A stretch of 64,000 nucleotides of DNA. It comes from a bacterium (lineage in GTDB: Bacteria; Patescibacteriota; Minisyncoccia; UBA6257; 2-01-FULL-56-20). Made by a program: the position numbers and the translations under genes. Below are positions 1 through 64,000 of this stretch, in pieces. The stretch spans positions 20,220 to 84,219 of the forward strand of contig JAJXZE010000002.1 of the NCBI GenBank assembly GCA_021780195.1, written 5' to 3'. Within the stretch, counting starts at the first letter, position 1, and every line of letters starts with the position of its first letter. A model generated the notes under the pieces. The model did not search any database and had not been told where the DNA came from. It saw nothing but the letters and a program-made list of their open reading frames with translations.

Positions 1-120
1 ACGTCGGGCTCGGCGACCTGCCCCTTGCGCCAAGCCCCCTCGCGAATCCCTGAACGAAGGTCGTTTTCCCCGCCCCGAGGTCGCCCGTGAGCGCAACGAC
101 CGTGGCGCCGCGCGAGCGCC

Positions 121-751
121 TCACCGATCTTTATCGTCTCGGCCGAAGAAAAGCTCCGATAGGTCTTCATGGGTTTTAATAACATAGAATATAAGTCCGA
201 GAATCAGAACGGCGGTTCCCATCATTATCGCGGAAAAACCCGAAGTGTCCAACTGCGCGTTGAGCGGGGTGCCGCGGGGGTGCGATTGCACACTAATAGT
301 TGCCGCGGCGGCGGCGTTCCGCGCGCCGGGCGTCGGATCTGCGAATGCAAAGTTCAGAAGCGCGCCCGCGCCGGCCGCTTCATCTCCCGCCGCTCCAAGC
401 ACGGCATGATTCACGCGCGAAAAACTTTTCCCCTCGGGAGCGCTCCCGAAAAATTCTCCGCGGTCGACGAGAATGTTCCGCGCGTCATAGAGCGCGAGCG
501 CGCCGTCCGTGTTGCGTAGCGAGAGTTTCGTGACGTTTTTTTTTGAGGATCAGATAGCCGCGCGCGGGCACGTACCGGCCGTCGAGCGCAAACTTCTTCC
601 CGCCCTCAGTTTCGAGCCGCCAGCCGTCGAGGCGTGCGTCCGCCGCCCCGCCGTTAAAGAGTTCCACGAACTCTCCCTCCGCGTCTGCGCCCACCGGGTT
701 CGGAAGCCACTCGTTGAGAAAAACCACGCTTGAATGATAAACCATTCGCAT
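121..751 (-). CDS. LTD (lamin-tail domain) protein with C-terminal TM anchor, split into two ORFs (485-751 and 121-~530) by a frameshift at a T9/A9 homopolymer (536-544)
   Basis: N-terminal NEWLPNPVG...EFVELFN...DGWRLE matches the lamin-tail-domain signature. Removing one A in the poly-Lys codon run (ILKKK) joins it in frame to the downstream ORF, which ends in a hydrophobic helix ([20 protein letters not shown]). Confidence 0.45.
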
Positions 752-814
752 TAAAATTTTTTAAAGAAAGCCGACCTTTCGGTCGGCTAATCTCATTACG
801 GCGAAACGGGGCGT

Positions 815-1195
815 TTATAAATATCTTTCCACCTCCGCCATGAAGTTCGATTCCTCCGTGGAAAACAGATCTTCGTCCGTGAGCTGTAGTGCCTGCTCGG
901 CAACTTCCACCGAACATTGCTTGGGCGACTCGCAAGACCAACAAACAAAATAATACAGTCTGCGAACAAATTTTTCCCGGTCCACTTCGGCGTCAGCAAT
1001 GATGCTCACGCCGCGCAAGAGATCGATGCGAGCATCCATCGCTGTCCGCTCATCGACCTCGCTTTGAAGATTGATGAGGCTTTGAAGTTGTGCTACCTCA
1101 CGTACGACAGCGGCCGCCCTGTTTTGAGCCTGTAGTCGCCGCTCATCCGCGCTCTTTAAAAACCATACGCTTTCTTCTGGTTCTGGCTCGGTCAT
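815..1195 (-). CDS. hypothetical protein (127 aa), acidic N-terminus
   Basis: ORF with a GGAGG ribosome-binding site about 8 nt upstream of the ATG at 1195. No recognisable domain. Confidence 0.4.
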   Translation of the reverse strand: MTEPEPEESVWFLKSADERRLQAQNRAAAVVREVAQLQSLINLQSEVDERTAMDARIDLLRGVSIIADAEVDREKFVRRLYYFVCWSCESPKQCSVEVAEQALQLTDEDLFSTEESNFMAEVERYL

Positions 1196-1267
1196 TTTTT
1201 TCCTCCCGCCAAATTTGGCTGGCAATATTATTTCATATACCAGCGAACTCGTCAAGTCGTCTTCGCC

Positions 1268-2260
1268 CTACAGCAGTTCGTCCCCCTTCTTCACCTTCAG
1301 GTGCCGGTAGGCCGCCGGAAGCACGATGCGGCCCGCGGAGGAGCGCTGAAGGAACCCTAAGCTCATAAGAAACGGCTCGTAGATGTCCTCGATCACGCCG
1401 CGTTCCTCGGCAAGCGCGGCCGCGAGCGTATTGATGCCCACGGGGCCGCCATTGAACTTCTCGATGATCGTGAGAAGGAGCTTCCGGTCCTGCGGTTCGA
1501 GCCCCGCCTCGTCGATCTCGAGCATCTCGAGCGTCCGCCGCGCGGCGCTTTCATCGATCACCTTTTCTCCGTGCACCTCCGCGAAATCGCGAGCTCGGCG
1601 CAAAAGCCGGTTCGCCACGCGCGGCGTCCCGCGCGAAGCACGCGCCAGAAGGTCCATCGCCTCGGGCGTCGTTTTCACATTCAATATCTTCGCCGAACGG
1701 TTCAGGATTTTCGTGATGTCCTCGGTGGTGTAGTAGCCGAGCCGCAGGGTGGCGCCGAAGCGCGACCTCAAAGGCGTCGAAAGCAGGTTTTCGCGCGTCG
1801 TCGCCGCGATGAGCGTGAAGGGAGGAAGGTCGAGCGAGAGCGTTCGCGCGGACGGCCCCTTTCCCACCACGAGGTGCAGCTTCCGCGCTTCCATCGCGGG
1901 GTAGAGCACCTCTTCGATCATCGGGTTGATCCGGTGCGCTTCGTCGATAAAAAGTATTTCACCGGGCGAAAGGTTGGTGAGGATCGCGGCGAGGTCGCCC
2001 GTCTTCTCGAGCGCCGGTCCCGAAGTCGTCCTCACGAGCCCTCCGGTCTCGCGTGCCACAAGATACGCGAGGGTCGTTTTCCCGAGTCCCGCGGGCCCGG
2101 AGAAGAGGAGGTGGTCGGACGATTCGCCGCGATTCTTGGCGGCTTCGAGGATCACCTTCAGATTCCCTTTTATTTTTTCCTGGCCGATGTACTCATCCCA
2201 GCTCGTCGGGCGGAGCGTAAGGTCGATGTTCTGATCGTCTTTGGGGATGTTTTTGGGCAC
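1268..2260 (-). CDS. ruvB: Holliday junction branch migration ATPase RuvB (GTG start)
   Basis: Walker A GPAGLGKTTLA and the RuvB N/AAA/C architecture, with strong RuvB-like similarity throughout. Confidence 0.93.
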   Translation of the reverse strand: MPKNIPKDDQNIDLTLRPTSWDEYIGQEKIKGNLKVILEAAKNRGESSDHLLFSGPAGLGKTTLAYLVARETGGLVRTTSGPALEKTGDLAAILTNLSPGEILFIDEAHRINPMIEEVLYPAMEARKLHLVVGKGPSARTLSLDLPPFTLIAATTRENLLSTPLRSRFGATLRLGYYTTEDITKILNRSAKILNVKTTPEAMDLLARASRGTPRVANRLLRRARDFAEVHGEKVIDESAARRTLEMLEIDEAGLEPQDRKLLLTIIEKFNGGPVGINTLAAALAEERGVIEDIYEPFLMSLGFLQRSSAGRIVLPAAYRHLKVKKGDELL

Positions 2261-2507
2261 TTGACAATATAATTTGGGTATGCTAGCATATACCCTGGAC
2301 TTGGAAAAAAGATAGTTGATTCAAATCTGGGGGCGGGAATTTTATCTAAAAACTTCAGGACGAACCGGTTCCGGCTGGTTTTATCCTTTGATTAATTCTA
2401 ACCTCTTTTATCCTTGGATAAAAGAGATACATTATCCTTTCGCGAGGTAATGCCCCCAGGTTTGAGGCAAGTATCTGGTAAAGAGCTCGGCCCGCGCGCC
2501 GGGTTTT

Positions 2508-4208
2508 TTATTTCGCCTGTTCCGCTGGTTCCGGCCAGACGATCTCTCCCGTGGCGCCTTCCACCTCTTCCCAGGTGGTGAGGCCCGTGAGGACCTTGAG
2601 GATCCCGTCTTCCTGCATGGTGACCATCTTCTGCCGCGCGGCCACCTTGCGGAGTGCCACCTCGGACGCCTCCTTCAGAATGGTGGTCTCGAGATCCGGC
2701 CCTCCCTCCAAAAATTCGAAGATGCCTCTGCGTCCTTTATAGCCGATGCCGCTGCACTTTGTACAGCCCACCGCTGTGTACAACGCGTACGAAGCGTATT
2801 TTGTTTTGTCGACCCGCGCGGGAAGCGCGGCAAGGAATTTTTCGATCCTCTCCTTCGTCGCCTCGTCAGGTTCGATTTTTTTCTTGCAGTCGGGGCAGAG
2901 CACGCGCACGAGACGCTGGGCGATCACGAGCGAAAGTGCGGGGCCGATGCTCGTCGTCTTCACGCCGAGGTCGATGAGACGCGGCACCGCGCCCACCGCG
3001 TCGTTCGTGTGGAGCGTGGAAAGCACGAGGTGTCCCGTGAGGGACGCCTGGAGCGCGATGTCCGCCGTGTCGAGATCGCGCACCTCGCCCACGAGGATCA
3101 CGTCCGGGTCCTGCCGCACGATGGCGCGGAGCCCGTTCGCGAAGGTGTAATTCGCCTCGTTGTCCACTTGTGTCTGCTCGATCCCCTCGATGCGGTACTC
3201 GATTGGATCCTCAAGCGTGATGATCTTGAGTCCCGGATCGTTGATGGTCCGGAGGAAGGCGTAGAGGGTCGTCGTCTTGCCGGATCCGGTGGGGCCGGTG
3301 TTCAGGATAAGACCGTTCGGCCGTCCGAGCTGCTTTTTCACGATCGCGAGGTTATCCTCGCGGAGGCCGAGGTCCCCGAGGCTCACGAGCGTGGCCCGCG
3401 GGTCGAGGATCCTCATCACGACCGTTTCGCCGAATTCCGCCGGGATGACCGAGACGCGCATCTCGATCTCGACGTCCGTGAGTCCGACCGTAAAGCGGCC
3501 GTCCTGTGCCTCGTCGCGCACGTTCAGCTTCATCTTCGAAAGGAGCTTGATGCGTGAAACGAATGAGCGGTACAGGACGAGCGGCACATCCGTCACGATA
3601 TCGTGCAAGACGCCGTCGACGCGGAAGCGGAATTTTGCCGTGCGCTCCCCCGCTTCGGCGTGGATGTCCGACGCCCGCACGGCAAACGCGCCCGCAAGGA
3701 TGATCTCGATCACGGTCGTGGGCGACGCCGTCGCGGGATCGAGCGACGCGAACTCTTTTTTAATGCTGTCGAAGCTCGTGAGCCGCCCGCGGAGCTCGGT
3801 CATCCTCGCCTCGGACACTTTCACCTTGCCCGTGATGTCCTCCGCGGCCCGTTTCACGAACTTGTAATATTTCCACGCCGCCTCGAGCCCCGATGCGGAG
3901 GCCACGAAAAGCTTCGGGTCGTATCCTTCCGCCGCGAGCTCCTTCACGAGTTCCTTTGTGGCGCCAAAATCAGGGTTCTCGGCGATAACCGCGATCTTCT
4001 TTCCCTGCAGTTCCACGCCGGCCGCCTTCGCGGCGCGGGCCTTCTCTTCCGGAATCACGCGCACGGCATCCAGAGACACCGGCATCTTTGAAAGGTCGGC
4101 GTACGAAAGCCCTGCCTGCGCCGCAAGGCGCACCGCCGCGCGTTCCTCTCCCTCGCGATGGAGCTTGGCAAGCTTTTCTTTCAGGTCGTTCGGTCCGAGA
4201 TCAGCCAT
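2508..4208 (-). CDS. pilB: type II secretion / type IV pilus assembly ATPase (GspE/PilB family)
   Basis: Walker A GPTGSGKTTTL, N-terminal GSPII_E_N-like domain, and a C-terminal CxxC...CxxC zinc motif. The likely start is the internal ATG at 4208 (MADLGPNDL); the called ORF extends to 4304. Confidence 0.85.
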   Translation of the reverse strand: MADLGPNDLKEKLAKLHREGEERAAVRLAAQAGLSYADLSKMPVSLDAVRVIPEEKARAAKAAGVELQGKKIAVIAENPDFGATKELVKELAAEGYDPKLFVASASGLEAAWKYYKFVKRAAEDITGKVKVSEARMTELRGRLTSFDSIKKEFASLDPATASPTTVIEIILAGAFAVRASDIHAEAGERTAKFRFRVDGVLHDIVTDVPLVLYRSFVSRIKLLSKMKLNVRDEAQDGRFTVGLTDVEIEMRVSVIPAEFGETVVMRILDPRATLVSLGDLGLREDNLAIVKKQLGRPNGLILNTGPTGSGKTTTLYAFLRTINDPGLKIITLEDPIEYRIEGIEQTQVDNEANYTFANGLRAIVRQDPDVILVGEVRDLDTADIALQASLTGHLVLSTLHTNDAVGAVPRLIDLGVKTTSIGPALSLVIAQRLVRVLCPDCKKKIEPDEATKERIEKFLAALPARVDKTKYASYALYTAVGCTKCSGIGYKGRRGIFEFLEGGPDLETTILKEASEVALRKVAARQKMVTMQEDGILKVLTGLTTWEEVEGATGEIVWPEPAEQAK

Positions 4209-4323
4209 TGGTATGATTTTAGCGCCGATGGCCCCGCGGAGGAAGTGCCTCTCCGTCGAAGGGCTCGCCCTAGCGCCGTCCCAATGCCTCCTCCCGCACC
4301 CCATCGCGCCGTACCCTTTTACC

Positions 4324-4353
4324 TTGACTAACAGGCATCGTAAGTGGCATAAT
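4324..4353 (+). promoter_or_regulatory. sigma70-like promoter (TTGACT, 18 nt spacer, CATAAT) upstream of the secreted protein gene
   Basis: The hexamers are read directly from the sequence. Confidence 0.4.
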
Positions 4354-4406
4354 ATGGGTGTTCTTTAAAAATTCACGTGCCGCCTCCGGGCGGCGAGGAG
4401 AGAATC

Positions 4407-5024
4407 ATGAAAAAGTTTTTTGTTTTTGTTTTTGTCGTCGCTTTTTGTCTCCTCCTGCCGGAGGAGTTGAAGGCGCAGGGGGTCGCCTTCCAGTGGGGAG
4501 GCCCCAAAACGACGCTCTTGATCAACAACAGCGTCAACCGCCCCGCCCTGGTGACCGTCGGGCAGCAGGTATGGCCGCTGTATCCGGGACAAACTCTCTC
4601 TCTAAAATACGGATATTGGGAGAGGCAAAACCAGGCGCTCATCGTCGACGTCTGCGAGCAACTCACTTTCTCGCGGTCGGCGATTGCGCCGCCAGCATGG
4701 GCAACCGACCCCAACGTCGTCGGGGCCGCCGCAATTCCGGCGGGCTATAACAACCCCGATAAAAAAATCCTTGATGAGGCGGTAGGGCGGCTCAGGGCCG
4801 CCATCAAAAACCGCCTCGGCGGGCGAAATATGCGTCGCGAACTCGACGCGTGGGCGAAGGAGGTCAAAAAGCATGGCCTCGTTCGCTTCTCCCCCGTTTG
4901 CGAGGGCCGCTCCACCGTTGCACAGGTAACGGACGTCCAGCAGTGGGGCTGGAACCGCTCCATCGTCGTCCAGATCGCAAAGGACGCATGGAGCAAGAGC
5001 TATGCCCTCCGCACTCTTCAGTAG
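4407..5024 (+). CDS. secreted hypothetical protein with signal peptide
   Basis: N-terminus MKKFFVFVFVVAFCLLLP. GAGGAG ribosome-binding site upstream. Confidence 0.6.
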   Translation: MKKFFVFVFVVAFCLLLPEELKAQGVAFQWGGPKTTLLINNSVNRPALVTVGQQVWPLYPGQTLSLKYGYWERQNQALIVDVCEQLTFSRSAIAPPAWATDPNVVGAAAIPAGYNNPDKKILDEAVGRLRAAIKNRLGGRNMRRELDAWAKEVKKHGLVRFSPVCEGRSTVAQVTDVQQWGWNRSIVVQIAKDAWSKSYALRTLQ

Positions 5025-5253
5025 CCTTCCCCGTGCCGCAGACCTTGCGCGCACGGGATTTTTTTATTTCAAATCTCCCTCCATCACCCCCCCGCGCCCG
5101 CTACGCAGAAAAATTCAAGGAACAGGGGCGCAGGAAGGCGCTTCTTCTTTCACGGACATTAAAGGGAGCCCATGGCCGAGAAAGAAGAAGGGCCTTCCTG
5201 CGCCTTGGGCTTTGTTTGCTCCGCGGGCGCGGGAGTATAATGCCAGTGTCATC

Positions 5254-5820
5254 ATGTCCGGGCACTCACATTGGGCGGGAATCAAGCACAAAAAGGAAAT
5301 CACCGACCAGAAGCGCGGGAAGATATTCTCGAAGCTTCTCGCGGCAATCTCGGCGGCGGCAAAAACCGAGCCGAACCCCGACTTCAACCCGCGCCTCCGC
5401 ACGGCGGTCCAGAAAGCGAGAGAGGCGAGCGTGCCGCAGGAAAATATCGAGCGCGCGATAAAGCGCGCCGCGGAAACGGGCGCGGCGCTCGAAGAGCTCG
5501 TCTTTGAGGCATATGGCCCGGGCGGCATCGCGCTCCTCATGACGGCGATCAGCGACAACCGGAACCGCACGGTCCAGGAGGTGAAACTCGCCCTCAAAGA
5601 ACGCGGCGGCAAGTGGGCCGAGGAAGGCAGCGTCCGCTGGGCCTTCGAATTCGCGCCCTCGGAGGACGGGAGCGGCATCGCGTGGCGCGCAAAATTCCCG
5701 CAGGACGTCGCACCGGACGATGCCGCAAAACTTGCGGCACTCATTGAGGCGCTTGAGGAGGTAAATGATGTGCAGGCGGTCATCACGAACGCGGCGGAGG
5801 CCGCGGAAGAAACCCAATGA
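5254..5820 (+). CDS. yebC: YebC/PmpR family DNA-binding transcriptional regulator
   Basis: MSGHSHWAGIKHKK...GPGG family signature. TATAAT at 5235-5240. Confidence 0.9.
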   Translation: MSGHSHWAGIKHKKEITDQKRGKIFSKLLAAISAAAKTEPNPDFNPRLRTAVQKAREASVPQENIERAIKRAAETGAALEELVFEAYGPGGIALLMTAISDNRNRTVQEVKLALKERGGKWAEEGSVRWAFEFAPSEDGSGIAWRAKFPQDVAPDDAAKLAALIEALEEVNDVQAVITNAAEAAEETQ

Positions 5821-6284
5821 TTTCCCTCGGCATCGATCCGGGTACGCGGAGGATCGGCTACGGCGTCGTGAAGCGCGAGGGCAACGTGCTCTCCATGGTC
5901 GCCGCGGGACTCCTTGACATAAAGAGCGGCGACGATGCTTCCGCGCTCATGGAGGCCAAGCACGGCATGGATTCCCTGATAAAAAAATTCAAGCCGGAGA
6001 CCGCGGGAGTGGAGCGTCTTTATTTCGCTAAAAACCAGAAGACGGCGATCGCCGTGGCCCAGGCGCGCGGCGTGATCCTCCTTGCGGCGCGCGAGGCGCG
6101 TCTCCTTATCAGAGAATATACGCCGAACGAAGTGAAGCTCGGGGTTGCGGGATATGGCTTCGCGGACAAGAAGGCAGTCCTCAAAATGGTTCGGCTTACC
6201 CTCGGCGCGCCAACTCTGAAAGTGATTGACGACGCTTCGGACGCCCTGGCGCTTGCCATCATGGCGGCCGGCGACCGTAGTTAA
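5817..6284 (+). CDS. ruvC: crossover junction endodeoxyribonuclease RuvC
   Basis: N-terminus MISLGIDPGTRRIGYGVV. ATGA overlap with yebC. Confidence 0.9.
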   Translation: MISLGIDPGTRRIGYGVVKREGNVLSMVAAGLLDIKSGDDASALMEAKHGMDSLIKKFKPETAGVERLYFAKNQKTAIAVAQARGVILLAAREARLLIREYTPNEVKLGVAGYGFADKKAVLKMVRLTLGAPTLKVIDDASDALALAIMAAGDRS

Positions 6285-6338
6285 GAGAATTTTAATGCCC
6301 GGTATGGCATACTCTTGGGGATTGACACGGAAACGCGC

Positions 6339-6370
6339 ATCCGTATACTGATTTGGAAACAAACGAAAGG
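6339..6370 (+). promoter_or_regulatory. sigma70-like promoter (TTGACA, 16 nt spacer, TATACT)
   Basis: The hexamers are read directly, upstream of the small acidic ORF and the PBP gene. Confidence 0.4.
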
Positions 6371-6389
6371 TCGTGAAATAAGAGCGATT

Positions 6390-6569
6390 ATGGTAACCGA
6401 TTTACAAATTTTAAACCTTGCATTCGCCCCGATCAGCGACGACGAGAGCGACCAGGACGTCGACCTCGGCGATACCGATATCGAGGACGAAGACGAAGAG
6501 GATGACGACGCGGACGAAGCGGGCACCGGCGCGGAAGAAGAGGAAGAAACCGGCACGGGAGAGCTCTAG
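6390..6569 (+). CDS. small, very acidic protein (59 aa) with a D/E-rich tail
   Basis: The ORF lies between the promoter and the PBP gene. Its composition is low-complexity. Confidence 0.3.
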   Translation: MVTDLQILNLAFAPISDDESDQDVDLGDTDIEDEDEEDDDADEAGTGAEEEEETGTGEL

Positions 6570-6677
6570 TATCCGCGCTTCCCTTTCTCGCTTTTAAAAC
6601 AGAACGGCTCCTCCCGGCAACGCACGTTGCGGAAAGGGCCGTTTTTGTTTGATAATAAGAAGGTGAAAAAACGGACG

Positions 6678-8822
6678 ATGCGACGGTGGCAGATCGCGGG
6701 GATTGCGGCGGCGGGAGCGCTCGCCCTCTTTTTCATCTCGGTGCTCTACCTCGCAAGCACCCTGCCCTCCATCCAGGAGATTGCGAACCAGACCATCAGC
6801 CAATCCACGAAGATCTACGACCGCACGGGAACGATCCTCCTGTACGAAATTTCGAGCGGCGAGCGCAGGACCGTACTCCCCTTCAACGAGATCCCGCAAT
6901 CGATGAAGGATGCCACCGTTTCGATCGAGGATCAGAATTTTTATAACGAGCCCGCGTTCGACGTAAGAGGAATCCTCCGCGCGTTCTACGTCGACCTCAC
7001 GACCGCCTCCATCTCCCAGGGCGGCTCCACAATCACCCAACAGCTCGCGCGCACGGCGTTCCTCACCCTCAACCAGACCGTCACGCGGAAGATCAAGGAG
7101 CTCATCCTCGCCATCAAGCTCAACGAGTACTACACAAAGGACGAGATCCTCGCCCTCTACTTGAATCAGGTGCCGTACGGCCCGACCATCTCCGGGGTCG
7201 AAGCGGCGAGCGAAGCGTATTTCGGTATCCCGGCCTCCCAGATGAATCTCGCCCAGAGCGCGATGCTCGCGGCAATCCCCCAGGCGCCGAGCTATTACAA
7301 CCCGTGGGGGACGCACGTTGAGGAGCTCCTCGCGCGCCAGAAACTCGTGCTCCAGAAAATGTACGAGCTTGGTAAGATATCGAAGGGCGACCTGAACCAG
7401 GCGCTCGCTTATAAGATCGTCATCCAGCCGCGGCGGGCGAACGGCATGCTCGCGCCGCACTTCGTCCTCGCGGTCGAGGATTATCTCGTGCAGAAATATG
7501 GCGAAGCGATGGTGGATCGCGGCGGTCTGAAGGTCGTGACCACGCTCGATTGGAACCTCGAGCAAGACGCCGAGGAATCCGTGAAGCAGGGCGCGGAGCA
7601 GAACCAGGCGCTCTATCAGGGATACAACGCCGCGCTCGTCGCGGAAGACCCTGCGACGGGCCAGATCCTCGCCATGGTGGGGTCGCGCGATTATTTTGCG
7701 ACCTCCTCCCTCCCCTTCGGCTGCACTCCGGGCGCGAACTGCAAATTCGAGCCGAACTTCAACGTGGCCACCCAGGGGCTCCGCCAGCCCGGCTCATCGC
7801 TGAAGCCGTTCGTATATCTCACCGCATTTGAGGACGGCTATACCCCCGACACCATCCTCTTCGACGTGCCGACGGAATTCAGTACTGATTCCGCGTGCCC
7901 CAGCATCCCCGATATGGCGAGCGCGAATAAGCTCTGCTTCCACCCCGCCGACTTCGAAGGGACGTTCGCGGGGCCGATAACCATCCGCGACGCACTGGCG
8001 CAGTCGGTGAACGTACCCGCCGTAAAGGCGCTCTATCTCGTGGGAGTGAAGAACGCCGTCCAGAACGCGTATAATTTCGGCCTCACCACGCTCACGAGCC
8101 CCGACACGTACGGTCTCTCCCTCGTCCTCGGCGGCGGCGCAGTGCACCTTATTGATCTCACCGGGGCCTATTCCGTCCTCGCCGCGGACGGCGTGAAGCA
8201 TGACCAGGCAATGGTGCTCTCCGTGCAGGATGCGAACGGCAACACGCTTGAATCATGGACCGACCGCGCGACCACCGTGGCGCCCGCCCAGCCGGTGCGC
8301 CTCGTGAACGACATCCTCTCGGATGCGCAGGCGCGCGAACCGCTTTTTGCGAACAGCATGAATCTCACCGTATTCCCCGGGCACGACGTCGCCATGAAGA
8401 CAGGCACCTCGAATGACTATCGCGACGCATGGGCGATGGGGTATACCCCCTCACTCGCGGTCGGCGTCTGGGCGGGAAATAACGACAACACGCCGATGCA
8501 GAAGAACGGCTCGAGCATCCTCGCCGCGGTCCCTATATGGCACGCCTTCCTCGTGAAAGCCCTTGCCGACCAGCCGCTCGAGACCTTCGTGAAGCCCGAA
8601 CCAGTGATCCCCGCAAAGCCCGTATTCGCCGGCCAGTACGTCATCAATAACCAGGTTCATTCCATCCTGTATTATGTCGATAAAAACGATCCGACGGGAC
8701 CCGTCCCCGCGGATCCGGCCGCCGACCCGCAGTTTCATAACTGGGAACTCGGCGTGCAGGCATGGGTCGCCGTCCACCTGCCTCAATATTCTGGAGCGAG
8801 CACGGCGCCGGCGGCGCAATAG
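6678..8822 (+). CDS. class A penicillin-binding protein (PBP1A, transglycosylase/transpeptidase)
   Basis: N-terminal TM, GT51 motifs (EDQNFYNEP, RKIKE), and a transpeptidase domain. Alternative TTG start at 6627. Confidence 0.9.
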   Translation: MRRWQIAGIAAAGALALFFISVLYLASTLPSIQEIANQTISQSTKIYDRTGTILLYEISSGERRTVLPFNEIPQSMKDATVSIEDQNFYNEPAFDVRGILRAFYVDLTTASISQGGSTITQQLARTAFLTLNQTVTRKIKELILAIKLNEYYTKDEILALYLNQVPYGPTISGVEAASEAYFGIPASQMNLAQSAMLAAIPQAPSYYNPWGTHVEELLARQKLVLQKMYELGKISKGDLNQALAYKIVIQPRRANGMLAPHFVLAVEDYLVQKYGEAMVDRGGLKVVTTLDWNLEQDAEESVKQGAEQNQALYQGYNAALVAEDPATGQILAMVGSRDYFATSSLPFGCTPGANCKFEPNFNVATQGLRQPGSSLKPFVYLTAFEDGYTPDTILFDVPTEFSTDSACPSIPDMASANKLCFHPADFEGTFAGPITIRDALAQSVNVPAVKALYLVGVKNAVQNAYNFGLTTLTSPDTYGLSLVLGGGAVHLIDLTGAYSVLAADGVKHDQAMVLSVQDANGNTLESWTDRATTVAPAQPVRLVNDILSDAQAREPLFANSMNLTVFPGHDVAMKTGTSNDYRDAWAMGYTPSLAVGVWAGNNDNTPMQKNGSSILAAVPIWHAFLVKALADQPLETFVKPEPVIPAKPVFAGQYVINNQVHSILYYVDKNDPTGPVPADPAADPQFHNWELGVQAWVAVHLPQYSGASTAPAAQ

Positions 8823-8849
8823 CGCGCGCCGCATCCCGCCGCGCCGGCG

Positions 8850-9962
8850 CTAAGACTTCAGGATCGGCTTTAGGATGTAGAAATACGAAGCGTCATTCAC
8901 GGGCCGGATTAACGCCGGGTTCACCTCCTCCTGGAACCCGATGAACACCTCCTCAGCTTTCATGGCCCGCACGGGATCCGCGAGGTAGCGCCAGTTGAAA
9001 AACGCCTCACTCGCTTCGCCCTTCACCTTCGCGGGCAGGAGATAACTATTCTCGCCGAGCGCCTGGTCGGCGGAGATGATCTCGATCGCCTTTTTTGCGG
9101 GATGTGCGACGATCTTCACCTCGCTCGTCTTCTGACCAAAAACACCGGCGAGTTTTATCGCATTCGCGAATTCCTCCCGATTCACGGAGATCTCCGCTGA
9201 AAACCGCTTCGGCACAATCTGCGAATAGTCGGGGAAGCTACCCTCCGTAAGGCGCGAAATAAGTTCCGCGCGCTCCGTCTGGAAAAGCACCTGGTTCTCA
9301 TCCCTGAAAATTTTCACCTCCTCGTCGTCCCGCGCTATCCGGAACACCTCCTGGCTCGTCTTTAGGGGAATCAGCATCCGGAACGGTTCTTGGAATTTTG
9401 CGGTGAAAAGATTTTGTGGGATGTTTTTTTCCGCAAGCCGGAAACCGTCCGTAGCGACGAGTTTTACCGCATCAAGAAGGAAGTCGAAAAGTACCGCATT
9501 GAGTTCGGGGCGGAGATCCGAGAATTGGGAAGCGACGACCACCTGCTGGATAGCGTCCTTAAGGATAATCCCCTTCATCCCAAGATAATCTTCCCCATTC
9601 TTGATCTTTGGCGTGATGGGAAAATCCTCAGGGGGGAGCCCCTGTATGGTCGCGCTGTAATTGTCGGTTTTTATCTCAAGTGAGTTCCCCTTCTTCCCGA
9701 AATTAAGGCGGTCACTCTGGAGATTGGTGATGAGATTAGAGAGGAGCGCGATGGGCACCGTGACCCTGCCCCCCTCGATCACCTTCCCGGAAACATGATA
9801 GGTGATTGCAATCTCAAGATTGGTCGCGGTAAGAGTGATTTCATCTTCCACCGCCTCAATGAGCACATTCCGAAGGATGGGGAGATTAAGATTTTCACCC
9901 GCCGCGCGCTCAATGGCGGAAATAGCCTCCTTGATATTCGATCTGATGGCGATAAACTTCAT
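8850..9962 (-). CDS. dnaN: DNA polymerase III beta sliding clamp
   Basis: Three-domain clamp pattern. Positioned downstream of dnaA. Confidence 0.9.
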   Translation of the reverse strand: MKFIAIRSNIKEAISAIERAAGENLNLPILRNVLIEAVEDEITLTATNLEIAITYHVSGKVIEGGRVTVPIALLSNLITNLQSDRLNFGKKGNSLEIKTDNYSATIQGLPPEDFPITPKIKNGEDYLGMKGIILKDAIQQVVVASQFSDLRPELNAVLFDFLLDAVKLVATDGFRLAEKNIPQNLFTAKFQEPFRMLIPLKTSQEVFRIARDDEEVKIFRDENQVLFQTERAELISRLTEGSFPDYSQIVPKRFSAEISVNREEFANAIKLAGVFGQKTSEVKIVAHPAKKAIEIISADQALGENSYLLPAKVKGEASEAFFNWRYLADPVRAMKAEEVFIGFQEEVNPALIRPVNDASYFYILKPILKS

Positions 9963-10105
9963 TGTGGATAATTATACTGGTAATAGTATTAAATTCCTAT
10001 TAAAAGAAAATACTTATTATTGGATTTATTACCTTTTAATTTTCTGGGGATAACACCTTTCCTGTGGGATTTCTTTATAATTTTTTAAGGACAACCTGTG
10101 GATCA
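9963..10105. other. candidate oriC: AT-rich dnaN-dnaA intergenic region with DnaA boxes
   Basis: A perfect TGTGGATAA at 9963-9971. One-mismatch boxes TTATCCCCA (minus strand, ~10047-10055) and TGTGGATCA (10097-10105). AT-rich tracts in a GC-rich genome. Confidence 0.6.
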
Positions 10106-11455
10106 GCTCTTATAAAGAATATCCTTTATGGTTAATATCTTCTGGTTGAGCGCGGGATTCTTGTTCACCTCCTGGTTGATTTTCTCGTAGGAGTGGATGG
10201 CGGTAGTGTGGTCCCTCCCCATCTTTTCCCCAATGTACGGGTAGGAAAGTTCGGAAATTTCACGGAGGAGATACATCGCGATCTGCCGCGGCTCCACAAT
10301 TTCCTTCCGGCGGTTATGGCTTACCAGGTCTTCGATGGAAACATTGAAGAATTCAGCGACTGCCTTCAATATTTGGGCGTCCCCGACCCTCTTGGACAGG
10401 TTCTTCGTCGATTTGTCGATGATCTCCTCCGCAAGCGCCATGGTGATCTCGGTGTGTCCGGTTTCCTGGAGGAAGAGGAGCTTTTTCAGAACCCCCTCGA
10501 GCTCGCGGATGTTCTTCCTGAGGCGCCTCGCGAGAAGGTCCACCACGTTGTCATCGATGTTGCGTCCAGCCTCGGAAAGCCTGCTCCGTATGATGGCGAC
10601 GCGCATTTCGTACTCCGGGTATCCGATGTCGGCCACAAACCCTCCTTCAAAACGCGAACGGAGGCGTTCCTCAAGGGTGGGGAGAGACTGCGGCGGCCGG
10701 TCGGAGGAAATAATGATCTGCTTGTTTGCCTCGTAAAGGGCGTTGAAGGTATGAAAGAATTCCTCCTCCGTTTTTTCCTTCCCGCCGATGAATTGGATGT
10801 CGTCGATGATGAGTACGTCGGCGTCGCGATATTTTTTCTTCACGCTCTCGATCCGGTCGTTGCGGAGCCCCCACACCACCTCCCTTGTGAACTGTTCCGA
10901 GGGGACGTATTTCGGCTTTATCTTTTTCTGATAGCGCGAGACGATCTCATTTCCCACCGCCTGGATGAGGTGCGTCTTGCCGAGGCCCACGCCGCCATAA
11001 ATGAAGAATGGATTATATTTCCCGATCACTTCCGTGATCGCCTTCGCGGCCGCGAAGGCGAGTTCGTTCGAGGGGCCGACCACAAAGGTGGAAAAGGTGT
11101 AGCGGGGGTTGAGGTTGGTCTCCGGATCCGCCCTCCCGAGATCGAGTTCGCCGGCCCCGAGCTCGCCGAGCTCCTTCGATGACGCCGCGGCCTTCTGCGG
11201 CGCAGGCATCTGGGAGTTGATGACGAACTCAACCTTCTTCACGGAGTTTTCTTTGTTGCGGAGGATGCCGAGAATGTTCTTGTGATACTTATCCTCAATC
11301 CAGGACTTCGCAAAATTGCTCGGCAGGGACACGTAGAGGGTGCCTTCGCGCCAGTCGATGGGCCGGCTCTCCTTCAGCCACATCGAAAAGTTGGCTTTCG
11401 TAAGTTGGATCTCCATCTCCCCGAGGGTTGATTGCCAAAGTTTTTCGAGATCCAT
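10103..11455 (-). CDS. dnaA: chromosomal replication initiator DnaA
   Basis: Walker [14 protein letters not shown]+ domain, and a C-terminal DnaA-box binding domain. Confidence 0.95.
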
Positions 11456-11622
11456 GTGCGGTGATGTTTATTATTAACTCTTACGCTCCCGCCGTCAAAG
11501 AGTCAAATGAAAGCGTTTGGGGACGGCATGGGTATAATCTGGGGATTCGGCGTCGCGGTAGCCCGCATCGCGCGAGCACGGGGCGCTGGCATATTTTTTT
11601 GCGGCATGATACTATCTTCTCA

Positions 11623-11757
11623 ATGTCGCAGACCTATAATCCCAAGAAGAAAAAGAGGCGGCGGACGCACGGGTTCCTCGCGCGCCAGGCAACTCCGGGA
11701 GGGAAGCGCGTGCTCGCGCGGCGCCGGGCGAAGGGACGCCGCCGACTCGCGGTCTGA
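11623..11757 (+). CDS. rpmH: 50S ribosomal protein L34
   Basis: Sequence [50 protein letters not shown] at 11538-11543. Confidence 0.9.
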
Positions 11758-11773
11758 CCCACGCGAAAGCCGC

Positions 11774-12106
11774 ATGACGACCGCGACGCGGGCGCGACTG
11801 CCGAGAGAGGCGTTCAGGGCGGGATGGGAAAAAACGATCGCCACCCCGTATTTTTTACTGAAGCGCCGGCGGAACGGCGGAACGCGGCGCCGGATCGGGG
11901 TCGTGATCGGTGTTGCGGCCGCGAAGACCGCGGCGCGGCGCAACTTCTGGAAGCGCCAGGCAAGGGAAGCACTTTCGGCCGCCATCCCGGCGAACAGGGC
12001 CGCGCCCGACGATCTTCTGCTCATTTTTTCGCCGAAAGTGTCCCGCATTACTAAAAAAGAATTCCGGAAAACAGTGGAGGGGGCGCTCTCCCGCATTGGC
12101 GCATAG
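11774..12106 (+). CDS. rnpA: ribonuclease P protein component
   Basis: Basic ~110 aa protein immediately after rpmH, in the conserved rpmH-rnpA-yidC order. Confidence 0.8.
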   Translation: MTTATRARLPREAFRAGWEKTIATPYFLLKRRRNGGTRRRIGVVIGVAAAKTAARRNFWKRQAREALSAAIPANRAAPDDLLLIFSPKVSRITKKEFRKTVEGALSRIGA

Positions 12107-12136
12107 CTCCACGGCAAATTTCACTGCAACAAAATC

Positions 12137-12853
12137 ATGAACATCTTCCAGGCGATCTTCTACCAGCCGATCCTCAATGCACTCATCTATTGCTACGAGA
12201 CGATCGCATTCCATAATTTCGGCATCGCCGTCGTCCTCATTACCGTGTTCATCAGGCTCGTGCTCTATCCCCTTTTCCATAAGAGCGCGAAACAGCAGAT
12301 GCTTCTCCAGCGTATCCAGCCGAAGATAAAAAAGATTCAGGAAACCCACAAGAAGGACAAGGAGAAACAGGCGCAGGCGCTTATGGAGCTTTATAAAGAG
12401 CACGGGGTGAACCCCTTCTCAAGCATGCTCCTTATCATCGTCCAGCTGCCCATCATGCTCGGGCTGTATTGGGTCGTGCGCGCGGGGCTTATCCCAGGGG
12501 AACTCACGGGGCTGTATTCCTTCGTGCCGCCGCCCGGGGCGATCAACCCACTGTTCCTCGGGATGGTGAACCTCGCCGGGCCGAGTATCGTTATCATTCT
12601 CCTTGCCGCGCTCGCGCAATATTTTCAGGCGCGGCTCGCCATTTATCGCGATCCCTCGAATACGTCGCCACTCTCCCCCGCGGAAAAGATGGCGCGACAG
12701 ATGGTGTTCATCGGCCCGCTCGTCACCATTTTTATTTTTTATGGGCTTCCTTCCGCCGTCGGCCTCTACTGGCTCACCTCGTCGCTCTTCTCGGTATTCC
12801 AGCAGATCATCATCAACCGCCGTTTCCGCCAGGGGGAGACCGCGGCGGTATAG
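12137..12853 (+). CDS. yidC: membrane protein insertase YidC (short form)
   Basis: Multiple TM segments and YidC/Oxa1 motifs. Conserved synteny. Confidence 0.85.
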   Translation: MNIFQAIFYQPILNALIYCYETIAFHNFGIAVVLITVFIRLVLYPLFHKSAKQQMLLQRIQPKIKKIQETHKKDKEKQAQALMELYKEHGVNPFSSMLLIIVQLPIMLGLYWVVRAGLIPGELTGLYSFVPPPGAINPLFLGMVNLAGPSIVIILLAALAQYFQARLAIYRDPSNTSPLSPAEKMARQMVFIGPLVTIFIFYGLPSAVGLYWLTSSLFSVFQQIIINRRFRQGETAAV

Positions 12854-12984
12854 AAGAAGTGTCGCGTTGATCCTTCTCTGCGCCTAGCGCGCGACGACCT
12901 TACGGACCGCGGGTCCGTACGAGGGTCGCGCGCATGGACCATGGCGCTTGATTTTACTCTGAAAATATGGAATAGTACGGAATA

Positions 12985-13491
12985 ATGAGCACCTGGGAAG
13001 AATTCGTAAAAAAATTGACGGAGTACATGGGCTTCCGCGACTACCGCGTGGAAGTGAAGCCGGAAGAAAAACACGGCGCCCTCTTTATTTACGACGGCGG
13101 AGATTTTCTGAAGGAGAACCTTCCCTCGGTCGTCGAGAGCATCAATCATCTTATCCAGATGATCGCCAAGAAGAACGGCGCGGAGATGCTTTTCTTCGAC
13201 GTGAACAATTACCGGCAGGAGCGGGAGAATCTCATCGGCGAACTCGCCCGCGCGGCGGCGAAAAAAGTGATGGCGACGAAGGGCGCGGTATCCCTGCCCG
13301 CGATGAATTCATACGAGCGCCGGCTTGTGCATATGGCGCTTGCGGTGCATCCTGAGGTGGCAACCGAGAGCGTGGGAGAAGGGAAGGAACGCTACGTGGT
13401 GATCAAGCTGATCGGCGCCAGTGCAAGCGCCGCCGCCGCGGAAGAAGAAGCAGAAGCGCGGGGCGTTACTGCCCCGAGCTTGCAGGAGTAA
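12985..13491 (+). CDS. jag: Jag/KhpB RNA-binding protein (KH + R3H)
   Basis: C-terminal R3H-like motif YERRLVHMAL. Follows yidC as is typical. Confidence 0.75.
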   Translation: MSTWEEFVKKLTEYMGFRDYRVEVKPEEKHGALFIYDGGDFLKENLPSVVESINHLIQMIAKKNGAEMLFFDVNNYRQERENLIGELARAAAKKVMATKGAVSLPAMNSYERRLVHMALAVHPEVATESVGEGKERYVVIKLIGASASAAAAEEEAEARGVTAPSLQE

Positions 13492-14821
13492 GCTGATAAA
13501 GTTCCTGATTGTATCGATTCACAAAATAGAGCGAACCATTGAAGACCTTCGGGTCCGAGACGTCGAGATTTTGATTTGTGTCGGTCATAAGAGCCGTCGC
13601 CGCGCCGGAGGCGGCATTGATGAGGTAAATATCGTCGGAGGTATAGAGCGCCATCTGGTCATAGGCGTCCGGAAGAGCGGCGGAGGAGAATGCCGCGGTA
13701 TCGCGCGGGATGCCGCAGTAAAGCGCGGGGTAGGTCGGCATGAGCGGCGGGGTCTTCTGCGCCGTTTTTTTATCTGTCGCGGCGGTCGTACCGGCGGTAG
13801 ATGACGTAGCGGTGGACGATGCGGACAAGTTCACGGGCGTCTCGCGCGCGATAGTAAAGGCGCACTTCGACGGCAGAGTCAGGAAATTCAATGCCTGCAT
13901 CGTAGCCCCCGCCGTGTCGTCGAGTGCGAGAGCGTACGCACCGGACGCGCTGCGGGAAAAGATGAGGCCGAGAGGAATGGTGGAACTGGTGGATCCGACC
14001 CAGATGCTCATAAGGCCGGGAGAGTCGAGTGCAATAGGACTAAGCGTCCCCTTCACGAGGTCGTAGACGAGCATCGGACCTCCCGCGTACGCCGTCGGCC
14101 TTCCGGAGAGGACGATTTGGGTGCCCGAGAGCCATTGAGGGACGAGATCCTGCGCGCGGAGCGTGAGGAGCGCCGTCGGAGCGCGGCCCGGGAGTGCCGC
14201 ATTCAGCGTGTAGAGCGTGGTCGAAGAGGCGCCCGCCATAAAGGCGATGCGTGAATTCGAGAGCGACCATGAGGGAGCGATCATGCCCGCGGGAAGCGGC
14301 GTCCATGTTTTATTGGCGACCGTGAAGATGCTCGATTGCGGATTGGTGCGCGCGCCGAAGTTTGCAAGAATCATTTTCCCGTCGTAGGAGAAGCGGGCGC
14401 TTATAATATCCTTGATCTCTATTGAGCTCAGGGAGGAGGTTTGGTTTCCCGCCGCGCCCGCCGTACCCGCCGCCACGGCGAGGATTGTGCCGTTCGGGCT
14501 GATGGCGGTGATGGTCCCCGACGCGTTTATGAAGTAGTCAAGGACAGGGGATGACGCGACCACGCTGAGGGTATTCACCGATCCCTGATTTGCGGCGCCG
14601 GGCATCAGGGCGCCGCCTCCCGATGAGCTTGCGGACGCCCCGGCGCCTCCCGTCGTGCCGGTTTGCGTGCCGCCTCCTCCAACGAAAGGAAGCGACCCCG
14701 TTACCGCTGCCGGAAGGTTTGTAAGCGAGCCGACATTCCCCTTAAAACCGAAGATGAAAACAAGGAAGCCGACACCTGCGAGGATTACGATGCCGAGAAT
14801 AATATAGATGAGGCGTTTCAT
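13466..14821 (-). CDS. membrane-anchored protein with G/S-rich linker and predicted beta-propeller-like (TolB-like) region; first gene-distal member of the T4SS-like operon
   Basis: N-terminal TM (IYIILGIVILAGVGFLVFIF) and repetitive beta-rich segments. The domain assignment is tentative. Confidence 0.5.
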   Translation of the reverse strand: MKRLIYIILGIVILAGVGFLVFIFGFKGNVGSLTNLPAAVTGSLPFVGGGGTQTGTTGGAGASASSSGGGALMPGAANQGSVNTLSVVASSPVLDYFINASGTITAISPNGTILAVAAGTAGAAGNQTSSLSSIEIKDIISARFSYDGKMILANFGARTNPQSSIFTVANKTWTPLPAGMIAPSWSLSNSRIAFMAGASSTTLYTLNAALPGRAPTALLTLRAQDLVPQWLSGTQIVLSGRPTAYAGGPMLVYDLVKGTLSPIALDSPGLMSIWVGSTSSTIPLGLIFSRSASGAYALALDDTAGATMQALNFLTLPSKCAFTIARETPVNLSASSTATSSTAGTTAATDKKTAQKTPPLMPTYPALYCGIPRDTAAFSSAALPDAYDQMALYTSDDIYLINAASGAATALMTDTNQNLDVSDPKVFNGSLYFVNRYNQELYQLTPASSGQ

Positions 14822-14830
14822 GGGTTTTTA

Positions 14831-15418
14831 TTAGAAGCATGCTTCCCATCCCGGGGTCGTGCCGGCATAGCCGCAGTAATGCGGCGGCGGACATACCGCG
14901 CCCGAGCCGGCGCAGGTTACCGTGGGCGAGTGGTCAGAAACAGGAGCCATAAAAGTGGTGGTTGGATGGCTAGAGGCGGGGGTAAGCGCCTGGGTGTTTG
15001 TGCCGGCATCGACGCTCACCGGCTGGAGATTCGGCAGGTTCAGGTTCAAGAGCGCCGGGTTGATAAGCTGAAGGATGAAGTAGGCGCCGCCGAGGAGAAG
15101 CAGACCAAGGAGGGCGGACTGGATCCACTCCTTCCCCTCGCTCTGGCCGGAAGGGTTGCCGGCGGCCGTCATATACTTCACACCTCCATAGACCACGACC
15201 CCGAAGGCAAGGAGACCGCTGATCATGAGGGAAAACTGGTAGAAGCCCGCGATGAAGGCGCCCGGGGAGCTTGTGGCGTTTGCGGGCATGCCGGGGAGAG
15301 AGGAGCTGATGTCAACGGGAGAGAGAGTTGCCGCGAATACGCGGAAAGGAACGGCGGCGAGCGGAGCCGCGAGCGCTAAGACGGAAAACGACGCGAAAAA
15401 TTTATAAATGCGGCGCAT
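14831..15418 (-). CDS. pilin-like (VirB2/TrbC-like) small membrane protein with Cys-rich C-terminal extension
   Basis: Signal peptide plus two hydrophobic helices, followed by TVTCAGSGAVCPPPHYCGYAGTTPGWEAC. Its position in the T4SS-like operon supports the call. Confidence 0.4.
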   Translation of the reverse strand: MRRIYKFFASFSVLALAAPLAAVPFRVFAATLSPVDISSSLPGMPANATSSPGAFIAGFYQFSLMISGLLAFGVVVYGGVKYMTAAGNPSGQSEGKEWIQSALLGLLLLGGAYFILQLINPALLNLNLPNLQPVSVDAGTNTQALTPASSHPTTTFMAPVSDHSPTVTCAGSGAVCPPPHYCGYAGTTPGWEACF

Positions 15419-16097
15419 AGGTAAGGTTCAGGGAGCCGGCCCCGGAGGTCGAGTCGCCTGGATTCGTGATAGTGAGCCCTACCGAAAGAACGGTGCCGGC
15501 GGCGGTCGACGCCGGAAGATTGATATTCGCGGTCTGCGGGTTTTCCGCGCTCGCCCCCGCCTGTCCGTTTACGGACCAGGCATAAGAAAGAGAAGAGGCG
15601 GAAGCGGTATTGAAGAAATAAGGAAGCGCGGAAACCGAAACGGGATTCGCCGCGGCCTGCCCGTTCGGGTAGGGGGCGTTAATGACCGCGACGGGGCTCA
15701 CGAACGGGATGGTTATGTCGTGGGAAAGATACGCACCCTGGTAGCTCGGGAGGGTCACGTTGAGGGTAAGCGATGAGGGAGGGCTGTTGAATGGAGGGAA
15801 TGATACGGTCTGCACCCCGAGACCACCCCCGATCAGGACGTCATTCAGATACCAGTATATGGTCTGGTAGCGGAGATCCACGGGCTTTCCTCCCAAAAGG
15901 AGTTCAAGCGAAGCCGTGATCGTGGAGCCGTACGTGGGGAGCGCCTTGTCGGGATACGCGGCGGGGACATAACTCCCGGAGGTTTTCCACGTGACAAGAA
16001 ACTGCGGTGCGGTCGTCTGCGCGCGAACCGTTCCCGCGGTTGCGGCGGCACCGACGGCGAGAATAAGGATGGCAACGGTAATAGCGAAGCCCTTCAT
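15402..16097 (-). CDS. secreted hypothetical protein (signal peptide MKGFAITVAILILAVGAAATAG)
   Basis: ORF inside the operon. The start at 16097 has an AAGGGG ribosome-binding site. Confidence 0.5.
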   Translation of the reverse strand: MKGFAITVAILILAVGAAATAGTVRAQTTAPQFLVTWKTSGSYVPAAYPDKALPTYGSTITASLELLLGGKPVDLRYQTIYWYLNDVLIGGGLGVQTVSFPPFNSPPSSLTLNVTLPSYQGAYLSHDITIPFVSPVAVINAPYPNGQAAANPVSVSALPYFFNTASASSLSYAWSVNGQAGASAENPQTANINLPASTAAGTVLSVGLTITNPGDSTSGAGSLNLTYAPHL

Positions 16098-16116
16098 CCC
16101 CTTAAGGATACCATTT

Positions 16117-16866
16117 TTACGCCGCCCGCGCCTCGTCATCTTCCTCTTCCGTATCCGTGCTCGGGCTGGGGAATGCGCGCATATTGTCATGCTCCCCCTC
16201 TAAGTCGGGCGCGCCCAATGGTTCTTTGGTGAGGGCTTCCGCTTCTTCCTCGGGGGTTTCCGGTGAGCCGAGCGCTTTTTCCTCCTCCCGTTCTCTCTCT
16301 GCGTCCTCCGTGGCCCTCCCGCCACCGGAGTCCTTCCCCGCGCCGGCGTCGGATTCCGTCCCTGCCCCGCCGCCCGCGCCTTCCGCAGATGCTCCCCGCT
16401 CGCCGGCGCCGGCTCCCGTTTTCACTCCCGCCGCACCGCCCGCTTCTTTTCCGGCGCTTTGCGCGAGATTCTTTTCTGCCCCTGCCGCTCCCTCAAGTGC
16501 CTCGCCCTCTCCTCCGGTGGTCACCGTTTCGGCGACCTTCTCAAGCTTCGGATTGTTGGTGAGGACCATAATCGTGATGACTGCCGCGGCAAGTCCGACA
16601 GGGACCCCAATGAGGTCAAGAACACCGCCGACCGTGGTCCAGAGGCTTACCATTCCAAGGGCGCCAAGCTTCATCACGAACCAGGCGATGAAGATCCCCG
16701 CGATGATGAGGGTGTAGAACTCGGAGCCGAAGAAGATCACCTGTCCGAGCCCGGGGATGGCAAACGAGAGGTCGCTTACGGTCTTCACTGCGGCCTCGGA
16801 AGCAAGAAGCAGGCCCGCCATCACCATGTCGACCGCCGTGAATTTCTTTGCGCCAGCTTCGTCCAT
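16117..16866 (-). CDS. membrane protein with 3-4 TM helices and a disordered G/A/E-rich acidic C-terminus
   Basis: Hydrophobic segments and a low-complexity tail. Tightly packed immediately downstream of VirB4. Confidence 0.5.
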   Translation of the reverse strand: MDEAGAKKFTAVDMVMAGLLLASEAAVKTVSDLSFAIPGLGQVIFFGSEFYTLIIAGIFIAWFVMKLGALGMVSLWTTVGGVLDLIGVPVGLAAAVITIMVLTNNPKLEKVAETVTTGGEGEALEGAAGAEKNLAQSAGKEAGGAAGVKTGAGAGERGASAEGAGGGAGTESDAGAGKDSGGGRATEDAEREREEEKALGSPETPEEEAEALTKEPLGAPDLEGEHDNMRAFPSPSTDTEEEDDEARAA

Positions 16867-16872
16867 GCGCGC

Positions 16873-18609
16873 CTAGAGGTCCGCCTTCTCCTGCAGGAGC
16901 TGTTCAGGGTTCGTCGTGATGATCTGGTCCTCGAAGTACGACGGCACGATCTGCATCGCGACGTGCCGCTTTCCCGCGAAGAAGATGCCGGTGCCCACCT
17001 CGGCGCCGAGGAGGAAGTTCTTCTCGGCATCCGTGAGGTCGAAAGCCTTCGCCACGATGTCGATCGTCGCGGGCGCCTGCTTAAGGAGGAGCTGGAGCGA
17101 CGAGTTCGTGATGATCGGACGGCCGTACGGCGAGCGGAGGAAGTCCTCCACGTCCTGGGTGATTGTGGACACGCCGAGGAAGTATTTGCGCGCGCGCTTC
17201 ACGAGGCCGAAAAGGAAGGTGGCGGAGTCGTCGTTCTTCATCATGATCCACGCCTCGTCGATGAAGAGCAGGCGCTTGGCGAGCTTCGCGCGGATAAGAT
17301 TCCAGATGTAGTTCAGGATCACAAACATGCCGATCGGGCGGAGTTCCTCCTCGAGGTCTCGGATGGAGAAGACGATGAGGCGGTTCGACATGTCGATGTT
17401 CGTCGGCTGGTTGAGGAACCCCGAGAAGCTTCCCTGGGTGTATTTATAGAGCTTTTCCGCAAGGTCGTGTCCGCCCTCTAGGCTTCGAAGTACCGTCTCG
17501 AGGTCGCCCAAGACCGGGGGCTCCTTGCCCGCGAAATCCGCCATGCCCGGGACGATCTCGCGGGAGGCGTAGGTTTCCGTGATCGCGCGGTCGAGGAGCG
17601 CGTCCTCCTCGGGCGTGATCTTGCCGAGCATGAGCTTGAGAAGGCTCGCCAGGTTCACAATGTGGGAGCGGAGCACGTCCGACGGCGCCTCCCCCTCCGG
17701 GATGAGCGGGATGTCGAACGGATTGATGTGTTCGTGCGAAGAAAGCGAGATATTAAACATACTGCCGCCGAAAGTGCTCGCGAGGCGTTCGTATTCGTTC
17801 TCGGGGTCGATCACGATGACGGCCTCGACCCCTTCCATGAGCGAGCGGATGATCTCGAGCTTCGTGGCGTACGACTTGCCGGAGCCGGACTTCGCAAAGA
17901 CCACCTGGTTCGCGTTCTCAAGGGAGAAGCGGTCGAAGATCACAAGATTATTGTTGCTCAGATTCACGCCGTACATGATGCCCTCGTTCGACGAAAGATC
18001 CTCCGAGACGAACGGGAAGAAGGAAGAGATCGGGCCCGTATCCATCGGTGTGTAGATCTGGAGCCGGTCGTCGTTCAGGGGGAGGGCCGACATGAGCCCC
18101 TCGAGCTGTTCGAAGAGCGCGGGCTTCATATAGATGAGCTTCGCCTCCATCATGGTCACGATCTTACTCTCGAGCTTCGCGAGCTCTTCCGCGCGGTCGG
18201 CGTAGATCGTGACGTAGACGCCGGTGTCAAAAAGCTTTTCCTCCGACTGCTGGAGCGCGTCGCGGAGGTTTTCGACGTCGCGGATGGCGGTCTCGAGCAC
18301 CGGGTTTCTCACGAGGCCTTTCTCCTGTTCGTCGTTCATCTGCGACTCGAGCTGGCCGGCCTTCTTGCGGAGATTCTTGAGCGCGGTGCCCGTGTCCACG
18401 GGATTCACGAAGATGGAAACGTCGAAAAGATTCGGGAGGTTAATGAGCGACTCGAACCATCCCGTCGAAAGATAGCGGGGATAGGAGAAGACGAAGAAGG
18501 TCTTGGCGATCTTATCCCCAATCTTCAGGGAATTCGCCGTAACCTCGGCGCCCGAAGGCGCGATGATCTTCTTGATGTCCTTGAAATTGTCGGCGGTTTC
18601 TTCCGGCAT
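16873..18609 (-). CDS. VirB4/TrbE/CagE-family T4SS ATPase, C-terminal ATPase part
   Basis: Walker A AKSGSGKSYATK and a VirB4 C-terminal domain pattern. A 4-nt ATGA overlap with the upstream ORF. Confidence 0.85.
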   Translation of the reverse strand: MPEETADNFKDIKKIIAPSGAEVTANSLKIGDKIAKTFFVFSYPRYLSTGWFESLINLPNLFDVSIFVNPVDTGTALKNLRKKAGQLESQMNDEQEKGLVRNPVLETAIRDVENLRDALQQSEEKLFDTGVYVTIYADRAEELAKLESKIVTMMEAKLIYMKPALFEQLEGLMSALPLNDDRLQIYTPMDTGPISSFFPFVSEDLSSNEGIMYGVNLSNNNLVIFDRFSLENANQVVFAKSGSGKSYATKLEIIRSLMEGVEAVIVIDPENEYERLASTFGGSMFNISLSSHEHINPFDIPLIPEGEAPSDVLRSHIVNLASLLKLMLGKITPEEDALLDRAITETYASREIVPGMADFAGKEPPVLGDLETVLRSLEGGHDLAEKLYKYTQGSFSGFLNQPTNIDMSNRLIVFSIRDLEEELRPIGMFVILNYIWNLIRAKLAKRLLFIDEAWIMMKNDDSATFLFGLVKRARKYFLGVSTITQDVEDFLRSPYGRPIITNSSLQLLLKQAPATIDIVAKAFDLTDAEKNFLLGAEVGTGIFFAGKRHVAMQIVPSYFEDQIITTNPEQLLQEKADL

Positions 18610-18611
18610 GG

Positions 18612-19328
18612 TTATTGGTCGGCCTGCTCCCGGGACACTTTCTGCTCTTGGGGTACGGGGATGCCCTCCCGCTCGACGGTTTGCGGGTTGTAGAAATTAT
18701 AGAAAAGTTCGACGAGGGCATCATCCTCAAGGACGGTGGCCTCGAGACCCGTGACGACGAGCCCATTCAAAACCTGGGCGGTGCGCTGGTTGAGCTGGGA
18801 GAGGTTTTCCTGGAATATACGCTCCGTTTCCTCGTCCCCTTTTGCCTTCTGCGCTTCCGCGGACCCTTTTTTCTTCCCGCCGAAGAAGGAGAATATCCCT
18901 CCCGCGGTTTTCTGCACCGAAAGGGTGGCGGGATAGAACGGCACGACCACGAGGAACGTCTTCTCCATGATCGCATTCTTCTCCACGAAGCCTCTGATGA
19001 AGGCGATATATTCGTCGATCTGGCTCTGGAGGAGCGCGGACTGCTCCCCGTTCTTCCGGGAAGTGAGCGTCGCGATATATTTGTCGATGTTCACCTTGCG
19101 CGAATGAATGACGATCTGAAGCGGGAAATCGATGCCGTTCAGGAACGATTGATACCCCTGAGTGATGATCTCCTGCTCCGTTTCCGACTTGAGGGCGAAG
19201 TTCACCCCGCCCACCATGACGATCTGCCGGAAACTGCCGTCCTTCAGGATGACGGTGCGGTCGCGGATCGACTCGATATTCACAAGGTCGAGCGAATTGC
19301 CGAGGTCATTTTTTGAGGGGAGCGCCAT
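18612..19328 (-). CDS. VirB4 N-terminal domain encoded as a separate ORF (split VirB4)
   Basis: MALPSKNDLGNSLDLVNIESIRDRTVILKDGSF...QIVIHS resembles the VirB4/CagE N-terminal domain. The called ORF extends upstream to 19724, but the realistic start is the ATG at 19328. Confidence 0.55.
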   Translation of the reverse strand: MALPSKNDLGNSLDLVNIESIRDRTVILKDGSFRQIVMVGGVNFALKSETEQEIITQGYQSFLNGIDFPLQIVIHSRKVNIDKYIATLTSRKNGEQSALLQSQIDEYIAFIRGFVEKNAIMEKTFLVVVPFYPATLSVQKTAGGIFSFFGGKKKGSAEAQKAKGDEETERIFQENLSQLNQRTAQVLNGLVVTGLEATVLEDDALVELFYNFYNPQTVEREGIPVPQEQKVSREQADQ

Positions 19329-19354
19329 AGGATTATTTTCCCATAATTTTACGC

Positions 19355-19852
19355 CTACCGGTAGTCCACGCGGCGCGCGGCATTGCGGTCGCCGCTCCGT
19401 TCGCGGAATATCTGGTAGCGCTGGGACATTTTTTGCTCGACGAATTGCTTGTCGGACTCCTTTTGGCCCGTCTGCACCGCGGTCCACGCCTTGTGGAGCG
19501 CCATGCCCTGGGCGATGGCTTCGAGCCGGCCGCCGCCCGCCCGTTCGGGAGTTTTTTGCTGGGGCAGTGCGTGGTGCTCTGCTTTCCAGACGTAGGCCTG
19601 TGGCTGCCAGTAGAAATGGAAGGCCGCGGAGAGCACCTTGGCGAACGGCCGGCCGTTGACCTTCACGAATGCGAGCGCGGCGGCTCCGCCGAGGATAAGG
19701 ACCGTAAGAATGAACCAGAGCCACGTTTGGAGCATGAAGTAAAGAAGGGCGCTTGCCCCCGCGCCGACCCCCACGTAAACGAACTGCCGGAGCGTGAGGG
19801 GCCCGACGAGCTTGTCTTCGGTCTCGATGAACTGCGGGACCTGGAATTGCAT
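19355..19852 (-). CDS. PrgI-family (VirB3-like) T4SS membrane protein
   Basis: MQFQVPQFIETEDKLVGPLTLRQF followed by two TM helices, matching the PrgI family signature (PF12666-like). Confidence 0.6.
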   Translation of the reverse strand: MQFQVPQFIETEDKLVGPLTLRQFVYVGVGAGASALLYFMLQTWLWFILTVLILGGAAALAFVKVNGRPFAKVLSAAFHFYWQPQAYVWKAEHHALPQQKTPERAGGGRLEAIAQGMALHKAWTAVQTGQKESDKQFVEQKMSQRYQIFRERSGDRNAARRVDYR

Positions 19853-19924
19853 GTCCTTATTATAGAGCGGAATATCATAAAGCCGAAGCCCCTCGCGGGA
19901 CGAGGGGCGGACATGATCGTGTGT

Positions 19925-21013
19925 TTACGGCTTTCGCGGCGGCGGAGGAGGCGGAGGCGCGGGTATCAATGGACGCGGCGACGGGGGAAGCGGCGGCCGT
20001 GACGGAAGCGATCCCGGCGGTGGAACCGATGATGCCCGCGCTATCGGCATCTGCGGCGCATGCGGTATCGGAGGCACTGGGAGTTTCGGTGTAATCGGCG
20101 CGGCCGTTGGCGCTGGCGACAACGGTGGCTTCGGCGGGGGCGGCGTCGGTGGCGAAGGTGGCGTAGCGTCGGTGATCTCGGTGACGCTCCTTCCCGCCGC
20201 CGGCTTGAACTCCGTGTAGTGAACGACGCGCGGAGTTTGTAAGGAAGCCCCCGTGGTGAAACCGCTCGTGCCGGACGGCTTCGGTGCCGGGGGCATCTTT
20301 GACGGAATGGTTCCTGATCCGCCGAACTCCAGCACCGCGGGCCTGGACGGCGCCGCCGGTTTTTGTCCGCCGAGCGTCACGCCGGCGATATTCGCCCCCG
20401 GACGTTCAAGGTGGAAGTCGGGAGTTTTTTGGAGAGGCGTCGCCCCCGCATCCTGATGGATTATCATCGGCGCGGGTCCCGCGGCCGGCGGTTGTCCTGG
20501 GACGCCGACAGCCCGCACGTTTTTTAAGCGATCAAATTCTCCGCTCGCTGGCGCCTCGGCCGGCATCTTCGACCAGCCGGGAGAGGAGAGCGGGGGTGCG
20601 GGAGGCATGGTAGGGGTAAGGGGGGGGAGAGGAATTCCGGTATCCTGGTTAGATGTCTGCGTCATGGATGGCGCGGCGGCTAGGAGGCTGGAAGGTTGGT
20701 AGATTTTTTCAAGGTCGTTCTTTAGCGGCGCGAAAACTCTTTGCAGGAGCGATTCTTGAATGACGTCGGCGACCTGGGCGGGGAGTCCGGTTTCTTCTCT
20801 GATTTCCCTCGCAAGGTCATCGGGATGGAGAAATCCCAGAAGAACATATCCGGCAAGTTTCGATATCGGAGCGATTTTTTCCTCCGGCACATGCTGTCCC
20901 TCGCAGGTGTTCCAGAAGAATTCTGAGTTTGTGTCGGAATAGAGAGCTTCCCTTAATATGAGGGGGAGAGAGTCCCACCTTTGAAGCGCCTGATCCTGAG
21001 ATATGTTCATCAT
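19925..21013 (-). CDS. protein with structured N-terminal domain and long proline-rich C-terminal region
   Basis: ORF in the operon. About 200 aa of P-rich low-complexity sequence. Possible VirB10-like linker role (speculative). Confidence 0.45.
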   Translation of the reverse strand: MMNISQDQALQRWDSLPLILREALYSDTNSEFFWNTCEGQHVPEEKIAPISKLAGYVLLGFLHPDDLAREIREETGLPAQVADVIQESLLQRVFAPLKNDLEKIYQPSSLLAAAPSMTQTSNQDTGIPLPPLTPTMPPAPPLSSPGWSKMPAEAPASGEFDRLKNVRAVGVPGQPPAAGPAPMIIHQDAGATPLQKTPDFHLERPGANIAGVTLGGQKPAAPSRPAVLEFGGSGTIPSKMPPAPKPSGTSGFTTGASLQTPRVVHYTEFKPAAGRSVTEITDATPPSPPTPPPPKPPLSPAPTAAPITPKLPVPPIPHAPQMPIARASSVPPPGSLPSRPPLPPSPRPLIPAPPPPPPPRKP

Positions 21014-23241
21014 GTCTTTTTCTTGGCGCCGCCATCATCGCCCCCGCCCTTCTTTTCTTCCCCACCCCCTTTTTCTTCACCCCCGAAGCCGAAGGCGTTA
21101 TTCGCGTACGCATTCTTAAAAGACTTTCGCGCAAATCCCGCCATTCTTGCGCGATCCTCATCCCCGCTCGCCTTCGCAACCCTAAAGTTTTCATCGAGTA
21201 TGGCGAGATACCGCCCATGGACAGCCTTAAGCGTCTGCGATTTCATCTTTGGGATAAGTGGGGCCATCAGCTGAGGCGCCTTTTCAGCAAAGGATTTCAT
21301 GAGCACTTCAGTCGCCGCAGAAAAGCGTCCTGCGGCATCGCGCTTAAATATACCCTCAACATTAAATTTGGACATGTCGCTCTTTTTGAGCGAGTCGACG
21401 AACTTGTTGGTTGCATCCTGAAGCTTCATCATCGCCTTATATCCTGCTTGCGCTGCCTGCGGGAGACGGGAAAGTTCTGCATCCACAGCCCTCTGCTTTT
21501 CCTCCCCCTCCGGCATCTTTGAGAATTTATCCTTCAGTTCCGCGATGGATTTCTCAAGCTTTTCCTTTGCCTCTGGCGTTTTCTCGTCCGCTGGCAATTT
21601 ATTAAATTCTTTTTCAGCGTCTCTAATCTCCTCGTTGCTCCCGAACGCCTTGTCTGCCTCCTTGGAGTTCTTTCCCTGTCCATAGCGCCTTACCTCGTCT
21701 TGGTGGGCGTCGAGCCACTCAGGTGCCGACACTCCCTGAATCGTCGTATCTTTATCGAGCTCATTTTGTTTAATAAGCTTTGCGATGCGGGCAAAGGTAT
21801 CTTCCATGTTCATATTCCCCTTAAGTTCATTCTTGGTGATCGTGGGATCTTCGGACACCTTCTTTTCAGCATCCTTTACGAGGTTCTCATTGGTTGAAAC
21901 GCGGGCGATGCCGCGACCAGCAAGAGAGGCCACCCTGCTATCACTTCTCTGAAGCCTTCCGGTAATATTAAGCTTGCTGTCGGCTTTTTGGTAGGCGAGG
22001 CGCACACCCTTCGCCGTCTGCTTCGTGGCATACCCACCTGCCGCCTTCCCTATCTTGCTTGCAGTCGACTGAACCATCCCGATCGCAGCGCCAGCGCCTT
22101 TGATGCCAAGCGAGTCCGCGGCTTTGAGACCACCGAGGAGTAGGCCGCCGAGGACAACCGAGTCCATCACGGTATATATGATGGTCGTAAAGACGCCCTG
22201 GTTGGTCGTGCCGATGCCCTCTGCACCGGCGAAATAGGTGCTATTAGTTACCCGGAGGGCGAGATAGATAAAGAACAGGGAAATCGCGGGGAAAAATGTC
22301 CATCGGAAAAAGGACTGCCACCATTCCGAAAAATGGTTTCCAAGTTTCGGGAACGCGTAGGTGAGCCACGCGAGAGGGAGAAGGACGAGGAGGATGGCGA
22401 GATAGGCATAGCGGACGAACAGAAGCGCTGCAATCGTAAAGAGTGAGAAAGCGGCTATGGCCAAAAAGATCATACCAAAGAGCGAGTAGAGAACGATAGC
22501 GATTATTTGGTTGGCAGCATCGGCAACGCCTCCGAATAGTGCTCCGAACATACATCCCAAGATCGGACCACCCGGGATGCCCGGGGTGCCGACCGCTAGC
22601 CCCGTTTTGCAACCCTCCGCCGAATTTTTGGAATTCCAGAGACTGAAATCGGGGCTGTCATATCTTTGAATATGAAAGCTGCCAGCGAGGCTTGACGCAA
22701 GACCATCGCCACCGTTAAACGACTGGATGAAATTATTCGACAGGCTATCCGAAAAAGCCACGATTGGGCGCGTGACCACTAGGCCAAAGTTCACGAGGAT
22801 CGCCATAGCGACGAGCTTCCAGAGGAGCTGCTTTACCCCGTAGGTTTGATTTCGCAGGATGGTAGCGAGCGCGATAATAATGATGCCAAGAACAAAGCCG
22901 AGATTCGCGATGGCAAGGGTGAGCGAAAATCCAATTTGCACCATCGGGGAATCGAAGACGTGGCTGTTGAGCGCAAGCATTTGCACAACGAGGAATGATG
23001 CGAGGGAAATTAATATCTTCAAAAACTGATTAATGACATAGGTAACCAACCAGATGCCGGCAAGAGCCGGACCAAGAAATACGGTGGTGAGTACTCCGGG
23101 GGTATCGGTGCGCGGCAAGGTGATCTTATTCGGGTCAGTAGTTTGCGCGCCTGCAACGTGGGCGATAGCAAGACCGCCTAAAAGAACGAGCGCCACAAGA
23201 ATGATGGCACCGAATCGCTTATGATTCGAGATGGCTTTCAT
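21010..23241 (-). CDS. TrbL/VirB6-like polytopic membrane protein with long charged C-terminal extension
   Basis: Signal peptide, at least 6 TM helices, and a K/E-rich coiled C-terminus, typical of VirB6 homologues in Gram-positive-type T4SS. Confidence 0.65.
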   Translation of the reverse strand: MKAISNHKRFGAIILVALVLLGGLAIAHVAGAQTTDPNKITLPRTDTPGVLTTVFLGPALAGIWLVTYVINQFLKILISLASFLVVQMLALNSHVFDSPMVQIGFSLTLAIANLGFVLGIIIIALATILRNQTYGVKQLLWKLVAMAILVNFGLVVTRPIVAFSDSLSNNFIQSFNGGDGLASSLAGSFHIQRYDSPDFSLWNSKNSAEGCKTGLAVGTPGIPGGPILGCMFGALFGGVADAANQIIAIVLYSLFGMIFLAIAAFSLFTIAALLFVRYAYLAILLVLLPLAWLTYAFPKLGNHFSEWWQSFFRWTFFPAISLFFIYLALRVTNSTYFAGAEGIGTTNQGVFTTIIYTVMDSVVLGGLLLGGLKAADSLGIKGAGAAIGMVQSTASKIGKAAGGYATKQTAKGVRLAYQKADSKLNITGRLQRSDSRVASLAGRGIARVSTNENLVKDAEKKVSEDPTITKNELKGNMNMEDTFARIAKLIKQNELDKDTTIQGVSAPEWLDAHQDEVRRYGQGKNSKEADKAFGSNEEIRDAEKEFNKLPADEKTPEAKEKLEKSIAELKDKFSKMPEGEEKQRAVDAELSRLPQAAQAGYKAMMKLQDATNKFVDSLKKSDMSKFNVEGIFKRDAAGRFSAATEVLMKSFAEKAPQLMAPLIPKMKSQTLKAVHGRYLAILDENFRVAKASGDEDRARMAGFARKSFKNAYANNAFGFGGEEKGGGEEKKGGGDDGGAKKKT

Positions 23242-23244
23242 CGA

Positions 23245-25524
23245 TTACGGCGTGGTTCCCGGCGTCGAGGTCGGGTTTGCAATGATCGTCACGCTACAGG
23301 TGGAAGTGCTGTTGTCGGTTGAGGCCATGACCTCCGCGGTAAAGGTTCCGAGCTGGGTGTAGGTCGCGTCGAGCGTGCCGGTGTCGGATGAGATCTGGGT
23401 GGACGAGGCACCCTGAGCGGTCCATGAATAGATCGGCGACCCGTCGCTGTTTTCGTATGCGGGGCAGTCGTTGTTTGCGGCGCAGGCGACGTCGGTCGCT
23501 CCGCCAATGGCGGTAAATTCAACCACGGTCTCTGGGCCGTCGAGCGTGACGGTCTGCGAGGGCGGGTTGCAGGTGACTCCCGGCTGGGAGGACGCGGAGA
23601 TGTCCGTCGAGCCGCCCACGGAGACGCCGGTAAGTCCGGAGTCGGAGTAGCCGCCACCGTTCAAGCCGTTATTGATCGCCTGGTTCGAATAATTGATCGC
23701 GCTCTGTGCGAGAGAGTTGAGGAGCGAGTGGGTAAGCGCGAGCGCGATGCCGGTCCATGTTTTTGCGTTGGTGATAAGGTCGACAGTGCTCTTGAGTGCC
23801 GCACTAAGCGACTGCGCAGTCGCGGCGCCCGGAGAGGTGACTTTCGGTTCGCTCCCGTCCGCGCAACGGCCGCCATTCGGGAGGGTGAGGGGGGTGTCTC
23901 CGGCGTTGCACTGCCCGTTCTTCCCCGCGGGGTAGCTGATGTTGGTTCCCTGTATGGTGCAGATCGTCTTCGTCCCATTGGGATTGCTCCCGTCGGCGCA
24001 TTGCGCGCTCCCCGTGAATCCCGATCCTGCAGTGAATTGAGCGATGGATGCGGCCTGCTGTTGTTCGCCCGCGGCATTGGCAAGCTCGGCATTGAAATAG
24101 AGGCCTCCGTAATAGTTTCCGCTCGGAAGCATGCTTGCGCTGAACGCGGACCATCCGCCGTTCGAAAAGTTGTCGTAAAAATTCTGGAGGGTGTTGCCCG
24201 TGCCGAGCGCCTGTTGGAAAGTGTTGGCGCAGGAATTGCCTCCGCTCGGCGCGTAGAATATCCCGAGCGTGGTGCGCATCTGGGGCGCGAAGCCCGGATA
24301 GACGCACTGCATCTGCTGGTCGATGGCGGCGAGCGCGGACTGCGTATAGGCATTCGCGAGGGTCGTCCCCCACTGCGTGATGAAGCGCGGCGCGCCGCTC
24401 CCCTGGATCCAGGCGAGTACCTTCTGCTGAACGATGGTGATCAGAGCGTTTTTCAATATCTGGAGCGCGATGTCCTGGGCATAGGCGAGAATCTGCCTCG
24501 CAAGCGATTCGTGGACCGAGATGGAACTTGCTAGTGTGAATTTTGAGATCAGCTTTACCGCGGTCTCCGCGGGGATGTCCTCCACGGCAATCTGAGCGTG
24601 CGCGGTTCGGACGGAGAAGATGCTTTCAAGAAATGCGAACGGAGAGGCGGCCGTATTGGCTTCGGAAGAAGGGCCGGCGGGCGGGATGGTTTGTCCCGTC
24701 AATTCCTTCCACTGATTCCCGAGCTCGAGGGCGACGGTATCGTAGCGGGCTCCTTCTGCCTGGAGCACCACCGATGCCCGCGCGGGATCCTGCGATGCAT
24801 TTGCGGCAACTGCGAGCACATTTTTTTCATACACAAGGACTTTTACAAAGTCGCGCTGAAATGCGGCGAAAGGTGCGGGGGTGGGAAGAGCCGCCGCGTC
24901 GGCGAGGGCGCTCTGAACAAGTCCGGAGATGGAGGTCAAGCTCGCCGAGTCGCCCTGGGCAAGCGTGCCCTCAAGGCCAGAGGCCTGATAATATTTATTG
25001 ACGAGATTTTTAATGCCGCTCGCATAGCTCTGGACGTCAGCGGCCGAATAGCGATCCTGGATATTCAGTTTCACCTGCGCCGCCTCGATGTCCCAGTTCG
25101 GGATATCGGTGCTCATAAGGGCGGGACTCTTCGAGAGATTGCCCGCAAGGGCTTGCATGTCCGGCGCGGAGATTATGGGATTCCCGTTCGCATCCGTCTG
25201 TACGCCGGCGGGATTTGCCGCCACGAGATTGTCGAGGAGCGAACTTGCGAGAGAGGCGGTAAGGTTTGACTGGTCGCTTGAGGTTGCGGTCGCCACGGCT
25301 CCGGCCGCCGCCGCCGCGCCTTGTCCTGCGGGAAGGTTCAGGAACGCGGTACCGGCCGCGGCCGCGCCGGAAGCGCCCGCCGCGGTAATCGAGGGGGCGG
25401 AGCCGTCCGGCGACGCCGGCGTGCCCGGCGACGCCGTTTCAATGCCGGCGATAATGAGCGCGGAAGAGCTTGCCGCGGCTGCCAGGATCAGAAACCCGGT
25501 GATCAGCCTTTTGACATCGATCAT
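23245..25524 (-). CDS. large secreted protein (759 aa) with Cys-rich repeat module near C-terminus; candidate surface/adhesin component of the T4SS-like system
   Basis: Signal peptide. Repeated GxCxxGxxP / CADGS motifs. It is the first gene of the operon. Confidence 0.5.
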   Translation of the reverse strand: MIDVKRLITGFLILAAAASSSALIIAGIETASPGTPASPDGSAPSITAAGASGAAAAGTAFLNLPAGQGAAAAAGAVATATSSDQSNLTASLASSLLDNLVAANPAGVQTDANGNPIISAPDMQALAGNLSKSPALMSTDIPNWDIEAAQVKLNIQDRYSAADVQSYASGIKNLVNKYYQASGLEGTLAQGDSASLTSISGLVQSALADAAALPTPAPFAAFQRDFVKVLVYEKNVLAVAANASQDPARASVVLQAEGARYDTVALELGNQWKELTGQTIPPAGPSSEANTAASPFAFLESIFSVRTAHAQIAVEDIPAETAVKLISKFTLASSISVHESLARQILAYAQDIALQILKNALITIVQQKVLAWIQGSGAPRFITQWGTTLANAYTQSALAAIDQQMQCVYPGFAPQMRTTLGIFYAPSGGNSCANTFQQALGTGNTLQNFYDNFSNGGWSAFSASMLPSGNYYGGLYFNAELANAAGEQQQAASIAQFTAGSGFTGSAQCADGSNPNGTKTICTIQGTNISYPAGKNGQCNAGDTPLTLPNGGRCADGSEPKVTSPGAATAQSLSAALKSTVDLITNAKTWTGIALALTHSLLNSLAQSAINYSNQAINNGLNGGGYSDSGLTGVSVGGSTDISASSQPGVTCNPPSQTVTLDGPETVVEFTAIGGATDVACAANNDCPAYENSDGSPIYSWTAQGASSTQISSDTGTLDATYTQLGTFTAEVMASTDNSTSTCSVTIIANPTSTPGTTP

Positions 25525-25614
25525 TGTTTCTATTATAGCTCAATGCCGCGCGCCATGCGAGCGGTTGTTATCCACAAAGTGCCAGTTTTTATGCGGGCTT
25601 CCTGCGGTCGCCGG

Positions 25615-26490
25615 TCACTCTCCGTGCGGCGCTCCGAAGAATTCGCGTCCGATGCCCGCGACGTCGTCAACTGAAAGGTTCTGGGGCCTGAGCGACGGAT
25701 CGAGGCCGAGCTTGGAAAGTCCTGCGGAGATTTCTCCGCGCGTGACGGGTGCGGCGGTCGCGCTGGCCGCGCCGCCGGTTCGTTCGCCGCCCGCGGCAGC
25801 AATGTTATTGAGCAGGGTCTTTCTCGGCTGGGCGAAAAGCGCCCTGAGTGCGGCATAGTACGAAAGCGAAAATGCGCGCGCCTTGTCCCCACCCTCAGCG
25901 GTAGGCGCTCCTTTCCGCGCGAGCCGCATGACAGCGGAATCGACTTTTGGCGCGGGGCTGAAATCCTCCTTGTTGACGGAGAAGAGCGTGGTTGCATCGG
26001 CCCAGTACTGCACGCTCGCGGCGAGCCGGTTCATCCGCGGCGGATGCGCGGCCGTCCGCTCCGCGACCTCCTTTTGCACCATAAGGACGGCGAGTGCGGG
26101 CCGCGGGTCGAGCTCACCGATCTCACGCAGTAGATGGCCGGTGAGGTAGTAAGGGATATTGCCGGTTATTTTATTAAATGCGGGACGAGGAGCGGCACCG
26201 CGCATATGGGTTTTCAGAAAAGAGAGGATATCGTCCGCGACGATCTCGACGCGATCCGCGAAGCCGGCCTCCTTAACGCGCGTCGCAAGGGCCGCGGCAA
26301 GGGCTTCGTCCCTTTCGACGGCGATCACGCGGCCGCCGTGAGCGGCGCATTTTCCCGCGAGCGGCAGGGTGAGCTCGCCGTGGCCCGGCCCGATTTCGAG
26401 AATTGTGTCGCCGGCGGAAAGCTCGAGCGCGGCGACGATCTTCCCGATCACCGTTTCGTTTTTCATAAAGTGCTGTCCAAGACGGCGCAT
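25615..26490 (-). CDS. rsmA: 16S rRNA (adenine1518/1519-N6)-dimethyltransferase
   Basis: SAM-binding motif LEIGPGHGELT and the KsgA family pattern. Confidence 0.9.
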   Translation of the reverse strand: MRRLGQHFMKNETVIGKIVAALELSAGDTILEIGPGHGELTLPLAGKCAAHGGRVIAVERDEALAAALATRVKEAGFADRVEIVADDILSFLKTHMRGAAPRPAFNKITGNIPYYLTGHLLREIGELDPRPALAVLMVQKEVAERTAAHPPRMNRLAASVQYWADATTLFSVNKEDFSPAPKVDSAVMRLARKGAPTAEGGDKARAFSLSYYAALRALFAQPRKTLLNNIAAAGGERTGGAASATAAPVTRGEISAGLSKLGLDPSLRPQNLSVDDVAGIGREFFGAPHGE

Positions 26491-26510
26491 GATGGTATTC
26501 AGTGTACCAT

Positions 26511-28538
26511 TTAGTCGAGCGAGATAGTGCGCTCCCCGAACCCTTCTTCATAAAAGCCGGCGCCACCGTCGTCATCATCGTCTCCGCCCCCGCCGGCCCT
26601 GTCTCCGCCTCCGTCCGAAGCGGCAGCGAATGTAATGAGCTCGGCGGGAATTTCGCTCACGAACCTCGACGGCATGCCGTAAAAACTTATGGAGAGACGC
26701 TTCCGCGCGCGTGTCATCGCGACGTACATCAGGCGCCGCTCCTCTTCGACCGAATCCTCGCGCTCGATGGAGCGCGCGTGCGGCAGGAGTCCTTCCGCGG
26801 CGCCCGCAAGGAATACATTGTCGAATTCGAGGCCCTTTGCGAGATGGATGGTCATGAGCGCCACTTCGTTCTTCGTACCGCCGCGCGGCGCGGAACCGCG
26901 CGGCGGTGCGGTGCGCTCCTCCTTCGCCCCTGCCGTCTCGTCGTCCGTGGCCTGCAGTAAACTAACTTTCTCAAGGAATTCCGCCAGGTTTTTGAATTCG
27001 GACGCGAAGCGGATCAGCTCGGCGATATTCTCCTCGCGCTCGCCGGCGTTCAGGAAGTTTCCCTCGAGATAGTCGAGATAGCCGAAGGAAGCCATGAAGA
27101 TTTTCATGACCTCGGCCGGAGCGCGCTCCACGAGCGCGGCCGCCTTTTCGCGGAAGACCGCGAATTTGCGCTTGGTCAGATTCTTCTCGAGCCGCTCCCG
27201 CGCGACCTCGTCCCGCGGATTCGACACCCAGCGAAGCGCGGCGACGGCATCCTTCACCTCGCGGCGTTCGTAGAATTTCAGCCCGCCAAAGATACGGTAA
27301 GGAATGCCGCGCCGGATGAGCGCCTGCTCGATCGCGCGCGACTGCGCGTTCGTGCGGTAGAGAACCGCGATCTCCGCGCCGTTTTTTCCTGTGCCGTCAT
27401 CTCCCGAAGCGCGGTCCCCCGCGTGCAGATCTTCGATCGCGTTCATGATCCATTCCGCCTCCTCGTTTTCGCCCCACGCCTCGTACAGGTGGATGCGCTC
27501 TCCGTCCGGATTGCCGGTCCATAATTTTTTCGGCGTGCGGAACCGGTTGTGTTCCGCGACCGCCGCCGCCGCGCGGATGATCATTCCCGTGGAGCGATAA
27601 TTTTCCTCGAGAAAATATATTTTCGCATGCGGCCATTCCTTCTCAAAGTCGAGAAAGGTGCGGATGTCCGCATAGCGCCAGCTGTAGATGGTCTGTTCAT
27701 CGTCCCCCACCACGGACAGGTTGCGGTGGCTCGCGGCGAGCAGCTTCACGAGTTCGTACTGCTTAGGATTGATGTCCTGATATTCGTCGACGAGGATGGC
27801 GTCGAACATTCCCTGGTACTTCGCGAGCGTTTCCGGTCGCGCGCGGAAGATCGCCACCGGTTTTTCGATGAGATCGTCAAAGTCGAACGCGTTATTCCGC
27901 GCAAGCGACGCTTCGTATTTCTCGAAGACCGCGCGCACAAGCGCCGCGCGCTCCGCGTCCACGCCGTCGGCTTCCCGTCCCCCACCGTGCCCGTCCCGCG
28001 CCCTGCCGCCCGCAAGATTCTTCATGTCGGCAATTTTCCCCGAAAAAAACGCCGGCGTATCTTTCTTGAAACGCTCCTTCGGGACCACCGCCTTCACCAC
28101 TTTTTTCAGAAGATCGAACGAGTCGTGGTCATCGAAGATGGTGAAGTCGGGCGTCCGGCCGAGCGCGCGGCACTCCTTCCTTAATATTCTTGCCCCAAGC
28201 GAATGGAAGGTAAGGAGGAGGGGTCCCGGGCCGGCGTTTTTCCCGCCCGCCGCGATCGCCGCCACCACGCGATTCCTCATTTCCTGTGCGGCTTTATTGG
28301 TGAAAGTGATGGCGCAGATCCGCTGGGGAGGGGTCCCCGTTGCGATGAGGTGGACGATCCGGCTCGTGAGCGTCCGCGTCTTGCCCGTTCCCGCCCCTGC
28401 CACTATAAGGAGGGGCTGGATTGGCGCTTTTGCGGCCGCTTCCTGGGCCGGATTCAGCGGGAAAGACGCGTTTTTACTGTCTTTTTCACTGGTTTTGGCT
28501 GGATTTTCCTTGTTTTCTTGTTGCCGGTGGGTGATCAT
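26511..28538 (-). CDS. uvrD: ATP-dependent DNA helicase UvrD/PcrA family
   Basis: Motif I AGAGTGKTRTL and UvrD helicase motifs throughout. Confidence 0.9.
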   Translation of the reverse strand: MITHRQQENKENPAKTSEKDSKNASFPLNPAQEAAAKAPIQPLLIVAGAGTGKTRTLTSRIVHLIATGTPPQRICAITFTNKAAQEMRNRVVAAIAAGGKNAGPGPLLLTFHSLGARILRKECRALGRTPDFTIFDDHDSFDLLKKVVKAVVPKERFKKDTPAFFSGKIADMKNLAGGRARDGHGGGREADGVDAERAALVRAVFEKYEASLARNNAFDFDDLIEKPVAIFRARPETLAKYQGMFDAILVDEYQDINPKQYELVKLLAASHRNLSVVGDDEQTIYSWRYADIRTFLDFEKEWPHAKIYFLEENYRSTGMIIRAAAAVAEHNRFRTPKKLWTGNPDGERIHLYEAWGENEEAEWIMNAIEDLHAGDRASGDDGTGKNGAEIAVLYRTNAQSRAIEQALIRRGIPYRIFGGLKFYERREVKDAVAALRWVSNPRDEVARERLEKNLTKRKFAVFREKAAALVERAPAEVMKIFMASFGYLDYLEGNFLNAGEREENIAELIRFASEFKNLAEFLEKVSLLQATDDETAGAKEERTAPPRGSAPRGGTKNEVALMTIHLAKGLEFDNVFLAGAAEGLLPHARSIEREDSVEEERRLMYVAMTRARKRLSISFYGMPSRFVSEIPAELITFAAASDGGGDRAGGGGDDDDDGGAGFYEEGFGERTISLD

Positions 28539-29626
28539 TGTGCTATACTGCCGTTATTAGTACGCTAGTAAAACAATTATATAGATATAGAAAGAATACG
28601 CCATTAATAGGGGCGATTTTTTTGGTAATAGCATTTCTCGTCTCCGGCGGCTGGTTCCTCAGGAAGACCGGCCTCATTGAGGAACGGGGCGTTCTTGGGG
28701 GTCCGGCGGTTTCCTTTATCCCCGATGCCCAAGGCGCGGAGATCCCTGCCGCGGCCATCGTGAATGCCGGCAATCAGGTGGCGGTGTCGGATCCGAATGG
28801 TAGCGTGGGGAGCTATGCTCCGGACCTCGCCCCCGGCGTACTAAACCCTTCTGCGGCGACCGTCGGGGACCCCGGCCAGCCGGTCGGCCCCGCATTTGAT
28901 CGTTCCGGCACGGTCTCCTATACCGTCCAGCGCGGAGATACCCCTGCGAAGATCGCCTCGTATTTCGGGATTTCGGTGGAGACGATCGCGAGCGCGAATC
29001 CGGGAGTGAAGTCCGCCGCGCTTAGGGCGGGCGAGGAACTCGCCATCCTCCCCACCTCGGGCGTCGTGTACACGACGCGCGGCGGCGATACGCTCCAATC
29101 GATCGCGGACGCATTCGGCATCGCGCAAAGCAGAATCGCCCAATTCAATCCGTCCGTAAATTTCGGCTCGCTCGACCCCGGCGTGTCGGTCATCATCCCT
29201 GGAGGGAAAAACATGAACGCGGTAACCGCGGGCGGCGCGGCGCTCCCCAATCTCAAAGGCCGCTTCATTGCGCCCGCCGCGGGATACGACTGGGGCATCC
29301 TCCATCACTACAACGCGGTCGACATCGCGAACTCGTGCGGCACGCCGGTCGTGGCCGCCGCGGAGGGGCTCGTGGTTCCCGACCCGCAGATTCCCAATAC
29401 GACCGACGGGTGGAACGACGGCTACGGGAACTTCGTACTGATCGAGCATCCCTTCGGCAACGACGTACGCACGCGGTATGCTCATCTTGAAAAGGTGCTC
29501 GTATCGATCGGCGATTACGTGAAGCAGGGCGAGGTCATCGGGCTTATGGGCGAGACGGGCGATGCGAGCGGGTGCCACGTTCACTTCGAGGTTTACGGCG
29601 CGCAGAATCCTTTCGCAAAGAAATAA
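28538..29626 (+). CDS. LysM-domain M23 family peptidase (peptidoglycan hydrolase)
   Basis: Two LysM repeats (YTVQRGDTPAKIAS, YTTRGGDTLQSIAD) and an M23 active-site region HxxxD...HVHFEV. Confidence 0.85.
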   Translation: MCYTAVISTLVKQLYRYRKNTPLIGAIFLVIAFLVSGGWFLRKTGLIEERGVLGGPAVSFIPDAQGAEIPAAAIVNAGNQVAVSDPNGSVGSYAPDLAPGVLNPSAATVGDPGQPVGPAFDRSGTVSYTVQRGDTPAKIASYFGISVETIASANPGVKSAALRAGEELAILPTSGVVYTTRGGDTLQSIADAFGIAQSRIAQFNPSVNFGSLDPGVSVIIPGGKNMNAVTAGGAALPNLKGRFIAPAAGYDWGILHHYNAVDIANSCGTPVVAAAEGLVVPDPQIPNTTDGWNDGYGNFVLIEHPFGNDVRTRYAHLEKVLVSIGDYVKQGEVIGLMGETGDASGCHVHFEVYGAQNPFAKK

Positions 29627-29709
29627 AAGAGCGACATGGCCGGGAGAAGCGGTGCGCTACCCCCGCACGGGACCCGCACATGCCCGCTCCCCTGCCACCC
29701 CGTGCGCCG

Positions 29710-31368
29710 TTATAGATCCGGCAAACGATAGCTCAGTGCCTCCGCGAGATGTTCCGCGGAGACATTTTCTTTTTCATCAAGATCGGCGATGGTCCGCGCA
29801 ACCGTGAGTGCGCGGTAATACGCGCGCGGCGAGAGAGGCGCACCGTCGAGTGAGGCGAGAAAGCGGCGCGCCCCGGGATCGAGGGCGACGTTCGCTCGCG
29901 CCTCCTCCGAGTTCATTTCAGAGTTCACGGCGCGGAGCGCGCCGGACATCTTCGCGAAACGCGCTTCTTGAATGTGCCGTGCACGGGCGACCGCCTCTCT
30001 TGCCGCGCGTGTCGTAATCCCCCGGCGGTCGTGCGCTTTCCCGCCGCGTCCGCCGCCCACGGAGGCGCCCCCGTCGAGATCCCGCGTGAGTTCTCCCACC
30101 GCCACGCGGCCTACTTTTATCTGCAGATCGATGCGGTCGAGCAGAGGCCCTGACACCTTCTTTTGATATTGGAGCACCTCATAAGCCGCGCAGGAACAGG
30201 CCTTTTCCGTGTCGCCGTAATAACCGCAGGGGCATGGGTTCATGGCGGCAACGAGCGCGAAGCGCGCCGGAAAAACAAGGCGATGCCTCGCACGGCTGAT
30301 GCGGATGGCGCCGGATTCGAGGGGTTCCCTGAGCGCTTCGAGCGCCCGCCGCGGGAATTCAGGCAGCTCATCGAGGAAGAGCACGCCGCGATGCGCGAGG
30401 CTTGCTTCGCCAGGGCGCGGATCTTGTCCACCTCCTACGAGCGCGATCATGGAGGCGGTGTGGTGAGGCGCGCGGAAAGGGCGGTGAGCGACAAGCGCGC
30501 CGCTTCCCTGTCCCGCCGCGCTCCAGATTTTCGTCGCCTCGATCGCTTCCCGCGGGGAAAGTGGTGGAAGGATCCCGCCGAGCGCGCGAGCGAGCATGCT
30601 CTTTCCGATGCCCGGCACTCCGGTGAGAAGAATATTATGTCCGCCCGCCGCCGCGATCACGATTGCGCGCTTTGCGCTCGCCTGCCCGACGATTGCTTCA
30701 AGGTCCGGCGGTGCGGAATCCGCCGAGCAGATGGTTTCTGATGCACGCGGCGCGGTACCCGCATCTGCATCTGCATCTGGATCCGCATCCGCACCTGGAT
30801 CCGCGTCATGCGCTCTGACGGACATTGTCATCGTGAGCGGCGCTCCGAGCAGGCGCAATGCATCGCTAAGTTTTTCGAGCGGGAATATGCCGAGTCCTTC
30901 GATGGCCCCCGCTTCCGCCGCATTGCCGCGCGGAAGAAAAAGATATTCGAAGCCGAGGTCGCGCGCGGCCTCGGCGATGTTCAGCGCGCCGTTCACCGGA
31001 CGCAATCTTCCGTCGAGCGCGAGCTCGCCGATGAAAAGTTTTCCGCGCGCATCGAACGGACGCATCTGTCCGGTGGAGAGAAGATAGCCGATCGCGATTG
31101 CGAGGTCGTATTGCGCTCCCCTCTTCTTCACGTCTGCGGGAGCAAGGTTCACGGTGATCCTCCGGTTCTCCCGGTTCGGCGGCCGCGCGCCGGAATTTTT
31201 GAGCGCGGAGTTCACCCGCTCGCGCGCTTCGTTCAGCGCCTTGTCCGGAAGGCCGACGATCGTAAACGAATGGAGGCCGACATTGATGTCGACCTCCACT
31301 TCGATGAGCTTTGCGTCTATCCCCTCAAGCTCCGCGGAATATACCTTCGAAAGATTCTTTGTGGCCAC
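29710..31368 (-). CDS. comM: YifB/ComM family Mg-chelatase-like AAA+ protein with internal D/A/P low-complexity insertion
   Basis: ChlI-type AAA domain and a C-terminal Mg-chelatase domain. The insertion is SVRAHDADPGADADPDADADAGTAPRAS. Confidence 0.85.
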   Translation of the reverse strand: MATKNLSKVYSAELEGIDAKLIEVEVDINVGLHSFTIVGLPDKALNEARERVNSALKNSGARPPNRENRRITVNLAPADVKKRGAQYDLAIAIGYLLSTGQMRPFDARGKLFIGELALDGRLRPVNGALNIAEAARDLGFEYLFLPRGNAAEAGAIEGLGIFPLEKLSDALRLLGAPLTMTMSVRAHDADPGADADPDADADAGTAPRASETICSADSAPPDLEAIVGQASAKRAIVIAAAGGHNILLTGVPGIGKSMLARALGGILPPLSPREAIEATKIWSAAGQGSGALVAHRPFRAPHHTASMIALVGGGQDPRPGEASLAHRGVLFLDELPEFPRRALEALREPLESGAIRISRARHRLVFPARFALVAAMNPCPCGYYGDTEKACSCAAYEVLQYQKKVSGPLLDRIDLQIKVGRVAVGELTRDLDGGASVGGGRGGKAHDRRGITTRAAREAVARARHIQEARFAKMSGALRAVNSEMNSEEARANVALDPGARRFLASLDGAPLSPRAYYRALTVARTIADLDEKENVSAEHLAEALSYRLPDL

Positions 31369-31420
31369 CTGAAAGTGATACCACAGAGAGGGTTAAAAGA
31401 ATGTGAAAAAACTTTTGCTT

Positions 31421-31753
31421 TTATTCCGCGAGTTTGCAATTCTTGCAGAGGCGGGATTCCGGATCCACGGCGAGCACGTCGTCCCCTATCCGCGCGCCGC
31501 ATTTTTCACAGATGCCGAAGTTCCCGGAGGCGATGTTGCTGAGAGCGGCATCAACCTCGTCAAGGCGGCTTTTGAGATCCTGAGCCGCCGCAAGGTGGTT
31601 GCTCATCTCCTCTGCTTCGTCGGTCTCTTCGTCAAAATGATCGACGTCATGCCCAAAGTCCACCGGTTTTTCGTCATTCGATATCTCCTTCATGAGGAGT
31701 ATCCGCTCGGCTTCCAGCTTTTTCTTGTATTCGGCAATTTTGTCTTTGTCCAT
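31421..31753 (-). CDS. DksA/TraR family C4-type zinc finger protein
   Basis: Coiled-coil N-terminus plus CEKCGARIGDDVLAVDPESRLCKNC. Confidence 0.8.
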   Translation of the reverse strand: MDKDKIAEYKKKLEAERILLMKEISNDEKPVDFGHDVDHFDEETDEAEEMSNHLAAAQDLKSRLDEVDAALSNIASGNFGICEKCGARIGDDVLAVDPESRLCKNCKLAE

Positions 31754-31817
31754 TGAGTTTTATTTTTATTTTGACGACGCTACCATGCTAACACATCCGG
31801 CAAAAGATAGAAATGCA

Positions 31818-32100
31818 AATCCGGCAATTGCCGGATTCTGAGATTTGCCGGATTGCCGGATTTAGAATTATTTAATGAAATAACCCGGTAAGGCCGATTT
31901 TCCTACTGCTAAACAAAATTGTTTAGCAAAATGTTTAGCGCTAAACACTATTTAAATGCGGCCGCTGATAAAATGATTTATTTCGATGTTTAGCGCTAAA
32001 CACATTTTAAATGTGTTTGCCGCTAAACACATTAAAAAAGACCATTTTAAATGATGATTTATTTCGATGTTTGCCGCTAAACACAATTTAAATGTCGGGA
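31818..32100. repeat. AT-rich divergent intergenic repeat array: 20-bp perfect palindrome AATCCGGCAATTGCCGGATT, three TTGCCGGATT copies, three copies of palindromic core TTTAGCGCTAAA (up to 18 bp), and an ~80-bp direct repeat
   Basis: Read directly: 31818-31837 palindrome; GTTTAGCGCTAAAC at ~31943, 31989 and (variant GTTTGCCGCTAAAC) 32069; ATTTATTTCGATGTTT at 31977 and 32057. Confidence 0.7.
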
Positions 32101-32522
32101 TAGAAGGCGAAAAGGTGGCAGGCCAATATCTTATTAAAAAAGGATGGGTTGTTCTATTTAAAAATATTAAGAGAAAGGGGGATGAAATTGACATAATTGC
32201 CAGGGACCCAAAAGGAACCCTGGTTTTTTGTGAGGTAAAAACTATGGCAATAAGGGCCTGTGCGACGGTGGATACAACATGTACGGATGGTCCAGCCGGC
32301 GAATCGCTGATGCCCGAAGACAATATGACTGCTTTTAAGCGGAGGAAGATGGCCAGGGGGTGTGAATTCTTCGCCAGGTCAAATCCCGACATGGTTGACC
32401 AGGAGAAGGGTTGGCGTATGGATCTTATTGCGGTCGATCTTCAGAAACTTGGCCCCGCAGGGCCTTGGAGCGCCGCGGCGCGGTATGCCGTGGCGGGCAT
32501 CCGGCACTATGAAAATATTTGA
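32067..32522 (+). CDS. yraN: YraN/UPF0102 family endonuclease
   Basis: GEKVAGQYLIKKGWVVLFKN...GDEIDIIARDPKGTLVFCEVKT matches the family core. The start codon lies inside the repeat array. Confidence 0.75.
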   Translation: MFAAKHNLNVGIEGEKVAGQYLIKKGWVVLFKNIKRKGDEIDIIARDPKGTLVFCEVKTMAIRACATVDTTCTDGPAGESLMPEDNMTAFKRRKMARGCEFFARSNPDMVDQEKGWRMDLIAVDLQKLGPAGPWSAAARYAVAGIRHYENI

Positions 32523-32656
32523 CATCGATGCTTCGCGAAGGATATAGTATTGGGTAGGTGGGGTCCGCTCGTGAGCGGACTTTTTTAAAGGAGCGCCACC
32601 TCATGAAGAGAAAAATATGAAGAGAAAAATTTAATAAAAATTTAATATCAATCAAC

Positions 32657-33991
32657 ATGCTGAACATAAAAGAAATGAGCAAGGCGCTGAAGCAGGTCGC
32701 CGAAGAAAAAGGGCTGGAGCCGAACAAGGTGCTCGAGGTGATCGAGACCTCGATCGCGGCCGCATACAAGCGCGAGTATGGAACGCGCGGCGAGGTGGTG
32801 AGGTGTAATCTTGATGCGGTAAGCGGTGAGCTGAAATTCTGGCAGATGAAGACGGTGGTCGACGAAACTACGGTGCGCTTCGTAACCGAGGAGGAGGCGG
32901 CCGCGGAGATGGAGAAGGAAAAAGAAAAGGAGGAGCGCGAGAGGAGAGGGGGGAGAGGGGGGAAGGGGGGCGAGATTTCCGCGAATGCGGGCGCGGGAAT
33001 GGGCGCGAGCGCGGGTGCGGGGACTAAAATGGAAGTCGTGGCGGAGGACGGCGAGGAGAAGCTTCCACGCTTTAATCCGGAGAGGCACATTACGCTCGAG
33101 GATGCGAAAAAGGAAAAGAAGGATGCAGTCCTCGGCGACGAGATTGCGTTCTCGCTCGAGATGCACGACGAGTTCGGACGCATTGCGGCACAGACCGCAA
33201 AACAAGTGATCCTTCAGAAGCTCCGCGAGTCGGAGCGCGATTCGATCCTCGCCGAGTGGCGCGACAAGGAAGGCCAGATCGTGAGCGGCGTTGTTCAGCG
33301 CTTTGAGCGGGGGAATGTGTTCATTGATCTTGGGAGGACGATCGGCGTGATGTTCGCAAACGAGTCCATCCCCGGGGAGCACTACCGCGCGGGCGAACGC
33401 CTGCGTTTCCTTGTGCTCGCCGTGCAGGAGGACACCCGCCTGCCGGGCATCATTCTTTCGCGCTCGCACCCGAAATTCGTGACGGAGCTCTTCCGCATGG
33501 AGGTGCCCGAGCTCGCGGAAGGCTCGATCGAGATCAAGGCGATTGCGCGCGAACCGGGCAACCGCACGAAGGTGGCGGTCGCGTCGGGCGCCGAGGGCGT
33601 CGACCCGGTGGGAGCGCTCGTCGGCCAGCGGGGGACGCGCGTCATGGCGGTGAATAACGAGCTTGGCAACGAGAAGATCGACATCGCGGAGTGGGCGGAG
33701 GATCCGGCGCAGTTCATCACGAACGCGCTTTCGCCCGCGAAGGCGGACAAGGTCGAGATTCTGCCGCGACGCGAAGCGCGTGCGTTCGTGCCCGAGGGCC
33801 AGCTTTCGCTTGCGATCGGCAAGGGCGGCCAGAACGTCCGGCTCGCCGCGAAGCTCACGGGATGGAAGATCGACGTGCGCTCGGGGTCGCATCCTGACGA
33901 GGCGCAGGAGGGAGGCACTGCGGGTATCATGGAATCGGACCAGATCCCGCCCCGGCCGGAGGATGACGAGAAAGAGGACATCGCCATGTAG
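32657..33991 (+). CDS. nusA: transcription termination/antitermination factor NusA with low-complexity insertion
   Basis: NusA N-terminal domain, S1 and KH domains. Insert [28 protein letters not shown]. Confidence 0.9.
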
Positions 33992-34049
33992 GGAGGGCAG
34001 GAACGGGCAACGCAACATAAAAAGTCATCACTATAAAATATTCATCATC

Positions 34050-36050
34050 ATGTCGGCCATCACTTTTTCATTCGTAAGCAGTGCGATCGCGATCCTTTTT
34101 GCGTTCGGGCTCGTGTGGAGGATCTCGAAGCGGCGCGGAGGGGACGCCAAGATGCAGGAGATCGCGCGCGCGATCCAGGTGGGTGCAAAGGCGTATCTGA
34201 ACCGGCAGTATAAGACAGTGGCGGTCGTCGCGGTCGTGATCGCGGCCCTGATCGGTCTCTTCCTTGGGACGGCGCCGATGGTCGGGTTCATTGTCGGCGC
34301 GCTGGCGTCGGCCTTGGCGGGATATATCGGCATGTATGTCGCGGTGCGCGCGAACGTGAAGACCGCGGAAGCGGCGAAGTCGGGCCTTGCGCCTGCGCTT
34401 TCGCTCGCGTTCGAAGGGGGAGCGGTGACGGGAATGCTCGTCGTCGGCCTCGCCCTGCTCGCAGTCACGGGATTCTATGCGACGACGGGCGACGTGAAGG
34501 CGCTTATCGGACTCGGCTTCGGCGCGAGTTTGATCTCGGTCTTCGCGCGCCTCGGCGGCGGCATCTTTACGAAGGGGGCGGACGTGGGCGCGGATCTCGT
34601 GGGCAAGCTTGAGGCGGGCATCCCTGAGGACGATCCGCGGAATCCCGCGGTCATCGCGGACAACGTGGGCGACAACGTGGGCGACGATGCCGGCATGGCG
34701 GCGGACCTTTTCGAGACGTATGCGGTGACGGCGATCGCGGCGATGCTCCTTGCGAACCTCGCGTTCCCCGGTGTCGCGGCGGCGCTCCATCTCCCGCTTG
34801 TCGTGGGCGGCGTCTCGATCCTCGCCTCGATTGTGGGAGTGTTCTTCGTGCGCCTCGGGAAGAAGCAGTCCATCATGGGCGCGCTCTATAAAGGACTCGC
34901 GGCGGCGGGCGTGCTTTCACTCGCGGGTTTCTGGTTCGTCGCCTCTCACTACGCGGCGACGGGCGGCCTGGGCGCAGGCATCACGGCGGGCGGCCTCTTT
35001 GCGCCAATGGCGGTCGGCGTCGCGGTGACCGCGCTCCTCGTGCTCATCACGGAGTACTACACTTCGAAGAAGTTCCGGCCGGTGCGCTCGATCGCGCAGT
35101 CGTCGGAGACGGGCCACGGCACGAACATCATCACGGGGCTTTCGGTCGGCATGGAAGCGACGGCGCTTCCGGTCGTCGTGATCATCGCGGGCATCCTCTC
35201 GGCGTATGCGACGACGGGCCTCTACGGCGTGGCGCTCGCGACGATGAGCATGCTTTCAATGGCGGGCATCGTGATCGCGATCGACGCATTCGGTCCGATC
35301 ACGGATAATGCGGGCGGCATCGCCGAGATGGCGGGCCTTCCGGACGACGTGCGCAAGGTGACGGATGCGCTCGACGCGGTGGGGAACACGACAAAGGCGG
35401 TGACGAAGGGCTACGCGATCGGTTCGGCGGGGCTCGCCGCGGTCGTGCTCTTCTCAGCGTACGTACAGGATCTTTCGCAGAAGCTCGGCCACGCGGTGCG
35501 CTTCGACCTCGCGGATCCGAAGATCATCGTGGGGCTTTTGATCGGCGGCATGATCCCGTATCTCTTTGCCTCGATCTCGATGCGCGCGGTGGGGAAGGCG
35601 GCGTCGGCGGTCGTCATGGAGGTGCGCCGCCAGTTCAGGGAGATTCCCGGCATCATGGCGGGGACGGCAAAGCCGGACTATGCGAAGAGCGTGGACATCG
35701 TGACCAAGGCGGCGATCAGGGAGATGGTCTTACCGGCGCTTTTGCCGGTCGTGCTTCCGGTCGCGGTCGCGTTCATCCTTGGGCCGCTGGCCCTCGGCGG
35801 CCTCCTCGTGGGTTCGATCGTGACGGGTATTTTCGTCGCAATCTCGATGACCTCCGGCGGCGCGGCATGGGACAACGCGAAGAAGTATATAGAGGAGGGG
35901 AACCTCGGCGGCAAGGGCTCCGAGGCGCATAAGGCGGCGGTCACGGGCGACACGGTGGGCGATCCGTACAAGGACACGGCGGGCCCGGCGATCAATCCGG
36001 TCATCAAGATCATCAACATTATCGCGCTCCTCCTGGTGCCCTTCCTGTAA
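34050..36050 (+). CDS. hppA: membrane-bound proton/sodium-translocating pyrophosphatase
   Basis: Multi-TM protein with DNVGDNVGD and [12 protein letters not shown] motifs. The called ORF 33663-36050 overlaps nusA; the start at 34050 (MSAITFSF) is preferred. Confidence 0.9.
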
Positions 36051-36158
36051 GGCGGGGACGGGCGGGCCGGACGGCGGGACGGGTTCCCCGGCGCGCCCCG
36101 CGCCGCGCTGGACGACGCGCAACGCGGAAAGTGTAGTAGAATATAAGAAAACAAAACC

Positions 36159-36755
36159 ATGGAATCAGAAGGCCAGTATCTCATCCCGACGGTCATCGAA
36201 AAGTCGCAGTTTGGCGAGCGGGCGTACGATATCTATTCGCGCCTGCTCAAGGAGCGCATCATTTTCCTCGGCGGCACGATCAATGACGGCGTGGCGAACA
36301 CGGTGATCGCCCAGCTCCTCTTCCTCGACCACGAGGATCAGAAGAAGGACATCAAACTCTATATCAATAGTCCCGGCGGTTCGGTCACCGCGGGCATGGC
36401 GATCTATGACACGATGCAGTACGTAAAGGCGGATGTCGTCACGATGTGCGTCGGCATGGCGGCGTCGATGGGAGCGTTCCTCCTTTCGTCGGGGAAGAAG
36501 GGGAAGCGATTTGCCCTTCCGAATTCGCAGATTCTTCTCCATCAGGTGATGGGCGGCGCGGAAGGGCAGGCAATCGAGATCGAGATCGCGGCGAAGCAGA
36601 TCGTGAAGACGAAACAGCGCCTGAACCAGTTGCTCTCGAAGCACACGGGCCAGCCGCTCGCGAAGATCGAGAAGGACACCGACCGCGACTTCTGGCTCTC
36701 CGCCGAGGAGGCGAAGGAGTACGGCGTGATTGACGACATCATCAAGAATTCGTAA
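36159..36755 (+). CDS. clpP: ATP-dependent Clp protease proteolytic subunit
   Basis: The catalytic Ser sits in GMAASMGAF. ClpP family pattern. Confidence 0.92.
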
Positions 36756-37939
36756 TGAAGGCCGACCAAAAAACGGTCGAGGAAATTCTGTCCCGCGGCG
36801 TCGAGGAGGTGGTGGACCGTGCGCACCTCCGCGCGGCGCTTGCGTCGGGGCGGAAGCTCCGCGTGAAGTTCGGCGTGGACCCGACGTCGCCGGATCTCCA
36901 TCTTGGCCACGCGGTAGTCCTGAGGAAGCTCCGCGAGTTTCAGGACGCGGGGCACCGCGCGGTGCTTGTGGTGGGCGATTTCACGGGGATGATCGGCGAC
37001 CCTTCCGGAAGGAGCGAGACGCGGAAGCCGCTCACGGCGGCGGAGGTCCGCGCGAACATGAAGAGCTATCTCGCGCAGGCAGGGAAAATCCTCGACATGA
37101 AGAAGGCCGAGGTCGCCCATAACAGTTCGTGGTTCGCCAAGGAGGGGATCACGGAATTCGTGCGCCTCGCTTCGGCGGGAACTTTCCAGGAAGTGCTCCA
37201 CCGCGCCGACTTCAAGAAGCGCATCGATGCGGGGCAGGGGATCACGTTCCTCGAACTACTCTACCCGCTCTTCCAGGGCTACGATTCGGTGAAGGTGAAG
37301 GCCGACGTGGAGCTCGGAGGCACCGACCAGACCTTCAACCTTCTTGCGGGACGCCGCGTCCAGCGCCATTTCGGCATGCCGGAACAGGATATCATGACCA
37401 TGCCGATCCTCGAGGGCCTCGACGGAGTGAAGAAGATGAGCAAGAGCATCGGGAACTATATCGGCCTCGCGGACAAACCCGCGGACATGTTCGGCAAGGT
37501 GATGTCGGTACCGGATGCGCTCGTCAAGAAATATTTCATGCTCTGCACCGATCTCCCGAGCGGAGAAATCGAGTCGCTCTGCCGCAGCGAGAAGCCGAAA
37601 GCGCTCAAGGAGCGGCTCGGCTTCGAGATCGTAATGCTCTACCGCGGCGAGAAAGCCGCGCGTGCCGCGCAGGAGAACTTTGAAAAAGTTTTTTCGCGAG
37701 GAGAAGTTCCCGAGGACATTCAGGAGGTCCGCGTAAAGGACGCGAAGGTCGCCGCGCTCGATCTTGCGGTGGAGCTCGGAGCGGCGAAGAGTCGCGGGGA
37801 GGCGCGACGGCTCATCGAGCAGGGAGGATTCGATGTCGACGGGAACGCGGTGAAAGATCCGCGCGCCATATTGGCTTTCCGCGGGGGCGAAGTAGTGAAG
37901 GCCGGAAAGAAGCGGTTTTTCAAGATAAAAATAAAGTAA
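36755..37939 (+). CDS. tyrS: tyrosyl-tRNA synthetase (class I, KMSKS form, with C-terminal S4 domain)
   Basis: HIGH motif (DLHLGH), KMSKS, and an S4-like C-terminus. Its length (394 aa) favours TyrRS over TrpRS. Confidence 0.75.
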   Translation: MKADQKTVEEILSRGVEEVVDRAHLRAALASGRKLRVKFGVDPTSPDLHLGHAVVLRKLREFQDAGHRAVLVVGDFTGMIGDPSGRSETRKPLTAAEVRANMKSYLAQAGKILDMKKAEVAHNSSWFAKEGITEFVRLASAGTFQEVLHRADFKKRIDAGQGITFLELLYPLFQGYDSVKVKADVELGGTDQTFNLLAGRRVQRHFGMPEQDIMTMPILEGLDGVKKMSKSIGNYIGLADKPADMFGKVMSVPDALVKKYFMLCTDLPSGEIESLCRSEKPKALKERLGFEIVMLYRGEKAARAAQENFEKVFSRGEVPEDIQEVRVKDAKVAALDLAVELGAAKSRGEARRLIEQGGFDVDGNAVKDPRAILAFRGGEVVKAGKKRFFKIKIK

Positions 37940-38021
37940 GGCGGGCGAGTGCCTCGGCCGCCCACAGGTTATCCCCAGGTTTTCCTTGCGCTACCGTGCG
38001 GGAAGATTATAGTTATATCAG

Positions 38022-38100
38022 ATCGCTGACAGCAGAATATTCTTCTTGTAGCCCTCCTAGGCGGGAGGGATTTTGCGGCCATTTGGCTGCTGTCAGCGAT
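38022..38100 (+). terminator. nested inverted repeats after tyrS: outer 14-bp arms ATCGCTGACAGCAG/CTGCTGTCAGCGAT enclosing hairpin CCCTCC-TAGGCG-GGAGGG followed by ATTTTG
   Basis: Read directly. The inner hairpin plus U-tract fits an intrinsic terminator. The outer repeat is unexplained. Confidence 0.45.
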
Positions 38101-38165
38101 TGCGCTCTTTTATCGGTTTGGGCTCTCCTTGGAGAGCCCTTTCTTTTTTATGGAATGTCCGCATA

Positions 38166-38897
38166 ATGATTTTCATGCCCCATTTTTTCGTGAAAAGCTT
38201 TGAGGAGGATCATGCGACGAAGACGCTCGTCGGGACGAAGAAGAAGACCTTTCAAACCCTCGATAATATCCTGATGAAGGGGATTCTGCGCCCGAATACG
38301 AAGAGCTTCGGCCAAAAGCGACGCCTTAGTACGACTGTTTTGAGCGGCCGCTATACGAAGACCTACCGGCCGCAAGGGCTGATTTTCAGGACGAAAGACC
38401 GGCCGGATTACGTGATCCCGTTTGATCTTGTTCTGCTTTCCGATGCGGGGAAAATCGTCGTACATTACTATCGCATCAAAGATAATCTGCACGTCTATTA
38501 CAACCACAAGCTCATCAATGGCTATCAGGGATTCATCTTTAAGAGTATCTCTCTGATGGAAAAGAAATTCGTCTCTCCGGAGGGAGCATGGAAAGCGGTC
38601 AATGCATTCCGCGTTGCACACGGCTATCCAGCGTTGCCTCCGTCGAAGCGCCGCCTCGCCGCCTATAACGAAGTCGTATTCCAGAAGCCGATAAAAGTCG
38701 TTCCCGTGGCGCTCTTCGGCTACCGCGCGGAAACGAGGCGGCTTGCCCGCAAATATGGACTCCGCTATTTCAGATCGGCGGGGGAGTTTTATAAACGGAT
38801 ACGCGGCGGCGCGTCCAAAGGACAGGAGGGGCGTTGTTTTTCTTTCGCTGGAGCGGGCAAGGGGAATCGAACCCCTGTCATCAGCTTGGAAAGCTGA
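38166..38897 (+). CDS. hypothetical protein in a low-GC segment; 3' end overlaps tRNA-Gly on the opposite strand
   Basis: Long ORF, but AT-rich with atypical composition. The overlap with the tRNA casts doubt on its C-terminus. Confidence 0.35.
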   Translation: MIFMPHFFVKSFEEDHATKTLVGTKKKTFQTLDNILMKGILRPNTKSFGQKRRLSTTVLSGRYTKTYRPQGLIFRTKDRPDYVIPFDLVLLSDAGKIVVHYYRIKDNLHVYYNHKLINGYQGFIFKSISLMEKKFVSPEGAWKAVNAFRVAHGYPALPPSKRRLAAYNEVVFQKPIKVVPVALFGYRAETRRLARKYGLRYFRSAGEFYKRIRGGASKGQEGRCFSFAGAGKGNRTPVISLES

Positions 38898-38922
38898 GGT
38901 AATGCCATTATACGATGCCCGC
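38849..38922 (-). tRNA. tRNA-Gly (anticodon UCC), CCA encoded
   Basis: Folds as a cloverleaf with anticodon loop TTTCCAA. Nearly identical to the canonical bacterial tRNA-Gly(UCC). Confidence 0.9.
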
Positions 38923-39033
38923 GGAAGCAGAGCGCGGGCGCTCCCGCACCCTTTCGCCGCCGTCCGACGTACTTAAGAGTATCATCCAATCTTGCGTTTT
39001 TCAACCGGTTTTGCTACAACTTATGATATTGAA

Positions 39034-39627
39034 ATGATCTCATTTTCCCGCCGCACCAAGATCGCAAGTTCATTCGTGGGAATCGTGATCGTGGGATATG
39101 CCGCCGTCCATTTCGTGCAGGGAGGAGGCGTGCCGCGCGACTTTACGGATGCGCGCGAGCAGGGAGCCATCATCGGTCAGACCATCGTTAATCTTTCGAA
39201 CAGTTCAACGGCAAGCCTCGAGCAGGTGAATACCATGGACAACCGGGGGGACTATGCGGACGCGCTCACCCTCACGACCCAGCTCGTGAGCCAGAGTCAG
39301 GACATCCGCGACCAGGCGGTGGCCCTCTCCGCGCAGGTGGAGCAGATGACCAGGGCGCTTTCGGGCATCAGCGACCTCTCGGCGCGCCAAGCGGCGCTCG
39401 AATCGATCTCGAACCGACTCGCGCTCATCAATCAGCTCGTGAACTACAGCGCCGACCTCTCGAAGCTTCTCGATACCCTGCGCGCCCGCTTCTCCGGGAA
39501 GGGAGGCAGTGCGGCGCAGGTCACCGCGCTTGTGAATCAGGTGAACACCGACGTGAACGCGATCAACAACTTCAACGCCCAAGCCGGGCAGGCCATGGAT
39601 CGCTTCGACGCGATCATGGGGAAGTAG
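39034..39627 (+). CDS. membrane-anchored coiled-coil hypothetical protein
   Basis: N-terminal TM (IASSFVGIVIVGYAAV) and a Q/A/L-rich heptad-like region. Confidence 0.5.
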   Translation: MISFSRRTKIASSFVGIVIVGYAAVHFVQGGGVPRDFTDAREQGAIIGQTIVNLSNSSTASLEQVNTMDNRGDYADALTLTTQLVSQSQDIRDQAVALSAQVEQMTRALSGISDLSARQAALESISNRLALINQLVNYSADLSKLLDTLRARFSGKGGSAAQVTALVNQVNTDVNAINNFNAQAGQAMDRFDAIMGK

Positions 39628-39679
39628 CATTGTCGTTTACCTCCGGCGTTTTTTGCGGTATAAAGGCAGTACCCCGCGA

Positions 39680-39754
39680 GGGCATGTAGCTCAATGGCAG
39701 AGCAGACGTCTTATACACGTCCGGTTCCAGGTTCGAGTCCTGGCATGCCCACCA
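39680..39754 (+). tRNA. tRNA with anticodon UAU (tRNA-Ile2-like, would decode AUA), CCA encoded
   Basis: Acceptor GGGCATG/CATGCCC, D arm GCTC/GAGC, anticodon stem GACGT/ACGTC with loop CTTATAC, and T arm CCAGG-TTCGAGT-CCTGG. Confidence 0.75.
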
Positions 39755-39755
39755 G

Positions 39756-40283
39756 ATGATCATTGTATTCACCGGCAACGGAAAGGGAAAGACGACCGCA
39801 TCGCTCGGGCAGATGGTGAGGGTGCTCGGGCGCGGTAAGGCGGCGCTCATGATCCAGTTCATCAAGGGGCCGTGGCTCTCCGGCGAAGACGAATTTGCGG
39901 CCAAGGTCAATATTCCGCCGGAGAAGTTCGCGGTGCGGAAGATGGGCCTCGGTTTCGTGGGGATCCTCGGCGACGCGCTCCCGATTGAGAAGCATAAGGA
40001 AGCGGCGCGCCATGCGCTCGACGAGTTCATCGAGGAGAAGCGGTCGGGGAGATGGCATCTCATGATCCTCGACGAGGTGAATGTGGCGGTGTCCCTGGGA
40101 CTTCTCACGCCCGCGGAGGTGATCGCCGCCGTGGACGATTTTCCCGAAGAAAAGATACTCATCATGAGCGGCCGCGGCGCACCGCAGGAGTTCATCGACC
40201 GCGCGGATCTCGCGACCGAGATGCGTGAAATAAAGCACCCGTTCGCGAAGGGTGAACGGGCGAAGTTCACGGTGGAGTTCTAG
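39756..40283 (+). CDS. CobA/CobO/BtuR-family corrinoid adenosyltransferase-like P-loop protein
   Basis: MIIVFTGNGKGKTTASLG matches the family N-terminus. Begins 2 nt after the tRNA. Confidence 0.65.
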   Translation: MIIVFTGNGKGKTTASLGQMVRVLGRGKAALMIQFIKGPWLSGEDEFAAKVNIPPEKFAVRKMGLGFVGILGDALPIEKHKEAARHALDEFIEEKRSGRWHLMILDEVNVAVSLGLLTPAEVIAAVDDFPEEKILIMSGRGAPQEFIDRADLATEMREIKHPFAKGERAKFTVEF

Positions 40284-40356
40284 GGGCGGCTCCGGGGGGC
40301 GGTTCCTGTGGCCGGCCGCGGGTGGCCACAGGCCGGACCCTGAAACGTGCGCGGGC

Positions 40357-42186
40357 CTAGCCCGCGACGGGCTTGATCTTGTACGGCAAGAGAAGGCCGT
40401 AGAATTCATCTCCCTCGAGCGTTTCTTTTTCCATGAGCGTATCCGCCACCTTCTTGAGTGCGGGTTTGTGCGTCTTCAATATTCTTTCCGCGGTTTCGTA
40501 CGCGTGCGCGATGAACTTACGGACCTGTTCGTCGATCTCCGCCGCCATTTTTTCTGAATAATTTTTTTCAGTCGTGATCTCGCGGCCAAGGAACACCATG
40601 TCTTCCGTTTTCCCGAAGGTTGTGGGGCCGAGCTCGCTCATGCCGTATTTCATGACGAGGCGCCGCGCCAAACTCGACGCCTCTTTGAGGTCGTTCGAGG
40701 CGCCGGTCGAAACGTCGCCGAAGGTGAGCTTCTCCGAGGTGTAGCCGCCGAGCATCATGGCGAGGTCGGCGAGGAACTGGTTCCTGGTCTTCAGGTGCTG
40801 GTCTTCCGTGGGGAGTTTCATGGTGTAGCCCCCGGCGAACCCTCGGCTGATGATCGAAACCTTCTGGACGGGGTCGGCATCCTTCACGGCCGCCGCGACG
40901 AGCGCGTGACCGCCTTCGTGGTAGGCGGTGATCTCCTTTTCCTTTTGGGAAATGACGCGGCTCTTGCGCTCGGGGCCGAGGATCACCTTTTCGGCGGCCT
41001 CAAAGAGTTCCTCCTGACCGATGAGCTTCTTGCCGCGCCGCGCGGTGATGATCGCCCCCTCGTTCATGAGGTTCGCGAGGTCGGCGCCGGAGAAACCGGG
41101 CGTTCGCACGGCGACCTTCCGAAGATCGATGTTTTTTGCGAGGATCTTGCCTTCGGCGTGGATCTTGAGGATCGCCTCGCGGTCATTCAGATCCGGGAGG
41201 TCGAGGATCACGCGGCGGTCGAAGCGGCCCGGGCGGAGCAACGCGGGATCCAGAATGTCGGGACGGTTCGTGGCGGCGAGGACGATCACGCGCGTGTCGC
41301 GGTCGAAGCCGTCCATCTCGACGAGAATCTGGTTCAGCGTCTGCTCGCGTTCGTCGTTGCCGCCGCCGAGGCCCGCGCCCCGCTGGCGGCCGACCGCGTC
41401 GATCTCGTCGATGAAGAGGATCGCGGGCGCCGCGCGCTTCGCGGTCATAAAGGCGTCCCTGGTGCGCGAAGCGCCGACGCCGACGAACATCTCCACGAAT
41501 TCCGATGCGGAAATATAGAAGAAGGGTACCCCGCTCTCGCCGGCGACCGCGCGGGCGACGAGTGTCTTTCCGGTGCCCGGGGGGCCCATGAGCAGGATGC
41601 CGCGCGGGATGCGCGCGCCCAAGTCAAGGAACTTTTTAGGATTTTTTAAGAAATCGACGACCTCGATGAGTTCTTCCTTTGCCTCCTTGAGGCCGGCCAC
41701 GTCCTTGAACATCACCTTATCCTTGAAGGTCGAGAGCTTGAGGTTGGAGCGGCCGAAGCTGAAGGCCTGGTTTGCTCCGGTCTTCGCCTGGCGGAACATG
41801 AGCCAAAAGAAGATGCCGATCGCAATCAGCGGGAGGAGTGTGGGGATGAGAAGATTTGCCCAGAATTCCCAGCCGGACTGATCCTGCACGGCGAGGTTCA
41901 CGGTCTGCATGGCTTTGGGATCAACGCCGAGGCTTTTCAGGGTTTCCGCGATGCCGGTTTCGGCTTCTTTTTTGGAAACCGCGGTCGAACCGTCCGTGAG
42001 CGTGATGGCGAGATCGTTGCCGTTCACGGTGACCGATTTTACCTGGCCGGCATTGATCTTATCCACGAGCTGGTTCAGGCTGAGCGTCGTCGGGGCGGGC
42101 GGCGGGGCGACGAACGCGGAAAAAACGAGCGAGATGATAACGAGCGTCAGTATTCCCCAGAGTATATTTTTTACGAGGTTGGACAT
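40357..42186 (-). CDS. ftsH: ATP-dependent zinc metalloprotease FtsH
   Basis: N-terminal TMs, AAA domain ([17 protein letters not shown]), and HEGGHA zinc motif. Confidence 0.95.
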
Positions 42187-42217
42187 AGCGCAATTATAGA
42201 GGCACGGCCGAAGCGGG

Positions 42218-42841
42218 TCAAACGAGCGGGCGCTCTTCCGGTTCCACGAAGCGCTCGACGACTTTCCCGATCAGGAAGTCTACGGCGACGAATACGGCGA
42301 GGACGACGAGGAAGATGAGTTCGACATCCCTGAGGGTCGCGGCGGCGAGAAGCGGCGAGAGGCCGGAGACGAGCGTGAAGGCAAGGCCGAGGAAAAGGGG
42401 GATCCAGGCGAGGATGGAGAGCACCGAGGTGCGGAAGAATTTTTTGAAAGGCGTGCGCGTCCAGCCGATGAGGAACACCACCGGGAAGCTTGCGCCGTAC
42501 ATGAACTTCGAAAAAAAGAGCATCTTCCTGCCGTTGTGGAGGAGAATGCGTTCCATCCGTTCATGCCCAGGGATACGGCTCTTGATCCATCCGCCGAGGC
42601 GCGTGTTGCGGAGCTTGTGACCGAGCGAGTACCACAGCGTGTCGCCCGTGATATTTGCGAGGAACATGGCGAGCACGAGAAGCGGCACGCCCCACGCGCC
42701 GAAGTAGCCGTGGGCGACGATCCAGAAACCCGTAAAGGCCGCAATATTGCCGAGGAAAATCGTGCCGACGTAGATGATGAAAGTGGCCAAAACAAGGTTT
42801 TGGCCGGCGATGGCGCCCAGGGCGGCGATGAATGTACTCAC
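42218..42841 (-). CDS. DedA/SNARE-associated family membrane protein
   Basis: Multi-TM protein with a DedA-like GDTLWYSLG motif. Confidence 0.6.
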   Translation of the reverse strand: MSTFIAALGAIAGQNLVLATFIIYVGTIFLGNIAAFTGFWIVAHGYFGAWGVPLLVLAMFLANITGDTLWYSLGHKLRNTRLGGWIKSRIPGHERMERILLHNGRKMLFFSKFMYGASFPVVFLIGWTRTPFKKFFRTSVLSILAWIPLFLGLAFTLVSGLSPLLAAATLRDVELIFLVVLAVFVAVDFLIGKVVERFVEPEERPLV

Positions 42842-42946
42842 GTGATTCCATTATACCAAATGCGGCCGCGCCGCCCGCGCGCGCCTTGAAAAATGCCCGT
42901 TCCCGTGCCATAATGGGCACGTTCCGTCCGCTCAAGGCCGGTTCAT

Positions 42947-43020
42947 GGTGCCTCTAGCTTAATGGTAAAGCTCCGCTCTGTGGCAGCGGCAATACGGGTC
43001 CGATTCCCGTGAGGCACCCA
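42947..43020 (+). tRNA. tRNA-His (anticodon GUG) with encoded G-1
   Basis: Eight-bp acceptor including G-1:C73. Anticodon loop CTGTGGC. The T-loop TCCGATT is slightly unusual. Confidence 0.7.
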
Positions 43021-43023
43021 GCG

Positions 43024-43093
43024 CAAACAAAGACATACTCCCTTACGGACATGGGCTCCCTTTAATGTCCGCAAGGGAGTATGTCTTTGTTTG
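43024..43093. repeat. 29-bp near-perfect inverted repeat (hairpin, 12-nt loop) immediately 3' of tRNA-His
   Basis: CAAACAAAGACATACTCCCTTACGGACAT / ATGTCCGCAAGGGAGTATGTCTTTGTTTG, with one mismatch. Confidence 0.7.
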
Positions 43094-43108
43094 CCGCGCT
43101 GGGCTGTT

Positions 43109-43128
43109 TTGTGAGAGAAGCGGACGAG
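43109..43128. repeat. 20-bp direct repeat GAAGCGGACGAGGGGAGGGG, left copy (right copy at 44303-44322), flanking the Fic gene
   Basis: The two copies are identical and lie on either side of 43278-44207. Confidence 0.6.
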
Positions 43129-43245
43129 GGGAGGGGTCGGGAGGGGCGGGCCGCCCCTCCCGTGTGGGAGGGCTACGCTGCTCCGGGCGGCGCGGCAGTG
43201 CGGGACCGAGGGTCCCGCAGGCGCAGGGCGGCTGAGCGCCCGAGC

Positions 43246-43268
43246 AGTCCGACTCCCCGTGAGGCACC
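43246..43268 (+). repeat. partial duplicate of the tRNA-His 3' end (GTCCGACTCCCCGTGAGGCACCCA), candidate att-site remnant
   Basis: Compare the tRNA 3' end GTCCGATTCCCGTGAGGCACCCA at 42998-43020. Confidence 0.5.
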
Positions 43269-43277
43269 CAGGGAGGG

Positions 43278-44207
43278 TTATTTTCCCTTCCGCTCCACGA
43301 TTCGGTATCCTTCCAAGATCGCATCGCACATAAAATTCTCGAGTAGCGTAAGGTCGTCTTTCGTTTGCGCTTTGTTGAGATAAGCGATATACCGCCGCCG
43401 ATCCTCTTGCAGGATGACGAGCGGCGGAAGATCTTCCTTGAGCGCCATCGCATGCCCAAGCAGACGGCCAATGCGGCCGTTGCCGTCGGCGAACGGATGG
43501 ATCATTTCGAACCGAGCATGGATGGCGGCAATGTGCCGGACGACATCCTTCGTTTTTTCGCGCATATCCTCAACGAGCGTCTTCATCAGATCGGGAACCT
43601 TCGCATAATTTGCCGTGGGGACATCCGAGCCCGCTATTCGCACACCATGGTTGCGATACCCTCCGGCGTAGGGGTGGACCGCATTCAGAAGGATGCCGTG
43701 TAGCTTCACGATCAACGATTCGTTGATCGGCTCCCCTTCTCCGATATAACCGAAAAGATATTCCAAGGTAGCCTGATGGTTCTTCACCTCGAGCTGTTCG
43801 ATGATGCTCTTGTTCGGCAACGCCGCGTTCTGGAACATGATCGCCGCCGTTTCTCCTTCGGACAGCGTGCTCCCTTCGATGCGGTTCGAGTGGTACGTAA
43901 GCGACAGATAGAATTGATCGCGGATATCGGGATTATCTACAATGCGTCGCAGTACGTGCGGGCGCTGTTTTTGTTTTACGCGGATGATCCCCTTTTTCGC
44001 CGCGAGTTCGCTTTCCGGCACCTGCTTCTCGCCCGAATACTCTTTATATAATTCGTCGATTTTTTGAAGTGCCCCGAGGCGCGGCGACGCCCTTTCGTTT
44101 ATCCACCGGTTGAGCGCCGCAAAGGTAACTCCAAGGCGGTTGGCCAGCTGGGTCTGCGTCAATCCCGACAGCTTCAAGATAAGTTGTAATTTCTGTCTTG
44201 AGGTCAT
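43278..44207 (-). CDS. HTH (XRE-like) + Fic domain protein
   Basis: Fic motif HPFADGNGRIGR. The N-terminal helix-turn-helix is QTQLANRLGVTFAALNRWINE. Confidence 0.85.
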   Translation of the reverse strand: MTSRQKLQLILKLSGLTQTQLANRLGVTFAALNRWINERASPRLGALQKIDELYKEYSGEKQVPESELAAKKGIIRVKQKQRPHVLRRIVDNPDIRDQFYLSLTYHSNRIEGSTLSEGETAAIMFQNAALPNKSIIEQLEVKNHQATLEYLFGYIGEGEPINESLIVKLHGILLNAVHPYAGGYRNHGVRIAGSDVPTANYAKVPDLMKTLVEDMREKTKDVVRHIAAIHARFEMIHPFADGNGRIGRLLGHAMALKEDLPPLVILQEDRRRYIAYLNKAQTKDDLTLLENFMCDAILEGYRIVERKGK

Positions 44208-44302
44208 AGCCCCATGGTAATAAACTATATATAGTTTGTCAAAATGCGGCCTTTATATATAGTTATATACCTCGTTTTATGAGGTATATCCTGACTTTCT
44301 TA

Positions 44303-44322
44303 TTGTCTCGGGGAAGCGGACG
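44303..44322. repeat. 20-bp direct repeat GAAGCGGACGAGGGGAGGGG, right copy
   Basis: Identical to 43109-43128. Confidence 0.6.
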
Positions 44323-44371
44323 AGGGGAGGGGCGCAGAGCTTTTGAGCGCTCTTTGCACGACCGCTACTAG

Positions 44372-44944
44372 CTAGTACGTTGTCGGAGAGAAAACGGTGC
44401 TGGTCGAGGTGATGCAGGATTCGAAGAGCTGGGTCGACGATGCGCTGTCGGGGGCGGATAATATTCCCCTGAGCGTTGCCTGCTTCAGGGACTCCATGGT
44501 CGAAGTGCCGTCGGGCTTCACCCCGTATTTATCGCTTTCAGCGCTAATGAATGCGAGCGTGCTCGAAACCTCTTCACTTTTTACATTTGCCTGGAGCGTG
44601 GAGTCGAGTGGATTTCCCGATAGTTCATTGAGCGCATCGAGGACGGTTTGATTCCCCTGCGTTTCCTGCTGTTTTACGAATGTCTGGCGAGCGTCATTTG
44701 CGGAGGTTACTTCTACGGTTTCAACTCCATCCTGCGTACGGACGGCGGCGGCAATCTTTTGAATTACGGCGATATCGGTTCCGGACGAAAAGCTGACCGT
44801 GATGGGGCTCGCGAGGCCCGCGATCTTGTTATAGCACTGATGCCGAAGATCTGCGGGGCGATATTGATGAGCGATCAAAAAAACGCCAACGCCGGCAACG
44901 CAGATTACTGCGGCAATCGCCGCAAATATCAGAACCACTTTCAT
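44372..44944 (-). CDS. membrane-anchored protein resembling only the N-terminal TM + extracellular domain of FtsX
   Basis: TM VVLIFAAIAAVICVAGVGVFLI followed by an FtsX-ECD-like region including SGNPLDSTLQANVKS. The C-terminal permease TMs are absent. Confidence 0.4.
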   Translation of the reverse strand: MKVVLIFAAIAAVICVAGVGVFLIAHQYRPADLRHQCYNKIAGLASPITVSFSSGTDIAVIQKIAAAVRTQDGVETVEVTSANDARQTFVKQQETQGNQTVLDALNELSGNPLDSTLQANVKSEEVSSTLAFISAESDKYGVKPDGTSTMESLKQATLRGILSAPDSASSTQLFESCITSTSTVFSPTTY

Positions 44945-45003
44945 GCTTCCAGTATAACAGAAGTGCGGCACGGAAAGCTAAAAATCCTGGTATACTTAAT
45001 CAA

Positions 45004-46446
45004 ATGTCGCTCATGGGGTTTGTCAGGATCATCTTCGCCGCGCTGTTCCTGATTTTCGCTGTTGTGCTCGGCGGATGGTGGTGGCGGATGGCGGTGGTTG
45101 ACACGCTGACCGTCGCACTCGTGACCACCGCACTCATGGCGGCCGCGCTTGATTTTCTGTTATGCGTCCTGTACCGCTTCGAGGTGAAGCGGCTTGAGGC
45201 GTGGGGCTATATTCTGGGCGTCCTGCTCATTGGCGCAGGAACGCTCATGATCGCCTTGATATGGTCGATGAACCTTGTCTCCTACGTCTATGCGGGCACG
45301 GTTGCGTATGCCGTACTGCTTTTCCTGCTTGCCATGGCACTCGTCATTCTTCCCGTCGCGTCAACGATAGATTATGTAATCTTTCTCACGCGGCGAAGGA
45401 AATCAGCCACGGCCATGAGGGCGAGCTGGGCAAGATTCGTGCTTTCCTTTGCCGCGCTCGTTGCCGTGGGCGTCTATGCCTATGCTATGGCGCAAAAACC
45501 GCAAGCGTTCATCGGAGTCATTGCCGGATCGGGCGGGGGCACCGGCCAGATTTGCACCATCCAGAATCTCGGCCCGGCGCCCGCGACGGACGTTGTATTG
45601 CTTCGCCTCGAGCTTGCCGCGCCATATGACGCCTCGTTCCAGATTGCGTCCCAATGGCTCGCAAGCCGCGGATTCTCCGTCGATCATCAAGTGTCGCGGG
45701 ACACGTCTTTTAGCGGAACCGTCGGGCAGGTAGAGCAGGCATTTGGTATTCAAGGGAGCGTCAATAAATATTGCATGAGTTGGGGAATGTGCGATGCCGG
45801 TACGAACCCCGATGCCCCCGTCAATGTTCCCATTCCTGTGGCGCTTGCCTCGGCCGTGGCAAAGATCTCCGGGCCGAGCTGCCCGCCGCCCATGATGCCC
45901 GCGAAGCCCGTCATTTACCTCTACCCGACGCATCAGGAATCCGTTTCCGTGACGCTTGATTACGCGGGGACAATCACCGACGTGTACCCCTCGTTCGATC
46001 AGGGGACGACGTGGAGCGTCGTCGCGTACCCAGGCGGCCGGATCATCGACGACCGCGACGGCCAGCCGTATTCATATCTCTTCTGGGAGGGGCAGGATCA
46101 TGCCCGGTACGACCTCTCGACGGGCTTCGTGGTGAAGGGGAGCGACACGGCGGCATTCCTGCAGAAGAAGCTGGCGGCCATGGGCCTTACCCCGAAGGAA
46201 TACAACGAATTCATCGTGTACTGGCTACCGAAGCTTGCGCACGATCCTTACAATCTGATCCATTTCGCGGGGAGCGAGTATACGGACACGGCGAAGCTCG
46301 TCGTCGATCCTGCGCCCGACAGCATCCTGCGCGTCTTCATGGTCTATAAGCCCCTCGCGGCGCCGGTCGCCGTCGAACCGCAGACCTTTCCTCCCTTCGT
46401 GCGGAAAGGGTTCACCGTCGTCGAGTGGGGCGGCACGGAGCGGTAG
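45004..46446 (+). CDS. hypothetical integral membrane protein (N-terminal ~5 TM, C-terminal extracytoplasmic domain)
   Basis: Hydrophobicity pattern. No recognisable domain. Confidence 0.5.
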   Translation: MSLMGFVRIIFAALFLIFAVVLGGWWWRMAVVDTLTVALVTTALMAAALDFLLCVLYRFEVKRLEAWGYILGVLLIGAGTLMIALIWSMNLVSYVYAGTVAYAVLLFLLAMALVILPVASTIDYVIFLTRRRKSATAMRASWARFVLSFAALVAVGVYAYAMAQKPQAFIGVIAGSGGGTGQICTIQNLGPAPATDVVLLRLELAAPYDASFQIASQWLASRGFSVDHQVSRDTSFSGTVGQVEQAFGIQGSVNKYCMSWGMCDAGTNPDAPVNVPIPVALASAVAKISGPSCPPPMMPAKPVIYLYPTHQESVSVTLDYAGTITDVYPSFDQGTTWSVVAYPGGRIIDDRDGQPYSYLFWEGQDHARYDLSTGFVVKGSDTAAFLQKKLAAMGLTPKEYNEFIVYWLPKLAHDPYNLIHFAGSEYTDTAKLVVDPAPDSILRVFMVYKPLAAPVAVEPQTFPPFVRKGFTVVEWGGTER

Positions 46447-46526
46447 TACTCGCGTACGAGAGGGGGATGGGTTTGGGGTGCGGGATTTCCGGGGGAGCTG
46501 ATTTCCGCTGAGGTAGCGGGGAGAAA

Positions 46527-49349
46527 TTATGCTCCCGTTGACGCGACCCCGCCCTTATTTTTTTCTCCCGGCTTTTCGAAAACACAGATTGTACGGCCCG
46601 CATCATCAAAATAATGGGTAAGAATATACCCATTTCGCAGGGGCGACCAATCCGGAGAGTCGCCGGAGGGGTATTCTCTTGTCATGATGCCCTCTTCGGG
46701 GTTTTGATTTTTTTTGATGGCAGAAACAATTTCCCGACCACTGATTTTTTTGGAAGCGAGTCCCTTGTCGGCGTCGGGAGACAGCTCGATCTTTAAGCTC
46801 GGTACCCCCTTGTAATCATATGCTTCCGTGGCGACAAAGCCGCTCTCGATGTATCTCTTGGTGACGGGCGCCATCGGATTGCAATCGGCGAAAATAGGAA
46901 CCCCGAGGGCACGCTCCTCCCGGAGGGCTTGGTCAAGCATCGTTTCCCCCACTTTGCCTCGTCCATACGCCGGACTCGTGTTGAAAGACCCGAAATAGAT
47001 AGAATCAAGCCTGCCGTTTTTGAATGTGTGGTCGAAGCGGCAGAACGCCGCAACGGCCCCTTTGTGCTTGAAGAGATAGAATCTGGTGTCGGGATTATCG
47101 AGAGATGCATCAAATGACTGGATGAGGGCGTCGATGAATTTTTCGGGATATTCCGTCCGATTGCCATAATTCTTTTGATATATACGGCGCATCTCTTCGA
47201 GAAGCGGAGGATCTTTCTTGAGGTCGGCTCCCGAGGAGACGTTGAATTCGGCGAGTCCGAGGTCGCGAAGGTCGGCGGGAAGCTTGCCGGATCCCTGTTT
47301 TAATGCCTTTATGGTGCTGGTGAAAAGCACGACTTCCGCTTTTATGTCGTCCAGGCGCTCGAAAAGATCACGAGTGTCAGTGCCGAGCTCGGTGGCGTCG
47401 ACAAAGTGCTCTATCAGCTCGTTGCCGCGCCTCAGGAGGTTGCGGGCCACCTGGTTCACGAGTTCTTCGTCCGTCTTTTGTCCCGATGAAAAATTGTCCC
47501 GTAAATATTCCCGAACCTTCTCAATCACCGCCGCTATCTCTGCATATTTTTCAAAAAGCTTCCGGGCGTCATCGCGATCAAGGATATTCGCCAGGCGGAT
47601 GATCGCGTCGCCGTAGTCAGTCCCGCCTTCGGAGCATGCAAGGAAGGAGGTGGCAAAGTTCTTTATATAGATCCGTTCGGGATGGAGGTCGGGCTCCGGT
47701 CCCCCCCGGTGCCACTCAAGGTGGATGGAGGCGTCGTCCGCGATCTTGTCGAGCCCGGCCTTGAGGCGCTGGATTTCATCCACGTTCCGTCCGTCGATAT
47801 AATGGAGGAATTGCACCTGCGCAGAGAGGGGAAAATCGGCCATATCTATCAACAGATCGTCCTCCAGTACTTTGCGCATACTGAGTCGCATCAGGTACTG
47901 GTAGTGATATTCCGCTTCTTCCGACACCGTGCCCGCGGGGAAGAGGCGTCGCAGATATTCCTCCTTGCTGAGTATGGGCGGTGGCACGCTCTTGCCCGCC
48001 TCGAACGTTACGTATTCGGCATTCCTGCGAAGGATCTCTCCCGCCACGAAGGGATGTATGCCATCGACGTCAATACGCTCGAGGTCGAAAAAAAACTTTC
48101 GGCCGGCATCATGCAACTTGCGGTCGAAGGACCACAAGTCCTCCAGTTGCCGCAATGAACCATACCTCGGCGAACCTATTGCAAGCGCGTCATAAATCGC
48201 CTCATCCGCAGGATCATTCCGCGCTATATAGTGCCCCTCGTCAATTCCGGGTTCCTCGTCGCCGTGCGAGATGTCGAAGATGCTTTCAAGGCGCCCGGCG
48301 CGATATTGGCCGAGATAGCCGGGGGCGATAGGAAGGACCGCGTTTGCGATGGGGTTGCCCTCGGTAATGCCGTAGCGCATTCTCAGATTATACGACTCGA
48401 ACATGCGCCTGTAGGTATATATGGTCTTATTCGAGGCACCCCCCGCGATACCGGAGACGACGCCTTCTTCCATGTCGTATCGGTCGTATGAATGGACGGC
48501 TTTGTAGACGTCATCAAGATGCGCCCCGAGAAGATAATTTTCGACCCTTTCCGTGGCATCCTTCGCGAGCTCTTCCACAAATTTCAGCGCAAACCGATTG
48601 TAAGAATTGCCATATTCGTCCAGCGGCTCCTCGTCCGGGGCGATATTCTGCAGGGCCGTAATATCAGCGCTGAAAAAATCTATGATTTTGTGCGCGAGTA
48701 AGTTGCCTTGCGGGTCGTTCGCGCGAATGAGGGCGTCAAGTTGGTTTTCCACCCGCAGGGGCAGGGCGTCTTCGGCCGCCTCCATCTTTTTTGCAAAGTC
48801 CTCCCGCGGGAACAGGGAGTTTCCCAGTCCGTCAATTTCCCCCAGTAATGCGATGATCGGGAACGAGGCAGGCATTCCCTTCGAAGAGATACCCCGCGCA
48901 ACAGCGTCTTCGACGATGTCGATGCGTCGTTGCCGTTCTTCGGGAGTCCCGCCCCGAAGTACAAAATCCACAATTTGAGATCCTTTCTCCGGCCGGGGAG
49001 AAGTATTTCCGGCTTCACAAAGGGCATCGATGGCCGATCCTAGATTCTGCTCCGAAATGGTTTCCGCCGTCGCCCCGCGCGCAATGAGCACATCGGCAAT
49101 CTCATCTGCGTCGCCGACCGGAAGCGGATCGTTGGAGAGAAAGCCGTCCGGCAAGGGGCGCGCGGGTGGAAACTCTTTATTGATCGAAGCATATTCCTGT
49201 CTCTGACGGAAAAGAGGAAGGCCTGGGACAGCCCGGAGCGAATTCACCAATTCCTTCCTGCGGCGCGCTTGCTCATGCGATGACCGTTTTTTGTTCGCGC
49301 CGTATTCCGCGTCAGCGCTCAATTCCACTGTTGATCCTTCTTTGCGCAT
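46527..49349 (-). CDS. large hypothetical cytoplasmic protein (940 aa) with putative C-terminal GNAT-like acetyltransferase fold
   Basis: The C-terminal segment FYLFKHKGAVAAFCRF...GRGKVGETMLDQAL is GNAT-like. GC lower than the surrounding genome, judged by eye. Confidence 0.45.
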   Translation of the reverse strand: MRKEGSTVELSADAEYGANKKRSSHEQARRRKELVNSLRAVPGLPLFRQRQEYASINKEFPPARPLPDGFLSNDPLPVGDADEIADVLIARGATAETISEQNLGSAIDALCEAGNTSPRPEKGSQIVDFVLRGGTPEERQRRIDIVEDAVARGISSKGMPASFPIIALLGEIDGLGNSLFPREDFAKKMEAAEDALPLRVENQLDALIRANDPQGNLLAHKIIDFFSADITALQNIAPDEEPLDEYGNSYNRFALKFVEELAKDATERVENYLLGAHLDDVYKAVHSYDRYDMEEGVVSGIAGGASNKTIYTYRRMFESYNLRMRYGITEGNPIANAVLPIAPGYLGQYRAGRLESIFDISHGDEEPGIDEGHYIARNDPADEAIYDALAIGSPRYGSLRQLEDLWSFDRKLHDAGRKFFFDLERIDVDGIHPFVAGEILRRNAEYVTFEAGKSVPPPILSKEEYLRRLFPAGTVSEEAEYHYQYLMRLSMRKVLEDDLLIDMADFPLSAQVQFLHYIDGRNVDEIQRLKAGLDKIADDASIHLEWHRGGPEPDLHPERIYIKNFATSFLACSEGGTDYGDAIIRLANILDRDDARKLFEKYAEIAAVIEKVREYLRDNFSSGQKTDEELVNQVARNLLRRGNELIEHFVDATELGTDTRDLFERLDDIKAEVVLFTSTIKALKQGSGKLPADLRDLGLAEFNVSSGADLKKDPPLLEEMRRIYQKNYGNRTEYPEKFIDALIQSFDASLDNPDTRFYLFKHKGAVAAFCRFDHTFKNGRLDSIYFGSFNTSPAYGRGKVGETMLDQALREERALGVPIFADCNPMAPVTKRYIESGFVATEAYDYKGVPSLKIELSPDADKGLASKKISGREIVSAIKKNQNPEEGIMTREYPSGDSPDWSPLRNGYILTHYFDDAGRTICVFEKPGEKNKGGVASTGA

Positions 49350-49353
49350 AGTA

Positions 49354-50184
49354 TTACGCGGATCGTGGGGTTGGCTCCTTTATCTGCTCCGCGAGTCCCC
49401 AGAGATACTCGAAGAGATATTTATGCATGGCGTAAATGTGCGGGTCAGCAAGAATGACGCCGATCATTCTTTCCGGCCGCAGAGTGACGTAAGCGATTTT
49501 TCCGTCATAAATATTCATGATGCTTTCGAATGGAGGGGCGTCCACTCGTATGAGGCGGCTCTCGGTCACGGCGAGGTGGTAATCCTTCAGGTACTCCCGC
49601 GTCGCCGGGGTATCAAGAAGGATGCCGCGCCGTTTGACTCCCAGTTTTTCCCTCTTGGCCACATAAGCGTTATTGAGGGGGCCGATATTTTTCATCACCG
49701 CCTCGATATCCGCATATGAACAGATCTCAGTCCGCGATATAAGCGTATCGTCCAGGACCTTTTTAATGCCCTCAAGGCCTTCGTAGAATAGAACACCGGG
49801 TTTTCCGGATGAAAGGTTGAAATCGGAAACCAGCGAGTTCAGAACTCCCTCGAGTGCGACGTGGGCATCGGCGGCCGCACGCGATTTCTGGTCAGCCAGA
49901 TCTCTTAGTTTCAATGGGTGGGCCGGTTCAAATTGAGCCACCGATCCCGCCTTGTCCCGTCGGACGGCCAGGCCCCCTGCTTCAAGTTCCCCGAGGATCT
50001 TGTAGGTAAGGCCGCGCTTTAGTCCTGCGTAGCTACTGATTTTTCCCGCTGGAAGCAAGCCATGCTTTACTAGGATCTCGTAGAGCTTGGCCTGGTCTGG
50101 AGAAAGTCCCGCCCTAGAAAGGGTCTGTTCGTACATGGCTTCATTGCAATAATAACATAAAATTAACGCTTTGGAAAGTGTCAC
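49354..50184 (-). CDS. TrmB-family transcriptional regulator (winged HTH + C-terminal sensor domain)
   Basis: N-terminal LSPDQAKLYEILVKHGLLPAGKISSYAGLKRGLTYKILGELEAGGLAVR matches the TrmB helix-turn-helix. Confidence 0.7.
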   Translation of the reverse strand: MTLSKALILCYYCNEAMYEQTLSRAGLSPDQAKLYEILVKHGLLPAGKISSYAGLKRGLTYKILGELEAGGLAVRRDKAGSVAQFEPAHPLKLRDLADQKSRAAADAHVALEGVLNSLVSDFNLSSGKPGVLFYEGLEGIKKVLDDTLISRTEICSYADIEAVMKNIGPLNNAYVAKREKLGVKRRGILLDTPATREYLKDYHLAVTESRLIRVDAPPFESIMNIYDGKIAYVTLRPERMIGVILADPHIYAMHKYLFEYLWGLAEQIKEPTPRSA

Positions 50185-50317
50185 GGGGCGTAAAAAGGGC
50201 TTAATCTTTTTTATTTATCGTCATAAAATTATGACAATTAATGCTATAAAACTCGGCCATTTGTATCATGAAAATACTTATTTCTGCAGAAATTTAGAAA
50301 GATGCGCCACAAGAACT

Positions 50318-50350
50318 TGACAGTTTTCATTGCATATGGTAATATATCAC
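50318..50350 (+). promoter_or_regulatory. strong sigma70-like promoter with extended -10 (TTGACA, 17 nt spacer, TGgTAATAT) pointing into the ORF-free structured region
   Basis: Read directly. Divergent from the trmB-like gene. The palindrome GTCATA-AAAT-TATGAC sits at 50225-50240. Confidence 0.55.
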
Positions 50351-50356
50351 CAGCAC

Positions 50357-51084
50357 GATGACAGAGGGGGTGGTTCCGGAGGGTGCGCGGCTGGCAGGGA
50401 GGGGAATGGATTGAAGGGATCTATTCCTCTCCCCGAGAGCAAGAGGAGAGGCCTAAGGAGATCCGGGGAAGAGATCTTCATCAGCTCTTTGTAAAACGAC
50501 GGTCGCTCGCGGATATCAGTCTCGAGGAGAGAGTTATCTCGCAGGGCGATTCAGTCAAGCATTCGTCGCGGCGCGTGTCATCGCTTCAAAAGAGCGAGAG
50601 CGGTAGCGGGGCCAGGGAGTCGACGACTCTGCCTCCAATGCCGCGCTGATCAAATCGATCCACAGCGCCACCACGTTTCTTTTTGTGAGATACGTTGCCG
50701 GCGAAACGGTCCAACCCGCCGTTTCTCGGCAAAAATCTCCCCGAAAGAGGAGAGTGATATGGTTCCCTTAGTAAGGAGATCGACTGGAGAGCAAGCTCGG
50801 GTCCGGTTGGTCTCCAGAAACCTCCTTACTAACTCGATCGCAATCTGCGAAAACCGAGGAGAGAGCAGATTGTTAGAGGAGAGAGTAAGGAAGTACCTTG
50901 AAAATTGAATAGCCAAAGTAGTGCTTATAGCGATTATACGTTCGCGGATTATTACACGGGAGCGTCCGAGCTATGGCATTTTGACTTTGAAGTTCCTCCC
51001 GAGTTTGGTTGTCAACTGAGGTTCTGATTTTTGGTGCTTCAGTTGGCAATCAAACTCAAATACGAAACGAAAGGAGGGAGTCAA
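50357..51084 (+). ncRNA. ~0.7-kb ORF-poor, highly structured transcribed leader / candidate large ncRNA with five GAGGAGAG repeats and one 49-aa sORF (50759-50908)
   Basis: Nested hairpins, for example 50768-50833 (TTAGTAAGGAG...CTCCTTACTAA enclosing CTGGAGA...TCTCCAG). GAGGAGAG at 50443, 50524, 50748, 50847, 50870. No ORF over 60 aa except overlapping antisense artefacts. Confidence 0.45.
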
Positions 51085-51555
51085 ATGAACTATTTGTTGG
51101 GGTCGGGTGAGGCGGTCATTGATCGTTTCAACTCGCACGTTCACGACGGAGTGGCGCGGCTCCTACCCGCGGCGCTGCTTCGAGTTCAGTCACAGGGTAG
51201 GAAGTTCCTCATCGAGGAAGTTGACTTTGGTCAACCAGTCGGTGAGACGATCTGCGTTCCAACCGGGCCAGGGGACGAGATCGTATACGCAATTCGGCCC
51301 AAGAGATTCGGGCACTCGCGGTTCGTCAAAAATCGCAAGCCCGAGCCATGTGGTGCGGTGACGATCATTCTCAAAAGGGATGAATTTGATCCGTACTATG
51401 TCCTAATTACGGCCTTCGTAGGCCATAAACCTGAGCCCGAGCCATGGGATCGCAATTCCAATGGTTTGAGTCGGGACTTCTGGAGTTCTCACGCCCTCAT
51501 CTGGGGGTGCGAGGAAGTCATGCACAACACAGTAACCACGGAATGTCCGTGGTAA
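51085..51555 (+). CDS. hypothetical protein (156 aa), island gene 1
   Basis: Strong ribosome-binding site AAAGGAGGG 7 nt upstream. No recognisable domain. Confidence 0.6.
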   Translation: MNYLLGSGEAVIDRFNSHVHDGVARLLPAALLRVQSQGRKFLIEEVDFGQPVGETICVPTGPGDEIVYAIRPKRFGHSRFVKNRKPEPCGAVTIILKRDEFDPYYVLITAFVGHKPEPEPWDRNSNGLSRDFWSSHALIWGCEEVMHNTVTTECPW

Positions 51556-51583
51556 CAACAGCAACAGAGAAAGGAGAAACGAA

Positions 51584-51874
51584 ATGAAAATCAAGAGGTT
51601 GTTTTTGGCGCTGTGCGCCAAGAGGTTGGTTGTCGACATCATCACCGCTGACAACAGAGCGTTTCAGTTGAGCGGTGACCGACGGTTCGAGGGGATGTAT
51701 GAGCGGCTATTCCATGCCGACTCTCACCCCACTCGCAGAAACGTTGGAGAAGGTGAGATGCAGTGGGCTTTCGACCAGGCCAGAGAAATCCGGCTTTGGA
51801 TGGGCCCCACGGAGTATCGCACGATCACAACAACTGAGCTCGAATCCGAGCTCACGCCATTCCCGGTTCGATAG
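51584..51874 (+). CDS. hypothetical protein (96 aa), island gene 2
   Basis: Ribosome-binding site GAAAGGAGAAAC. Confidence 0.55.
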   Translation: MKIKRLFLALCAKRLVVDIITADNRAFQLSGDRRFEGMYERLFHADSHPTRRNVGEGEMQWAFDQAREIRLWMGPTEYRTITTTELESELTPFPVR

Positions 51875-51888
51875 AAAAGGAGGAGACG

Positions 51889-52338
51889 ATGAGTCACATC
51901 AGAAAGGAGACCGTGCGTGGATTCGATACCGTCCACCCGGTTGTTCTGCAAGAAGGTATCAAGGTGGCCTGTCAACTTCTCTCGCTTCAGGGCCTGAAGG
52001 TGACTGATCATGTCTTTGATTGGAGTGGCCATAAGGTCACCGAGTACAACGGCATGAATGTTATCTGCGGCTTGGACGCACAGGGGTCGGCCTCGTCCCA
52101 CAAGTTTGCGGGACTGGGGCTCGCAGTCGACCAGAAGGGCAAGCTCGCGATTGTCGGAGATTTTTATTACTCCGAGCAAGAGCAGCGAGCCCAGGAACTC
52201 AAGAAGATGATCGAAACAGTTCTTGGCGGAGCCTGCTACTTTGCGGCACGGGCGATGATCGCCACGGCCAAGGGGCAGCGGACTCAGATCAAGATCAACC
52301 AAGAAACCCGCCAGCTTCAGCTGGTGGTGCAGATGTGA
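51889..52338 (+). CDS. hypothetical protein (149 aa), island gene 3
   Basis: Ribosome-binding site AAAGGAGGAG. Confidence 0.55.
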   Translation: MSHIRKETVRGFDTVHPVVLQEGIKVACQLLSLQGLKVTDHVFDWSGHKVTEYNGMNVICGLDAQGSASSHKFAGLGLAVDQKGKLAIVGDFYYSEQEQRAQELKKMIETVLGGACYFAARAMIATAKGQRTQIKINQETRQLQLVVQM

Positions 52339-52357
52339 GATGAGAAAGGAGGACGTC

Positions 52358-52573
52358 ATGGCAAGAGAAGTCATAACGATCGGCGGAGACGGAGGCGTCG
52401 GCTCTGAAATGTTCGGGTTCAAAGGCAAGAGCTGCCTCAAAGCGGCGGCTGAGATTGCCGAAGAGCTCAAGCGGCTCGGAGTGGTTGCCGACATCGGCGG
52501 AATCAGCATGAAAGAGGATGCCGAGGTCGTGACCGAGACGCAGCAAGCGGCAATGAAGGTCGAAAGGGGATGA
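52358..52573 (+). CDS. small hypothetical protein (71 aa) immediately upstream of the radical SAM gene
   Basis: Ribosome-binding site GAAAGGAGGAC. Gly-rich N-terminus ITIGGDGGVGSEMFGFKGKSC. Confidence 0.45.
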   Translation: MAREVITIGGDGGVGSEMFGFKGKSCLKAAAEIAEELKRLGVVADIGGISMKEDAEVVTETQQAAMKVERG

Positions 52574-53205
52574 AAGTTATGGTTATGCCCCGCGTAAACC
52601 TTCACGACTTCGTCCCCCGGTCTCGTGCAAACGGGCCGGGGGAGCGAGCGGTGGTTTGGGTGCAGGGTTGCCCTCGGCGTTGTCCGGGGTGTTTCAATCC
52701 CGAAACCTTACCATTCGTTACCAAGAATTGGGTAACCGTTGATGATCTTGAGAGCCGAATCTTGGCTCAAAACAACATTGACGGCGTCACCTTTTCTGGT
52801 GGCGAACCGTTCGCACATGCACAGGCACTTGCCGAGTTGGCGAAAAAGCTGCGCAAGTATGGATTGACGGTGGTGTGTTACACCGGCTACACGCTCAAGC
52901 AACTTAAGGCCGGAAATCGCGAGGACTGGAATGCTCTTCTTTCAGAAGTAGACCTTCTGATTGACGGGCCATTCATCCAAGAGCAGCGGTGCCATGAACC
53001 ATATCGCGGCTCGGCAAACCAAATTCTTCACCTTCTTACCGATCGCATCCGATTGGAGGAAGTTCATGGGCAAAGCCAGACAGCAGAGTTCACACTCGGC
53101 GCTGGCGGAGACATCCAGCAAACTGGATTCCCTGAACTCCCCGACATGGATGCGGTCATGGGAGAAATCTCAGGGATCCTCAAACAGACAGGAGGATCGA
53201 AATGA
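52570..53205 (+). CDS. NrdG-like radical SAM glycyl-radical activating enzyme (4Fe-4S, CxxxCxxC)
   Basis: NGPGERAVVWVQGCPRRCPGCFNPE, GVTFSGGEPF, VVCYTGYTLKQL and LIDGPF...YRGSANQILHLL align with NrdG family hallmarks. Confidence 0.8.
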   Translation: MKVMVMPRVNLHDFVPRSRANGPGERAVVWVQGCPRRCPGCFNPETLPFVTKNWVTVDDLESRILAQNNIDGVTFSGGEPFAHAQALAELAKKLRKYGLTVVCYTGYTLKQLKAGNREDWNALLSEVDLLIDGPFIQEQRCHEPYRGSANQILHLLTDRIRLEEVHGQSQTAEFTLGAGGDIQQTGFPELPDMDAVMGEISGILKQTGGSK

Positions 53206-55010
53206 AAGATACGAAGAATTGTGCCGTAACGGCACACAGTTGGTTTGAGTCTTTTGCTCGTGCCTACGCGGCCGAGCTCGGGTACGTGTTTCTTATCTCC
53301 GGCAACATCGCAGATTTATTCCCCTTGGGGAGCGAGTTCGTGACCTTGCGCCAGTTCTGGGCAAGGCAGTTGGATGGCAGAGACATTGTGGTGTTCTGGG
53401 ATAAGTCGGCGGGGTTCGCCTTTGCTGACGAAATCCTCGGCACCAAACCGGCCGAAGGGCAACTCCCGATGAGGGAGAAGTTCAAGGCCGCAGTCGGACT
53501 GAATCAGCAGCAAGGTAATGGCGGCAGCAATGCCTCTAACTTGCTGGCTGGCTTGGCTGGATTGGGCGGCGGCAACAACGGCGCGCTTCCCACTGATCCT
53601 GAGCAAGCTTTCCAGCTTCTGGAAAAATTGCTCTCACAGGGCAAGCCAGAAGATCGGAAGGCGGCGGTAGTCGTGGAGTACATCGAAAGTGTTATCCCCG
53701 AAAACGACTACGGGTCAGTTCCGGCAGTAACGCTCCAACGGTGGGCGTCTCTGGACAGCCCGCTCAAGGGTACCGGCAACCCGGTTATCCTGATCGAGCG
53801 GAATCCAGAACGGGCCTCTAGTGTAGTGAAGCATGACGATTCGTCGGTAGTGCGGATCCACATTCCTCGTCCGAACAAAGAGGAGTTCGGAACATTCATC
53901 CGTCACAGCCTGAAGGTCAACGGCGTTAAGCTCGCCGAAGGCCTGACGGTGGACGTGGCGGCCAACCTGTCAGCCGGGCTACGTTGCAAGGACTTTGACG
54001 ACTTTGTCATGAAGTCGCTCGAGTCCGGCGACCCAATCAACGACACCTTTATTTGGCAGAAAAAGGTGGAGTTGATTGAGAAGCAGTCCGGCGGGGTCCT
54101 GCAGGTGGTAAGACCCAAGCATGGGTTCGAATCCATCGGCGGGCTGGAGCACGTCAAGAGCGCCCTACGGGTGCAGATTGACAAGCTTCGCAGTGGTTCC
54201 AGAACCACTGATAAGGGTTGGATTCTGATGGGGCCTCCGGGAACGGGGAAAACCATCATCGCCGAGGCGCTGGCGAAAGAGTCGGGTGTCAATTTCGTGA
54301 TGCTCGGCAACGTCCTCTCCAAGTATGTGGGTGACTCGGAGAGAAACATGAATCTCGCTATGGAAATTGCCCGAGCCATGGCGCCCACAATCATCTTCGT
54401 TGACGAAGCCGCTGAGGCAATCGGAAACGGAGAGGGCTACAACGGGGATAGCGGCGTCAGCAATCGTGTAAGGGGGAAACTCCAGAACGTGATGGGTGAC
54501 GACTCTGCCCGGGGCCAGCTGTTCTTTATGCTGGCAACGAACTATCCCAATCGTCTGGCACCGGCGATTCTGCGTGAGGGAAGGATGGACAAGCGGGTGC
54601 CACTCTTGGTTCCTGACAGCACCGGGAGAAATGAGATTCTCAAAGCGCTTTGCCTAAAGTATGGCATTGCGTCCGAGGGAATCGACTTTTCACCTGCCCT
54701 TGCCAGTACGGAAGGGTGGACAGGTGCTGAGCTCGAGGCGCTTTTACTCCGAGCGAAGCAATTTGCAGAGGAGGAGGAAGTGCCGGTCGAGACCCGTCAT
54801 TTCGATGAAGCGGTAAAGGATTACATCCCGAGCCGCGACCAGCAGGCGTTCGACCTGATGACCGCGTTGGCCATCAGGTACACGAACTCCAGACGGCTTC
54901 TGCCCGAGGCCTATCGGTCTGCGAATGGAGAAATTCAGAAGCGGATCGATGAGCTCGAGCCTCAGGTGGCCGAGCGCGAAGCAAGGCGCCGGGGCGGGCT
55001 GAAGCTCTAG
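53202..55010 (+). CDS. AAA+ ATPase (single classical AAA domain, ~280-aa N-terminal unknown domain), C-terminus RRRGGLKL
   Basis: Walker [15 protein letters not shown], Walker B IIFVDEA, second region of homology ATNYPNRLAPAILREGRMD. Confidence 0.85.
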   Translation: MKDTKNCAVTAHSWFESFARAYAAELGYVFLISGNIADLFPLGSEFVTLRQFWARQLDGRDIVVFWDKSAGFAFADEILGTKPAEGQLPMREKFKAAVGLNQQQGNGGSNASNLLAGLAGLGGGNNGALPTDPEQAFQLLEKLLSQGKPEDRKAAVVVEYIESVIPENDYGSVPAVTLQRWASLDSPLKGTGNPVILIERNPERASSVVKHDDSSVVRIHIPRPNKEEFGTFIRHSLKVNGVKLAEGLTVDVAANLSAGLRCKDFDDFVMKSLESGDPINDTFIWQKKVELIEKQSGGVLQVVRPKHGFESIGGLEHVKSALRVQIDKLRSGSRTTDKGWILMGPPGTGKTIIAEALAKESGVNFVMLGNVLSKYVGDSERNMNLAMEIARAMAPTIIFVDEAAEAIGNGEGYNGDSGVSNRVRGKLQNVMGDDSARGQLFFMLATNYPNRLAPAILREGRMDKRVPLLVPDSTGRNEILKALCLKYGIASEGIDFSPALASTEGWTGAELEALLLRAKQFAEEEEVPVETRHFDEAVKDYIPSRDQQAFDLMTALAIRYTNSRRLLPEAYRSANGEIQKRIDELEPQVAEREARRRGGLKL

Positions 55011-55868
55011 TCCGAAACACCAACACAGAAACGAAAAGAATGGAGGTGATTCCAATGTAGTTCTTATGGCGAGAGCCACGGAGAACCCGAATCTTTCCGC
55101 GGGATGGAGTGTGCGGGGAAGATCGGAGGCGGTCTTCGGTAGGGCTGCTTCTTAAAACATGACCCGGCGATGCATCAGGCCGAAGTCTGATGTAGGTTCC
55201 AGCGGCAGATGTTTGTCGGCTATCAGGGATATCCGGCAGACAGTTGGAACAAAGGGGTTTGTACATTTGCGGGTTCATTGGTGTGCGAGCTTCTCTCCCT
55301 GAAATGGAGAAACGAACCAAAAGCGAAGTTAACCTTCAACCGGCGGTTGGCAATCATCCGTCGAGCGTTAACCCCAAGTGGAATTAGCGGTGCTTAATAA
55401 AGGCCACAGGCCTAATGAGCCGCTAAATCCAGCAAGGTCGCAGAGTTCCCTTCGGGGGATAAATAAATTGCATAAGCCGAGAAATCGGAATGCGGATCGC
55501 GCTTGACTTAAAGCGCGAGAAGCGAGTGGCCAGTCAATCGGCCGTCCGATTTGTCCAGTTGCGAGCAACATTGCAGTTGGACTAGGCGAAGATTGAACGC
55601 GCTCATCCGCGAAACTTCAAATTCGGCCTAGGGTTCGATGAGGGGTTCTATAAAATTCTTGACTTTGGCCAAGTCTTGGCGGCACTTGCTTTGCCGTAAC
55701 CTCGGGCTAATCGCAAGTTAGCTCGAGGAAAGCAAGAAGGGTTTAGGGTTTACAGTCCGGGCGAGTTGACGCACTCAACTCGCCCCTTCTTCCGAACTCA
55801 TCATCATGGTGATGATGAGTTCGGAGAGAGGGTTCATTGACAACCAAATACGAAAGGAGGAAAGCAGA
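55011..55868 (+). ncRNA. ~0.85-kb ORF-free structured region (candidate large ncRNA or processed intercistronic RNA)
   Basis: Numerous hairpins and long-range pairings, for example 55759-55785 (10-bp stem), 55792-55824 (15-bp perfect stem), and TGGAATTAGCGGTGC...GAGCCGCTAAATCCA. No coding potential. Confidence 0.45.
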
Positions 55869-56621
55869 ATGGACAAGGTCCAAATCTACCCGCAAGGGCT
55901 CGGAGAGTACGAGCGGACACTTGGTCTGCGCTGGTCGGTATCATATTACTTGATGCCAGAAGCGCATACGTGCCAAGTGGTCTGCGACGGTCGCGAGCGA
56001 AAGTGTGAGATTTGGATCAACGGTACCACGTACCGAAATCCAGAACTCATGTTCGCTGATGTGATTCATGAGCTCTGCCATTGTAGTTTGGCAGAACGAA
56101 TCGATCCGGCTTTCTCGACGGTTTTCTTTTCCAACAAATGGAATGAAATCAGTCGAGAAGATGAGGCTCGGTTCGGTCAGCTTGCTCGCATGCTCTACTA
56201 CGCGTGGAGTCATGTAGACATTTGGGTGAACGATCTTCGTTTCGCCCACTGGCCAGAGCTCACAAACGAGGATCACAATACTTTTGCACAAGGGATGGTA
56301 GCAATCGTCCAAGCGCAGGAGTGGCGTGTTCTGCAGTCACCCGAAACAGTTCTTGGTCTGGCTCAATACCAGGCTGAGAGGAATCGGCATCATGTCAATA
56401 CGCCTGATCTGTTTGCAGCTTTAGAGGCAAACGGAGTGGGCGTGGATGACCAAATCCGAAAATTGGCTATCTACTTTGAGTCTTTGCCTCGATTGAAGTT
56501 CAATCAGAGAAAGGACTTGAAGGCACTCGAGCGGTCAGTTCAGGACGCAGCGAAGATGCTGAACTTTCCTATCACCCCCCGGCTTGTCTGGGAGGAACGA
56601 TGGGTATGGAGTCTCGACTGA
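55869..56621 (+). CDS. hypothetical protein with HExxH motif (VIHELCHCSL), putative metallopeptidase
   Basis: Ribosome-binding site GAAAGGAGGAAAGCAGA. HELCH motif. The called ORF (55806) extends upstream into the hairpins. Confidence 0.55.
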   Translation: MDKVQIYPQGLGEYERTLGLRWSVSYYLMPEAHTCQVVCDGRERKCEIWINGTTYRNPELMFADVIHELCHCSLAERIDPAFSTVFFSNKWNEISREDEARFGQLARMLYYAWSHVDIWVNDLRFAHWPELTNEDHNTFAQGMVAIVQAQEWRVLQSPETVLGLAQYQAERNRHHVNTPDLFAALEANGVGVDDQIRKLAIYFESLPRLKFNQRKDLKALERSVQDAAKMLNFPITPRLVWEERWVWSLD

Positions 56622-56658
56622 GACCCAAAGCAAAAAGCAAAAGGAAAGGAGAAATAAA

Positions 56659-57000
56659 ATGAGAAACGGCAATTTCCTGTATCAGCTGAGTTTGCAGGAG
56701 GCTTTCATTGTTCACCGCGGCGTAAGCCAAGGCGGCAAGAAGCTGAATGCAGATCAGCGGAGGATTTTCTGGCAGAGAAATAGCCAGAAGGTCAGCGGTG
56801 TCGAGATTGGTGCCGGCAAGGTGCTGGTCTCACTGGTTGGGCTCAGAGTTCTTCGCGAGAAGAATCTCGTGATCGTTTCCAACCCCGGGAAACCGAGGAT
56901 ATGGACGATCAAGCGGATCATGGAATCCGCTGAGAGGAATCAAGTTATTCCAGAACTGACGCAGGGATCGTCTCAGCGTCGAGGTGGACTGAAGCTGTAG
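56659..57000 (+). CDS. small protein (113 aa) ending in RRGGLKL
   Basis: Ribosome-binding site GGAAAGGAGAAATAAA. The C-terminal heptapeptide is identical to that of the AAA+ ATPase, with different codons. Confidence 0.55.
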   Translation: MRNGNFLYQLSLQEAFIVHRGVSQGGKKLNADQRRIFWQRNSQKVSGVEIGAGKVLVSLVGLRVLREKNLVIVSNPGKPRIWTIKRIMESAERNQVIPELTQGSSQRRGGLKL

Positions 57001-57055
57001 CAATTCCAAACCTGTTTGCCTCAGGCAAACGCAACTGAAATGAAAGGAGATCGAA

Positions 57056-64000: not shown

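Follow-up and report, generated by a model that had tools for sequence, protein, structure and literature searches.

A 2025 survey (PMC12102498) described the T4SSs of the Patescibacteria in 2,407 assemblies, placing their VirB4 proteins in a clade nested in MPF_FATA and finding TrsD adjoining virB4, together with PrgI, VirB6, VirB2-like pilins and almost no relaxases (109 in 3,035 genomes of the phylum). In the Paceibacteria these systems are located near dnaA, dnaN, rnpA, ksgA and rpmH (PMC12102498). The Saccharibacterium Southlakia epibionticum carries a pilin-bearing T4SS without recognizable coupling or relaxase proteins (PMC10633639; PMC12857230) that is essential for its epibiotic growth (PMC10633639), and tubular structures, maybe T4SS pili, have been reported at a parasite-host interface (bioRxiv 10.64898/2026.06.21.733656). 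The locus analyzed here lies in a window of 64 kb, the full stretch of DNA under study, within which all coordinates are given; it matches the surveyed systems in its TrsD beside virB4, its PrgI, VirB6 and pilin, and its housekeeping context, and is an ordinary member of this already known system, typical of the ultrasmall Patescibacteria and of the kind described between 2023 and 2025.

Ten closely spaced open reading frames occupy positions 13466-25524 on the minus strand, confirming the ten packed genes of an earlier note on this DNA; only one of the several ATGA overlaps it claimed is present (21010-21013), along with a single 17-nt overlap (15402-15418), and the remaining gaps are of 2-72 nt. 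The locus is chromosomal and origin-proximal, beside dnaA, dnaN and rpmH, a cluster of DnaA boxes at 9963-10105 and the minimum of the cumulative GC skew at about 10 kb in the window. The genes rnpA, yidC, jag and ksgA are also neighbours, comM and a UvrD/PcrA helicase gene are directly upstream, and the GC content of the locus is not atypical. For comparison we used the 80 best-matching GTDB species representatives by VirB4 gene, all of them MAGs, with identities of 56-87%. Their titles name Paceibacterota, Minisyncoccia, Parcubacteria, Patescibacteria group or candidate phyla (Lipton-, Wolfe-, Harrison-, Colwell- and Jorgensenbacteria), with a few that are generic ('uncultured bacterium') and about 24 auto-titled bins labelled Saccharibacteria. 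The gene order uvrD-ksgA-[T4SS]-jag-yidC-rnpA-dnaA-dnaN is common to these 80 species-level genomes, so chance is excluded as its source, and this fixed context, together with the agreement with PMC12102498, bears out the likeness to CPR-type T4SSs that had been proposed.

The same synteny bears on whether this is an ordinary ICE, or the recent remnant of one, with its coupling protein, relaxase and oriT outside the window. All recognisable parts are homologous to Gram-positive conjugation proteins, VirB4 exceeds the cutoff of the CD1110 conjugative-transposon family, and patescibacterial genomes commonly encode T4CP homologues at other sites (PMC12102498), as this explanation would have it. 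It is, however, largely refuted by the retention of gene order and housekeeping context across 80 species, even where VirB4 identity is as low as 56%, and further opposed by scans of the 64 kb that found no integrase, relaxase or T4CP, by the unremarkable GC content, by a VirB4 as conserved as DnaA, and by the near-absence of relaxases from the phylum (PMC12102498). An ICE with T4CP and relaxase just beyond the window, the case that the earlier note set against its own reading, is very unlikely, since conserved housekeeping genes flank the locus, in the relatives as well as in the window; we regard the ICE explanation as a whole as highly improbable.

Several core components are recognisable from their profile matches. 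The 165-aa product of 19355-19852 (minus strand) is a PrgI/VirB3-like small membrane protein, as previously suggested, matching Pfam PrgI at 2.2e-12 and 47.8 bits (gathering score 27), and it has a counterpart at the same position in 75 of the 80 related loci. VirB4 is indeed encoded by two open reading frames. The first (18612-19328, minus strand; 238 aa) specifies a TrsD-like protein corresponding to a separately encoded VirB4 N-terminal domain, with NCBIfam matches to VirB4_plasma (2.5e-10), TrsD (3.2e-6) and VirB4_CagE (1.4e-5; model positions 10-181), all three of which fall under their curated cutoffs. The second (16873-18609, minus strand) specifies the VirB4-family ATPase, the C-terminal 578 aa, which matches Pfam P-loop_TraG (3.4e-26) and, above its cutoff of 325 bits, NCBIfam conju_CD1110 (4.6e-121, 405 bits); its translation contains a Walker A-like AKSGSGKS, and the Walker B motif LLFIDEAW is at residues 447-454. 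The closest curated VirB4 family is of the Firmicutes CD1110 type, in keeping with the earlier description of the system as Gram-positive-type. Judged from its best matches, the locus very likely belongs to the Patescibacteria VirB4 clade and derives from monoderm (MPF_FATA) conjugation machinery.

The TrsD-like protein and the ATPase are separate open reading frames in 74 of 79 related species, and among the split species the junction occurs in all three relative frames and with differing sequences; the two are fused in the other five (L043, L048, L053, L072 and L073; ~781-795 aa). Because separate frames predominate, and in all frame relations, the division of VirB4 is by this distribution an ancient one. 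Of the region's proteins the ATPase is the best conserved, with 84-87% identity to those of the nearest species representatives; the corresponding values for DnaA of the same loci are 69-81%, and the extracellular parts of the T4SS locus are just 30-45% identical among relatives.

Upstream, 21010-23241 (minus strand) encodes an extended VirB6/TrbL-like polytopic membrane protein of 743 aa. By hydropathy, its residues 12-370 comprise ~7-8 TM helices as well as a signal or TM segment, and a long charged C-terminal domain follows (~400-743). It has no direct Pfam or NCBIfam match, and the TrbL/VirB6-like assignment made previously is borne out by way of its relatives: syntenic orthologues match Pfam TrbL in 5 of 46 cases (best 6.2e-6) and TrbL_4 in 2 of 46, and among 120 database homologues listed, 15 carry PF19590, which we take to be TrbL_3, and two PF04610 TrbL. 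An hhalign comparison of the TM part with R388 TrwI (VirB6) pairs residues 274-316 with TrwI 166-208 at an E value of 0.015, the aligned segment being a conserved P...F...W region. The orthologues and homologues, with this weak pairwise profile match, support the designation of the protein as a putative VirB6.

Two further components are less readily assigned. The 362-aa protein of 19925-21013 (minus strand) has a conserved N-terminal domain of ~100 aa and a largely disordered tail of 21% proline; composition and hydropathy reveal neither a TM segment nor a signal peptide, and its family profile finds no Pfam or PDB relatives. Syntenic orthologues are present in 40 of 80 loci, and it could be a cytoplasmic adaptor or substrate. 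The 249-aa product of 16117-16866 (minus strand) is, by hydropathy, a polytopic T4SS-associated membrane protein, in which 3-4 TM helices lie between an acidic N-terminus and a disordered tail rich in Gly, Ala and Glu. In most of 62 related loci a counterpart of the same architecture is encoded between virB4 and the Ig-like gene; sequence similarity is low, and tblastn finds just four.

The proposed two-TM pilin-like protein is a VirB2-type T4SS pilin precursor of 195 aa (14831-15418, minus strand), matching Pfam T4SS_pilin at 31.6 bits (gathering score 26.6); with it, PrgI and the VirB4 ATPase pass curated thresholds, contrary to the possibility that these frames would match no T4SS profiles. 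In the precursor, a signal peptide and two TM helices precede a C-terminal extension of ~70 aa that closes with a 4-Cys motif. The core is common to its orthologues; the extension, by contrast, may be missing altogether (117 aa for the whole protein) or exceed 300 aa and contain as many as 32 Cys. No second pilin gene is found in the 64-kb window. The adjoining gene (15402-16097, minus strand) had been listed as a frame of 262 aa, but its true start is at 16097, giving a 231-aa protein that is present in exactly this form in a public collection. It is bitopic, with an N-terminal TM helix and two tandem Ig/FnIII-like beta-sandwich domains (AF2 pLDDT 90.8, pTM 0.76), and Foldseek against the PDB returns tandem FnIII/Ig modules (3pdd at 3.3e-7, SiiE and CEACAM). 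It is present in 68 of 80 loci, and on this model both domains are predicted to be outside the membrane to which the protein is anchored. We rejected it as a VirB8 candidate, as AF2 and Foldseek give a tandem Ig fold and not an NTF2-like one; no VirB8-like or VirB1-like component was identified within the operon. The gene at the operon end (13466-14821, minus strand; in 54 of 80 loci) encodes a 451-aa bitopic protein in which a Gly-rich linker joins a TM segment (5-23) to a TolB-like (PD40) beta-propeller, its family profile matching TolB structures at 2e-9.

The largest product, an envelope protein of 759 aa (23245-25524, minus strand), had been described as secreted and Cys-rich; several of its Cys are nearly invariant, but with 10 in all (1.3%) it is not compositionally rich in them. 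A TM anchor (7-25) and a disordered linker lead into a helical module (~88-277); next come a degenerate internal segment resembling a signal peptide (~297-312), which ends AHA|Q, a conserved central helical domain (~320-620) with a Cys-containing beta insert and the motif WIQGSGAPRFITQWG, and a C-terminal PKD/Ig domain (~650-750). The AF2 model (pLDDT 71.8) is of high confidence in the N-terminal module and the PKD domain, and Foldseek matches it to Ig/PKD folds only in the PDB; among orthologues, Pfam PKD is found in 8 of 35 and DUF4141 below threshold. Homologues are confined to uncultured metagenome sequences, the named ones mostly labelled Paceibacterota, Minisyncoccia or Patescibacteria. 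In distant relatives the N-terminal module and the central domain are separate neighbouring frames, and the stand-alone central protein opens with a signal peptide, behind which lies a VirB5-type N-terminus. NCBIfam VirB5 matches weakly in 2 of 20 members (E 0.024), and hhalign aligns just a 20-column N-terminal motif. The protein has the appearance of an anchor module fused to a possibly VirB5-like domain and a PKD domain, and the VirB5 similarities are suggestive of the central domain as a candidate VirB5-like tip or stalk protein.

A pilin with a variable surface-exposed tail, several adhesin-like Ig, PKD and propeller proteins and the absence of a coupling protein could describe an adhesion organelle, in which the VirB4/VirB6/VirB2 module builds an attachment fibre and translocates nothing. 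Patescibacteria, though, already adhere by type IV pili (PMC12102498; PMC12857230), a PilB-type ATPase is present in the window, and an active transport role agrees with the extended VirB6 channel protein and with how extremely conserved VirB4 is, so that we consider a purely adhesive pilus unlikely. We note that this reading overlaps the one we favor, a T4SS serving the epibiotic lifestyle, and the sole difference is whether the apparatus lets anything pass.

Pfam and NCBIfam scans of ~48 open reading frames across the 64-kb window identified no T4CP/VirD4, relaxase, integrase or VirB11, upholding the earlier statement that coupling protein, relaxase and VirB11 are absent from it. The sole T2SSE-family ATPase in the window (2508-4304) was considered as VirB11 and rejected, its GspE/PilB-type scores being 454 and 430 bits against 37 bits for VirB11. 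VirD4 homologues are found in most patescibacterial genomes, usually distant from virB4 (PMC12102498); a T4CP may be encoded elsewhere in this genome, which would leave room for DNA or protein transfer. A LysM-LysM-M23 peptidoglycan endopeptidase (28538-29626, plus strand; Pfam Peptidase_M23 5.2e-26, LysM 5e-19) is encoded two genes upstream of the operon, a position kept in 8 related loci among those reaching that far. M23 and LysM domains are common in patescibacterial VirB1-like proteins, and the Paceibacteria, exceptionally among the classes, have virB4-associated VirB1 homologues (PMC12102498). The enzyme is a possible cell-wall-remodelling partner, analogous to VirB1, and its membership of the system is uncertain.

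The lack of T4CP, relaxase and VirB11 is shared with the Helicobacter ComB system, and a competence T4SS of this kind, or like archaeal Ced, might bring in DNA or nucleic acids from the host or the environment to supply nucleotides. The comM and helicase genes directly upstream, the co-localisation of ABY1-class T4SS loci with competence and recombination genes (PMC12102498), and a 2026 preprint that ties VirB4 to macromolecule transfer and makes a case for host-RNA acquisition in a cultivated relative (bioRxiv 10.64898/2026.06.21.733656) point the same way. Nonetheless, the housekeeping genes uvrD, ksgA and comM adjoin the locus simply as members of the conserved origin region, and no DNA-binding or DNA-processing protein is detectable in the operon with Pfam or NCBIfam. 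Moreover, in the account of PMC10633639 summarised by PMC12857230, competence in S. epibionticum needs type IV pili and ComEC, and deletion of comEC abolishes transformation and not viability, whereas the T4SS is essential. A DNA-uptake role is accordingly quite unlikely.

The expectation of a compact single operon holds for the tight packing of the genes and probably not for their transcription. The intergenic region 19853-19924 (minus strand) contains a terminator-like hairpin (~19888-19908; RNA fold -24.7 kcal/mol, z = -2.6) and, 6 nt before the prgI ATG, a second TATAAT (19859-19864), and several relatives have a hairpin with a T-run and TATAAT or TACAAT at the equivalent place; the locus therefore probably comprises two transcription units with their boundary here. 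A consensus scan does not call this hairpin a terminator, its T-run being weak, and the number of sites in a generic promoter and terminator scan is not above that in shuffles. In the putative promoter P1 (25525-25576, minus strand), a perfect DnaA box (25568-25576; TGTGGATAA when read along the coding strand) precedes a TATAAT (25532-25537) by a spacer of 30 nt. Only 7 nt separate this TATAAT from the ATG downstream, an arrangement that suggests a leaderless or near-leaderless transcript. Perfect DnaA boxes in the 64 kb number only two, in P1 and in the dnaA-dnaN intergenic cluster. Allowing at most one mismatch, 9-12 of 17-18 close relatives have the P1 box at the same offset and in the same orientation; at seven other operon genes a box is found in 0-1 of 20-30, against a background of 0.33 boxes per kb. 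This is suggestive of the P1 box as a regulatory element of the T4SS operon.

We conclude that this is very probably a vertically inherited, origin-proximal T4SS of the Paceibacteria, one that would serve an epibiotic lifestyle and not conjugative DNA export. Transcription would probably start at the two near-leaderless TATAAT promoters, and the conserved DnaA box at the first would tie expression to the replication initiator. A VirB4 hexamer with its separate N-domain would dock on PrgI/VirB3 and the extended VirB6/TrbL channel protein, pull the VirB2-type pilin from the membrane and polymerise it into a pilus or tube that crosses the wall. The rapidly evolving extracytoplasmic proteins (the anchor/VirB5-like/PKD protein, the tandem-Ig protein, the TolB-like propeller and the variable Cys-containing pilin tail) would scaffold or tip this structure and touch the host cell. 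We infer a role in host interaction rather than conjugation in the source organism, for which the apparatus would provide the adhesion to, and macromolecule exchange with, its host that an epibiotic lifestyle entails.

The region from 13466 to 25524 is occupied by ten consecutive ORFs on the minus strand, with a single ATGA overlap (21010-21013) where the earlier note had counted several, one 17-nt overlap (15402-15418), a 72-nt gap at 19853-19924, and gaps of 2-26 nt at the remaining junctions. The gene anatomy proposed in that note, with a PrgI homologue, a split VirB4, a TrbL/VirB6-like protein and a pilin, is right with small corrections, because curated models and orthologue matches confirm the key assignments. 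PrgI/VirB3 (19355-19852) matches Pfam PrgI at 2.2e-12, above the gathering score; the VirB2-type T4SS pilin (14831-15418) scores 31.6 bits against Pfam T4SS_pilin, whose gathering score is 26.6; and the VirB4-family ATPase (16873-18609) matches P-loop_TraG at 3.4e-26 and NCBIfam conju_CD1110 at 4.6e-121, the latter with 405 bits against a cutoff of 325. The TrsD-like ORF representing the VirB4 N-domain (18612-19328; the most plausible start is 19328, MALPSKND...) matches the N-terminal regions of the VirB4_plasma and VirB4_CagE models together with the TrsD model. The 743-aa VirB6/TrbL-like protein (21010-23241) has no family match of its own in the curated models, and a PDB sequence-profile search with its family was empty; Pfam TrbL/VirB6 is matched by 5 of 46 syntenic orthologues and TrbL_4 by 2 of the 46, PF19590 is found on 15 and PF04610 on 2 of 120 listed database homologues, and a segment of R388 TrwI aligns with its conserved P...F...W segment (E 0.015). 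The 262-aa ORF has its real start at 16097 and encodes 231 aa, identical to a public protein. The 759-aa product of the first gene, previously called Cys-rich, is not so in composition (10 Cys, 1.3%), although several of these residues are nearly invariant.

Pfam and NCBIfam scans of the ~48 ORFs spanning the whole 64-kb window bear out the further claim that a coupling protein, a relaxase and VirB11 are lacking: neither a VirD4/TcpA-type coupling protein nor a relaxase was found, nor was an integrase. The sole T2SSE-family ATPase of the window (2508-4304, minus strand, 598 aa) scores 454 bits with GspE, 430 with PilB and 37 with VirB11; it was rejected as a VirB11 on these scores, and it also lies 9 kb outside the cluster. 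We note that this GspE/PilB-type gene has ruvB (1268-2260) on one side and a YebC-family gene (within the ORF at 5002-5820) on the other, and that the scans recognised no pilus genes beside it. The best candidate for VirB8, the 231-aa protein (15402-16097), was likewise rejected, as it has a tandem Ig/FnIII fold instead of NTF2, and an hhalign comparison with TrwG found nothing. No PrgK/TraG-type hydrolase and no VirB1 were recognised in the operon.

The cluster is set among housekeeping genes. On the dnaA side lie dnaN (8850-9962), dnaA (10103-11455), rpmH (about 11623-11757), rnpA, yidC (12137-12853) and jag (12985-13491), and the opposite flank holds ksgA (25615-26490), a UvrD/PcrA helicase gene (26511-28538), a LysM-M23 peptidase gene (28538-29626) and comM (29710-31368). 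DnaA boxes are clustered at 9963-10105, between dnaA and dnaN, and the minimum of the cumulative GC skew falls near 10 kb, so that the T4SS cluster lies a few kb from the replication origin; the box cluster is likely oriC itself. The T4SS genes, ksgA, uvrD and comM (13466-31368), which lie rightward of the box cluster and the skew minimum, share the minus strand, and therefore ~18 kb by the origin is predicted to be transcribed head-on to replication, an orientation kept in relatives.

A search with the VirB4 ATPase against one genome per GTDB species yielded 573 relatives, and the comparisons use the best 80 of these. These are metagenome-assembled genomes with 56-87% identity, titled Paceibacterota, Minisyncoccia, Parcubacteria, Patescibacteria group, or Lipton-, Wolfe-, Harrison-, Colwell- or Jorgensenbacteria, together with a few generic titles and ~24 auto-titled bins labelled Saccharibacteria. 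By tblastn with all window proteins, the order uvrD-ksgA-759-743-Pro-rich-prgI-trsD-virB4-(TM protein)-Ig-pilin-propeller / jag-yidC-rnpA / dnaA-dnaN is near-universal in the best 80 loci. Identity to the nearest species is 84-87% for VirB4 versus 69-81% for DnaA, and 30-45% for the extracytoplasmic proteins, a pattern that indicates vertical descent of the locus, a motor under strong constraint and surface parts that evolve fast. It is incompatible with a mobile element, and the reading of the cluster as an integrative conjugative element (ICE) is excluded by synteny, the housekeeping flanks being shared across the best 80 species.

Two ORFs, one TrsD-like and one for the ATPase, are found in 74 of 79 loci; all three relative frames are represented, and the junction sequences are unrelated. 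A frameshift, or an error of sequencing or assembly, is thus ruled out, since the split is conserved with varied junctions. A single TrsD-VirB4 ORF of ~781-795 aa is present in five more distant Paceibacteria lineages (L043, L048, L053, L072 and L073 among our loci of related GTDB species representatives; VirB4 at ~9320-11767 of each locus). The split is an old and stable feature, probably reversed in a few lineages. TrsD is the most abundant T4SS component in Patescibacteria according to a 2025 survey (PMC12102498), and the separate N-domain ORF described here corresponds to the 'TrsD' of that survey.

Folds could be assigned to several of the accessory proteins. The 451-aa protein (13466-14821) has a TM helix and a TolB-like beta-propeller (family profile against TolB structures, 2e-9), which alone was informative among the PDB profile searches of accessory families. 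The 231-aa protein combines a TM helix with two tandem Ig/FnIII-like sandwiches (pLDDT 90.8), for which Foldseek returned tandem FnIII/Ig adhesin modules and a PDB sequence-profile search with the family was empty. The ORF at 16117-16866 encodes a 249-aa polytopic membrane protein whose disordered tail is acidic; in most of 62 loci a protein of similar architecture occupies this position. The 362-aa protein (19925-21013) has a conserved N-domain of ~100 aa and a 21%-Pro tail, without a TM segment, and neither the PDB profile search nor Pfam revealed relatives outside its family. In the pilin family a conserved VirB2 core is followed by a C-terminal extension of 0 to >300 aa, often with many Cys, up to 32 (orthologues at loci L001-L056); the pilin of the window, encoded by its sole pilin gene, carries ~70 extra C-terminal residues with a 4-Cys motif at the end. 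This variability suggests a decorated pilus surface that may be under diversifying selection.

The 759-aa protein has homologues only in uncultured metagenome sequences, and those with names are mostly Paceibacterota, Minisyncoccia or Patescibacteria. In its AF2 model (pLDDT 71.8) a TM anchor precedes a helical module predicted with confidence (88-277); after a disordered stretch come long helices (331-499 and 566-622) that flank a beta insert with Cys, and then a PKD/Ig domain, again confident, which is all that the PDB neighbours match. More distant Paceibacteria encode the N-module and the central domain in two neighbouring ORFs. The stand-alone central protein of ~500 aa has an N-terminal signal peptide, after which comes A-x-A / (Q/G)-I-P-V-x-D or I-P-V-T-I-V, as in KASGMPVVDGA (L049), TYAIPVVDAG (L054), AQAQIPVTDVA (L058) and THAIPVTIVGG (L037). 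The VirB5 proteins of proteobacterial MPF_T systems used for comparison show the same two variants, 'IPVxD' or 'IPVTIV' after the signal peptide (TrwJ MAQGIPVFDG; others AQIPVTDGAS and AGIPVTIVADVP), and the 759-aa gene immediately precedes the VirB6-like gene, the same place that virB5 has in VirB/Trw operons. Within the window protein this motif has degenerated and lies internally (AHAQIAVEDIP), and since the VirB5-type segment is internal in this clade (…SVRTAHAQIAVEDIP…), the 759-aa gene appears to be a fusion. The likeness to MPF_T VirB5 ends after the 20-residue N-terminal motif, with no detectable homology beyond: five homologues match Pfam DUF4141, with no score above 29.5 bits (gathering score 30), NCBIfam VirB5 (TIGR02791) matches 2 of 20 members weakly (E 0.024), and hhalign against ten VirB5 sequences aligns the 20-column motif only (E 0.004, probability 8%). 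An hhalign comparison of the family with the single TrwJ sequence gave nothing, PDB profile searches with the family and with the VirB5-like core were empty, and so was a tblastn search of the core against 72,556 plasmids. Homology of the central domain to VirB5 is therefore possible but unproven.

Upstream of the same gene, a TATAAT lies 7 nt before the ATG and a perfect DnaA box (25568-25576) another 30 nt upstream; the window contains only two perfect boxes, the other being part of the cluster between dnaA and dnaN. In 9-12 of 17-18 close-relative loci a box with no more than one mismatch is found at the same offset and on the same strand; the surrounding intergenic sequence is not conserved, and close relatives without it have a TTGACA -35 instead. 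Before the seven other operon genes the count is 0-1 boxes per 20-30 loci, against a background density of 0.33 boxes per kb. Ahead of prgI lie a GC hairpin (z = -2.6) and another TATAAT. These signals suggest two putative near-leaderless transcription units, one comprising the 759-aa, 743-aa and Pro-rich genes and the other running from prgI through the propeller gene; a generic scan for promoters and terminators supported them no better than chance would.

Taken jointly, these leads allow a reading to which we would assign appreciably less than even odds, namely that a full VirB2/VirB5/VirB6-type pilus module was grafted onto a monoderm T4SS in this Paceibacteria lineage. The gene upstream of virB6 would be a true VirB5 (tip or stalk) fused to an anchored helical module and a PKD adhesin domain, with the old signal-peptidase site kept internally; the hypervariable Cys tail of the single pilin would set host specificity; and the leaderless promoter would be activated or gated by DnaA via the conserved box. 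If this were true, assembly of the machine for host contact would be tied by DnaA to replication initiation and not solely to gene dosage. In the literature searched we found no report of a VirB5 component in Patescibacteria-clade T4SS, nor of a DnaA box at a T4SS promoter, or of any DnaA box in Patescibacteria.

Every testable feature that defines the Patescibacteria-clade T4SS is present here, and those of a conjugative element, namely a relaxase, a T4CP, mobility and a VirB8-like protein, are not. In common with that clade (PMC12102498; S. epibionticum SEML1_0006-0019, Wang et al. 2023, PMC10633639) are a VirB4 with patescibacterial best matches, the adjacent TrsD-like ORF, PrgI/VirB3, VirB6/TrbL, a VirB2-like pilin, the lack of a relaxase or T4CP nearby, and the dnaA, dnaN, rnpA, rpmH and ksgA context reported for Paceibacteria. 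The cluster differs in that no VirB8 or in-operon VirB1 was recognised, and it has a single pilin gene, whereas pilin arrays are reported especially in Saccharimonadia and Microgenomatia. Judged by its best matches and by the conju_CD1110 family, the VirB4 appears to be both patescibacterial and MPF_FATA-like. With the Firmicutes MPF_FATA systems (CTn2/CD1110; pCF10 Prg/Pcf; pGO1 Trs) the cluster shares CD1110 as top curated VirB4 model, PrgI, a VirB6-like protein and the lack of an outer-membrane core, and pGO1 Trs likewise has a separate TrsD beside its VirB4 ATPase. It departs from these systems in having a VirB2-type pilin, in lying outside any mobile element, and in lacking a relaxase, T4CP, VirB8-like (NTF2) protein or PrgK/TraG-type hydrolase in the operon; we give low weight to the cluster being the remnant of an ICE. 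The Proteobacteria MPF_T VirB/Trw systems (R388 TrwL/VirB2, TrwJ/VirB5, TrwI/VirB6) share the VirB2-family pilin, but their VirB7, VirB9, VirB10 and VirB11 are lacking here. Helicobacter ComB, archaeal Ced and Bordetella Ptl function without a coupling protein or relaxase, and are alike in needing neither, although subunit sets and envelopes differ. Ptl and Brucella are given as examples of such T4SS in PMC12102498. That the cluster is a ComB- or Ced-like uptake machine carries little weight, as no DNA-handling partners are evident at the locus and competence in Saccharibacteria depends on ComEC and T4P (PMC12857230).

Quinonero-Coronel et al. 2025 (PMC12102498) describe the system, its TrsD, pilins and few relaxases, and its dnaA-proximal position in Paceibacteria, as reviewed in PMC12857230. 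All of these features being in those papers, the finding is correct but already known. That survey left the accessory genes unannotated, where we find the TolB-like propeller, the tandem Ig protein and the anchor/VirB5-like/PKD fusion. Our additions are modest and partly hypothetical: folds for the accessory proteins, the fusion history proposed for the 759-aa protein together with its VirB5-like N-terminus, the variable tail of the pilin, and the DnaA box conserved before the first gene.

The best-supported model is one of motor, pilus and host contact, whose parts, conservation and genomic context are directly observed. A VirB4/TrsD motor on a platform of PrgI/VirB3 and an extended VirB6 would polymerise a VirB2-type pilus or tube through the wall, and host contact would be made via the fast-evolving surface proteins. 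The apparatus would serve an epibiotic lifestyle rather than conjugation; we infer pilus assembly, the accessory roles, the substrate and the regulation. An adhesion-only fibre is a reading to which we give low weight. The T4SS is essential for epibiotic growth, which is pilin-dependent, in S. epibionticum, the sole species for which this has been shown (PMC10633639; PMC12857230), and tubular structures, maybe T4SS pili, have been described at a parasite-host interface (bioRxiv 10.64898/2026.06.21.733656).

Several features elsewhere in the window deserve mention. A tRNA-Ile with anticodon TAT (39680-39754, plus strand) hints at an unusual AUA-decoding strategy, because AUA is read in most bacteria by a lysidine-modified CAT tRNA. 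A 940-aa ORF (46527-49349, minus strand) without a Pfam or NCBIfam match adjoins a TrmB-like regulator (49354-50184), and the nearby 480-aa ORF (45004-46446) has only a faint pro-kumamolisin-activation match. The stretch 50000-58400 has a lower GC content (0.51-0.55 versus about 0.59) and encodes a radical-SAM/4Fe-4S protein (52570-53205), a CDC48-like AAA ATPase (53202-55010) with weak similarity to the anti-phage IteA, and several ORFs with no family matches; it may be an island or defence locus. An HTH-Fic/DOC domain protein (43278-44207, minus strand) is encoded beside tRNA-His (42948-43019). The membrane H+-pyrophosphatase gene (33663-36050, plus strand; Pfam 5.5e-262), directly after nusA, is notable in an organism expected to have minimal energy metabolism.

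The T4SS is among the few machines shown to be essential for the epibiotic life of the very large and mostly uncultivated patescibacterial radiation, and the window provides a clean and complete Paceibacteria example of it rather than a new kind of system. What is gained are folds for 'grey' accessory genes, an ancient split of VirB4, and two testable leads, the VirB5-like component and the promoter DnaA box, which, if confirmed, would refine models of pilus construction and of the timing of its expression.

What the first reader, a model, noticed from the sequence alone, without database searches (positions are those of the whole stretch)
42947..44322. tRNA-His-associated islet: long hairpin, duplicated tRNA 3' end, 20-bp direct repeats flanking an HTH-Fic gene with palindromic operator-like promoter
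Directly 3' of tRNA-His lies a 29-bp inverted repeat (43024-43093). About 225 bp further on is a near copy of the tRNA 3' end (43246-43268), as expected for an attL/attR pair at a tRNA integration site. The identical 20-mer GAAGCGGACGAGGGGAGGGG occurs at 43109 and 44303 and brackets an HTH-Fic gene (43278-44207), a toxin or AMPylase-type family often found on mobile DNA. The Fic upstream region (44210-44300) is AT-rich with palindromes AAACTATATATAGTTT and CTTTATATATAGTTATATA, which could be autoregulatory operators. No integrase remains, so this looks like a decayed or minimal integrative element.
Basis: seen in the sequence. Interest (0 to 1): 0.55.

Follow-up and report, generated by a model that had tools for sequence, protein, structure and literature searches.

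The report
Mobile HTH-Fic gene cassette beside tRNA-His
A roughly 1-kb self-regulating HTH-Fic gene sits next to tRNA-His in this Patescibacteria (CPR) genome as an inserted cassette without an integrase, and the same cassette recurs across related genomes flanked by direct repeats or inside tRNA-His-anchored cassette arrays.

Summary
The mobile-DNA reading is partly right.

- **Empty sites:** four relatives with the same DedA-tRNA-His synteny have neither the hairpin nor Fic after the tRNA.
- **Unit:** homology to other Fic loci covers only the ORF plus about 95 bp of promoter (43278-44301).
- **tRNA copies:** the two tRNA 3'-end copies enclose only 225 bp of non-coding DNA. Fic lies outside them.
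- **Repeats:** the 20-mers (a 20+19-nt block) bracket the displaced tRNA fragment plus Fic.
- **Relatives:** Fic is one cassette in arrays of 0.5-1.9-kb cassettes. These are separated by 60-110-nt same-strand repeats that look like decayed tRNA-His 3' halves, and two arrays end at tRNA-His.
- **Other lineages:** the Fic unit is flanked by lineage-specific 20-145-nt direct repeats in 9 of 38 loci, against 1 of 106 control genes.
- **Recombinase:** no intact integrase was found in any locus held.
- **Protein:** Fic is a class II, self-inhibited AMPylase fused to an XRE HTH. Its promoter carries a palindromic operator that is exact in 32 of 44 homologous loci.
- **Hairpin:** it has one twin in the window with the same apex; its function is unknown.

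How the cassette moves is not resolved.

The parts
42886..42914 (+). Promoter-like site for tRNA-His (TTGAAA-17-CATAAT, with TG before the second hexamer)
   Evidence: Consensus scan. Inference only.
42948..43019 (+). tRNA-His (GTG). G-1 is encoded at 42947 and CCA is not fully encoded.
   Evidence: ARAGORN; Rfam tRNA 60.4 bits. It is 100% identical over 80 nt to the tRNA of relative L002.
42998..43021 (+). Repeat 'a': the T-loop-to-3'-end block of the tRNA plus 3 flanking nt. This is the att-type identity block.
   Evidence: (D8), and direct reading.
43017..43103 (-). Long hairpin with 30-bp arms at 43023-52 and 43065-94, plus a 6-bp extension that uses the last tRNA bases. Its 26-nt apex is identical (25 of 26) to a second hairpin at 5127-5204.
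   Evidence: (I1, I2, I6). The single mismatch is a G-U pair on the - strand. Both family members fold better on the strand whose loop reads UUAAAGGGAGCCC.
43117..43239 (+). Direct repeat D: the 20-mer (43117-36), an 83-nt G+C-rich insert with two perfect hairpins (43138-62 and 43203-19), then a 20-nt block (43220-39).
   Evidence: (D3, D7, I11).
43247..43271 (+). Repeat a': the displaced or duplicated tRNA-His 3' fragment, lying 6 nt from the Fic stop codon. It occupies the same position as the array repeat that follows Fic in L009, L025 and L029.
43278..44207 (-). HTH(XRE)-Fic gene, 309 aa. It carries the inhibitory motif SNRIEG and the active-site motif HPFADGNGRIGR, which makes it class II Fic.
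   Evidence: Pfam; PDB (FICD, CdFic, BtFic); PADLOC; homologues at 56-88% identity; codon positions 1+2 are 91% identical versus 67% at position 3.
44208..44275 (-). Fic promoter and operators: -10 TACCAT at 44214-19, palindrome O2 AAACTATATATAGTTT at 44222-37, -35 TTGACA at 44237-42, O1 AACTATATATA at 44254-64. The -10 ends 6 nt before the ATG, which suggests a leaderless mRNA.
   Evidence: O2 is exact in 32 of 44 non-redundant loci. Two sites 27-28 nt apart occur in 35 of 44. The palindrome changes symmetrically in L023 and L068.
44290..44301 (-). Remnant (AAGAAAGTCAGG) of the right arm of the array repeat. This is the outer limit of nucleotide homology with other Fic cassettes.
   Evidence: The blastn block 43278-44301 versus L005-L008 and the aligned upstream sequences.
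44313..44350 (+). Direct repeat D': the 20-mer immediately followed by the 20-nt block. It lies in the 3' UTR of the 199-aa gene at 44372-44971 on the - strand.

Best explanation
The locus is a tRNA-His recombination hotspot holding one copy of a small mobile gene cassette without an integrase. The cassette is about 1.0-1.2 kb and consists of its own promoter and operators plus an HTH-Fic gene.

**How the cassette arrived (inferred).** It entered by a single-crossover (Campbell-type) recombination of a circularised DNA that carried Fic plus short pieces of anchor sequence. In this lineage the anchors were the tRNA-His 3' end (a/a') and a 20+19-nt block (D/D').
- The present order is tRNA-a-hairpin-D-a'-Fic-D'.
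- The simplest reading is that a circle [a'-Fic-D] was inserted at D into an ancestral tRNA-hairpin-D-gene arrangement.
- On that reading, a' is the scar of an earlier residence directly at a tRNA-His.
- The recombinase is either supplied in trans or is host RecA. It is not encoded in the unit.

**What the gene does (inferred from family knowledge).**
- The N-terminal XRE HTH dimer binds the two conserved AACTATATATA-type operators that overlap the -35/-10 region and represses its own leaderless transcript.
- The C-terminal class II Fic domain is an AMP-transferase. It is kept inactive by its own inhibitory glutamate (SNRIEG) until it is triggered.
- The unit may therefore act as a self-contained addiction or defence module, which would explain why it persists.

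**The hairpin.** It is a separate element from a two-member family. It probably forms in RNA on the Fic strand and may act as a 3' insulator or processing site.
For: **Shown**
- Four syntenic relatives lack everything after base 43020.
- Homology with Fic loci elsewhere is limited to 43278-44301.
- In relatives, homology units run exactly from repeat to repeat. The same cassettes occur in different orders: L011 4980-5675 lies after Fic, while its match L030 24-719 lies before Fic; L013 5214-5844 matches L033 6125-6758.
- 83 of 84 repeat copies are on the Fic strand. The arrays in L005 and L015 end at tRNA-His with its 3' end facing the array.
- L005, L006 and L007 come from three samples and are identical for 127 nt up to GGGGTGCCT. 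L005 then continues into the tRNA body, while L006 and L007 continue into a repeat arm.
- Read in tRNA orientation, the repeat looks like a decayed T-arm, then AGGCACCC, then the native flank GGCGATTTTT.
- Direct repeats flank the Fic unit in 9 of 38 non-redundant loci outside the arrays, against 1 of 106 control genes.
- In L062 the repeat is the 5' coding part of a gene that, read by eye, looks like a uracil-DNA glycosylase. The two copies differ at 9 synonymous and 3 non-synonymous sites. They are therefore two alleles that both evolved as coding sequence, not an in-place duplication.
- Between the window and L005, identity at four-fold-type sites is 64% for Fic and 48% for FtsH. Amino-acid identity is 87% for Fic and 80% for FtsH. 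Fic GC3 is 65.8%, against 81% for FtsH and DedA.
- Operator conservation and symmetric change are shown; Fic motifs and PDB relatives.

**Inferred**
- A circular intermediate, the order of events, repression by the HTH, AMPylation, and an addiction or defence role.
Against: - No close relative of this genome is available. The nearest DedA homologue is 64% identical, so no true empty-site allele and no circular junction was seen.
- The array repeat itself is absent from the 64-kb window.
- The alternative order of events fits equally well: a non-coding circle [hairpin-D-a] inserted at the tRNA of a tRNA-Fic-D' chromosome.
- Some Fic loci have no flanking repeats and no tRNA nearby (L078).
- A 9-nt shared core is too short for RecA, so a dedicated recombinase may exist. 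Only a degraded large serine recombinase was found, about 4.4 kb from the tRNA-His of L079.
- The recombinase screen used query sequences recalled from memory and single-sequence phmmer, so its sensitivity is limited.
Confidence: 0.55

Rival explanations
1. This is a classical tRNA-integrated genomic islet that once carried a tyrosine integrase and has decayed to Fic plus att scars.
For: An intact tRNA plus a displaced copy running from the T-loop to the 3' end is the textbook signature of tDNA islands (principle stated in PMC4383910). The segment is absent from syntenic relatives.
Against: The a/a' pair encloses only 225 bp of non-coding DNA, and Fic lies outside it. The unit shared with dozens of other lineages is only promoter plus Fic. 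No intact integrase or integrase remnant lies next to Fic in any of about 40 lineages.
Confidence: 0.15
2. A dedicated site-specific recombinase encoded elsewhere in the genome or on a phage or plasmid moves cassettes in and out of tRNA-His. The arrays would then form an integron-like or tycheposon-like system, and the window would be its minimal, decayed form.
For: - The breakpoint falls exactly at the 8-9-nt core GGGTGCCT.
- The repeats are conserved over 60-110 nt, with 11-nt inverted ends AAACAGGTTCT/AGAACCTGTTT.
- The repeats have a single orientation.
- Cassettes are shuffled between arrays.
- The cargo is rich in toxin-antitoxin pairs: MNT/HepT and YafQ/RelB.
- Successive integration at island tRNAs is documented for tycheposons (bioRxiv 10.1101/2020.12.28.424599).
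Against: - No intact recombinase was found within 6-10 kb of any array.
- The repeats have no conserved hairpin, so they are not attC sites.
- Outside this clade the flanking repeats are unrelated, lineage-specific sequences. One site-specific enzyme cannot explain those.
- There are no matches in viral contigs.
Confidence: 0.3
3. The flanking direct repeats are target-site duplications made in place by a cut-and-fill transposition-like insertion of the Fic unit.
For: Repeats abut the unit's ends in many lineages: repeat 1 ends just before operator 1 and repeat 2 starts 0-55 nt after the stop codon.
Against: - Repeat lengths run from 20 to 145 nt, far beyond known target duplications.
- The copies are only 80-97% identical. 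In L062 the differences are biased to synonymous sites, which points to two separate alleles.
- The Fic unit has no terminal inverted repeats and no transposase.
Confidence: 0.08
4. Nothing here is mobile. Fic is an old neighbour of tRNA-His, and the repeats come from local duplication or slippage, or are regulatory and terminator elements.
For: tRNA-His lies within 0.3-4.4 kb of Fic in four lineages of the clade with 75% or higher Fic identity, which could reflect inherited synteny. The G-rich D region looks prone to slippage.
Against: - Four relatives with conserved left-hand synteny lack Fic at this site.
- The order and orientation of Fic relative to the tRNA differ between lineages.
- Fic is less diverged than FtsH at synonymous sites.
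- Direct repeats are enriched around Fic relative to control genes.
- Samples differ at the L005/L007 junction.
Confidence: 0.07

Closest known systems
Genomic islands integrated in tRNA genes (Islander-type tDNA islands; T-loop sublocation class of att sites)
   Same: There is an intact tRNA plus a displaced direct-repeat copy that starts in the T-loop and runs 3 nt past the 3' end. The insert is absent from relatives, and the site is a hotspot with a different neighbour in each relative.
   Different: There is no integrase. The tRNA-fragment pair encloses only 225 bp of non-coding DNA. The cargo gene is bracketed by a second, unrelated repeat pair that interleaves with the first.
Tycheposon-built tRNA-anchored islands of Prochlorococcus (bioRxiv 10.1101/2020.12.28.424599)
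   Same: In the relatives, successive cassettes pile up next to one tRNA, with partial tRNA-like repeats scattered through the island. Populations are heterogeneous at the tRNA junction.
   Different: Tycheposons are multi-kb elements with their own tyrosine recombinase and replication genes. Here the units are 0.5-1.9 kb with no mobility genes, and the repeats are 60-110 nt with most of their length not matching the tRNA.
Chromosomal integron cassette arrays
   Same: This applies to the relatives only. Cassettes are many and small, separated by one repeat family in one orientation and shuffled between arrays. The cargo is rich in toxin-antitoxin pairs and small proteins of unknown function. 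Fic carries its own promoter, as integron toxin-antitoxin cassettes do.
   Different: There is no IntI next to the array. The repeats are conserved in sequence but have no attC-like hairpin. The anchor is a tRNA gene, not attI. Genes lie in both orientations. None of these repeats occurs in the window.
Class II Fic AMPylases (FICD/HYPE, Clostridioides difficile CdFic 4X2E, Bacteroides BtFic 3CUC) and the HTH + Fic 'mobile mystery protein A/B' gene pair (TIGR02612/TIGR02613)
   Same: The canonical HPFx[DE]GNGRxxR motif is present, with an inhibitory (S/T)xxxE(G/N) helix N-terminal to the core. The best PDB matches are FICD and CdFic. An XRE HTH is associated with a Fic domain on mobile DNA.
   Different: HTH and Fic are fused in one 309-aa protein. 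The score against mob_myst_B is 40.5 bits, against a cut-off of 124.4. The target and the activating signal are unknown.
Minimal mobile elements of naturally competent bacteria (cassettes exchanged by homologous recombination in conserved flanks; recalled from my own knowledge, not checked in a paper)
   Same: Whole-gene cassettes without mobility genes occupy a fixed site between conserved sequences and differ between strains.
   Different: Here the cassette also turns up at unrelated sites, each with its own duplicated anchor sequence. Competence and RecA dependence were not tested.

Membership tests
tRNA-gene integrative island (tyrosine-integrase type) | Intact tRNA plus a displaced 3' fragment as a direct repeat | tested here: met
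   42998-43021 versus 43247-43271, with a shared exact 16-mer.
tRNA-gene integrative island (tyrosine-integrase type) | The island cargo lies between the two tRNA-derived repeats | tested here: not met
   Only 43022-43246, which is non-coding, lies between them. Fic is outside.
tRNA-gene integrative island (tyrosine-integrase type) | An integrase gene or remnant at one end | tested here: not met
   There is no integrase Pfam hit in the genes within about 10 kb on the Fic side or about 6 kb on the other side. phmmer with XerD, IntI1 and resolvase queries found nothing in the window or the 77 loci. The queries were recalled from memory.
tRNA-gene integrative island (tyrosine-integrase type) | Absent from related genomes (an empty site) | tested here: met
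   L002, L004, L075 and L076 keep DedA-tRNA-His, but homology stops at 43020. These relatives are distant: DedA identity is 53-64%.
Fic/Fido class II AMP-transferase | Fic domain above the Pfam threshold, with the HPFx[DE]GNGRxxR motif | tested here: met
   PF02661 scores 71.3 bits against a cut-off of 24. HPFADGNGRIGR is read directly from the translation.
Fic/Fido class II AMP-transferase | Inhibitory helix motif (S/T)xxxE(G/N) N-terminal to the Fic core in the same chain | tested here: met
   SNRIEG in ...LTYHSNRIEGSTLS... aligns with YHTVAIEGNTLS of the FICD homologue 5JJ6.
Fic/Fido class II AMP-transferase | AMPylation of a target protein | not testable with these tools
   This needs biochemistry.
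XRE-family autorepressor | HTH_3 domain plus a palindromic operator overlapping its own promoter | tested here: met
   HTH_3 E-value 2.5e-9. The 16-bp palindrome lies between -35 and -10 and is exact in 32 of 44 loci. It changes symmetrically in L023 and L068. Binding itself was not tested.
Integron (mobile or chromosomal) | IntI tyrosine recombinase adjacent to attI | tested here: not met
   None is found in the window or next to any array.
Integron (mobile or chromosomal) | attC sites: imperfect hairpins conserved in structure rather than sequence | tested here: not met
   The repeats of relatives give -7.6 kcal/mol in a consensus fold with no compensatory pairs. No such repeat occurs in the window.
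Mobile mystery protein B (NCBIfam TIGR02613) | Score above the curated cut-off | tested here: not met
   40.5 bits against a cut-off of 124.4.
Intrinsic (Rho-independent) terminator, tested for the long hairpin | A G+C-rich stem followed by a run of T | tested here: not met
   The terminator scan does not call it. The T-rich stretch lies inside the stem.
MITE or REP-type interspersed repeat, tested for the long hairpin | Many copies with conserved termini | tested here: not met
   There are only two copies in 64 kb. The apex is conserved and the outer stems are unrelated.

The most novel reading that the evidence does not exclude
Patescibacteria may carry a cassette-exchange system that I could not find described. 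In it, gene units of 0.5-1.9 kb without integrases (HTH-Fic, toxin-antitoxin pairs, small enzymes) are inserted and shuffled at tRNA-His through repeats derived from the tRNA 3' half. The HTH-Fic unit would additionally hop to new sites by carrying short host 'anchor' fragments. The window would be a minimal, partly decayed instance. If so, this would be a main route of gene flux in these tiny genomes. It would be comparable in function to integrons or tycheposons but would differ from them in mechanism.
Probability: 0.35. Interest if true: 0.8.

Novelty: new variant of a known kind. Interest (0 to 1): 0.6.

Why it matters
CPR/Patescibacteria have genomes of about 1 Mb, few recognisable mobile elements and no cultured genetics. 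How they exchange genes is therefore largely unknown.

- **A tractable marker.** This locus and its relatives point to a concrete marker of gene flux. It is a highly conserved 1-kb HTH-Fic unit with a signature operator, flanked by duplicated anchor sequence and gathered at tRNA-His into cassette arrays.
- **A testable prediction.** Circular junctions and empty-site alleles should be detectable in metagenomic reads.
- **A search handle.** The repeat profile and the operator can be used to map hotspots and to look for the missing recombinase.
- **The protein itself.** It is a compact natural fusion of an autorepressor with a self-inhibited AMPylase, and it matches models of candidate phage-defence systems (PDC-S04, SoFic). 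That makes it a candidate for an addiction or defence function in organisms that live on other cells.

Tried and rejected
- **Rfam on the region.** Only the tRNA is credible. The mir-1 and MIR1446 hits (below their gathering scores) simply reflect a long hairpin, and the snR46 hit is noise.
- **Array-repeat profile against the window.** It found nothing beyond the 8-nt tRNA core, so the window is not itself an array.
- **Viral contigs.** There is no Fic relative, no array repeat and no hairpin apex.
- **Exact-protein look-ups.** Look-ups of Fic and of the neighbouring 188-aa product, meant to find an alternative allele or empty site, returned only the same contig.
- **End of Logan contig L001 inside the tRNA.** I considered this as evidence of polymorphism and rejected it. 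The identical tRNA in another organism (L002) is enough to break a de Bruijn assembly.
- **Integron membership.** Rejected.
- **Hairpin as an intrinsic terminator.** The scan does not call it.
- **Possible pairing between the hairpin arm and the 3' end of the Fic coding region (43347-43371).** This is the best match in the window but only marginally so, score 24 against 21 for the next best. I dropped it.
- **Recombinase hunt.** The only hit is a large serine recombinase with a deleted catalytic domain, next to tRNA-Val in L079. It cannot be linked to the arrays.
- **Literature searches.** Searches on integrons, gene cassettes or tRNA islands in Patescibacteria found nothing describing this. 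This was a limited search, not proof of absence.
Full report
**1. What is in the sequence**

tRNA-His(GTG) lies at 42948-43019 on the + strand, behind a promoter-like site at 42886-42914.

A long hairpin follows immediately. Its arms are 43023-43052 and 43065-43094, 30 nt each, with one mismatch and a 12-nt loop. Six more pairs (43017-22 with 43098-103) draw in the last bases of the tRNA. Fold z-scores are about -11.

The exact 20-mer GAAGCGGACGAGGGGAGGGG is at 43117 and 44313. Only 0.01 chance matches are expected. The repeat is longer than reported. A second 20-nt block at 80% identity follows directly at 44331-44350. In the first copy it sits at 43220-43239, separated from the 20-mer by an 83-nt G+C-rich insert with two perfect hairpins.

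The tRNA 3'-end copy is real. 42998-43021 matches 43247-43271, with an exact shared 16-mer, one substitution and one extra base. The block starts in the T-loop and runs 3 nt past the discriminator base. CCA is not part of it, so it is a copy of genomic DNA and not of mature tRNA.

The Fic ORF (43278-44207, - strand, 309 aa) has HTH_3 and Fic domains.

The order on the + strand is tRNA - a - hairpin - D - a' - Fic(-) - promoter - D' - 199-aa gene(-). The two repeat pairs interleave. a/a' enclose only 225 bp of non-coding DNA. D/D' enclose a' plus Fic.

**2. Host and relatives**

Names attached to homologues place the window in Patescibacteria/CPR, close to Paceibacterota.

Four relatives keep DedA-tRNA-His. 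They were found through the neighbouring DedA protein, at 53-64% identity. Two of them, L002 and L004, also keep tRNA-Gly, tRNA-Ile(TAT), CobA and FtsH. Each has a different gene directly after the tRNA:
- an ABC transporter in L002;
- PP2C in L004;
- an unknown gene in L075;
- a gene that reads as DHFR in L076.

None has the hairpin, the tRNA copy or Fic. The tRNA of L002 is identical over 80 nt, and similarity stops at 43020. The 3' side of tRNA-His is therefore a variable junction in this family.

GC3 also drops across the tRNA, from 77-83% in the genes from 36.1 to 42.8 kb to 56-75% in the 20 kb to its right.

**3. The unit that recurs is promoter plus Fic**

Fic homologues are very numerous, with 5481 hits. 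They are unusually conserved: 56-88% identity across Paceibacterota, Giovannoni-, Kaiser-, Uhr- and Peribacteria and MAGs labelled Saccharibacteria. By contrast, DedA has no relative above 64% identity.

Nucleotide homology between the window and the loci with 87% Fic identity (L005-L008) covers exactly 43278-44301. That is the ORF plus about 95 bp upstream.

Between the window and L005:

| Measure | Fic | FtsH |
|---|---|---|
| Amino-acid identity | 87% | 80% |
| Identity at four-fold-type sites | 64% | 48% |
| GC3 in the window | 65.8% | 81% |

Fic is therefore younger in this genome pair than the genomes themselves. It is also under purifying selection, with codon positions 1+2 at 91% identity and position 3 at 67%.

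**4. Arrays at tRNA-His in relatives**

In the clade with Fic identity of about 74% or more, a repeat occurs every 0.5-1.9 kb. Its consensus is ...AAAATCGCC-GGGTGCCT-YAGTnnACGAYGTCAGAACCTGTTTGAGG. Of 84 copies, 83 are on the Fic strand.

Longer forms reach about 110 nt. Shorter ones have 11-nt inverted ends, AAACAGGTTCT...AGAACCTGTTT. Read in tRNA orientation, the repeat looks like a decayed tRNA-His T-arm, then the acceptor end AGGCACCC, then the native 3' flank GGCGATTTTT.

The arrays in L005 and L015 end at tRNA-His, with its 3' end facing the array.

Homology between arrays runs exactly from repeat to repeat, and the same cassettes sit in different orders:
- the Fic+100-aa cassette is shared by L005, L013, L014, L015, L030 and L033;
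- the PEMT cassette lies after Fic in L011 and before Fic in L030;
- the cassette at L013 5214-5844 matches L033 6125-6758, the YafQ/RelB cassette.

The cargo includes MNT/HepT, YafQ/RelB, PEMT, Mn-catalase, SnoaL, Bax1-I and many small proteins of unknown function.

Three samples give contigs that are identical for 127 nt up to GGGGTGCCT. L005 then continues into the tRNA body. L006 and L007 continue into a repeat arm and other DNA. This is a clean recombination breakpoint inside the tRNA acceptor stem.

The repeats have no conserved secondary structure, and no integrase sits beside any array. These are therefore not integrons. They resemble islands built by successive integration at a tRNA, as described for tycheposons. 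The difference is that the units here carry no mobility genes.

The window's a' sits 6 nt after the Fic stop codon. In L009, L025 and L029 the repeat sits in the same place. A remnant of the repeat's right arm, AAGAAAGTCAGG at 44290-44301, survives upstream of the promoter. The full repeat is not present anywhere in the window.

**5. Direct repeats around Fic are a family trait**

Outside that clade the Fic unit is again bracketed by direct repeats, but of unrelated, lineage-specific sequence:

| Locus | Repeat length | Note |
|---|---|---|
| L023 | 143 nt | next to tRNA-Ser |
| L062 | 74 nt | 5' coding part of the downstream gene |
| L044 | 73 nt | |
| L059 | 58 nt | |
| L053 | 50 nt | |
| L019 | 33 nt | weaker, z = 4.6 |
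| L043 | 27 nt | |
| L045 | 26 nt | |
| window | 20+19 nt | |

Repeat 1 ends just before operator 1. Repeat 2 begins 0-55 nt after the stop codon in most of these loci, further out in the window and L043. The spacing is 1059-1295 nt.

Scored against shuffles at z of 7 or more, 9 of 38 non-redundant Fic loci show such repeats. A tenth, L013, owes its score to the array repeat. Of 108 control genes in the same loci, 3 reach that threshold, and 2 of those are array cassettes.

In L062 the repeat is the 5' coding part of the downstream gene, which reads as a family-4 uracil-DNA glycosylase (my reading of the translation, not a database hit). The two copies differ at 9 synonymous and 3 non-synonymous positions. 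They are therefore two alleles that each evolved as coding sequence. They are not an in-place duplication that decayed.

This fits insertion of DNA that carried Fic together with a piece of a donor's flanking gene. The insertion would be a single crossover of a circular molecule at that anchor.

The window fits the same scheme. A circle [a'-Fic-D] recombining at D with an ancestral tRNA-a-hairpin-D-gene chromosome gives exactly the present order. The flank AGCG after the intact tRNA matches the flank in relatives (CCCAGCGAT in L075 and L040). This suggests that the hairpin side is the native side.

The reverse order of events gives the same structure. In that case a non-coding circle [hairpin-D-a] would have inserted at the tRNA. 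The data do not decide between the two.

**6. The gene and its control**

The protein has the canonical active-site motif HPFADGNGRIGR. It also has the inhibitory motif SNRIEG, N-terminal to the Fic core. That motif aligns with the inhibitory helix of FICD. The best solved relatives are FICD, CdFic and BtFic, all class II Fic AMPylases.

It matches PADLOC models PDC-S04 and SoFic. It falls below the threshold for 'mobile mystery protein B'.

The promoter is TTGACA - 17 nt - TACCAT, and the -10 ends 6 nt before the ATG. This spacing is kept across the family and suggests a leaderless mRNA (inference).

The 16-bp palindrome AAACTATATATAGTTT fills the spacer between the two hexamers. It is exact in 32 of 44 non-redundant upstream regions. 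A second AACTATAT site lies 27-28 nt upstream in 35 of 44. In the most divergent members the palindrome changes symmetrically, to AACTCTATAGAGTT in L023 and AAACGTTATAAAGTTT in L068.

This is what is expected of an operator read by the protein's own dimeric XRE domain. Autorepression is therefore well supported by comparison, although binding itself is untested.

**7. The hairpin**

Only two hairpins of this size exist in the 64 kb. The other is at 5127-5204, and the two share a 26-nt apex, CGGACAT-UAAAGGGAGCCC-AUGKCCG. Their outer stems are unrelated, and they lie in opposite orientations.

Each folds better on the strand that presents the loop UUAAAGGGAGCCC: -63.3 versus -54.0 kcal/mol for one and -66.5 versus -65.1 for the other. 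The mismatches become G-U pairs on that strand. This points to an RNA-level element. For the hairpin at 43023-43094, that strand is the Fic strand.

It is not called as a terminator. It has no match in the other loci or in viral contigs. Its function is open. It could be an insulator or processing site, or a small palindromic mobile element.

**8. Verdict**

It is not a decayed integrase island bounded by the tRNA copies.

The best reading is a roughly 1-kb HTH-Fic cassette without an integrase, of a kind that recurs across Patescibacteria. In relatives such cassettes are gathered into tRNA-His-anchored arrays. The recombination machinery and the order of events at this locus remain unresolved.

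Noticed in passing
L005 7896-13390; L009 6811-13940; L011 4892-12600; L015 2656-7441; L030 3-4625; L033 1416-7815: Related Patescibacteria carry arrays of 0.5-1.9-kb gene cassettes separated by a 60-110-nt repeat. The repeat contains the core GGGTGCCT, is always on one strand and resembles a decayed tRNA-His 3' half. Two arrays end at tRNA-His. Cassettes are shuffled between arrays and no integrase lies next to them.
   Followed up: partly
L023 5798-5940 and 6927-7070; L062 3297-3370 and 4413-4486; L044 3603-3675 and 4678-4758; L059 185-242 and 1244-1301; L053 2822-2871 and 4010-4063: In other lineages the promoter-plus-Fic unit is flanked by lineage-specific imperfect direct repeats of 26-145 nt. 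In L062 the repeat is the duplicated 5' end of the downstream gene, and the two copies differ mostly at synonymous sites. Such repeats are far more common around Fic than around control genes.
   Followed up: partly
window 5127-5204: This is a second long hairpin, with 33-nt arms, lying between a canonical terminator and the promoter of the next gene (by eye, YebC-like). It shares the 26-nt apex of the 43023-43094 hairpin but has unrelated stems and the opposite orientation.
   Followed up: partly
window 43278-63418 versus 33663-42841: GC3 of ORFs falls from about 77-83% left of tRNA-His to about 56-75% across the whole 20 kb to its right. None of the right-hand genes has a counterpart in the syntenic relatives. 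The variable region may therefore be much larger than the Fic islet.
   Followed up: partly
window 31915-32105: There are three to four tandem or interspersed copies of a unit holding the palindrome TGTTTAGCGCTAAACA, spaced 27-81 nt apart. They overlap a low-GC3 ORF (31952-32392). They look like an operator or iteron cluster.
   Followed up: no
window 39680-39754 (also in L002 and L004): A tRNA-Ile with anticodon TAT (UAU), uncommon in bacteria, is conserved in the relatives next to CobA and FtsH.
   Followed up: no
window 43125-43150: Four closely spaced G-tracts (GGGGAGGGGTCGGGAGGGGCGGG) follow the first 20-mer. They could form a G-quadruplex on the + strand. This tract is the start of the 83-nt insert that the second repeat copy lacks.
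   Followed up: no
L079 15765-16808 (same genome as L015): A large serine recombinase with an internally deleted catalytic domain has Recombinase and Zn_ribbon_recom hits, but only residues 2-50 of the Resolvase domain. It lies next to tRNA-Val and an ImmA/IrrE-HTH pair, about 4.4 kb from the tRNA-His array.
   Followed up: partly
L013 5858-7394 and L014 1-1539: One MAG (MFD04780.bin.2.65) holds two copies of the Fic+100-aa cassette that are 98.8% identical, each close to a contig end. This suggests a recent duplication or a multi-copy state.
   Followed up: no
L015 11457-11576: A strong Rfam match to LOOT RNA (86.8 bits) lies a few kb from the tRNA-His array.
   Followed up: no

Follow-up and report, generated by a model that had tools for sequence, protein, structure and literature searches.

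We analysed a window of 64,000 nucleotides (64 kb) of Patescibacteria DNA, in which a 0.7-kb gap lies between the gene of a TrmB-like regulator and a divergent operon. Approximately 170 related loci served as the comparison set; they are labelled by L-numbers (e.g. L163, L165). The features of the locus are as follows (position in the window, strand, description).

49354-50136, minus strand: gene of the TrmB-like winged-helix regulator (PF01978), divergent from the leader
50224-50241, no strand assigned: operator-like palindrome CGTCA-N8-TGACA (inverted repeat I3)
50317-50345, plus strand: predicted leader promoter TTGACA-17-TAATAT with TG upstream (promoter scan)
50352-51084, plus strand: structured leader RNA of about 733 nt, its start predicted from the -10 element
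50443-50450, plus strand: first copy of the purine motif, AAGAGGAGAGG, conserved in both L165 and L171
50524-50533, plus strand: second copy of the purine motif, CGAGGAGAGAGU, unchanged in both L165 and L171
50681-50747, plus strand: hairpin A, variant copy (covariance model R1, 24.4 bits, E = 0.005)
50747-50754, plus strand: third copy of the purine motif, AAGAGGAGAGU, where the two halves of the mosaic meet
50770-50832, plus strand: hairpin A, canonical copy (R1, 60.3 bits, E = 1e-12)
50841-50872, plus strand: stem-loop SL-M, with a covarying stem of 8 bp
50856-50865, plus strand: purine motif copy 4, on the 3' side of the SL-M loop
50876-50885, plus strand: purine motif copy 5, UUAGAGGAGAGAGUAAGG, conserved in L002, L032, L039, L087, L162 and L163
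50889-50999, plus strand: box GUACCUUGAAAAUUGAAUAG (50893-50912) and three-helix module B (covariance model R2, 126.5 bits); helices, from covariation, Pa 50914-50919/50984-50989, Pb 50928-50931/50970-50973 and Pc 50938-50946/50957-50965
50993-51000, plus strand: UUCCUCCC, an anti-Shine-Dalgarno-like element (CCUCC)
51001-51057, plus strand: long hairpin Pd (inverted repeat I2), between the anti-Shine-Dalgarno element and the ribosome-binding site
51073-51087, plus strand: Shine-Dalgarno sequence GGAGGG and ATG of the 156-aa gene
51085-55010, plus strand: first six operon genes, coding for proteins of 156, 96 and 149 aa, a DUF2997-like protein (a sub-threshold match), an NrdG-like radical SAM protein and an AAA+ ATPase
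58674-58923, plus strand: conserved 3' RNA with the anti-motif AAAUCUCUCUCCUCU at 58861-58875 (nhmmer E = 5e-56)
58684-58736, plus strand: predicted type III hammerhead ribozyme, predicted cleavage at 58690/58691 (+/-1)
58733-58761, plus strand: promoter-like site with an extended -10, TGATATAAT, in a window-specific insertion after the hammerhead
58997-59025, plus strand: intrinsic terminator CCGCCUUCUUAAGGCGG, then a U-run

The gene order of the operon is identical in L163, and the gene set is largely common to L162, L017 and L026. Its 156-aa gene is the commonest first cargo gene behind leaders of this type; the product is a basic, all-beta protein with a confident predicted structure (pLDDT 92), for which the PDB returned OB-fold proteins only, none of them significant. 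In L165 and L171, on the other hand, the leaders precede unrelated cargo genes and yet keep their motifs. A gene-less gap of 795 nt at 55011-55805 weakens the case for transcription of the island as a single RNA, with a predicted read-through to 58.7 kb.

The regulator matches the TrmB N-terminal winged helix (PF01978) with 31.3 bits against a cutoff of 25.6. In 33 further loci of those retrieved, a homologue is located upstream of the leader in divergent orientation; homologues carry the TrmB name in their source records. The arms of the palindrome extend over 50213-50226/50229-50242, with the core GTCATAAAATTATGAC at 50225-50240. When 23 homologous intergenic regions between TrmB-like gene and leader were searched, GTCA-N7-9-TGAC occurred 15 times, compared with 0.15 times in shuffles. 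Sequence comparison thus demonstrates that a TrmB-like gene and the putative operators of the type GTCA-N8-TGAC are conserved beside the leader, and the divergent gene with its palindrome, which had been pointed out in the initial annotation, is real. The strong promoter placed at 50318-50350 in that annotation is likewise present, and the leaders of the relatives begin with a TTGACA-17-TATAAT sequence that agrees with the consensus at 12 of 12 positions. By its sequence the predicted leader promoter is clearly of a near-consensus sigma-70 type. At 50345-50363, across the predicted transcription start, TATCA-N9-TGACA may represent a degenerate pair of operator half-sites.

Across the related loci the leaders measure 0.7-1.1 kb, and the first of the 1010 columns of their nhmmer profile falls on the promoter. 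No long ORF was found on the plus strand of the family's leader regions, and the leader alignments (window, L165 and L171) hold indels that break any reading frame. In the window, too, the gap has no large ORF, as previously noted, the longest being two of 88 aa. One of these, at 50383-50649, was dismissed as a gene because its alignment with L165 and L171 shows indels of 1, 7 and 8 nt. The leader as a whole is far more stably folded than its shuffled controls (z = -7.2). Since all covariance-model matches are on one strand and G-U pairs are frequent, the conserved entity is probably an RNA on the plus strand. Among the 4227 covariance models of Rfam 15, the 64-kb window matched only three tRNAs at the gathering threshold, the leader gave only noise at E <= 10, the leaders of five full-length relatives gave nothing at E <= 0.1, and those of 20 loci had no match at the gathering threshold. 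Literature searches returned no description of this leader RNA. Module B pattern, hairpin A pattern and 156-aa protein were all absent from the viral contigs of IMG/VR, so that there is no evident sign of carriage by phages, the PHROG match of the 156-aa protein notwithstanding. On this comparative evidence we assign the 0.7-kb gap to the 5' leader of a Patescibacteria operon mRNA and to a conserved structured RNA family that has no match in Rfam 15. Members of the family comprise the promoter, four to five copies of AGAGGAGAGAGU, a 60-nt hairpin, a motif-presenting stem-loop and a three-helix riboswitch-like domain, together with CCUCC, a long hairpin that covaries and the ribosome-binding site.

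The nested hairpins that had been noted at 50768-50833 correspond to the canonical copy of hairpin A, with inverted repeats at 50768-50778/50822-50832 and 50784-50794/50807-50817. In the comparative alignment this element of about 60 nt proved to covary: 15 of 18 pairs changed on both sides, none of 500 shuffles was as good, and 93.5% of cells were paired, as against 40-52% with the partners slid. The pairing of SL-M is kept by at least eight different stem sequences in relatives, most of which present motif copy 4 in a loop. For module B together with Pd, changes on both sides were seen at 17 of 37 pairs (13 distinct sequences for module B), and the proportion of paired cells fell from 97.3% to 33-43% with the partners slid; in Pd taken separately, 12 of 19 pairs changed on both sides. 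On the 13 distinct sequences all three helices of module B are supported, as expected of an aptamer-like domain; Pa and Pc vary little among them, and some relatives (L087, L169) insert hairpins in the apical loop. The covariation supports the predicted helices of hairpin A, SL-M, Pa/Pb/Pc and Pd. The CCUCC element is conserved in 11 of 13 relatives, and the minimum-energy fold predicts a pairing UUCCUCC:GGAGGGA, although the CCUCC and GGAGG sequences are unable to covary. We also considered whether the TTGAAA/TTGACA of the box, at 50898, is an internal promoter. As no relative has a -10 at a spacing of 16-21 nt, the promoter scan does not call it and a hammerhead lies directly upstream of it in L097, the box was treated as RNA.

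By similarity, the leader of the window falls into two parts. Positions 50423-50754 are 84% identical to L165 and 78% to L171, and this likeness stops at about 50754. From 50767 to 51084 the sequence is 94% identical to L163 and 88% to L162. These identities establish at the sequence level a mosaic, whose TrmB-proximal half resembles L165/L171 and whose cargo-proximal half resembles L163/L162. The mosaic explains the presence of two hairpin A copies: the variant copy sits in the TrmB-proximal half, is nearly invariant in L165 and L171 and is predicted in the minimum-energy fold. This second copy at 50681-50747, the riboswitch-like domain, the arrangement of CCUCC and ribosome-binding site, the mosaic origin, and the anti-motif RNA with its hammerhead at 58.7-59.0 kb are additions to the initial annotation.

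The purine motif GAGGAGAG occurs 13 times in the 64-kb window, where 3.0 copies are expected. Five copies lie on the plus strand of the leader, at 50443, 50524, 50747, 50856 and 50876. The five copies reported earlier are hence confirmed, with three positions shifted by 1-9 nt (from 50748, 50847 and 50870 to 50747, 50856 and 50876). Dinucleotide shuffles of the 733-nt leader give an expectation of 0.12, and none of 2000 shuffles had five copies. Relative to composition the motif is thus enriched, both in the leader and window-wide. Densities derived from the counts are 2.4 per kb in leaders versus about 0.05 per kb in flanking DNA, in support of the repeat as a conserved signature of this leader family. 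A tandem-repeat RNA, such as a type III antitoxin, CRISPR or TIGR-like array, was rejected: the spacings of 81, 223, 109 and 20 nt are not those of regular direct repeats, and Tandem Repeats Finder detected no tandem repeats. The idea that the motifs always lie in loops was not borne out either, the mean unpaired probability in the thermodynamic model being 0.45 for motifs versus 0.36 for leaders overall. None of the motifs overlaps the ribosome-binding site; the nearest ends at 50885, and the Shine-Dalgarno sequence starts at 51073.

Downstream of the cargo genes, a conserved RNA carries the anti-motif AAAUCUCUCUCCUCU, which is the exact complement of the leader motif. Homologues were found in L002, L003, L165, L167, L009 and L049, which makes seven distinct loci including the window among those with enough downstream flank to be checked. 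The 15-nt anti-motif is invariant in four loci, and two more have variants. A single anti-motif faces five leader motifs, with all of which it can form predicted duplexes of 10-13 contiguous bp (-17 to -22.5 kcal/mol); it is partly paired in the fold predicted for the 3' RNA. As both motif and anti-motif are invariant, covariation is no test of their predicted pairing. Whole-molecule duplexfold of leader and 3' RNA was uninformative, since shuffled controls score the same. The hammerhead near the 5' end of this RNA can be read from the sequence as a core of CUGAUGAG and CGAAA with an NUH site and three stems, which covary in an alignment of nine sequences (window and eight homologues). Against RF00008, however, the window scores 24.1 bits in a partial match and the homologues 35.7-44.3, all below the gathering score of 48.5 bits. 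A hammerhead was not found in L135. We also rejected the possibility that the 58.8-kb element is a reversed leader unit: a search with the leader profile returned nothing on the minus strand at this site, and the hammerhead reads in the plus direction. These comparisons firmly place a predicted hammerhead and a conserved exact-complement RNA downstream of the cargo genes and on the same strand as the leader.

From these data we consider it reasonable to propose, with a probability of roughly 60%, that the RNA is a regulated structured leader of the operon and that its motifs are sites of RNA-RNA pairing. The TrmB-like protein would repress the leader promoter. Module B would be the sensor domain for a ligand or a protein, built as a rod of three helices whose internal loops are invariant. 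By controlling the pairing of UUCCUCCC with the ribosome-binding site across Pd, it would set the translation of the first gene. The 3' RNA, which could be released by the hammerhead or transcribed from its own promoter, would pair through its pyrimidine anti-motif with the purine motifs. Pairing of the 3' RNA would remodel or bridge the leader and so close a feedback loop.

A possible but rather improbable alternative is that the purine motifs are sites for a multimeric RNA-binding protein, the leader being either a regulated target or a sponge. Candidates are factors resembling CsrA/RsmE, Hfq or TRAP, as well as operon products, for example the 156-aa protein. Four to five invariant GGA-containing 12-mers per leader would suit such a protein, as would the placing of one copy in the loop of the covarying SL-M and of another 20 nt further downstream, a geometry that is used by CsrA dimers; the 156-aa protein is encoded by the commonest first cargo gene, and its confident model has the insignificant OB-fold matches. 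Yet neither CsrA nor Hfq homologues were detected in 1.04 Mb of window and related loci, the ribosome-binding site is free of motif overlap, and an invariant 12-mer exceeds the typical site of such proteins. The motifs kept before unrelated cargo in L165 and L171 show that the 156-aa protein is no obligatory partner, and the conserved exact complement downstream would be left unexplained. We think it unlikely that the leader is primarily a large non-coding RNA in its own right, acting as a scaffold or forming a multimeric assembly of the size of ROOL, GOLLD or OLE, that is merely co-transcribed with the cargo and whose modules are cut apart by hammerheads. Its length of 0.7-1.1 kb with many conserved helices would fit, and so would a hairpin of some 70 nt and very high stability which relatives have about 200 nt after the start, followed by a U-run in most of those folded. 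Moreover, L162 shows a separate duplication of the 5' unit, hammerheads lie between modules in L097, L009 and L164, and the same leader type precedes unrelated genes. Against this, the leader is always located upstream of genes in the same orientation, its end consisting of anti-Shine-Dalgarno element, hairpin and ribosome-binding site is fused to the first gene, and in the window neither a terminator, for which we scanned, nor a hammerhead separates leader and gene.

That the motifs are decoy ribosome-binding sites, one of which drives a 49-aa sORF (50759-50908) as leader peptide, appears very improbable. GAGGAG is Shine-Dalgarno-like, an ATG follows motif copy 3 by 5 nt, and the ORF exists mechanically. 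The same frame, however, lacks the ATG in L163 (94% identical), L162 and L087 and has a stop there at the conserved UAACC loop of the hairpin; the sORF overlaps a hairpin whose compensatory changes are at the RNA level, and the operon genes use AAGGAGG as ribosome-binding site. The least credible of the readings is a DNA-level recombination site for cargo cassettes in the hairpin/motif region, with the RNA-like conservation being secondary. It could account for a mosaic junction that coincides with the 5' border of hairpin A, for homologous leaders before different cargo genes, for the extra genes inserted after hairpin A in L006, L020, L030, L082 and L097, and for the tRNA genes near the locus in L164, L165 and L135. 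No integrase or recombinase was found among the scanned neighbouring genes, though; the abundant G-U pairs and strict strandedness fit an RNA, and homologous recombination between paralogous leaders suffices for the mosaic. As a whole, the initial annotation was correct in what it observed. Its interpretation as a structured regulatory or non-coding leader stood, supported by the strong promoter, the fold and the covarying hairpins, with the repeat as its hallmark. The sORF was lost, and CsrA sites and decoy ribosome-binding sites received no specific support, in view of the CsrA/Hfq homologues missing from the 1.04 Mb searched and of a ribosome-binding site that bears no motif.

Returning to the regulated leader with RNA-RNA pairing sites, we tentatively extend it, at odds that are clearly against us, to a new RNA-centred regulatory cassette of Patescibacteria. 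This cassette would consist of a dedicated TrmB-like repressor, a multi-domain leader of 0.7-1.1 kb with four to five identical purine 12-mers, exchangeable cargo, and a hammerhead-released 3' RNA that pairs with the 12-mers through an invariant pyrimidine tract. If so, the two ends of the transcription unit would communicate via multivalent RNA-RNA contacts, and the conserved leader would also be a homology platform for cargo swaps. Patescibacteria have genomes of about 1 Mb, for which, to our knowledge, only a small number of regulators and hardly any non-coding RNAs have been described. The lineage nevertheless devotes about 1 kb of conserved structured RNA to the front of operons without an assigned function. 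Conserved bacterial RNAs of more than 500 nt and of unassigned function are, as far as we know, rare, and such long RNAs have repeatedly opened new biology. The locus offers testable parts, namely a candidate sensor domain, a motif with a complementary partner, ribozymes that would define RNA ends, and a transcription factor whose operator can be recognised. Through it, a widespread 156-aa protein family becomes accessible as well, whose structure is predicted with confidence and has no detectable structural relative.

The leader can be compared with several known systems. Riboswitches and protein-responsive leaders similarly have, directly upstream of a gene, a conserved domain of several helices in which the stems covary and the internal loops stay invariant; here it is followed by a CCUCC that could sequester the ribosome-binding site. 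In our case, however, the domain, a candidate sensor with no match in Rfam, is the last ~200 nt of a 0.7-1.1-kb leader with repeated motifs and further domains. With CsrB/RsmZ RNAs and CsrA-regulated leaders it shares multiple GGA motifs, of which one or more lie in a hairpin loop with another copy at a distance of about 20 nt, but its motif is invariant over 12 nt and not A(N)GGA, is not consistently in loops and does not fall on the ribosome-binding site, and no CsrA gene was detected nearby. The downstream element resembles the type III hammerhead (RF00008) in its core and three covarying stems, whereas its cleavage triplet in the window is UUU instead of GUC and its scores are below gathering. 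Base pairing between 5' and 3' UTRs is known from S. aureus icaR, as are regulatory small RNAs derived from 3' ends; in the same way, a pyrimidine, anti-Shine-Dalgarno-like sequence at the 3' end of the locus complements purine, Shine-Dalgarno-like sequences of the 5' leader. In contrast to icaR, the predicted pairing involves five candidate sites, none of which is the real ribosome-binding site, and a hammerhead flanks the 3' RNA. Finally, the leader is reminiscent of OLE, GOLLD, ROOL and raiA in its unusual length, many conserved helices and narrow lineage. It has no match to them in sequence or structure and differs from these RNAs in being fused to an mRNA beside a dedicated transcription factor.

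A conserved, structured, motif-bearing leader with a linked regulator and a predicted operator lies in the gap that separates the first island gene (ATG at 51085) from the TrmB-like gene (49354-50136, minus strand). As the initial annotation had it, the gap lacks a large ORF (none exceeds 88 aa), and a strong promoter stands upstream of the leader. The nested hairpins (50768-50832) and the palindrome near 50225-50240, which had also been noted, were both recovered as inverted repeats. Five copies of GAGGAGAG cluster on the plus strand (50443, 50524, 50747, 50856 and 50876); this is the number proposed initially, although three of the earlier coordinates were wrong by 1-9 nt. Whereas 3.0 copies are expected in the 64-kb window, it contains 13. 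In the 733-nt leader dinucleotide shuffling predicts 0.12 copies, and five were reached in 0 of 2000 shuffles, i.e. the motif is clearly enriched. The leader folds far more stably than shuffled sequence (z = -7.2), and a search of Rfam 15 with it matched no family.

The first island gene (51085-51555, plus strand) encodes a widespread hypothetical protein of 156 aa, whose homologues are 56% to 83% identical and, where the source is named, belong to Patescibacteria. The comparison drew on 80 loci of species-representative genomes, 80 metagenomic loci, several closer contigs, and the neighbourhoods of the TrmB-like protein's closest homologues. The non-coding stretch 5' of the 156-aa gene is conserved at the nucleotide level (blastn, iterated nhmmer). 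A profile seeded on one complete relative extends to 1010 columns and spans about 1.0-1.16 kb each in three loci (L004, L087, L162); by this measure, the predicted RNA extends beyond the region first noticed. No long plus-strand ORF was found in the profile-covered regions of the relatives, and an Rfam search of the relatives returned no family except hammerheads and tRNAs. Since the profile opens with a promoter in column 1 (TTGACA-17-TATAAT, a perfect 12/12), the entire conserved region is predicted to be transcribed as leader RNA.

In relatives, a very stable hairpin of ~70 nt (-30 to -41 kcal/mol) lies ~200 nt past the leader start (L087 160-250, L162 965-1060, L004 2330-2420, L003 3590-3700). 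Mostly followed by a U-run, it resembles a terminator or attenuator, and one arm holds a sequence complementary to the motif, UCUCUUCUCU. The window is devoid of this unit. Positions 134-852 of L162 comprise four perfect or near-perfect tandem sigma-70 promoters and a separate duplicate of the leader 5' unit (profile columns 1-377).

From 5' to 3', the leader of the window comprises the following elements, all on the plus strand (R1 denotes the covariance model of hairpin A):

50317-50345, plus: leader promoter, TTGACA-17-TAATAT (promoter scan)
50443 and 50524, plus: motif copies 1 and 2
50681-50747, plus: variant hairpin A (R1 match, E = 0.005)
50747, plus: motif copy 3
50770-50832, plus: canonical hairpin A, the nested hairpins noted initially (covariation)
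50841-50872, plus: stem-loop SL-M, stem variable yet paired in relatives
50876, plus: motif copy 5
50893-50912, plus: conserved box GUNCUUUGAMAAUUGAAUAG
50993-51000, plus: UUCCUCCC element
51001-51057, plus: long hairpin Pd (both-sided changes at 12 of 19 pairs)
51073, plus: ribosome-binding site GGAGGG

Hairpin A is conserved in related loci. Across 24 distinct sequences, paired cells make up 93.5%, compared with 40-52% when the partners are slid, and 15 of the 18 pairs have changed on both sides, which no shuffle equals. R1 detected about 40 occurrences, a few of which are the same contig present in both collections. Hairpin A lies upstream of the 156-aa gene in all loci oriented by that gene, and the top-scoring R1 match always shares its strand; some loci have extra genes inserted 3' of the hairpin. 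The stem of SL-M exists in at least eight versions among the relatives, all with pairing kept, and motif copy 4 is displayed on the 3' side of its loop. Module B, located between the conserved box and the UUCCUCCC element, is a three-helix rod with covarying helices (Pa, Pb, Pc) and nearly invariant loops (GCGAUUAYACG, CGGAUUAUUAYACGG, UCCGAGC). In relatives its apical loop accommodates inserted hairpins, 33 nt or longer (L087 1035-1067; L169, minus strand, about 2950-3050), as variable regions of structured RNAs typically do. In the minimum-energy fold, UUCCUCC is paired with GGAGGGA, spanning Pd. Because G-U pairs are common in all leader helices, the structure is that of the plus-strand transcript. 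A 49-aa sORF that had been proposed here was rejected as a real coding sequence: L163 (94% identical over this stretch), L162 and L087 have no ATG, and their frame is broken by a stop codon that stems from the UAACC loop conserved in hairpin A.

The purine motif is a hallmark of the leader family. Relatives harbour 4-5 copies of AGAGGAGAGAGU per leader, with a tally of 53 copies in 22 kb (2.4 per kb), as opposed to only 9 further same-strand copies (~0.05 per kb) elsewhere in these loci and the window. Structurally, the surroundings of the motif are not uniform.

A homologue of the TrmB-like gene is located divergently upstream of the leader in 33 other fetched loci. In 23 TrmB/leader intergenic regions, GTCA-N7-9-TGAC occurs 15 times versus 0.15 expected; in several cases the site overlaps the leader promoter, at its -35 element or its start. 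In view of this enrichment and placement, the palindrome around 50225-50240 is very probably the operator. The regulator is accompanied by a large protein that matches a GNAT domain weakly. In the window this protein has 940 aa, and its gene directly follows that of the regulator in the same orientation (46527-49349, minus); its homologues occur in 12 fetched loci. In many loci large proteins adjoin the TrmB homologues, several with the same weak match. Upstream of the locus, at a distance of 7-12 kb, there are three tRNA genes (38852-38922, minus; 39680-39751, plus; 42948-43018, plus), and tRNA genes also adjoin related elements in L165, L164 and L135.

From 50767 onwards, the window is 94% and 88% identical to its closest cargo-side relatives, L163 and L162, respectively. 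Upstream of this position both are unrelated to the window, despite carrying a full-length family leader. Over 50423-50754 the similarity is instead to the leaders of L165 and L171 (84% and 78% identity), which adjoin the closest TrmB homologues but precede cargo genes unrelated to those of the window. Judging from these alignments, the window leader is a mosaic of a TrmB-side half like L165/L171 and a cargo-side half like L163/L162, and it contains two copies of hairpin A because each half brings its own. The junction falls at the 5' edge of canonical hairpin A (50755-50767). Hence the cargo genes that follow homologous leaders differ.

When tracing the remaining GAGGAGAG matches in the window, we discovered a conserved hammerhead and, after it, a conserved RNA of ~250 nt with complementarity to the leader:

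58684-58736, plus: complete type III hammerhead, core CUGAUGAG and CGAAA
58733-58761, plus: promoter-like site with extended -10, within the 3' RNA
58861-58875, plus: anti-motif AAAUCUCUCUCCUCU, exact reverse complement of the leader motif
58997-59025, plus: good terminator, end of the 3' RNA

The pair (58684-59025, plus) comes after the last gene called in the island and shares its strand. The hammerhead has stems I, II and III of 7, 4 and 6 bp, which covary in an alignment with those of L002, L003, L009 (two copies), L167, L050, L164 and L097; the relatives score 36-44 bits, just below the Rfam gathering score. Hammerheads recur between modules of these loci (L097 1308-1370; L009 2316-2370 and 3912-3967; L164 1909-1965; L050 2591-2645), directly 5' of the 156-aa gene region in L097 and L009 and at the leader start in L164. 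This recurrence suggests that ribozymes may define RNA ends across the system. The cargo genes that stand upstream of the 3' RNA homologues are unrelated between L165, L167 and the window, and the leader profile gave no minus-strand match at the 3' RNA site. A 795-nt stretch inside the island (55011-55805) has no ORF above 67 aa and matched neither R1, R2 (the model of box and module B), the leader profile nor the 3' RNA profile.

The 15-mer AAAUCUCUCUCCUCU does not vary between the window, L002, L003 and L049, while L165 and L009 have variant forms. Each of the five leader motifs could form 10-13 contiguous pairs with it (computed -17 to -22.5 kcal/mol), and the 3' RNA may pair with the leader motifs. 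A serious rival is that the purine motifs are bound by a protein ligand. The TrmB-like protein would act as repressor, and module B as a sensor governing ribosome access via UUCCUCCC. The 156-aa protein is highly conserved and has a confident all-beta AlphaFold model (pLDDT 92), for which no significant structural match was found in PDB or BFVD; its sole family match is phrog_23674, a PHROG of unknown function. Neither Rfam nor the searchable literature yielded a description of this RNA. Leader, anti-SD element, hammerhead and antisense pairing are each already known singly; new are their combination, the size of the RNA, and the multivalent motif/anti-motif design.

Follow-up and report, generated by a model that had tools for sequence, protein, structure and literature searches.

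A C-terminal RRGGLKL peptide shared by a Cdc48-like AAA+ ATPase and unrelated neighbouring proteins of a Patescibacteria operon, a probable docking signal

Two unrelated proteins encoded in one operon of the 64-kb stretch of DNA analysed here (the window), a tandem AAA+ ATPase and a 113-residue protein (p113), end in the identical heptapeptide RRGGLKL. The peptide is probably a short linear C-terminal docking signal common to the ATPase and its neighbours, a function and a receptor that we infer from direct observations, namely the motif itself, its conservation, its position behind a disordered linker, its spread over four protein families and its covariation within loci.

The ATPase gene (53202–55010, + strand, 602 aa) ends in ...EREARRRGGLKL, its tail occupying 54987–55007 (cgc cgg ggc ggg ctg aag ctc) ahead of the stop codon at 55008–55010. 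The p113 gene (56659–57000, + strand) ends in ...GSSQRRGGLKL, with the tail at 56977–56997 (cgt cga ggt gga ctg aag ctg) and the stop at 56998–57000. Five of the seven codons differ between the two tails, every difference being synonymous, so that the identity is not a DNA repeat. Similarity between the proteins is confined to their final ~20 residues (blastp E = 0.023), and in a six-frame translation of the window GGLKL occurs at two sites only, the ends of these two proteins; sequence and blastp thus confirm the observation of the first-pass annotation that two unrelated proteins share this ending. At the composition of this DNA, an identical heptamer in two given ORFs has a probability of ~4e-9, and chance is excluded as the origin of the match. 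Tail codons are also diverse across related loci, and selection acts on the peptide rather than on the DNA. The earlier claim that the identity is held at the protein level, with no recent DNA duplication, is upheld by these synonymous differences and by conservation in homologues.

The exact RRGGLKL ending is present in 25 of 40 close homologues of the ATPase and 14 of 23 of p113, while a looser form of the motif is kept in 37/40 and 21/23, respectively; absence from the homologues, which would have spoken against a functional tail, was therefore not what the alignments gave. The consensus at the extreme C-terminus is R-R-G-x-L-x-L, or, more widely, [R/K]-R-x-G-x-(L/I)-x-(L/F)-COOH. Its most conserved position is the glycine at -5 (37/40 ATPase and 22/23 p113 homologues), which lies at this fixed distance from the C-terminus in nearly all tails; positions -3 and -1 are conserved as well, and the second glycine gives way freely to N, K, Y, R, L or C. 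In both families the 15–20 residues preceding the tail vary freely, column entropy in the p113 family being 0.26–1.2 bits over the last seven positions and 1.8–3.0 bits over the 17 before them. Across 12 related loci, the loose motif [RK]xGxxx[LFIMV]$ terminates 22 of 1,961 stop-to-stop segments against 5.6 expected, an excess of about fourfold concentrated in the operon, with 18 of the 22 matches being the ATPase or its small neighbours. With a strict regular expression, the ATPase and small-protein ORFs are the sole matches in each two-gene locus among hundreds of stop-to-stop segments.

On independent contigs, six more operons of Patescibacteria carry [R/K]-x-G-x-x-x-[L/F]-COOH on both the ATPase and a neighbouring small protein, and a seventh carries it on the small protein alone. 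The small protein is not always related to p113: a 117-aa protein in locus L167 and a 216-aa coiled-coil protein (p216) in L171 are two more unrelated carriers, their unrelatedness confirmed by blastp, which brings the tail to four unrelated protein families of this operon type. L167 has three tails (ATPase HRGGGRTL, p117 MRRGGFEL and p143 LRRGRQML). The tails also tend to change together. In L171 the ATPase ends in TKRNGNLIL and p216 in TKRSGRLKL, both reading TKRxGxLxL, and in L169 and L170 a final F has taken the place of L in both the ATPase and p114. Within a locus, tails share 4.2 of 7 residues; between loci the figure is 3.5 (permutation P ~0.008; 0.046 once close relatives are collapsed), a covariation based on about three lineage events. 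Conservation, the two additional unrelated carriers and this covariation bear out the general proposal of a shared targeting, docking or processing signal. The tail is nevertheless missing in some lineages: the ATPases of L168 and L174 lack it, the accessory protein of L174 retaining its own.

Pfam and NCBIfam place the ATPase in the classical clade (Cdc48/PAN/FtsH), and its tandem organisation, seen in family alignments A2 and A5, in the AF2 model (pLDDT 91) and with Foldseek, comprises two AAA domains with the expected motifs in the active one. D1 is degenerate, keeping the AAA fold with no Walker A ('SGNIAD'); D2 has intact Walker A and B motifs, a KYVG pore loop and Arg fingers (the R458/R461 pair). 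From these motifs D2 is predicted to be active and D1 dead. The best structural matches of the model are p97/Cdc48, to whose D1 and D2 it aligns over ~600 columns (Foldseek E ~1e-21). Since it has no Cdc48 N-domain and scores far below the cut-off of TIGR01243, the protein is a relative, not an orthologue; and since its N-terminal half is the degenerate AAA domain, it lacks a separate N-terminal substrate-binding domain. A long C-terminal helix (residues 575–596) is followed by the unstructured tail (pLDDT 56), which is not docked in cis in the monomer model.

The start codon of p113 (ATG, 56659) comes with a good ribosome-binding site, and the homologues of p113 open with MRNGNF. Homologues (23 close and 31 distant) and the AF2 model delimit a compact, ordered alpha/beta domain (residues 5–95), a disordered segment (97–113) whose linker varies in length and sequence, and the tail. 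Comparison of the model with known structures matched no known fold, and the domain is not ubiquitin-like, having no beta-grasp. As modelled, the domain-linker-tail layout of p113 and the free tail after the C-terminal helix of a p97-like ring protein are both compatible with docking. Short forms with neither linker nor tail make up about half of the distant homologues of p113; together with the lineages in which the ATPase has dispensed with the tail, this is an observation that stands against docking.

Several neighbouring genes are conserved with the ATPase. A radical SAM activase of the NrdG/PFL-AE type (52570–53205, + strand; Fer4_12 1e-35) has a stop codon that overlaps the ATPase start codon, in translational coupling, and is found in 12/12 Patescibacteria loci. 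It aligns to PFL-AE (3c8f) and conserves the NGPGER loop and CxxxCxxC, its score against NrdG TIGR02491 (107 bits) not reaching the cut-off of 126. Upstream lies a 77-aa DUF2997-like protein (52340–52573, + strand), whose match to Pfam PF11211 (E = 8e-5) is just below cut-off; tblastn finds the gene in 9/12 loci, and it is also present as a fusion in L168; the proteins of L162 and L165 are clear DUF2997 members. The sole exception among contigs reaching that far is L166, where no DUF2997-like gene was called or detected. The preceding gene (51889–52338, + strand) encodes a 149-aa protein starting MSHI, assigned as DUF1257-like from weak similarity (E = 7e-4) to an MSHI-start 127-aa ORF in the DUF1257 position of the phage-like L164, and from position and synteny: L165 has a Pfam-confirmed DUF1257 at the equivalent position, and in L168 the DUF1257-like protein is fused to DUF2997, the gene being conserved in synteny.

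A docking peptide of this kind would be read from its free C-terminus. A hexameric Cdc48-like unfoldase would display six copies on a flexible or extended stalk at its D2 face, and small accessory proteins (the p113 family or, elsewhere, the unrelated 117-aa or 216-aa protein) would provide a second route of display. As all carriers hold the same plug, they may bind the same pocket of one common partner, jointly or in competition, and the glycine fixed at -5 suggests that this pocket accommodates the terminal carboxylate as well. The receptor would most likely be encoded by one of the genes found in every locus, with the DUF1257-like protein, the DUF2997 protein, the radical SAM activase and the AAA ring itself as candidates.

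A close parallel in layout is offered by Mpa/ARC and Bpa (PafE), the AAA+ ATPase and the ATP-independent activator of the 20S proteasome in mycobacteria, likewise an AAA+ ring and an unrelated small protein with an identical conserved end (GQYL). Bpa was discovered through the four C-terminal residues that it has in common with Mpa, which follow a variable stretch of 15–20 residues (PMC4254994). There, GQYL docks both proteins on one common partner; as here, the residues ahead of it are poorly conserved. The present tail differs in its sequence (R-R-G-x-L-x-L, with no penultimate Tyr), the accessory family is a different one, and up to three proteins per locus bear it. The operon, which adds the radical SAM activase, DUF1257 and DUF2997, encodes nothing recognisable as a proteasome-like or otherwise ring-shaped partner, and this counts against docking. 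More broadly, HbYX tails occur on PAN, Rpt subunits, archaeal Cdc48, PA200/Blm10 and Pba chaperones, as a peptide with a free carboxylate that inserts into pockets of the partner ring. The present system resembles these in placing one C-terminal peptide, after a variable linker, on a classical-clade AAA+ protein, here of Cdc48/p97-like fold, and on unrelated non-ATPase cofactors, but the hydrophobic-Tyr-X tripeptide is absent. A penultimate Tyr was seen in 0 of 40 ATPase and 0 of 23+31 p113 sequences, which end in L-K-L, L-E-L, I-K-F or K-R-F, and no proteasome family appears among the Pfam matches of the window operon and the 12 loci.

Two further systems offer partial parallels. SspB docks through its C-terminal XB peptide on the N-terminal zinc-binding domain of ClpX, and p113 is built in the same way, a folded domain leading through a flexible linker to a short conserved peptide at the C-terminus. 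In contrast with SspB, the ATPase here carries the peptide itself and has no N-terminal zinc-binding domain; no adaptor-tether system is known in which the ATPase bears the same peptide. The C-terminal tail of p97/VCP (DDLYG) binds PUB/PUL-domain cofactors, and PUB-interacting motifs occur in other proteins. A tandem D1-D2 AAA+ protein with an extreme C-terminal peptide imitated by unrelated proteins is common to both, whereas the eukaryotic DDLYG differs from RRGGLKL and no PUB/PUL domain is present here.

Other explanations of the tail were weighed against a docking peptide. The AAA+ unfoldase itself might read it as a degron or a recognition tag at the C-terminus, with the accessory proteins as substrates or tethered adaptors and the ATPase's own tail auto-regulating the ring, which we regard as unlikely. 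L174, whose accessory protein keeps its tail though the ATPase has lost its own, fits the AAA body as receptor, and the adaptor-like p113 and the intact pore loop and ATPase motifs of D2 agree with such a role; adaptor-tether systems, however, are not known to place the same peptide on the ATPase, and the present protein has neither a separate N-terminal domain for binding substrates nor, in the AF2 monomer, a tail docked in cis (pLDDT 56). It is also unlikely that the tail glycine is the substrate of the radical SAM activase, which would abstract its C-alpha hydrogen to yield a glycyl radical or another radical-initiated modification on the ATPase and its accessory proteins. An activase of a type that acts on Gly-containing peptides, encoded beside the ATPase gene, is itself an observation against docking. 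As in glycyl-radical systems, the dedicated activase adjoins proteins with a conserved Arg-x-x-Gly-hydrophobic peptide, is translationally coupled to the ATPase gene, is present in 12/12 loci, and retains the signature loop and cysteines of glycyl-radical activases in its alignment to PFL-AE. The operon contains no recognisable glycyl-radical enzyme (no Gly_radical or PFL-like Pfam match), and the glycine is the most conserved residue of the tail (37/40 and 22/23). PFL-AE accepts the 7-mer RVSGYAV as substrate, and this R-x-small-G-hydrophobic peptide is loosely like RRGGLKL. Yet glycyl-radical enzymes have R-V-x-G-[FYW] within a C-terminal glycyl-radical domain, and here the motif is R-R-G-x-L-x-L at a disordered end: Arg stands at -2/-1 from the Gly and not at -3, and the residue after it is G, N, K or R and not aromatic. 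An activase would need no fixed distance to a free C-terminus; the Gly lies four residues from that end on a disordered tail and not inside a 10-stranded barrel. Glycyl-radical enzymes shield their radical. One on such a tail would be unshielded. Nor do tail and activase strictly co-occur: L168 has the activase gene and no tail on any visible protein, L174 an ATPase without tail, and the phage/plasmid-like L164 a tail-like ATPase end without the activase gene. Of the earlier suggestion of a substrate loop for this enzyme, the adjacency and coupling stand, while motif, register, L168 and L164 fit poorly. That the modified glycine serves as a portable C-terminal tag of the unfoldase and its small partners (through a glycyl radical, or a radical-initiated cross-link or cleavage), possibly assembled with the gap RNA described below, is a distinctly improbable extension; if true, such a radical-SAM-modified tail would amount to a novel form of post-translational tagging in these bacteria.

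Nucleic-acid binding is also conceivable for a basic RRGG peptide, a further point against docking. A conserved non-coding gap of ~800 nt (55011–55805) separates the ATPase gene from the p113 module and contains a conserved two-helix RNA motif (55383–55427, + strand) with seven copies in six loci (the window and five related ones). Compensatory changes affect 10 of 12 pairs, 96% of cells form pairs (70% in shuffles), and covariance model R1 retrieves the known copies and nothing else; there is no Rfam match. The Arg- and Gly-rich tails might assemble both proteins on this structured RNA, but we consider this very unlikely. The invariant features of the tail include its hydrophobic positions -3 and -1 and its constant C-terminal register, as is usual for the ligand of a protein pocket and unlike RGG-type RNA binding. 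The two tails of L171 occur with neither gap nor motif, and in L167 and L174, which have tail-bearing proteins, the motif was not detected. Extremely unlikely is a ubiquitin-like end from which an HExxH peptidase removes LKL to expose ...RGG for conjugation, as the first-pass annotation had envisaged. An RGG with a short extension does recall ubiquitin-like precursors, and a 271-aa HExxH (HELCH) protein is encoded between the two genes (55806–56621, + strand). p113, however, has no beta-grasp; the free replacement of the second G leaves no conserved GG; conservation at -1 and -3 is unexpected in a discarded pro-peptide; and a 602-aa AAA+ protein is implausible as a modifier. Neither the nine operon proteins nor the Pfam/NCBIfam matches of related loci include an E1, E2 or JAB-type protein, and the HExxH protein, which has no family or PDB match, is seen only in the window and L162/L163. 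With the latter, two contigs with the same ATPase protein P0028, counted as one distinct locus, the gene occurs in 2 of the 12 Patescibacteria loci covered and is missing from the other 10; it is an optional passenger outside the conserved gene set. A cargo-loading or secretion signal, also proposed earlier, finds no counterpart, as no encapsulin (HK97-fold) or secretion gene is nearby (Pfam/PHROG, operon proteins).

The first-pass description of these genes as an 'island' is doubtful because the operon has the same chromosomal context in other Patescibacteria, with a TrmB regulator and a large protein upstream. Three further genes belong to it. The Cys-rich p436 (57056–58366, + strand), without match in Pfam, PHROG or PDB, always lies directly 3' of p113 (tblastn: L001, L161, L162, L169 and L170), and p96 (51584–51874, + strand) is a small conserved operon protein with homologues in L001, L166, L167 and L169. 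The third, p174 (51031–51555, + strand; phrog_23674, E = 5e-21), is present in L001, L161, L166, L167 and L170 and has a conserved C-terminus of its own, ...[E/D]CPW.

The genes on the forward strand between 51031 and 58366 form a tight row: p174 (operon proteins are named by length in aa; 51031-51555), p96 (51584-51874), the DUF1257-like p149 (51889-52338), a DUF2997-like protein of 77 aa (52340-52573), a 211-aa radical SAM activase (52570-53205), a 602-aa AAA+ ATPase (53202-55010), and, after an 800-nt gap (55011-55805), a 271-aa protein with an HELCH motif (55806-56621), the 113-aa p113 (56659-57000) and the 436-aa p436 (57056-58366). The ATPase ends in ARRRGGLKL and p113 in SQRRGGLKL, with the last seven residues encoded by cgc cgg ggc ggg ctg aag ctc and cgt cga ggt gga ctg aag ctg, respectively. 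The first-pass annotation had reported RRGGLKL on both proteins with five of the seven codons differing, which is confirmed, all five differences being synonymous. Similarity between the two proteins is confined to the last ~20 residues, and translation of the window in all six frames gives GGLKL at these two tails only. Given the local amino-acid composition, the probability of an identical heptamer arising by chance in two given ORFs is about 4e-9.

Close relatives of the ATPase, with 70-96% identity, come from Patescibacteria/Paceibacterota metagenome bins. The exact RRGGLKL end is found in 25 of 40 such homologues and the pattern [RK]xGxxx[LFIMV]-COOH in 37, with variants including RRGNLEL, RRGKLSL, RNGNLIL, RRGGLPL and RRGYKRF. 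Among 23 close homologues of p113, 14 end in RRGGLKL and 21 carry the motif, the column entropy being 0.26-1.2 bits over the last seven positions versus 1.8-3.0 bits over the preceding 17. When 1.84 billion representatives were searched with a profile, 31 members of the p113 family were found, about half of which have a variable linker followed by the tail (RRGNLKL, RSGGLKL, RRGLLQL, RKGGLQL, RKGNIKF, RRGRQML, RRGGLTL, RRGCLSL), the other half being short forms that end directly after the folded domain. Absence of the motif from homologues, named in the first-pass annotation as the outcome that would tell against a shared signal, is not what was seen, since the motif is conserved in homologues of both proteins.

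To compare C-termini within the same locus, the operon was retrieved from independent contigs. In addition to the window, where both ends are RRGGLKL, paired ends of the ATPase and of a neighbouring protein were RRGGLKL and RRGGMKL in L001, RRGNLEL and RRGGLQL in L161, RRGGLPL and RHGGLKL in L162, RRRGYKRF and RRKGNIKF in L169, and RRKGNLPRF and RRQGNIKF in L170. In L167, the ATPase ends in HRGGGRTL, an unrelated p117 encoded directly after it in MRRGGFEL, and the p113 homologue in LRRGRQML; in L171, which has no p113, the ends are TKRNGNLIL for the ATPase and TKRSGRLKL for an unrelated upstream coiled-coil protein of 216 aa. The ATPase of L174 has lost its tail and a tandem p113-like protein ends in PRSGRRLL; L166 combines a deviant ATPase end (GRRRSL) with a tailless short-form p113; and in L168 the ATPase lacks the tail and none was seen on its neighbours. 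In the tails, Gly holds position -5 and the free end is hydrophobic.

When all stop-to-stop segments of the window, L001, L161, L162 and L163 were searched with a strict regular expression, only the ATPase and p113 ORFs matched; a loose expression matched 22 of 1,961 segments where 5.6 matches were expected, and 18 of the 22 lie inside the operon. Of the seven tail residues, 4.2 were identical within a locus versus 3.5 between loci (permutation P about 0.008, or 0.046 once close relatives were collapsed). Joint change was clearest in L169 and L170, where both tails have switched from L to F, and in L171, where both take the form TKRxGxLxL. On the basis of the same-locus tails, regular-expression counts, permutation test and joint switches, one co-evolving C-terminal peptide is shared by at least four unrelated protein families in operons of this type; the tail is a real, selected, co-evolving short linear motif. 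Two other origins were ruled out: DNA duplication, because five of the seven codons differ and tail codons also vary among loci, and chance or low complexity, on the heptamer probability together with the six-frame and regular-expression counts.

The ATPase belongs to the classical AAA clade, its best NCBIfam matches being Cdc48, PAN and FtsH, all far below cut-offs. Its AlphaFold model, built on an 83-sequence alignment, comprises two Rossmann-type domains (pLDDT 91) and was aligned by Foldseek over ~600 columns with D1+D2 of p97/Cdc48 (E ~1e-21). Walker A is lost from the N-half ('SGNIAD'), the KYVG pore loop and Arg fingers are kept in D2, and D2 is followed by a long helix (575-596) and an unstructured tail (pLDDT 56). 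Through the tail, several proteins that have no annotation are linked to a Cdc48-like unfoldase; literature searches found no paper describing the Patescibacteria operon that encodes them.

Every locus with a tail shares genes for the DUF1257-like protein, the DUF2997 protein, the radical SAM protein and the ATPase, which are the candidates for a putative receptor of the tail. The radical SAM protein is an activase of the NrdG/PFL-AE type, with NGPGER and CxxxCxxC motifs, aligning to PFL-AE entry 3c8f; its gene is translationally coupled to that of the ATPase and kept in 12/12 related loci. The operon encodes no recognisable glycyl-radical enzyme, and nrdD is absent from the 64-kb window. The DUF1257-like p149 starts with MSHI and is weakly similar to an MSHI-start ORF at the DUF1257 position of L164; in L168 (2078-2701), DUF1257-like and DUF2997-like proteins are fused in one 207-aa ORF adjoining the radical SAM gene, which suggests that the two may act as a complex. 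The cyanobacterial DUF2997 and DUF1257 (ycf35) genes form a cluster with a ferredoxin (PMC4284462). PDB sequence searches with p174, p436, the HExxH protein and the DUF1257 protein returned no match, and PADLOC only generic AAA (IetA, TRIP13) and radical SAM (pVip) matches. The p174 family (phrog_23674) has a conserved extreme C-terminus of its own, ...[E/D]CPW, in the window, L001, L161, L166 and L167.

We infer that the tail would serve as a shared C-terminal docking peptide, the best-supported reading, for which the GQYL end shared by Mpa and Bpa is the closest precedent. The same principle underlies HbYX tails, the p97 tail with its PUB/PUL cofactors and the XB tether of SspB. In mycobacteria, the GQYL end of the AAA+ ATPase Mpa recurs on Bpa, an unrelated activator; in each it comes after 15-20 poorly conserved residues and docks the protein on the 20S proteasome, and Bpa was discovered through this identity (PMC4254994). 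Unlike the GQYL, HbYX and p97 tails, RRGGLKL has no penultimate Tyr, no PUB domain accompanies it, and no proteasome family appears among the Pfam hits of the operon or the 12 loci; it would therefore work like those docking tails without being a member of their families. Features of this kind are already known, and the novelty lies in the motif itself, the proteins that carry it and the setting in which it occurs. Retention of the tail by the accessory protein in L174, where the ATPase has lost its own, implies that the putative receptor is independent of the ATPase tail.

Other functions were weighed against docking. That the ATPase itself reads the tail as a recognition tag is unlikely, and that the tail is a substrate of the adjacent activase somewhat more so. 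The substrate reading gains appeal from the presence of an activase in an operon with no recognisable glycyl-radical enzyme, and from Gly being the most conserved tail position. Counting against it, the tail departs from RVxG[FYW], it keeps a fixed register to the free C-terminus, it is missing from L168 although the activase is present there, and L164 has a tail-like ATPase end without the activase. RNA binding by the tail is improbable. The ubiquitin-like RGG end processed by the HExxH protein, raised as one possibility in the first-pass annotation, has very little probability left and was rejected: there is no beta-grasp fold, the second Gly is free to vary whereas conservation extends to positions -3 and -1, Pfam hits in the operon and related loci include no E1 or JAB family, and only 2/12 loci have the HExxH gene.

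Shared C-terminal plugs wire AAA+ machines and alternative caps or cofactors to a partner, and the recognition of such a plug has already brought a new component, Bpa, directly to light. In the present operon, the plug assigns the otherwise unannotatable p113, p117 and the 216-aa protein to one proposed machine. At its centre is a Cdc48-like unfoldase, joined by an orphan activase of the glycyl-radical type, by DUF1257/DUF2997 proteins related to the ycf35 cluster of cyanobacteria and plastids, and by a structured RNA. The machine belongs to Patescibacteria, a group with largely unexplored biology. The motif provides a concrete handle on the putative receptor and operon function, and may reveal the role of an activase without a recognisable glycyl-radical enzyme.

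The gap 3' of the ATPase gene is conserved in relatives and contains, at 55383-55427 (+), a two-helix RNA motif whose internal loop (UGCUUAAUAAA / UAAUGAG) is conserved. Seven copies were found in six loci, those outside the window lying in L001 (8729-8773), L161 (12237-12282), L162 (3374-3418 and 4185-4230), L169 (4084-4129) and L170 (3916-3961). Compensatory changes affect 10/12 base pairs, and 96% of motif cells are paired versus 70% in shuffles and 27-54% in slid controls, figures that are somewhat inflated because the structure was derived from the same sequences. A covariance model of the motif found no further copies and Rfam no family match in the gap; the motif may belong to a larger structured RNA or be a leader of the p113-p436 module. 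Elsewhere in the window, ARAGORN called a tRNA-Ile with anticodon UAU (39680-39754), and tRNA-Gly(UCC) and tRNA-His(GUG) were also called.

Beyond close homologues, a metagenome scan with the AAA alignment recovered generic AAA proteins only, because its patterns fell on Walker A; viral contig scans found no relatives, and phage and plasmid BLAST only distant AAA relatives without shared tails. A genome scan yielded two true relatives, L001 and L002, and distant paralogues adjoining PspA-like genes. These paralogues (L007-L033; Acidobacteriota, Myxococcota) share a different conserved end, ...VG[STGN]RR (e.g. VGSRR), which suggests that subfamily-specific C-terminal tails may occur across this AAA family; upstream lie the PspA-like gene and one whose product, OmpA-like by eye, ends in ...NRRTDIKV. 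Other distant relatives sit in phage- or plasmid-like DNA, L165 having DUF1257 and DUF2997 alongside without the radical SAM gene. In the phage/plasmid-like loci L164 (9743-10768) and L165 (9780-11192), a DUF3150 protein gene follows the AAA gene, and the DUF3150 and AAA ends are loosely alike (VRSGVEL/REGHREL, VRGMRAAV/RTVRALL), a likeness that is not significant with two pairs only. L002 comes from the single-cell genome of a member of the Patescibacteria; its ATPase gene is followed by one (4333-5628) for a DUF5122 beta-propeller protein ending in ...SSFDDDIPF, the C-terminal tail motif of bacterial SSB, a further borrowed docking peptide at the same operon position.
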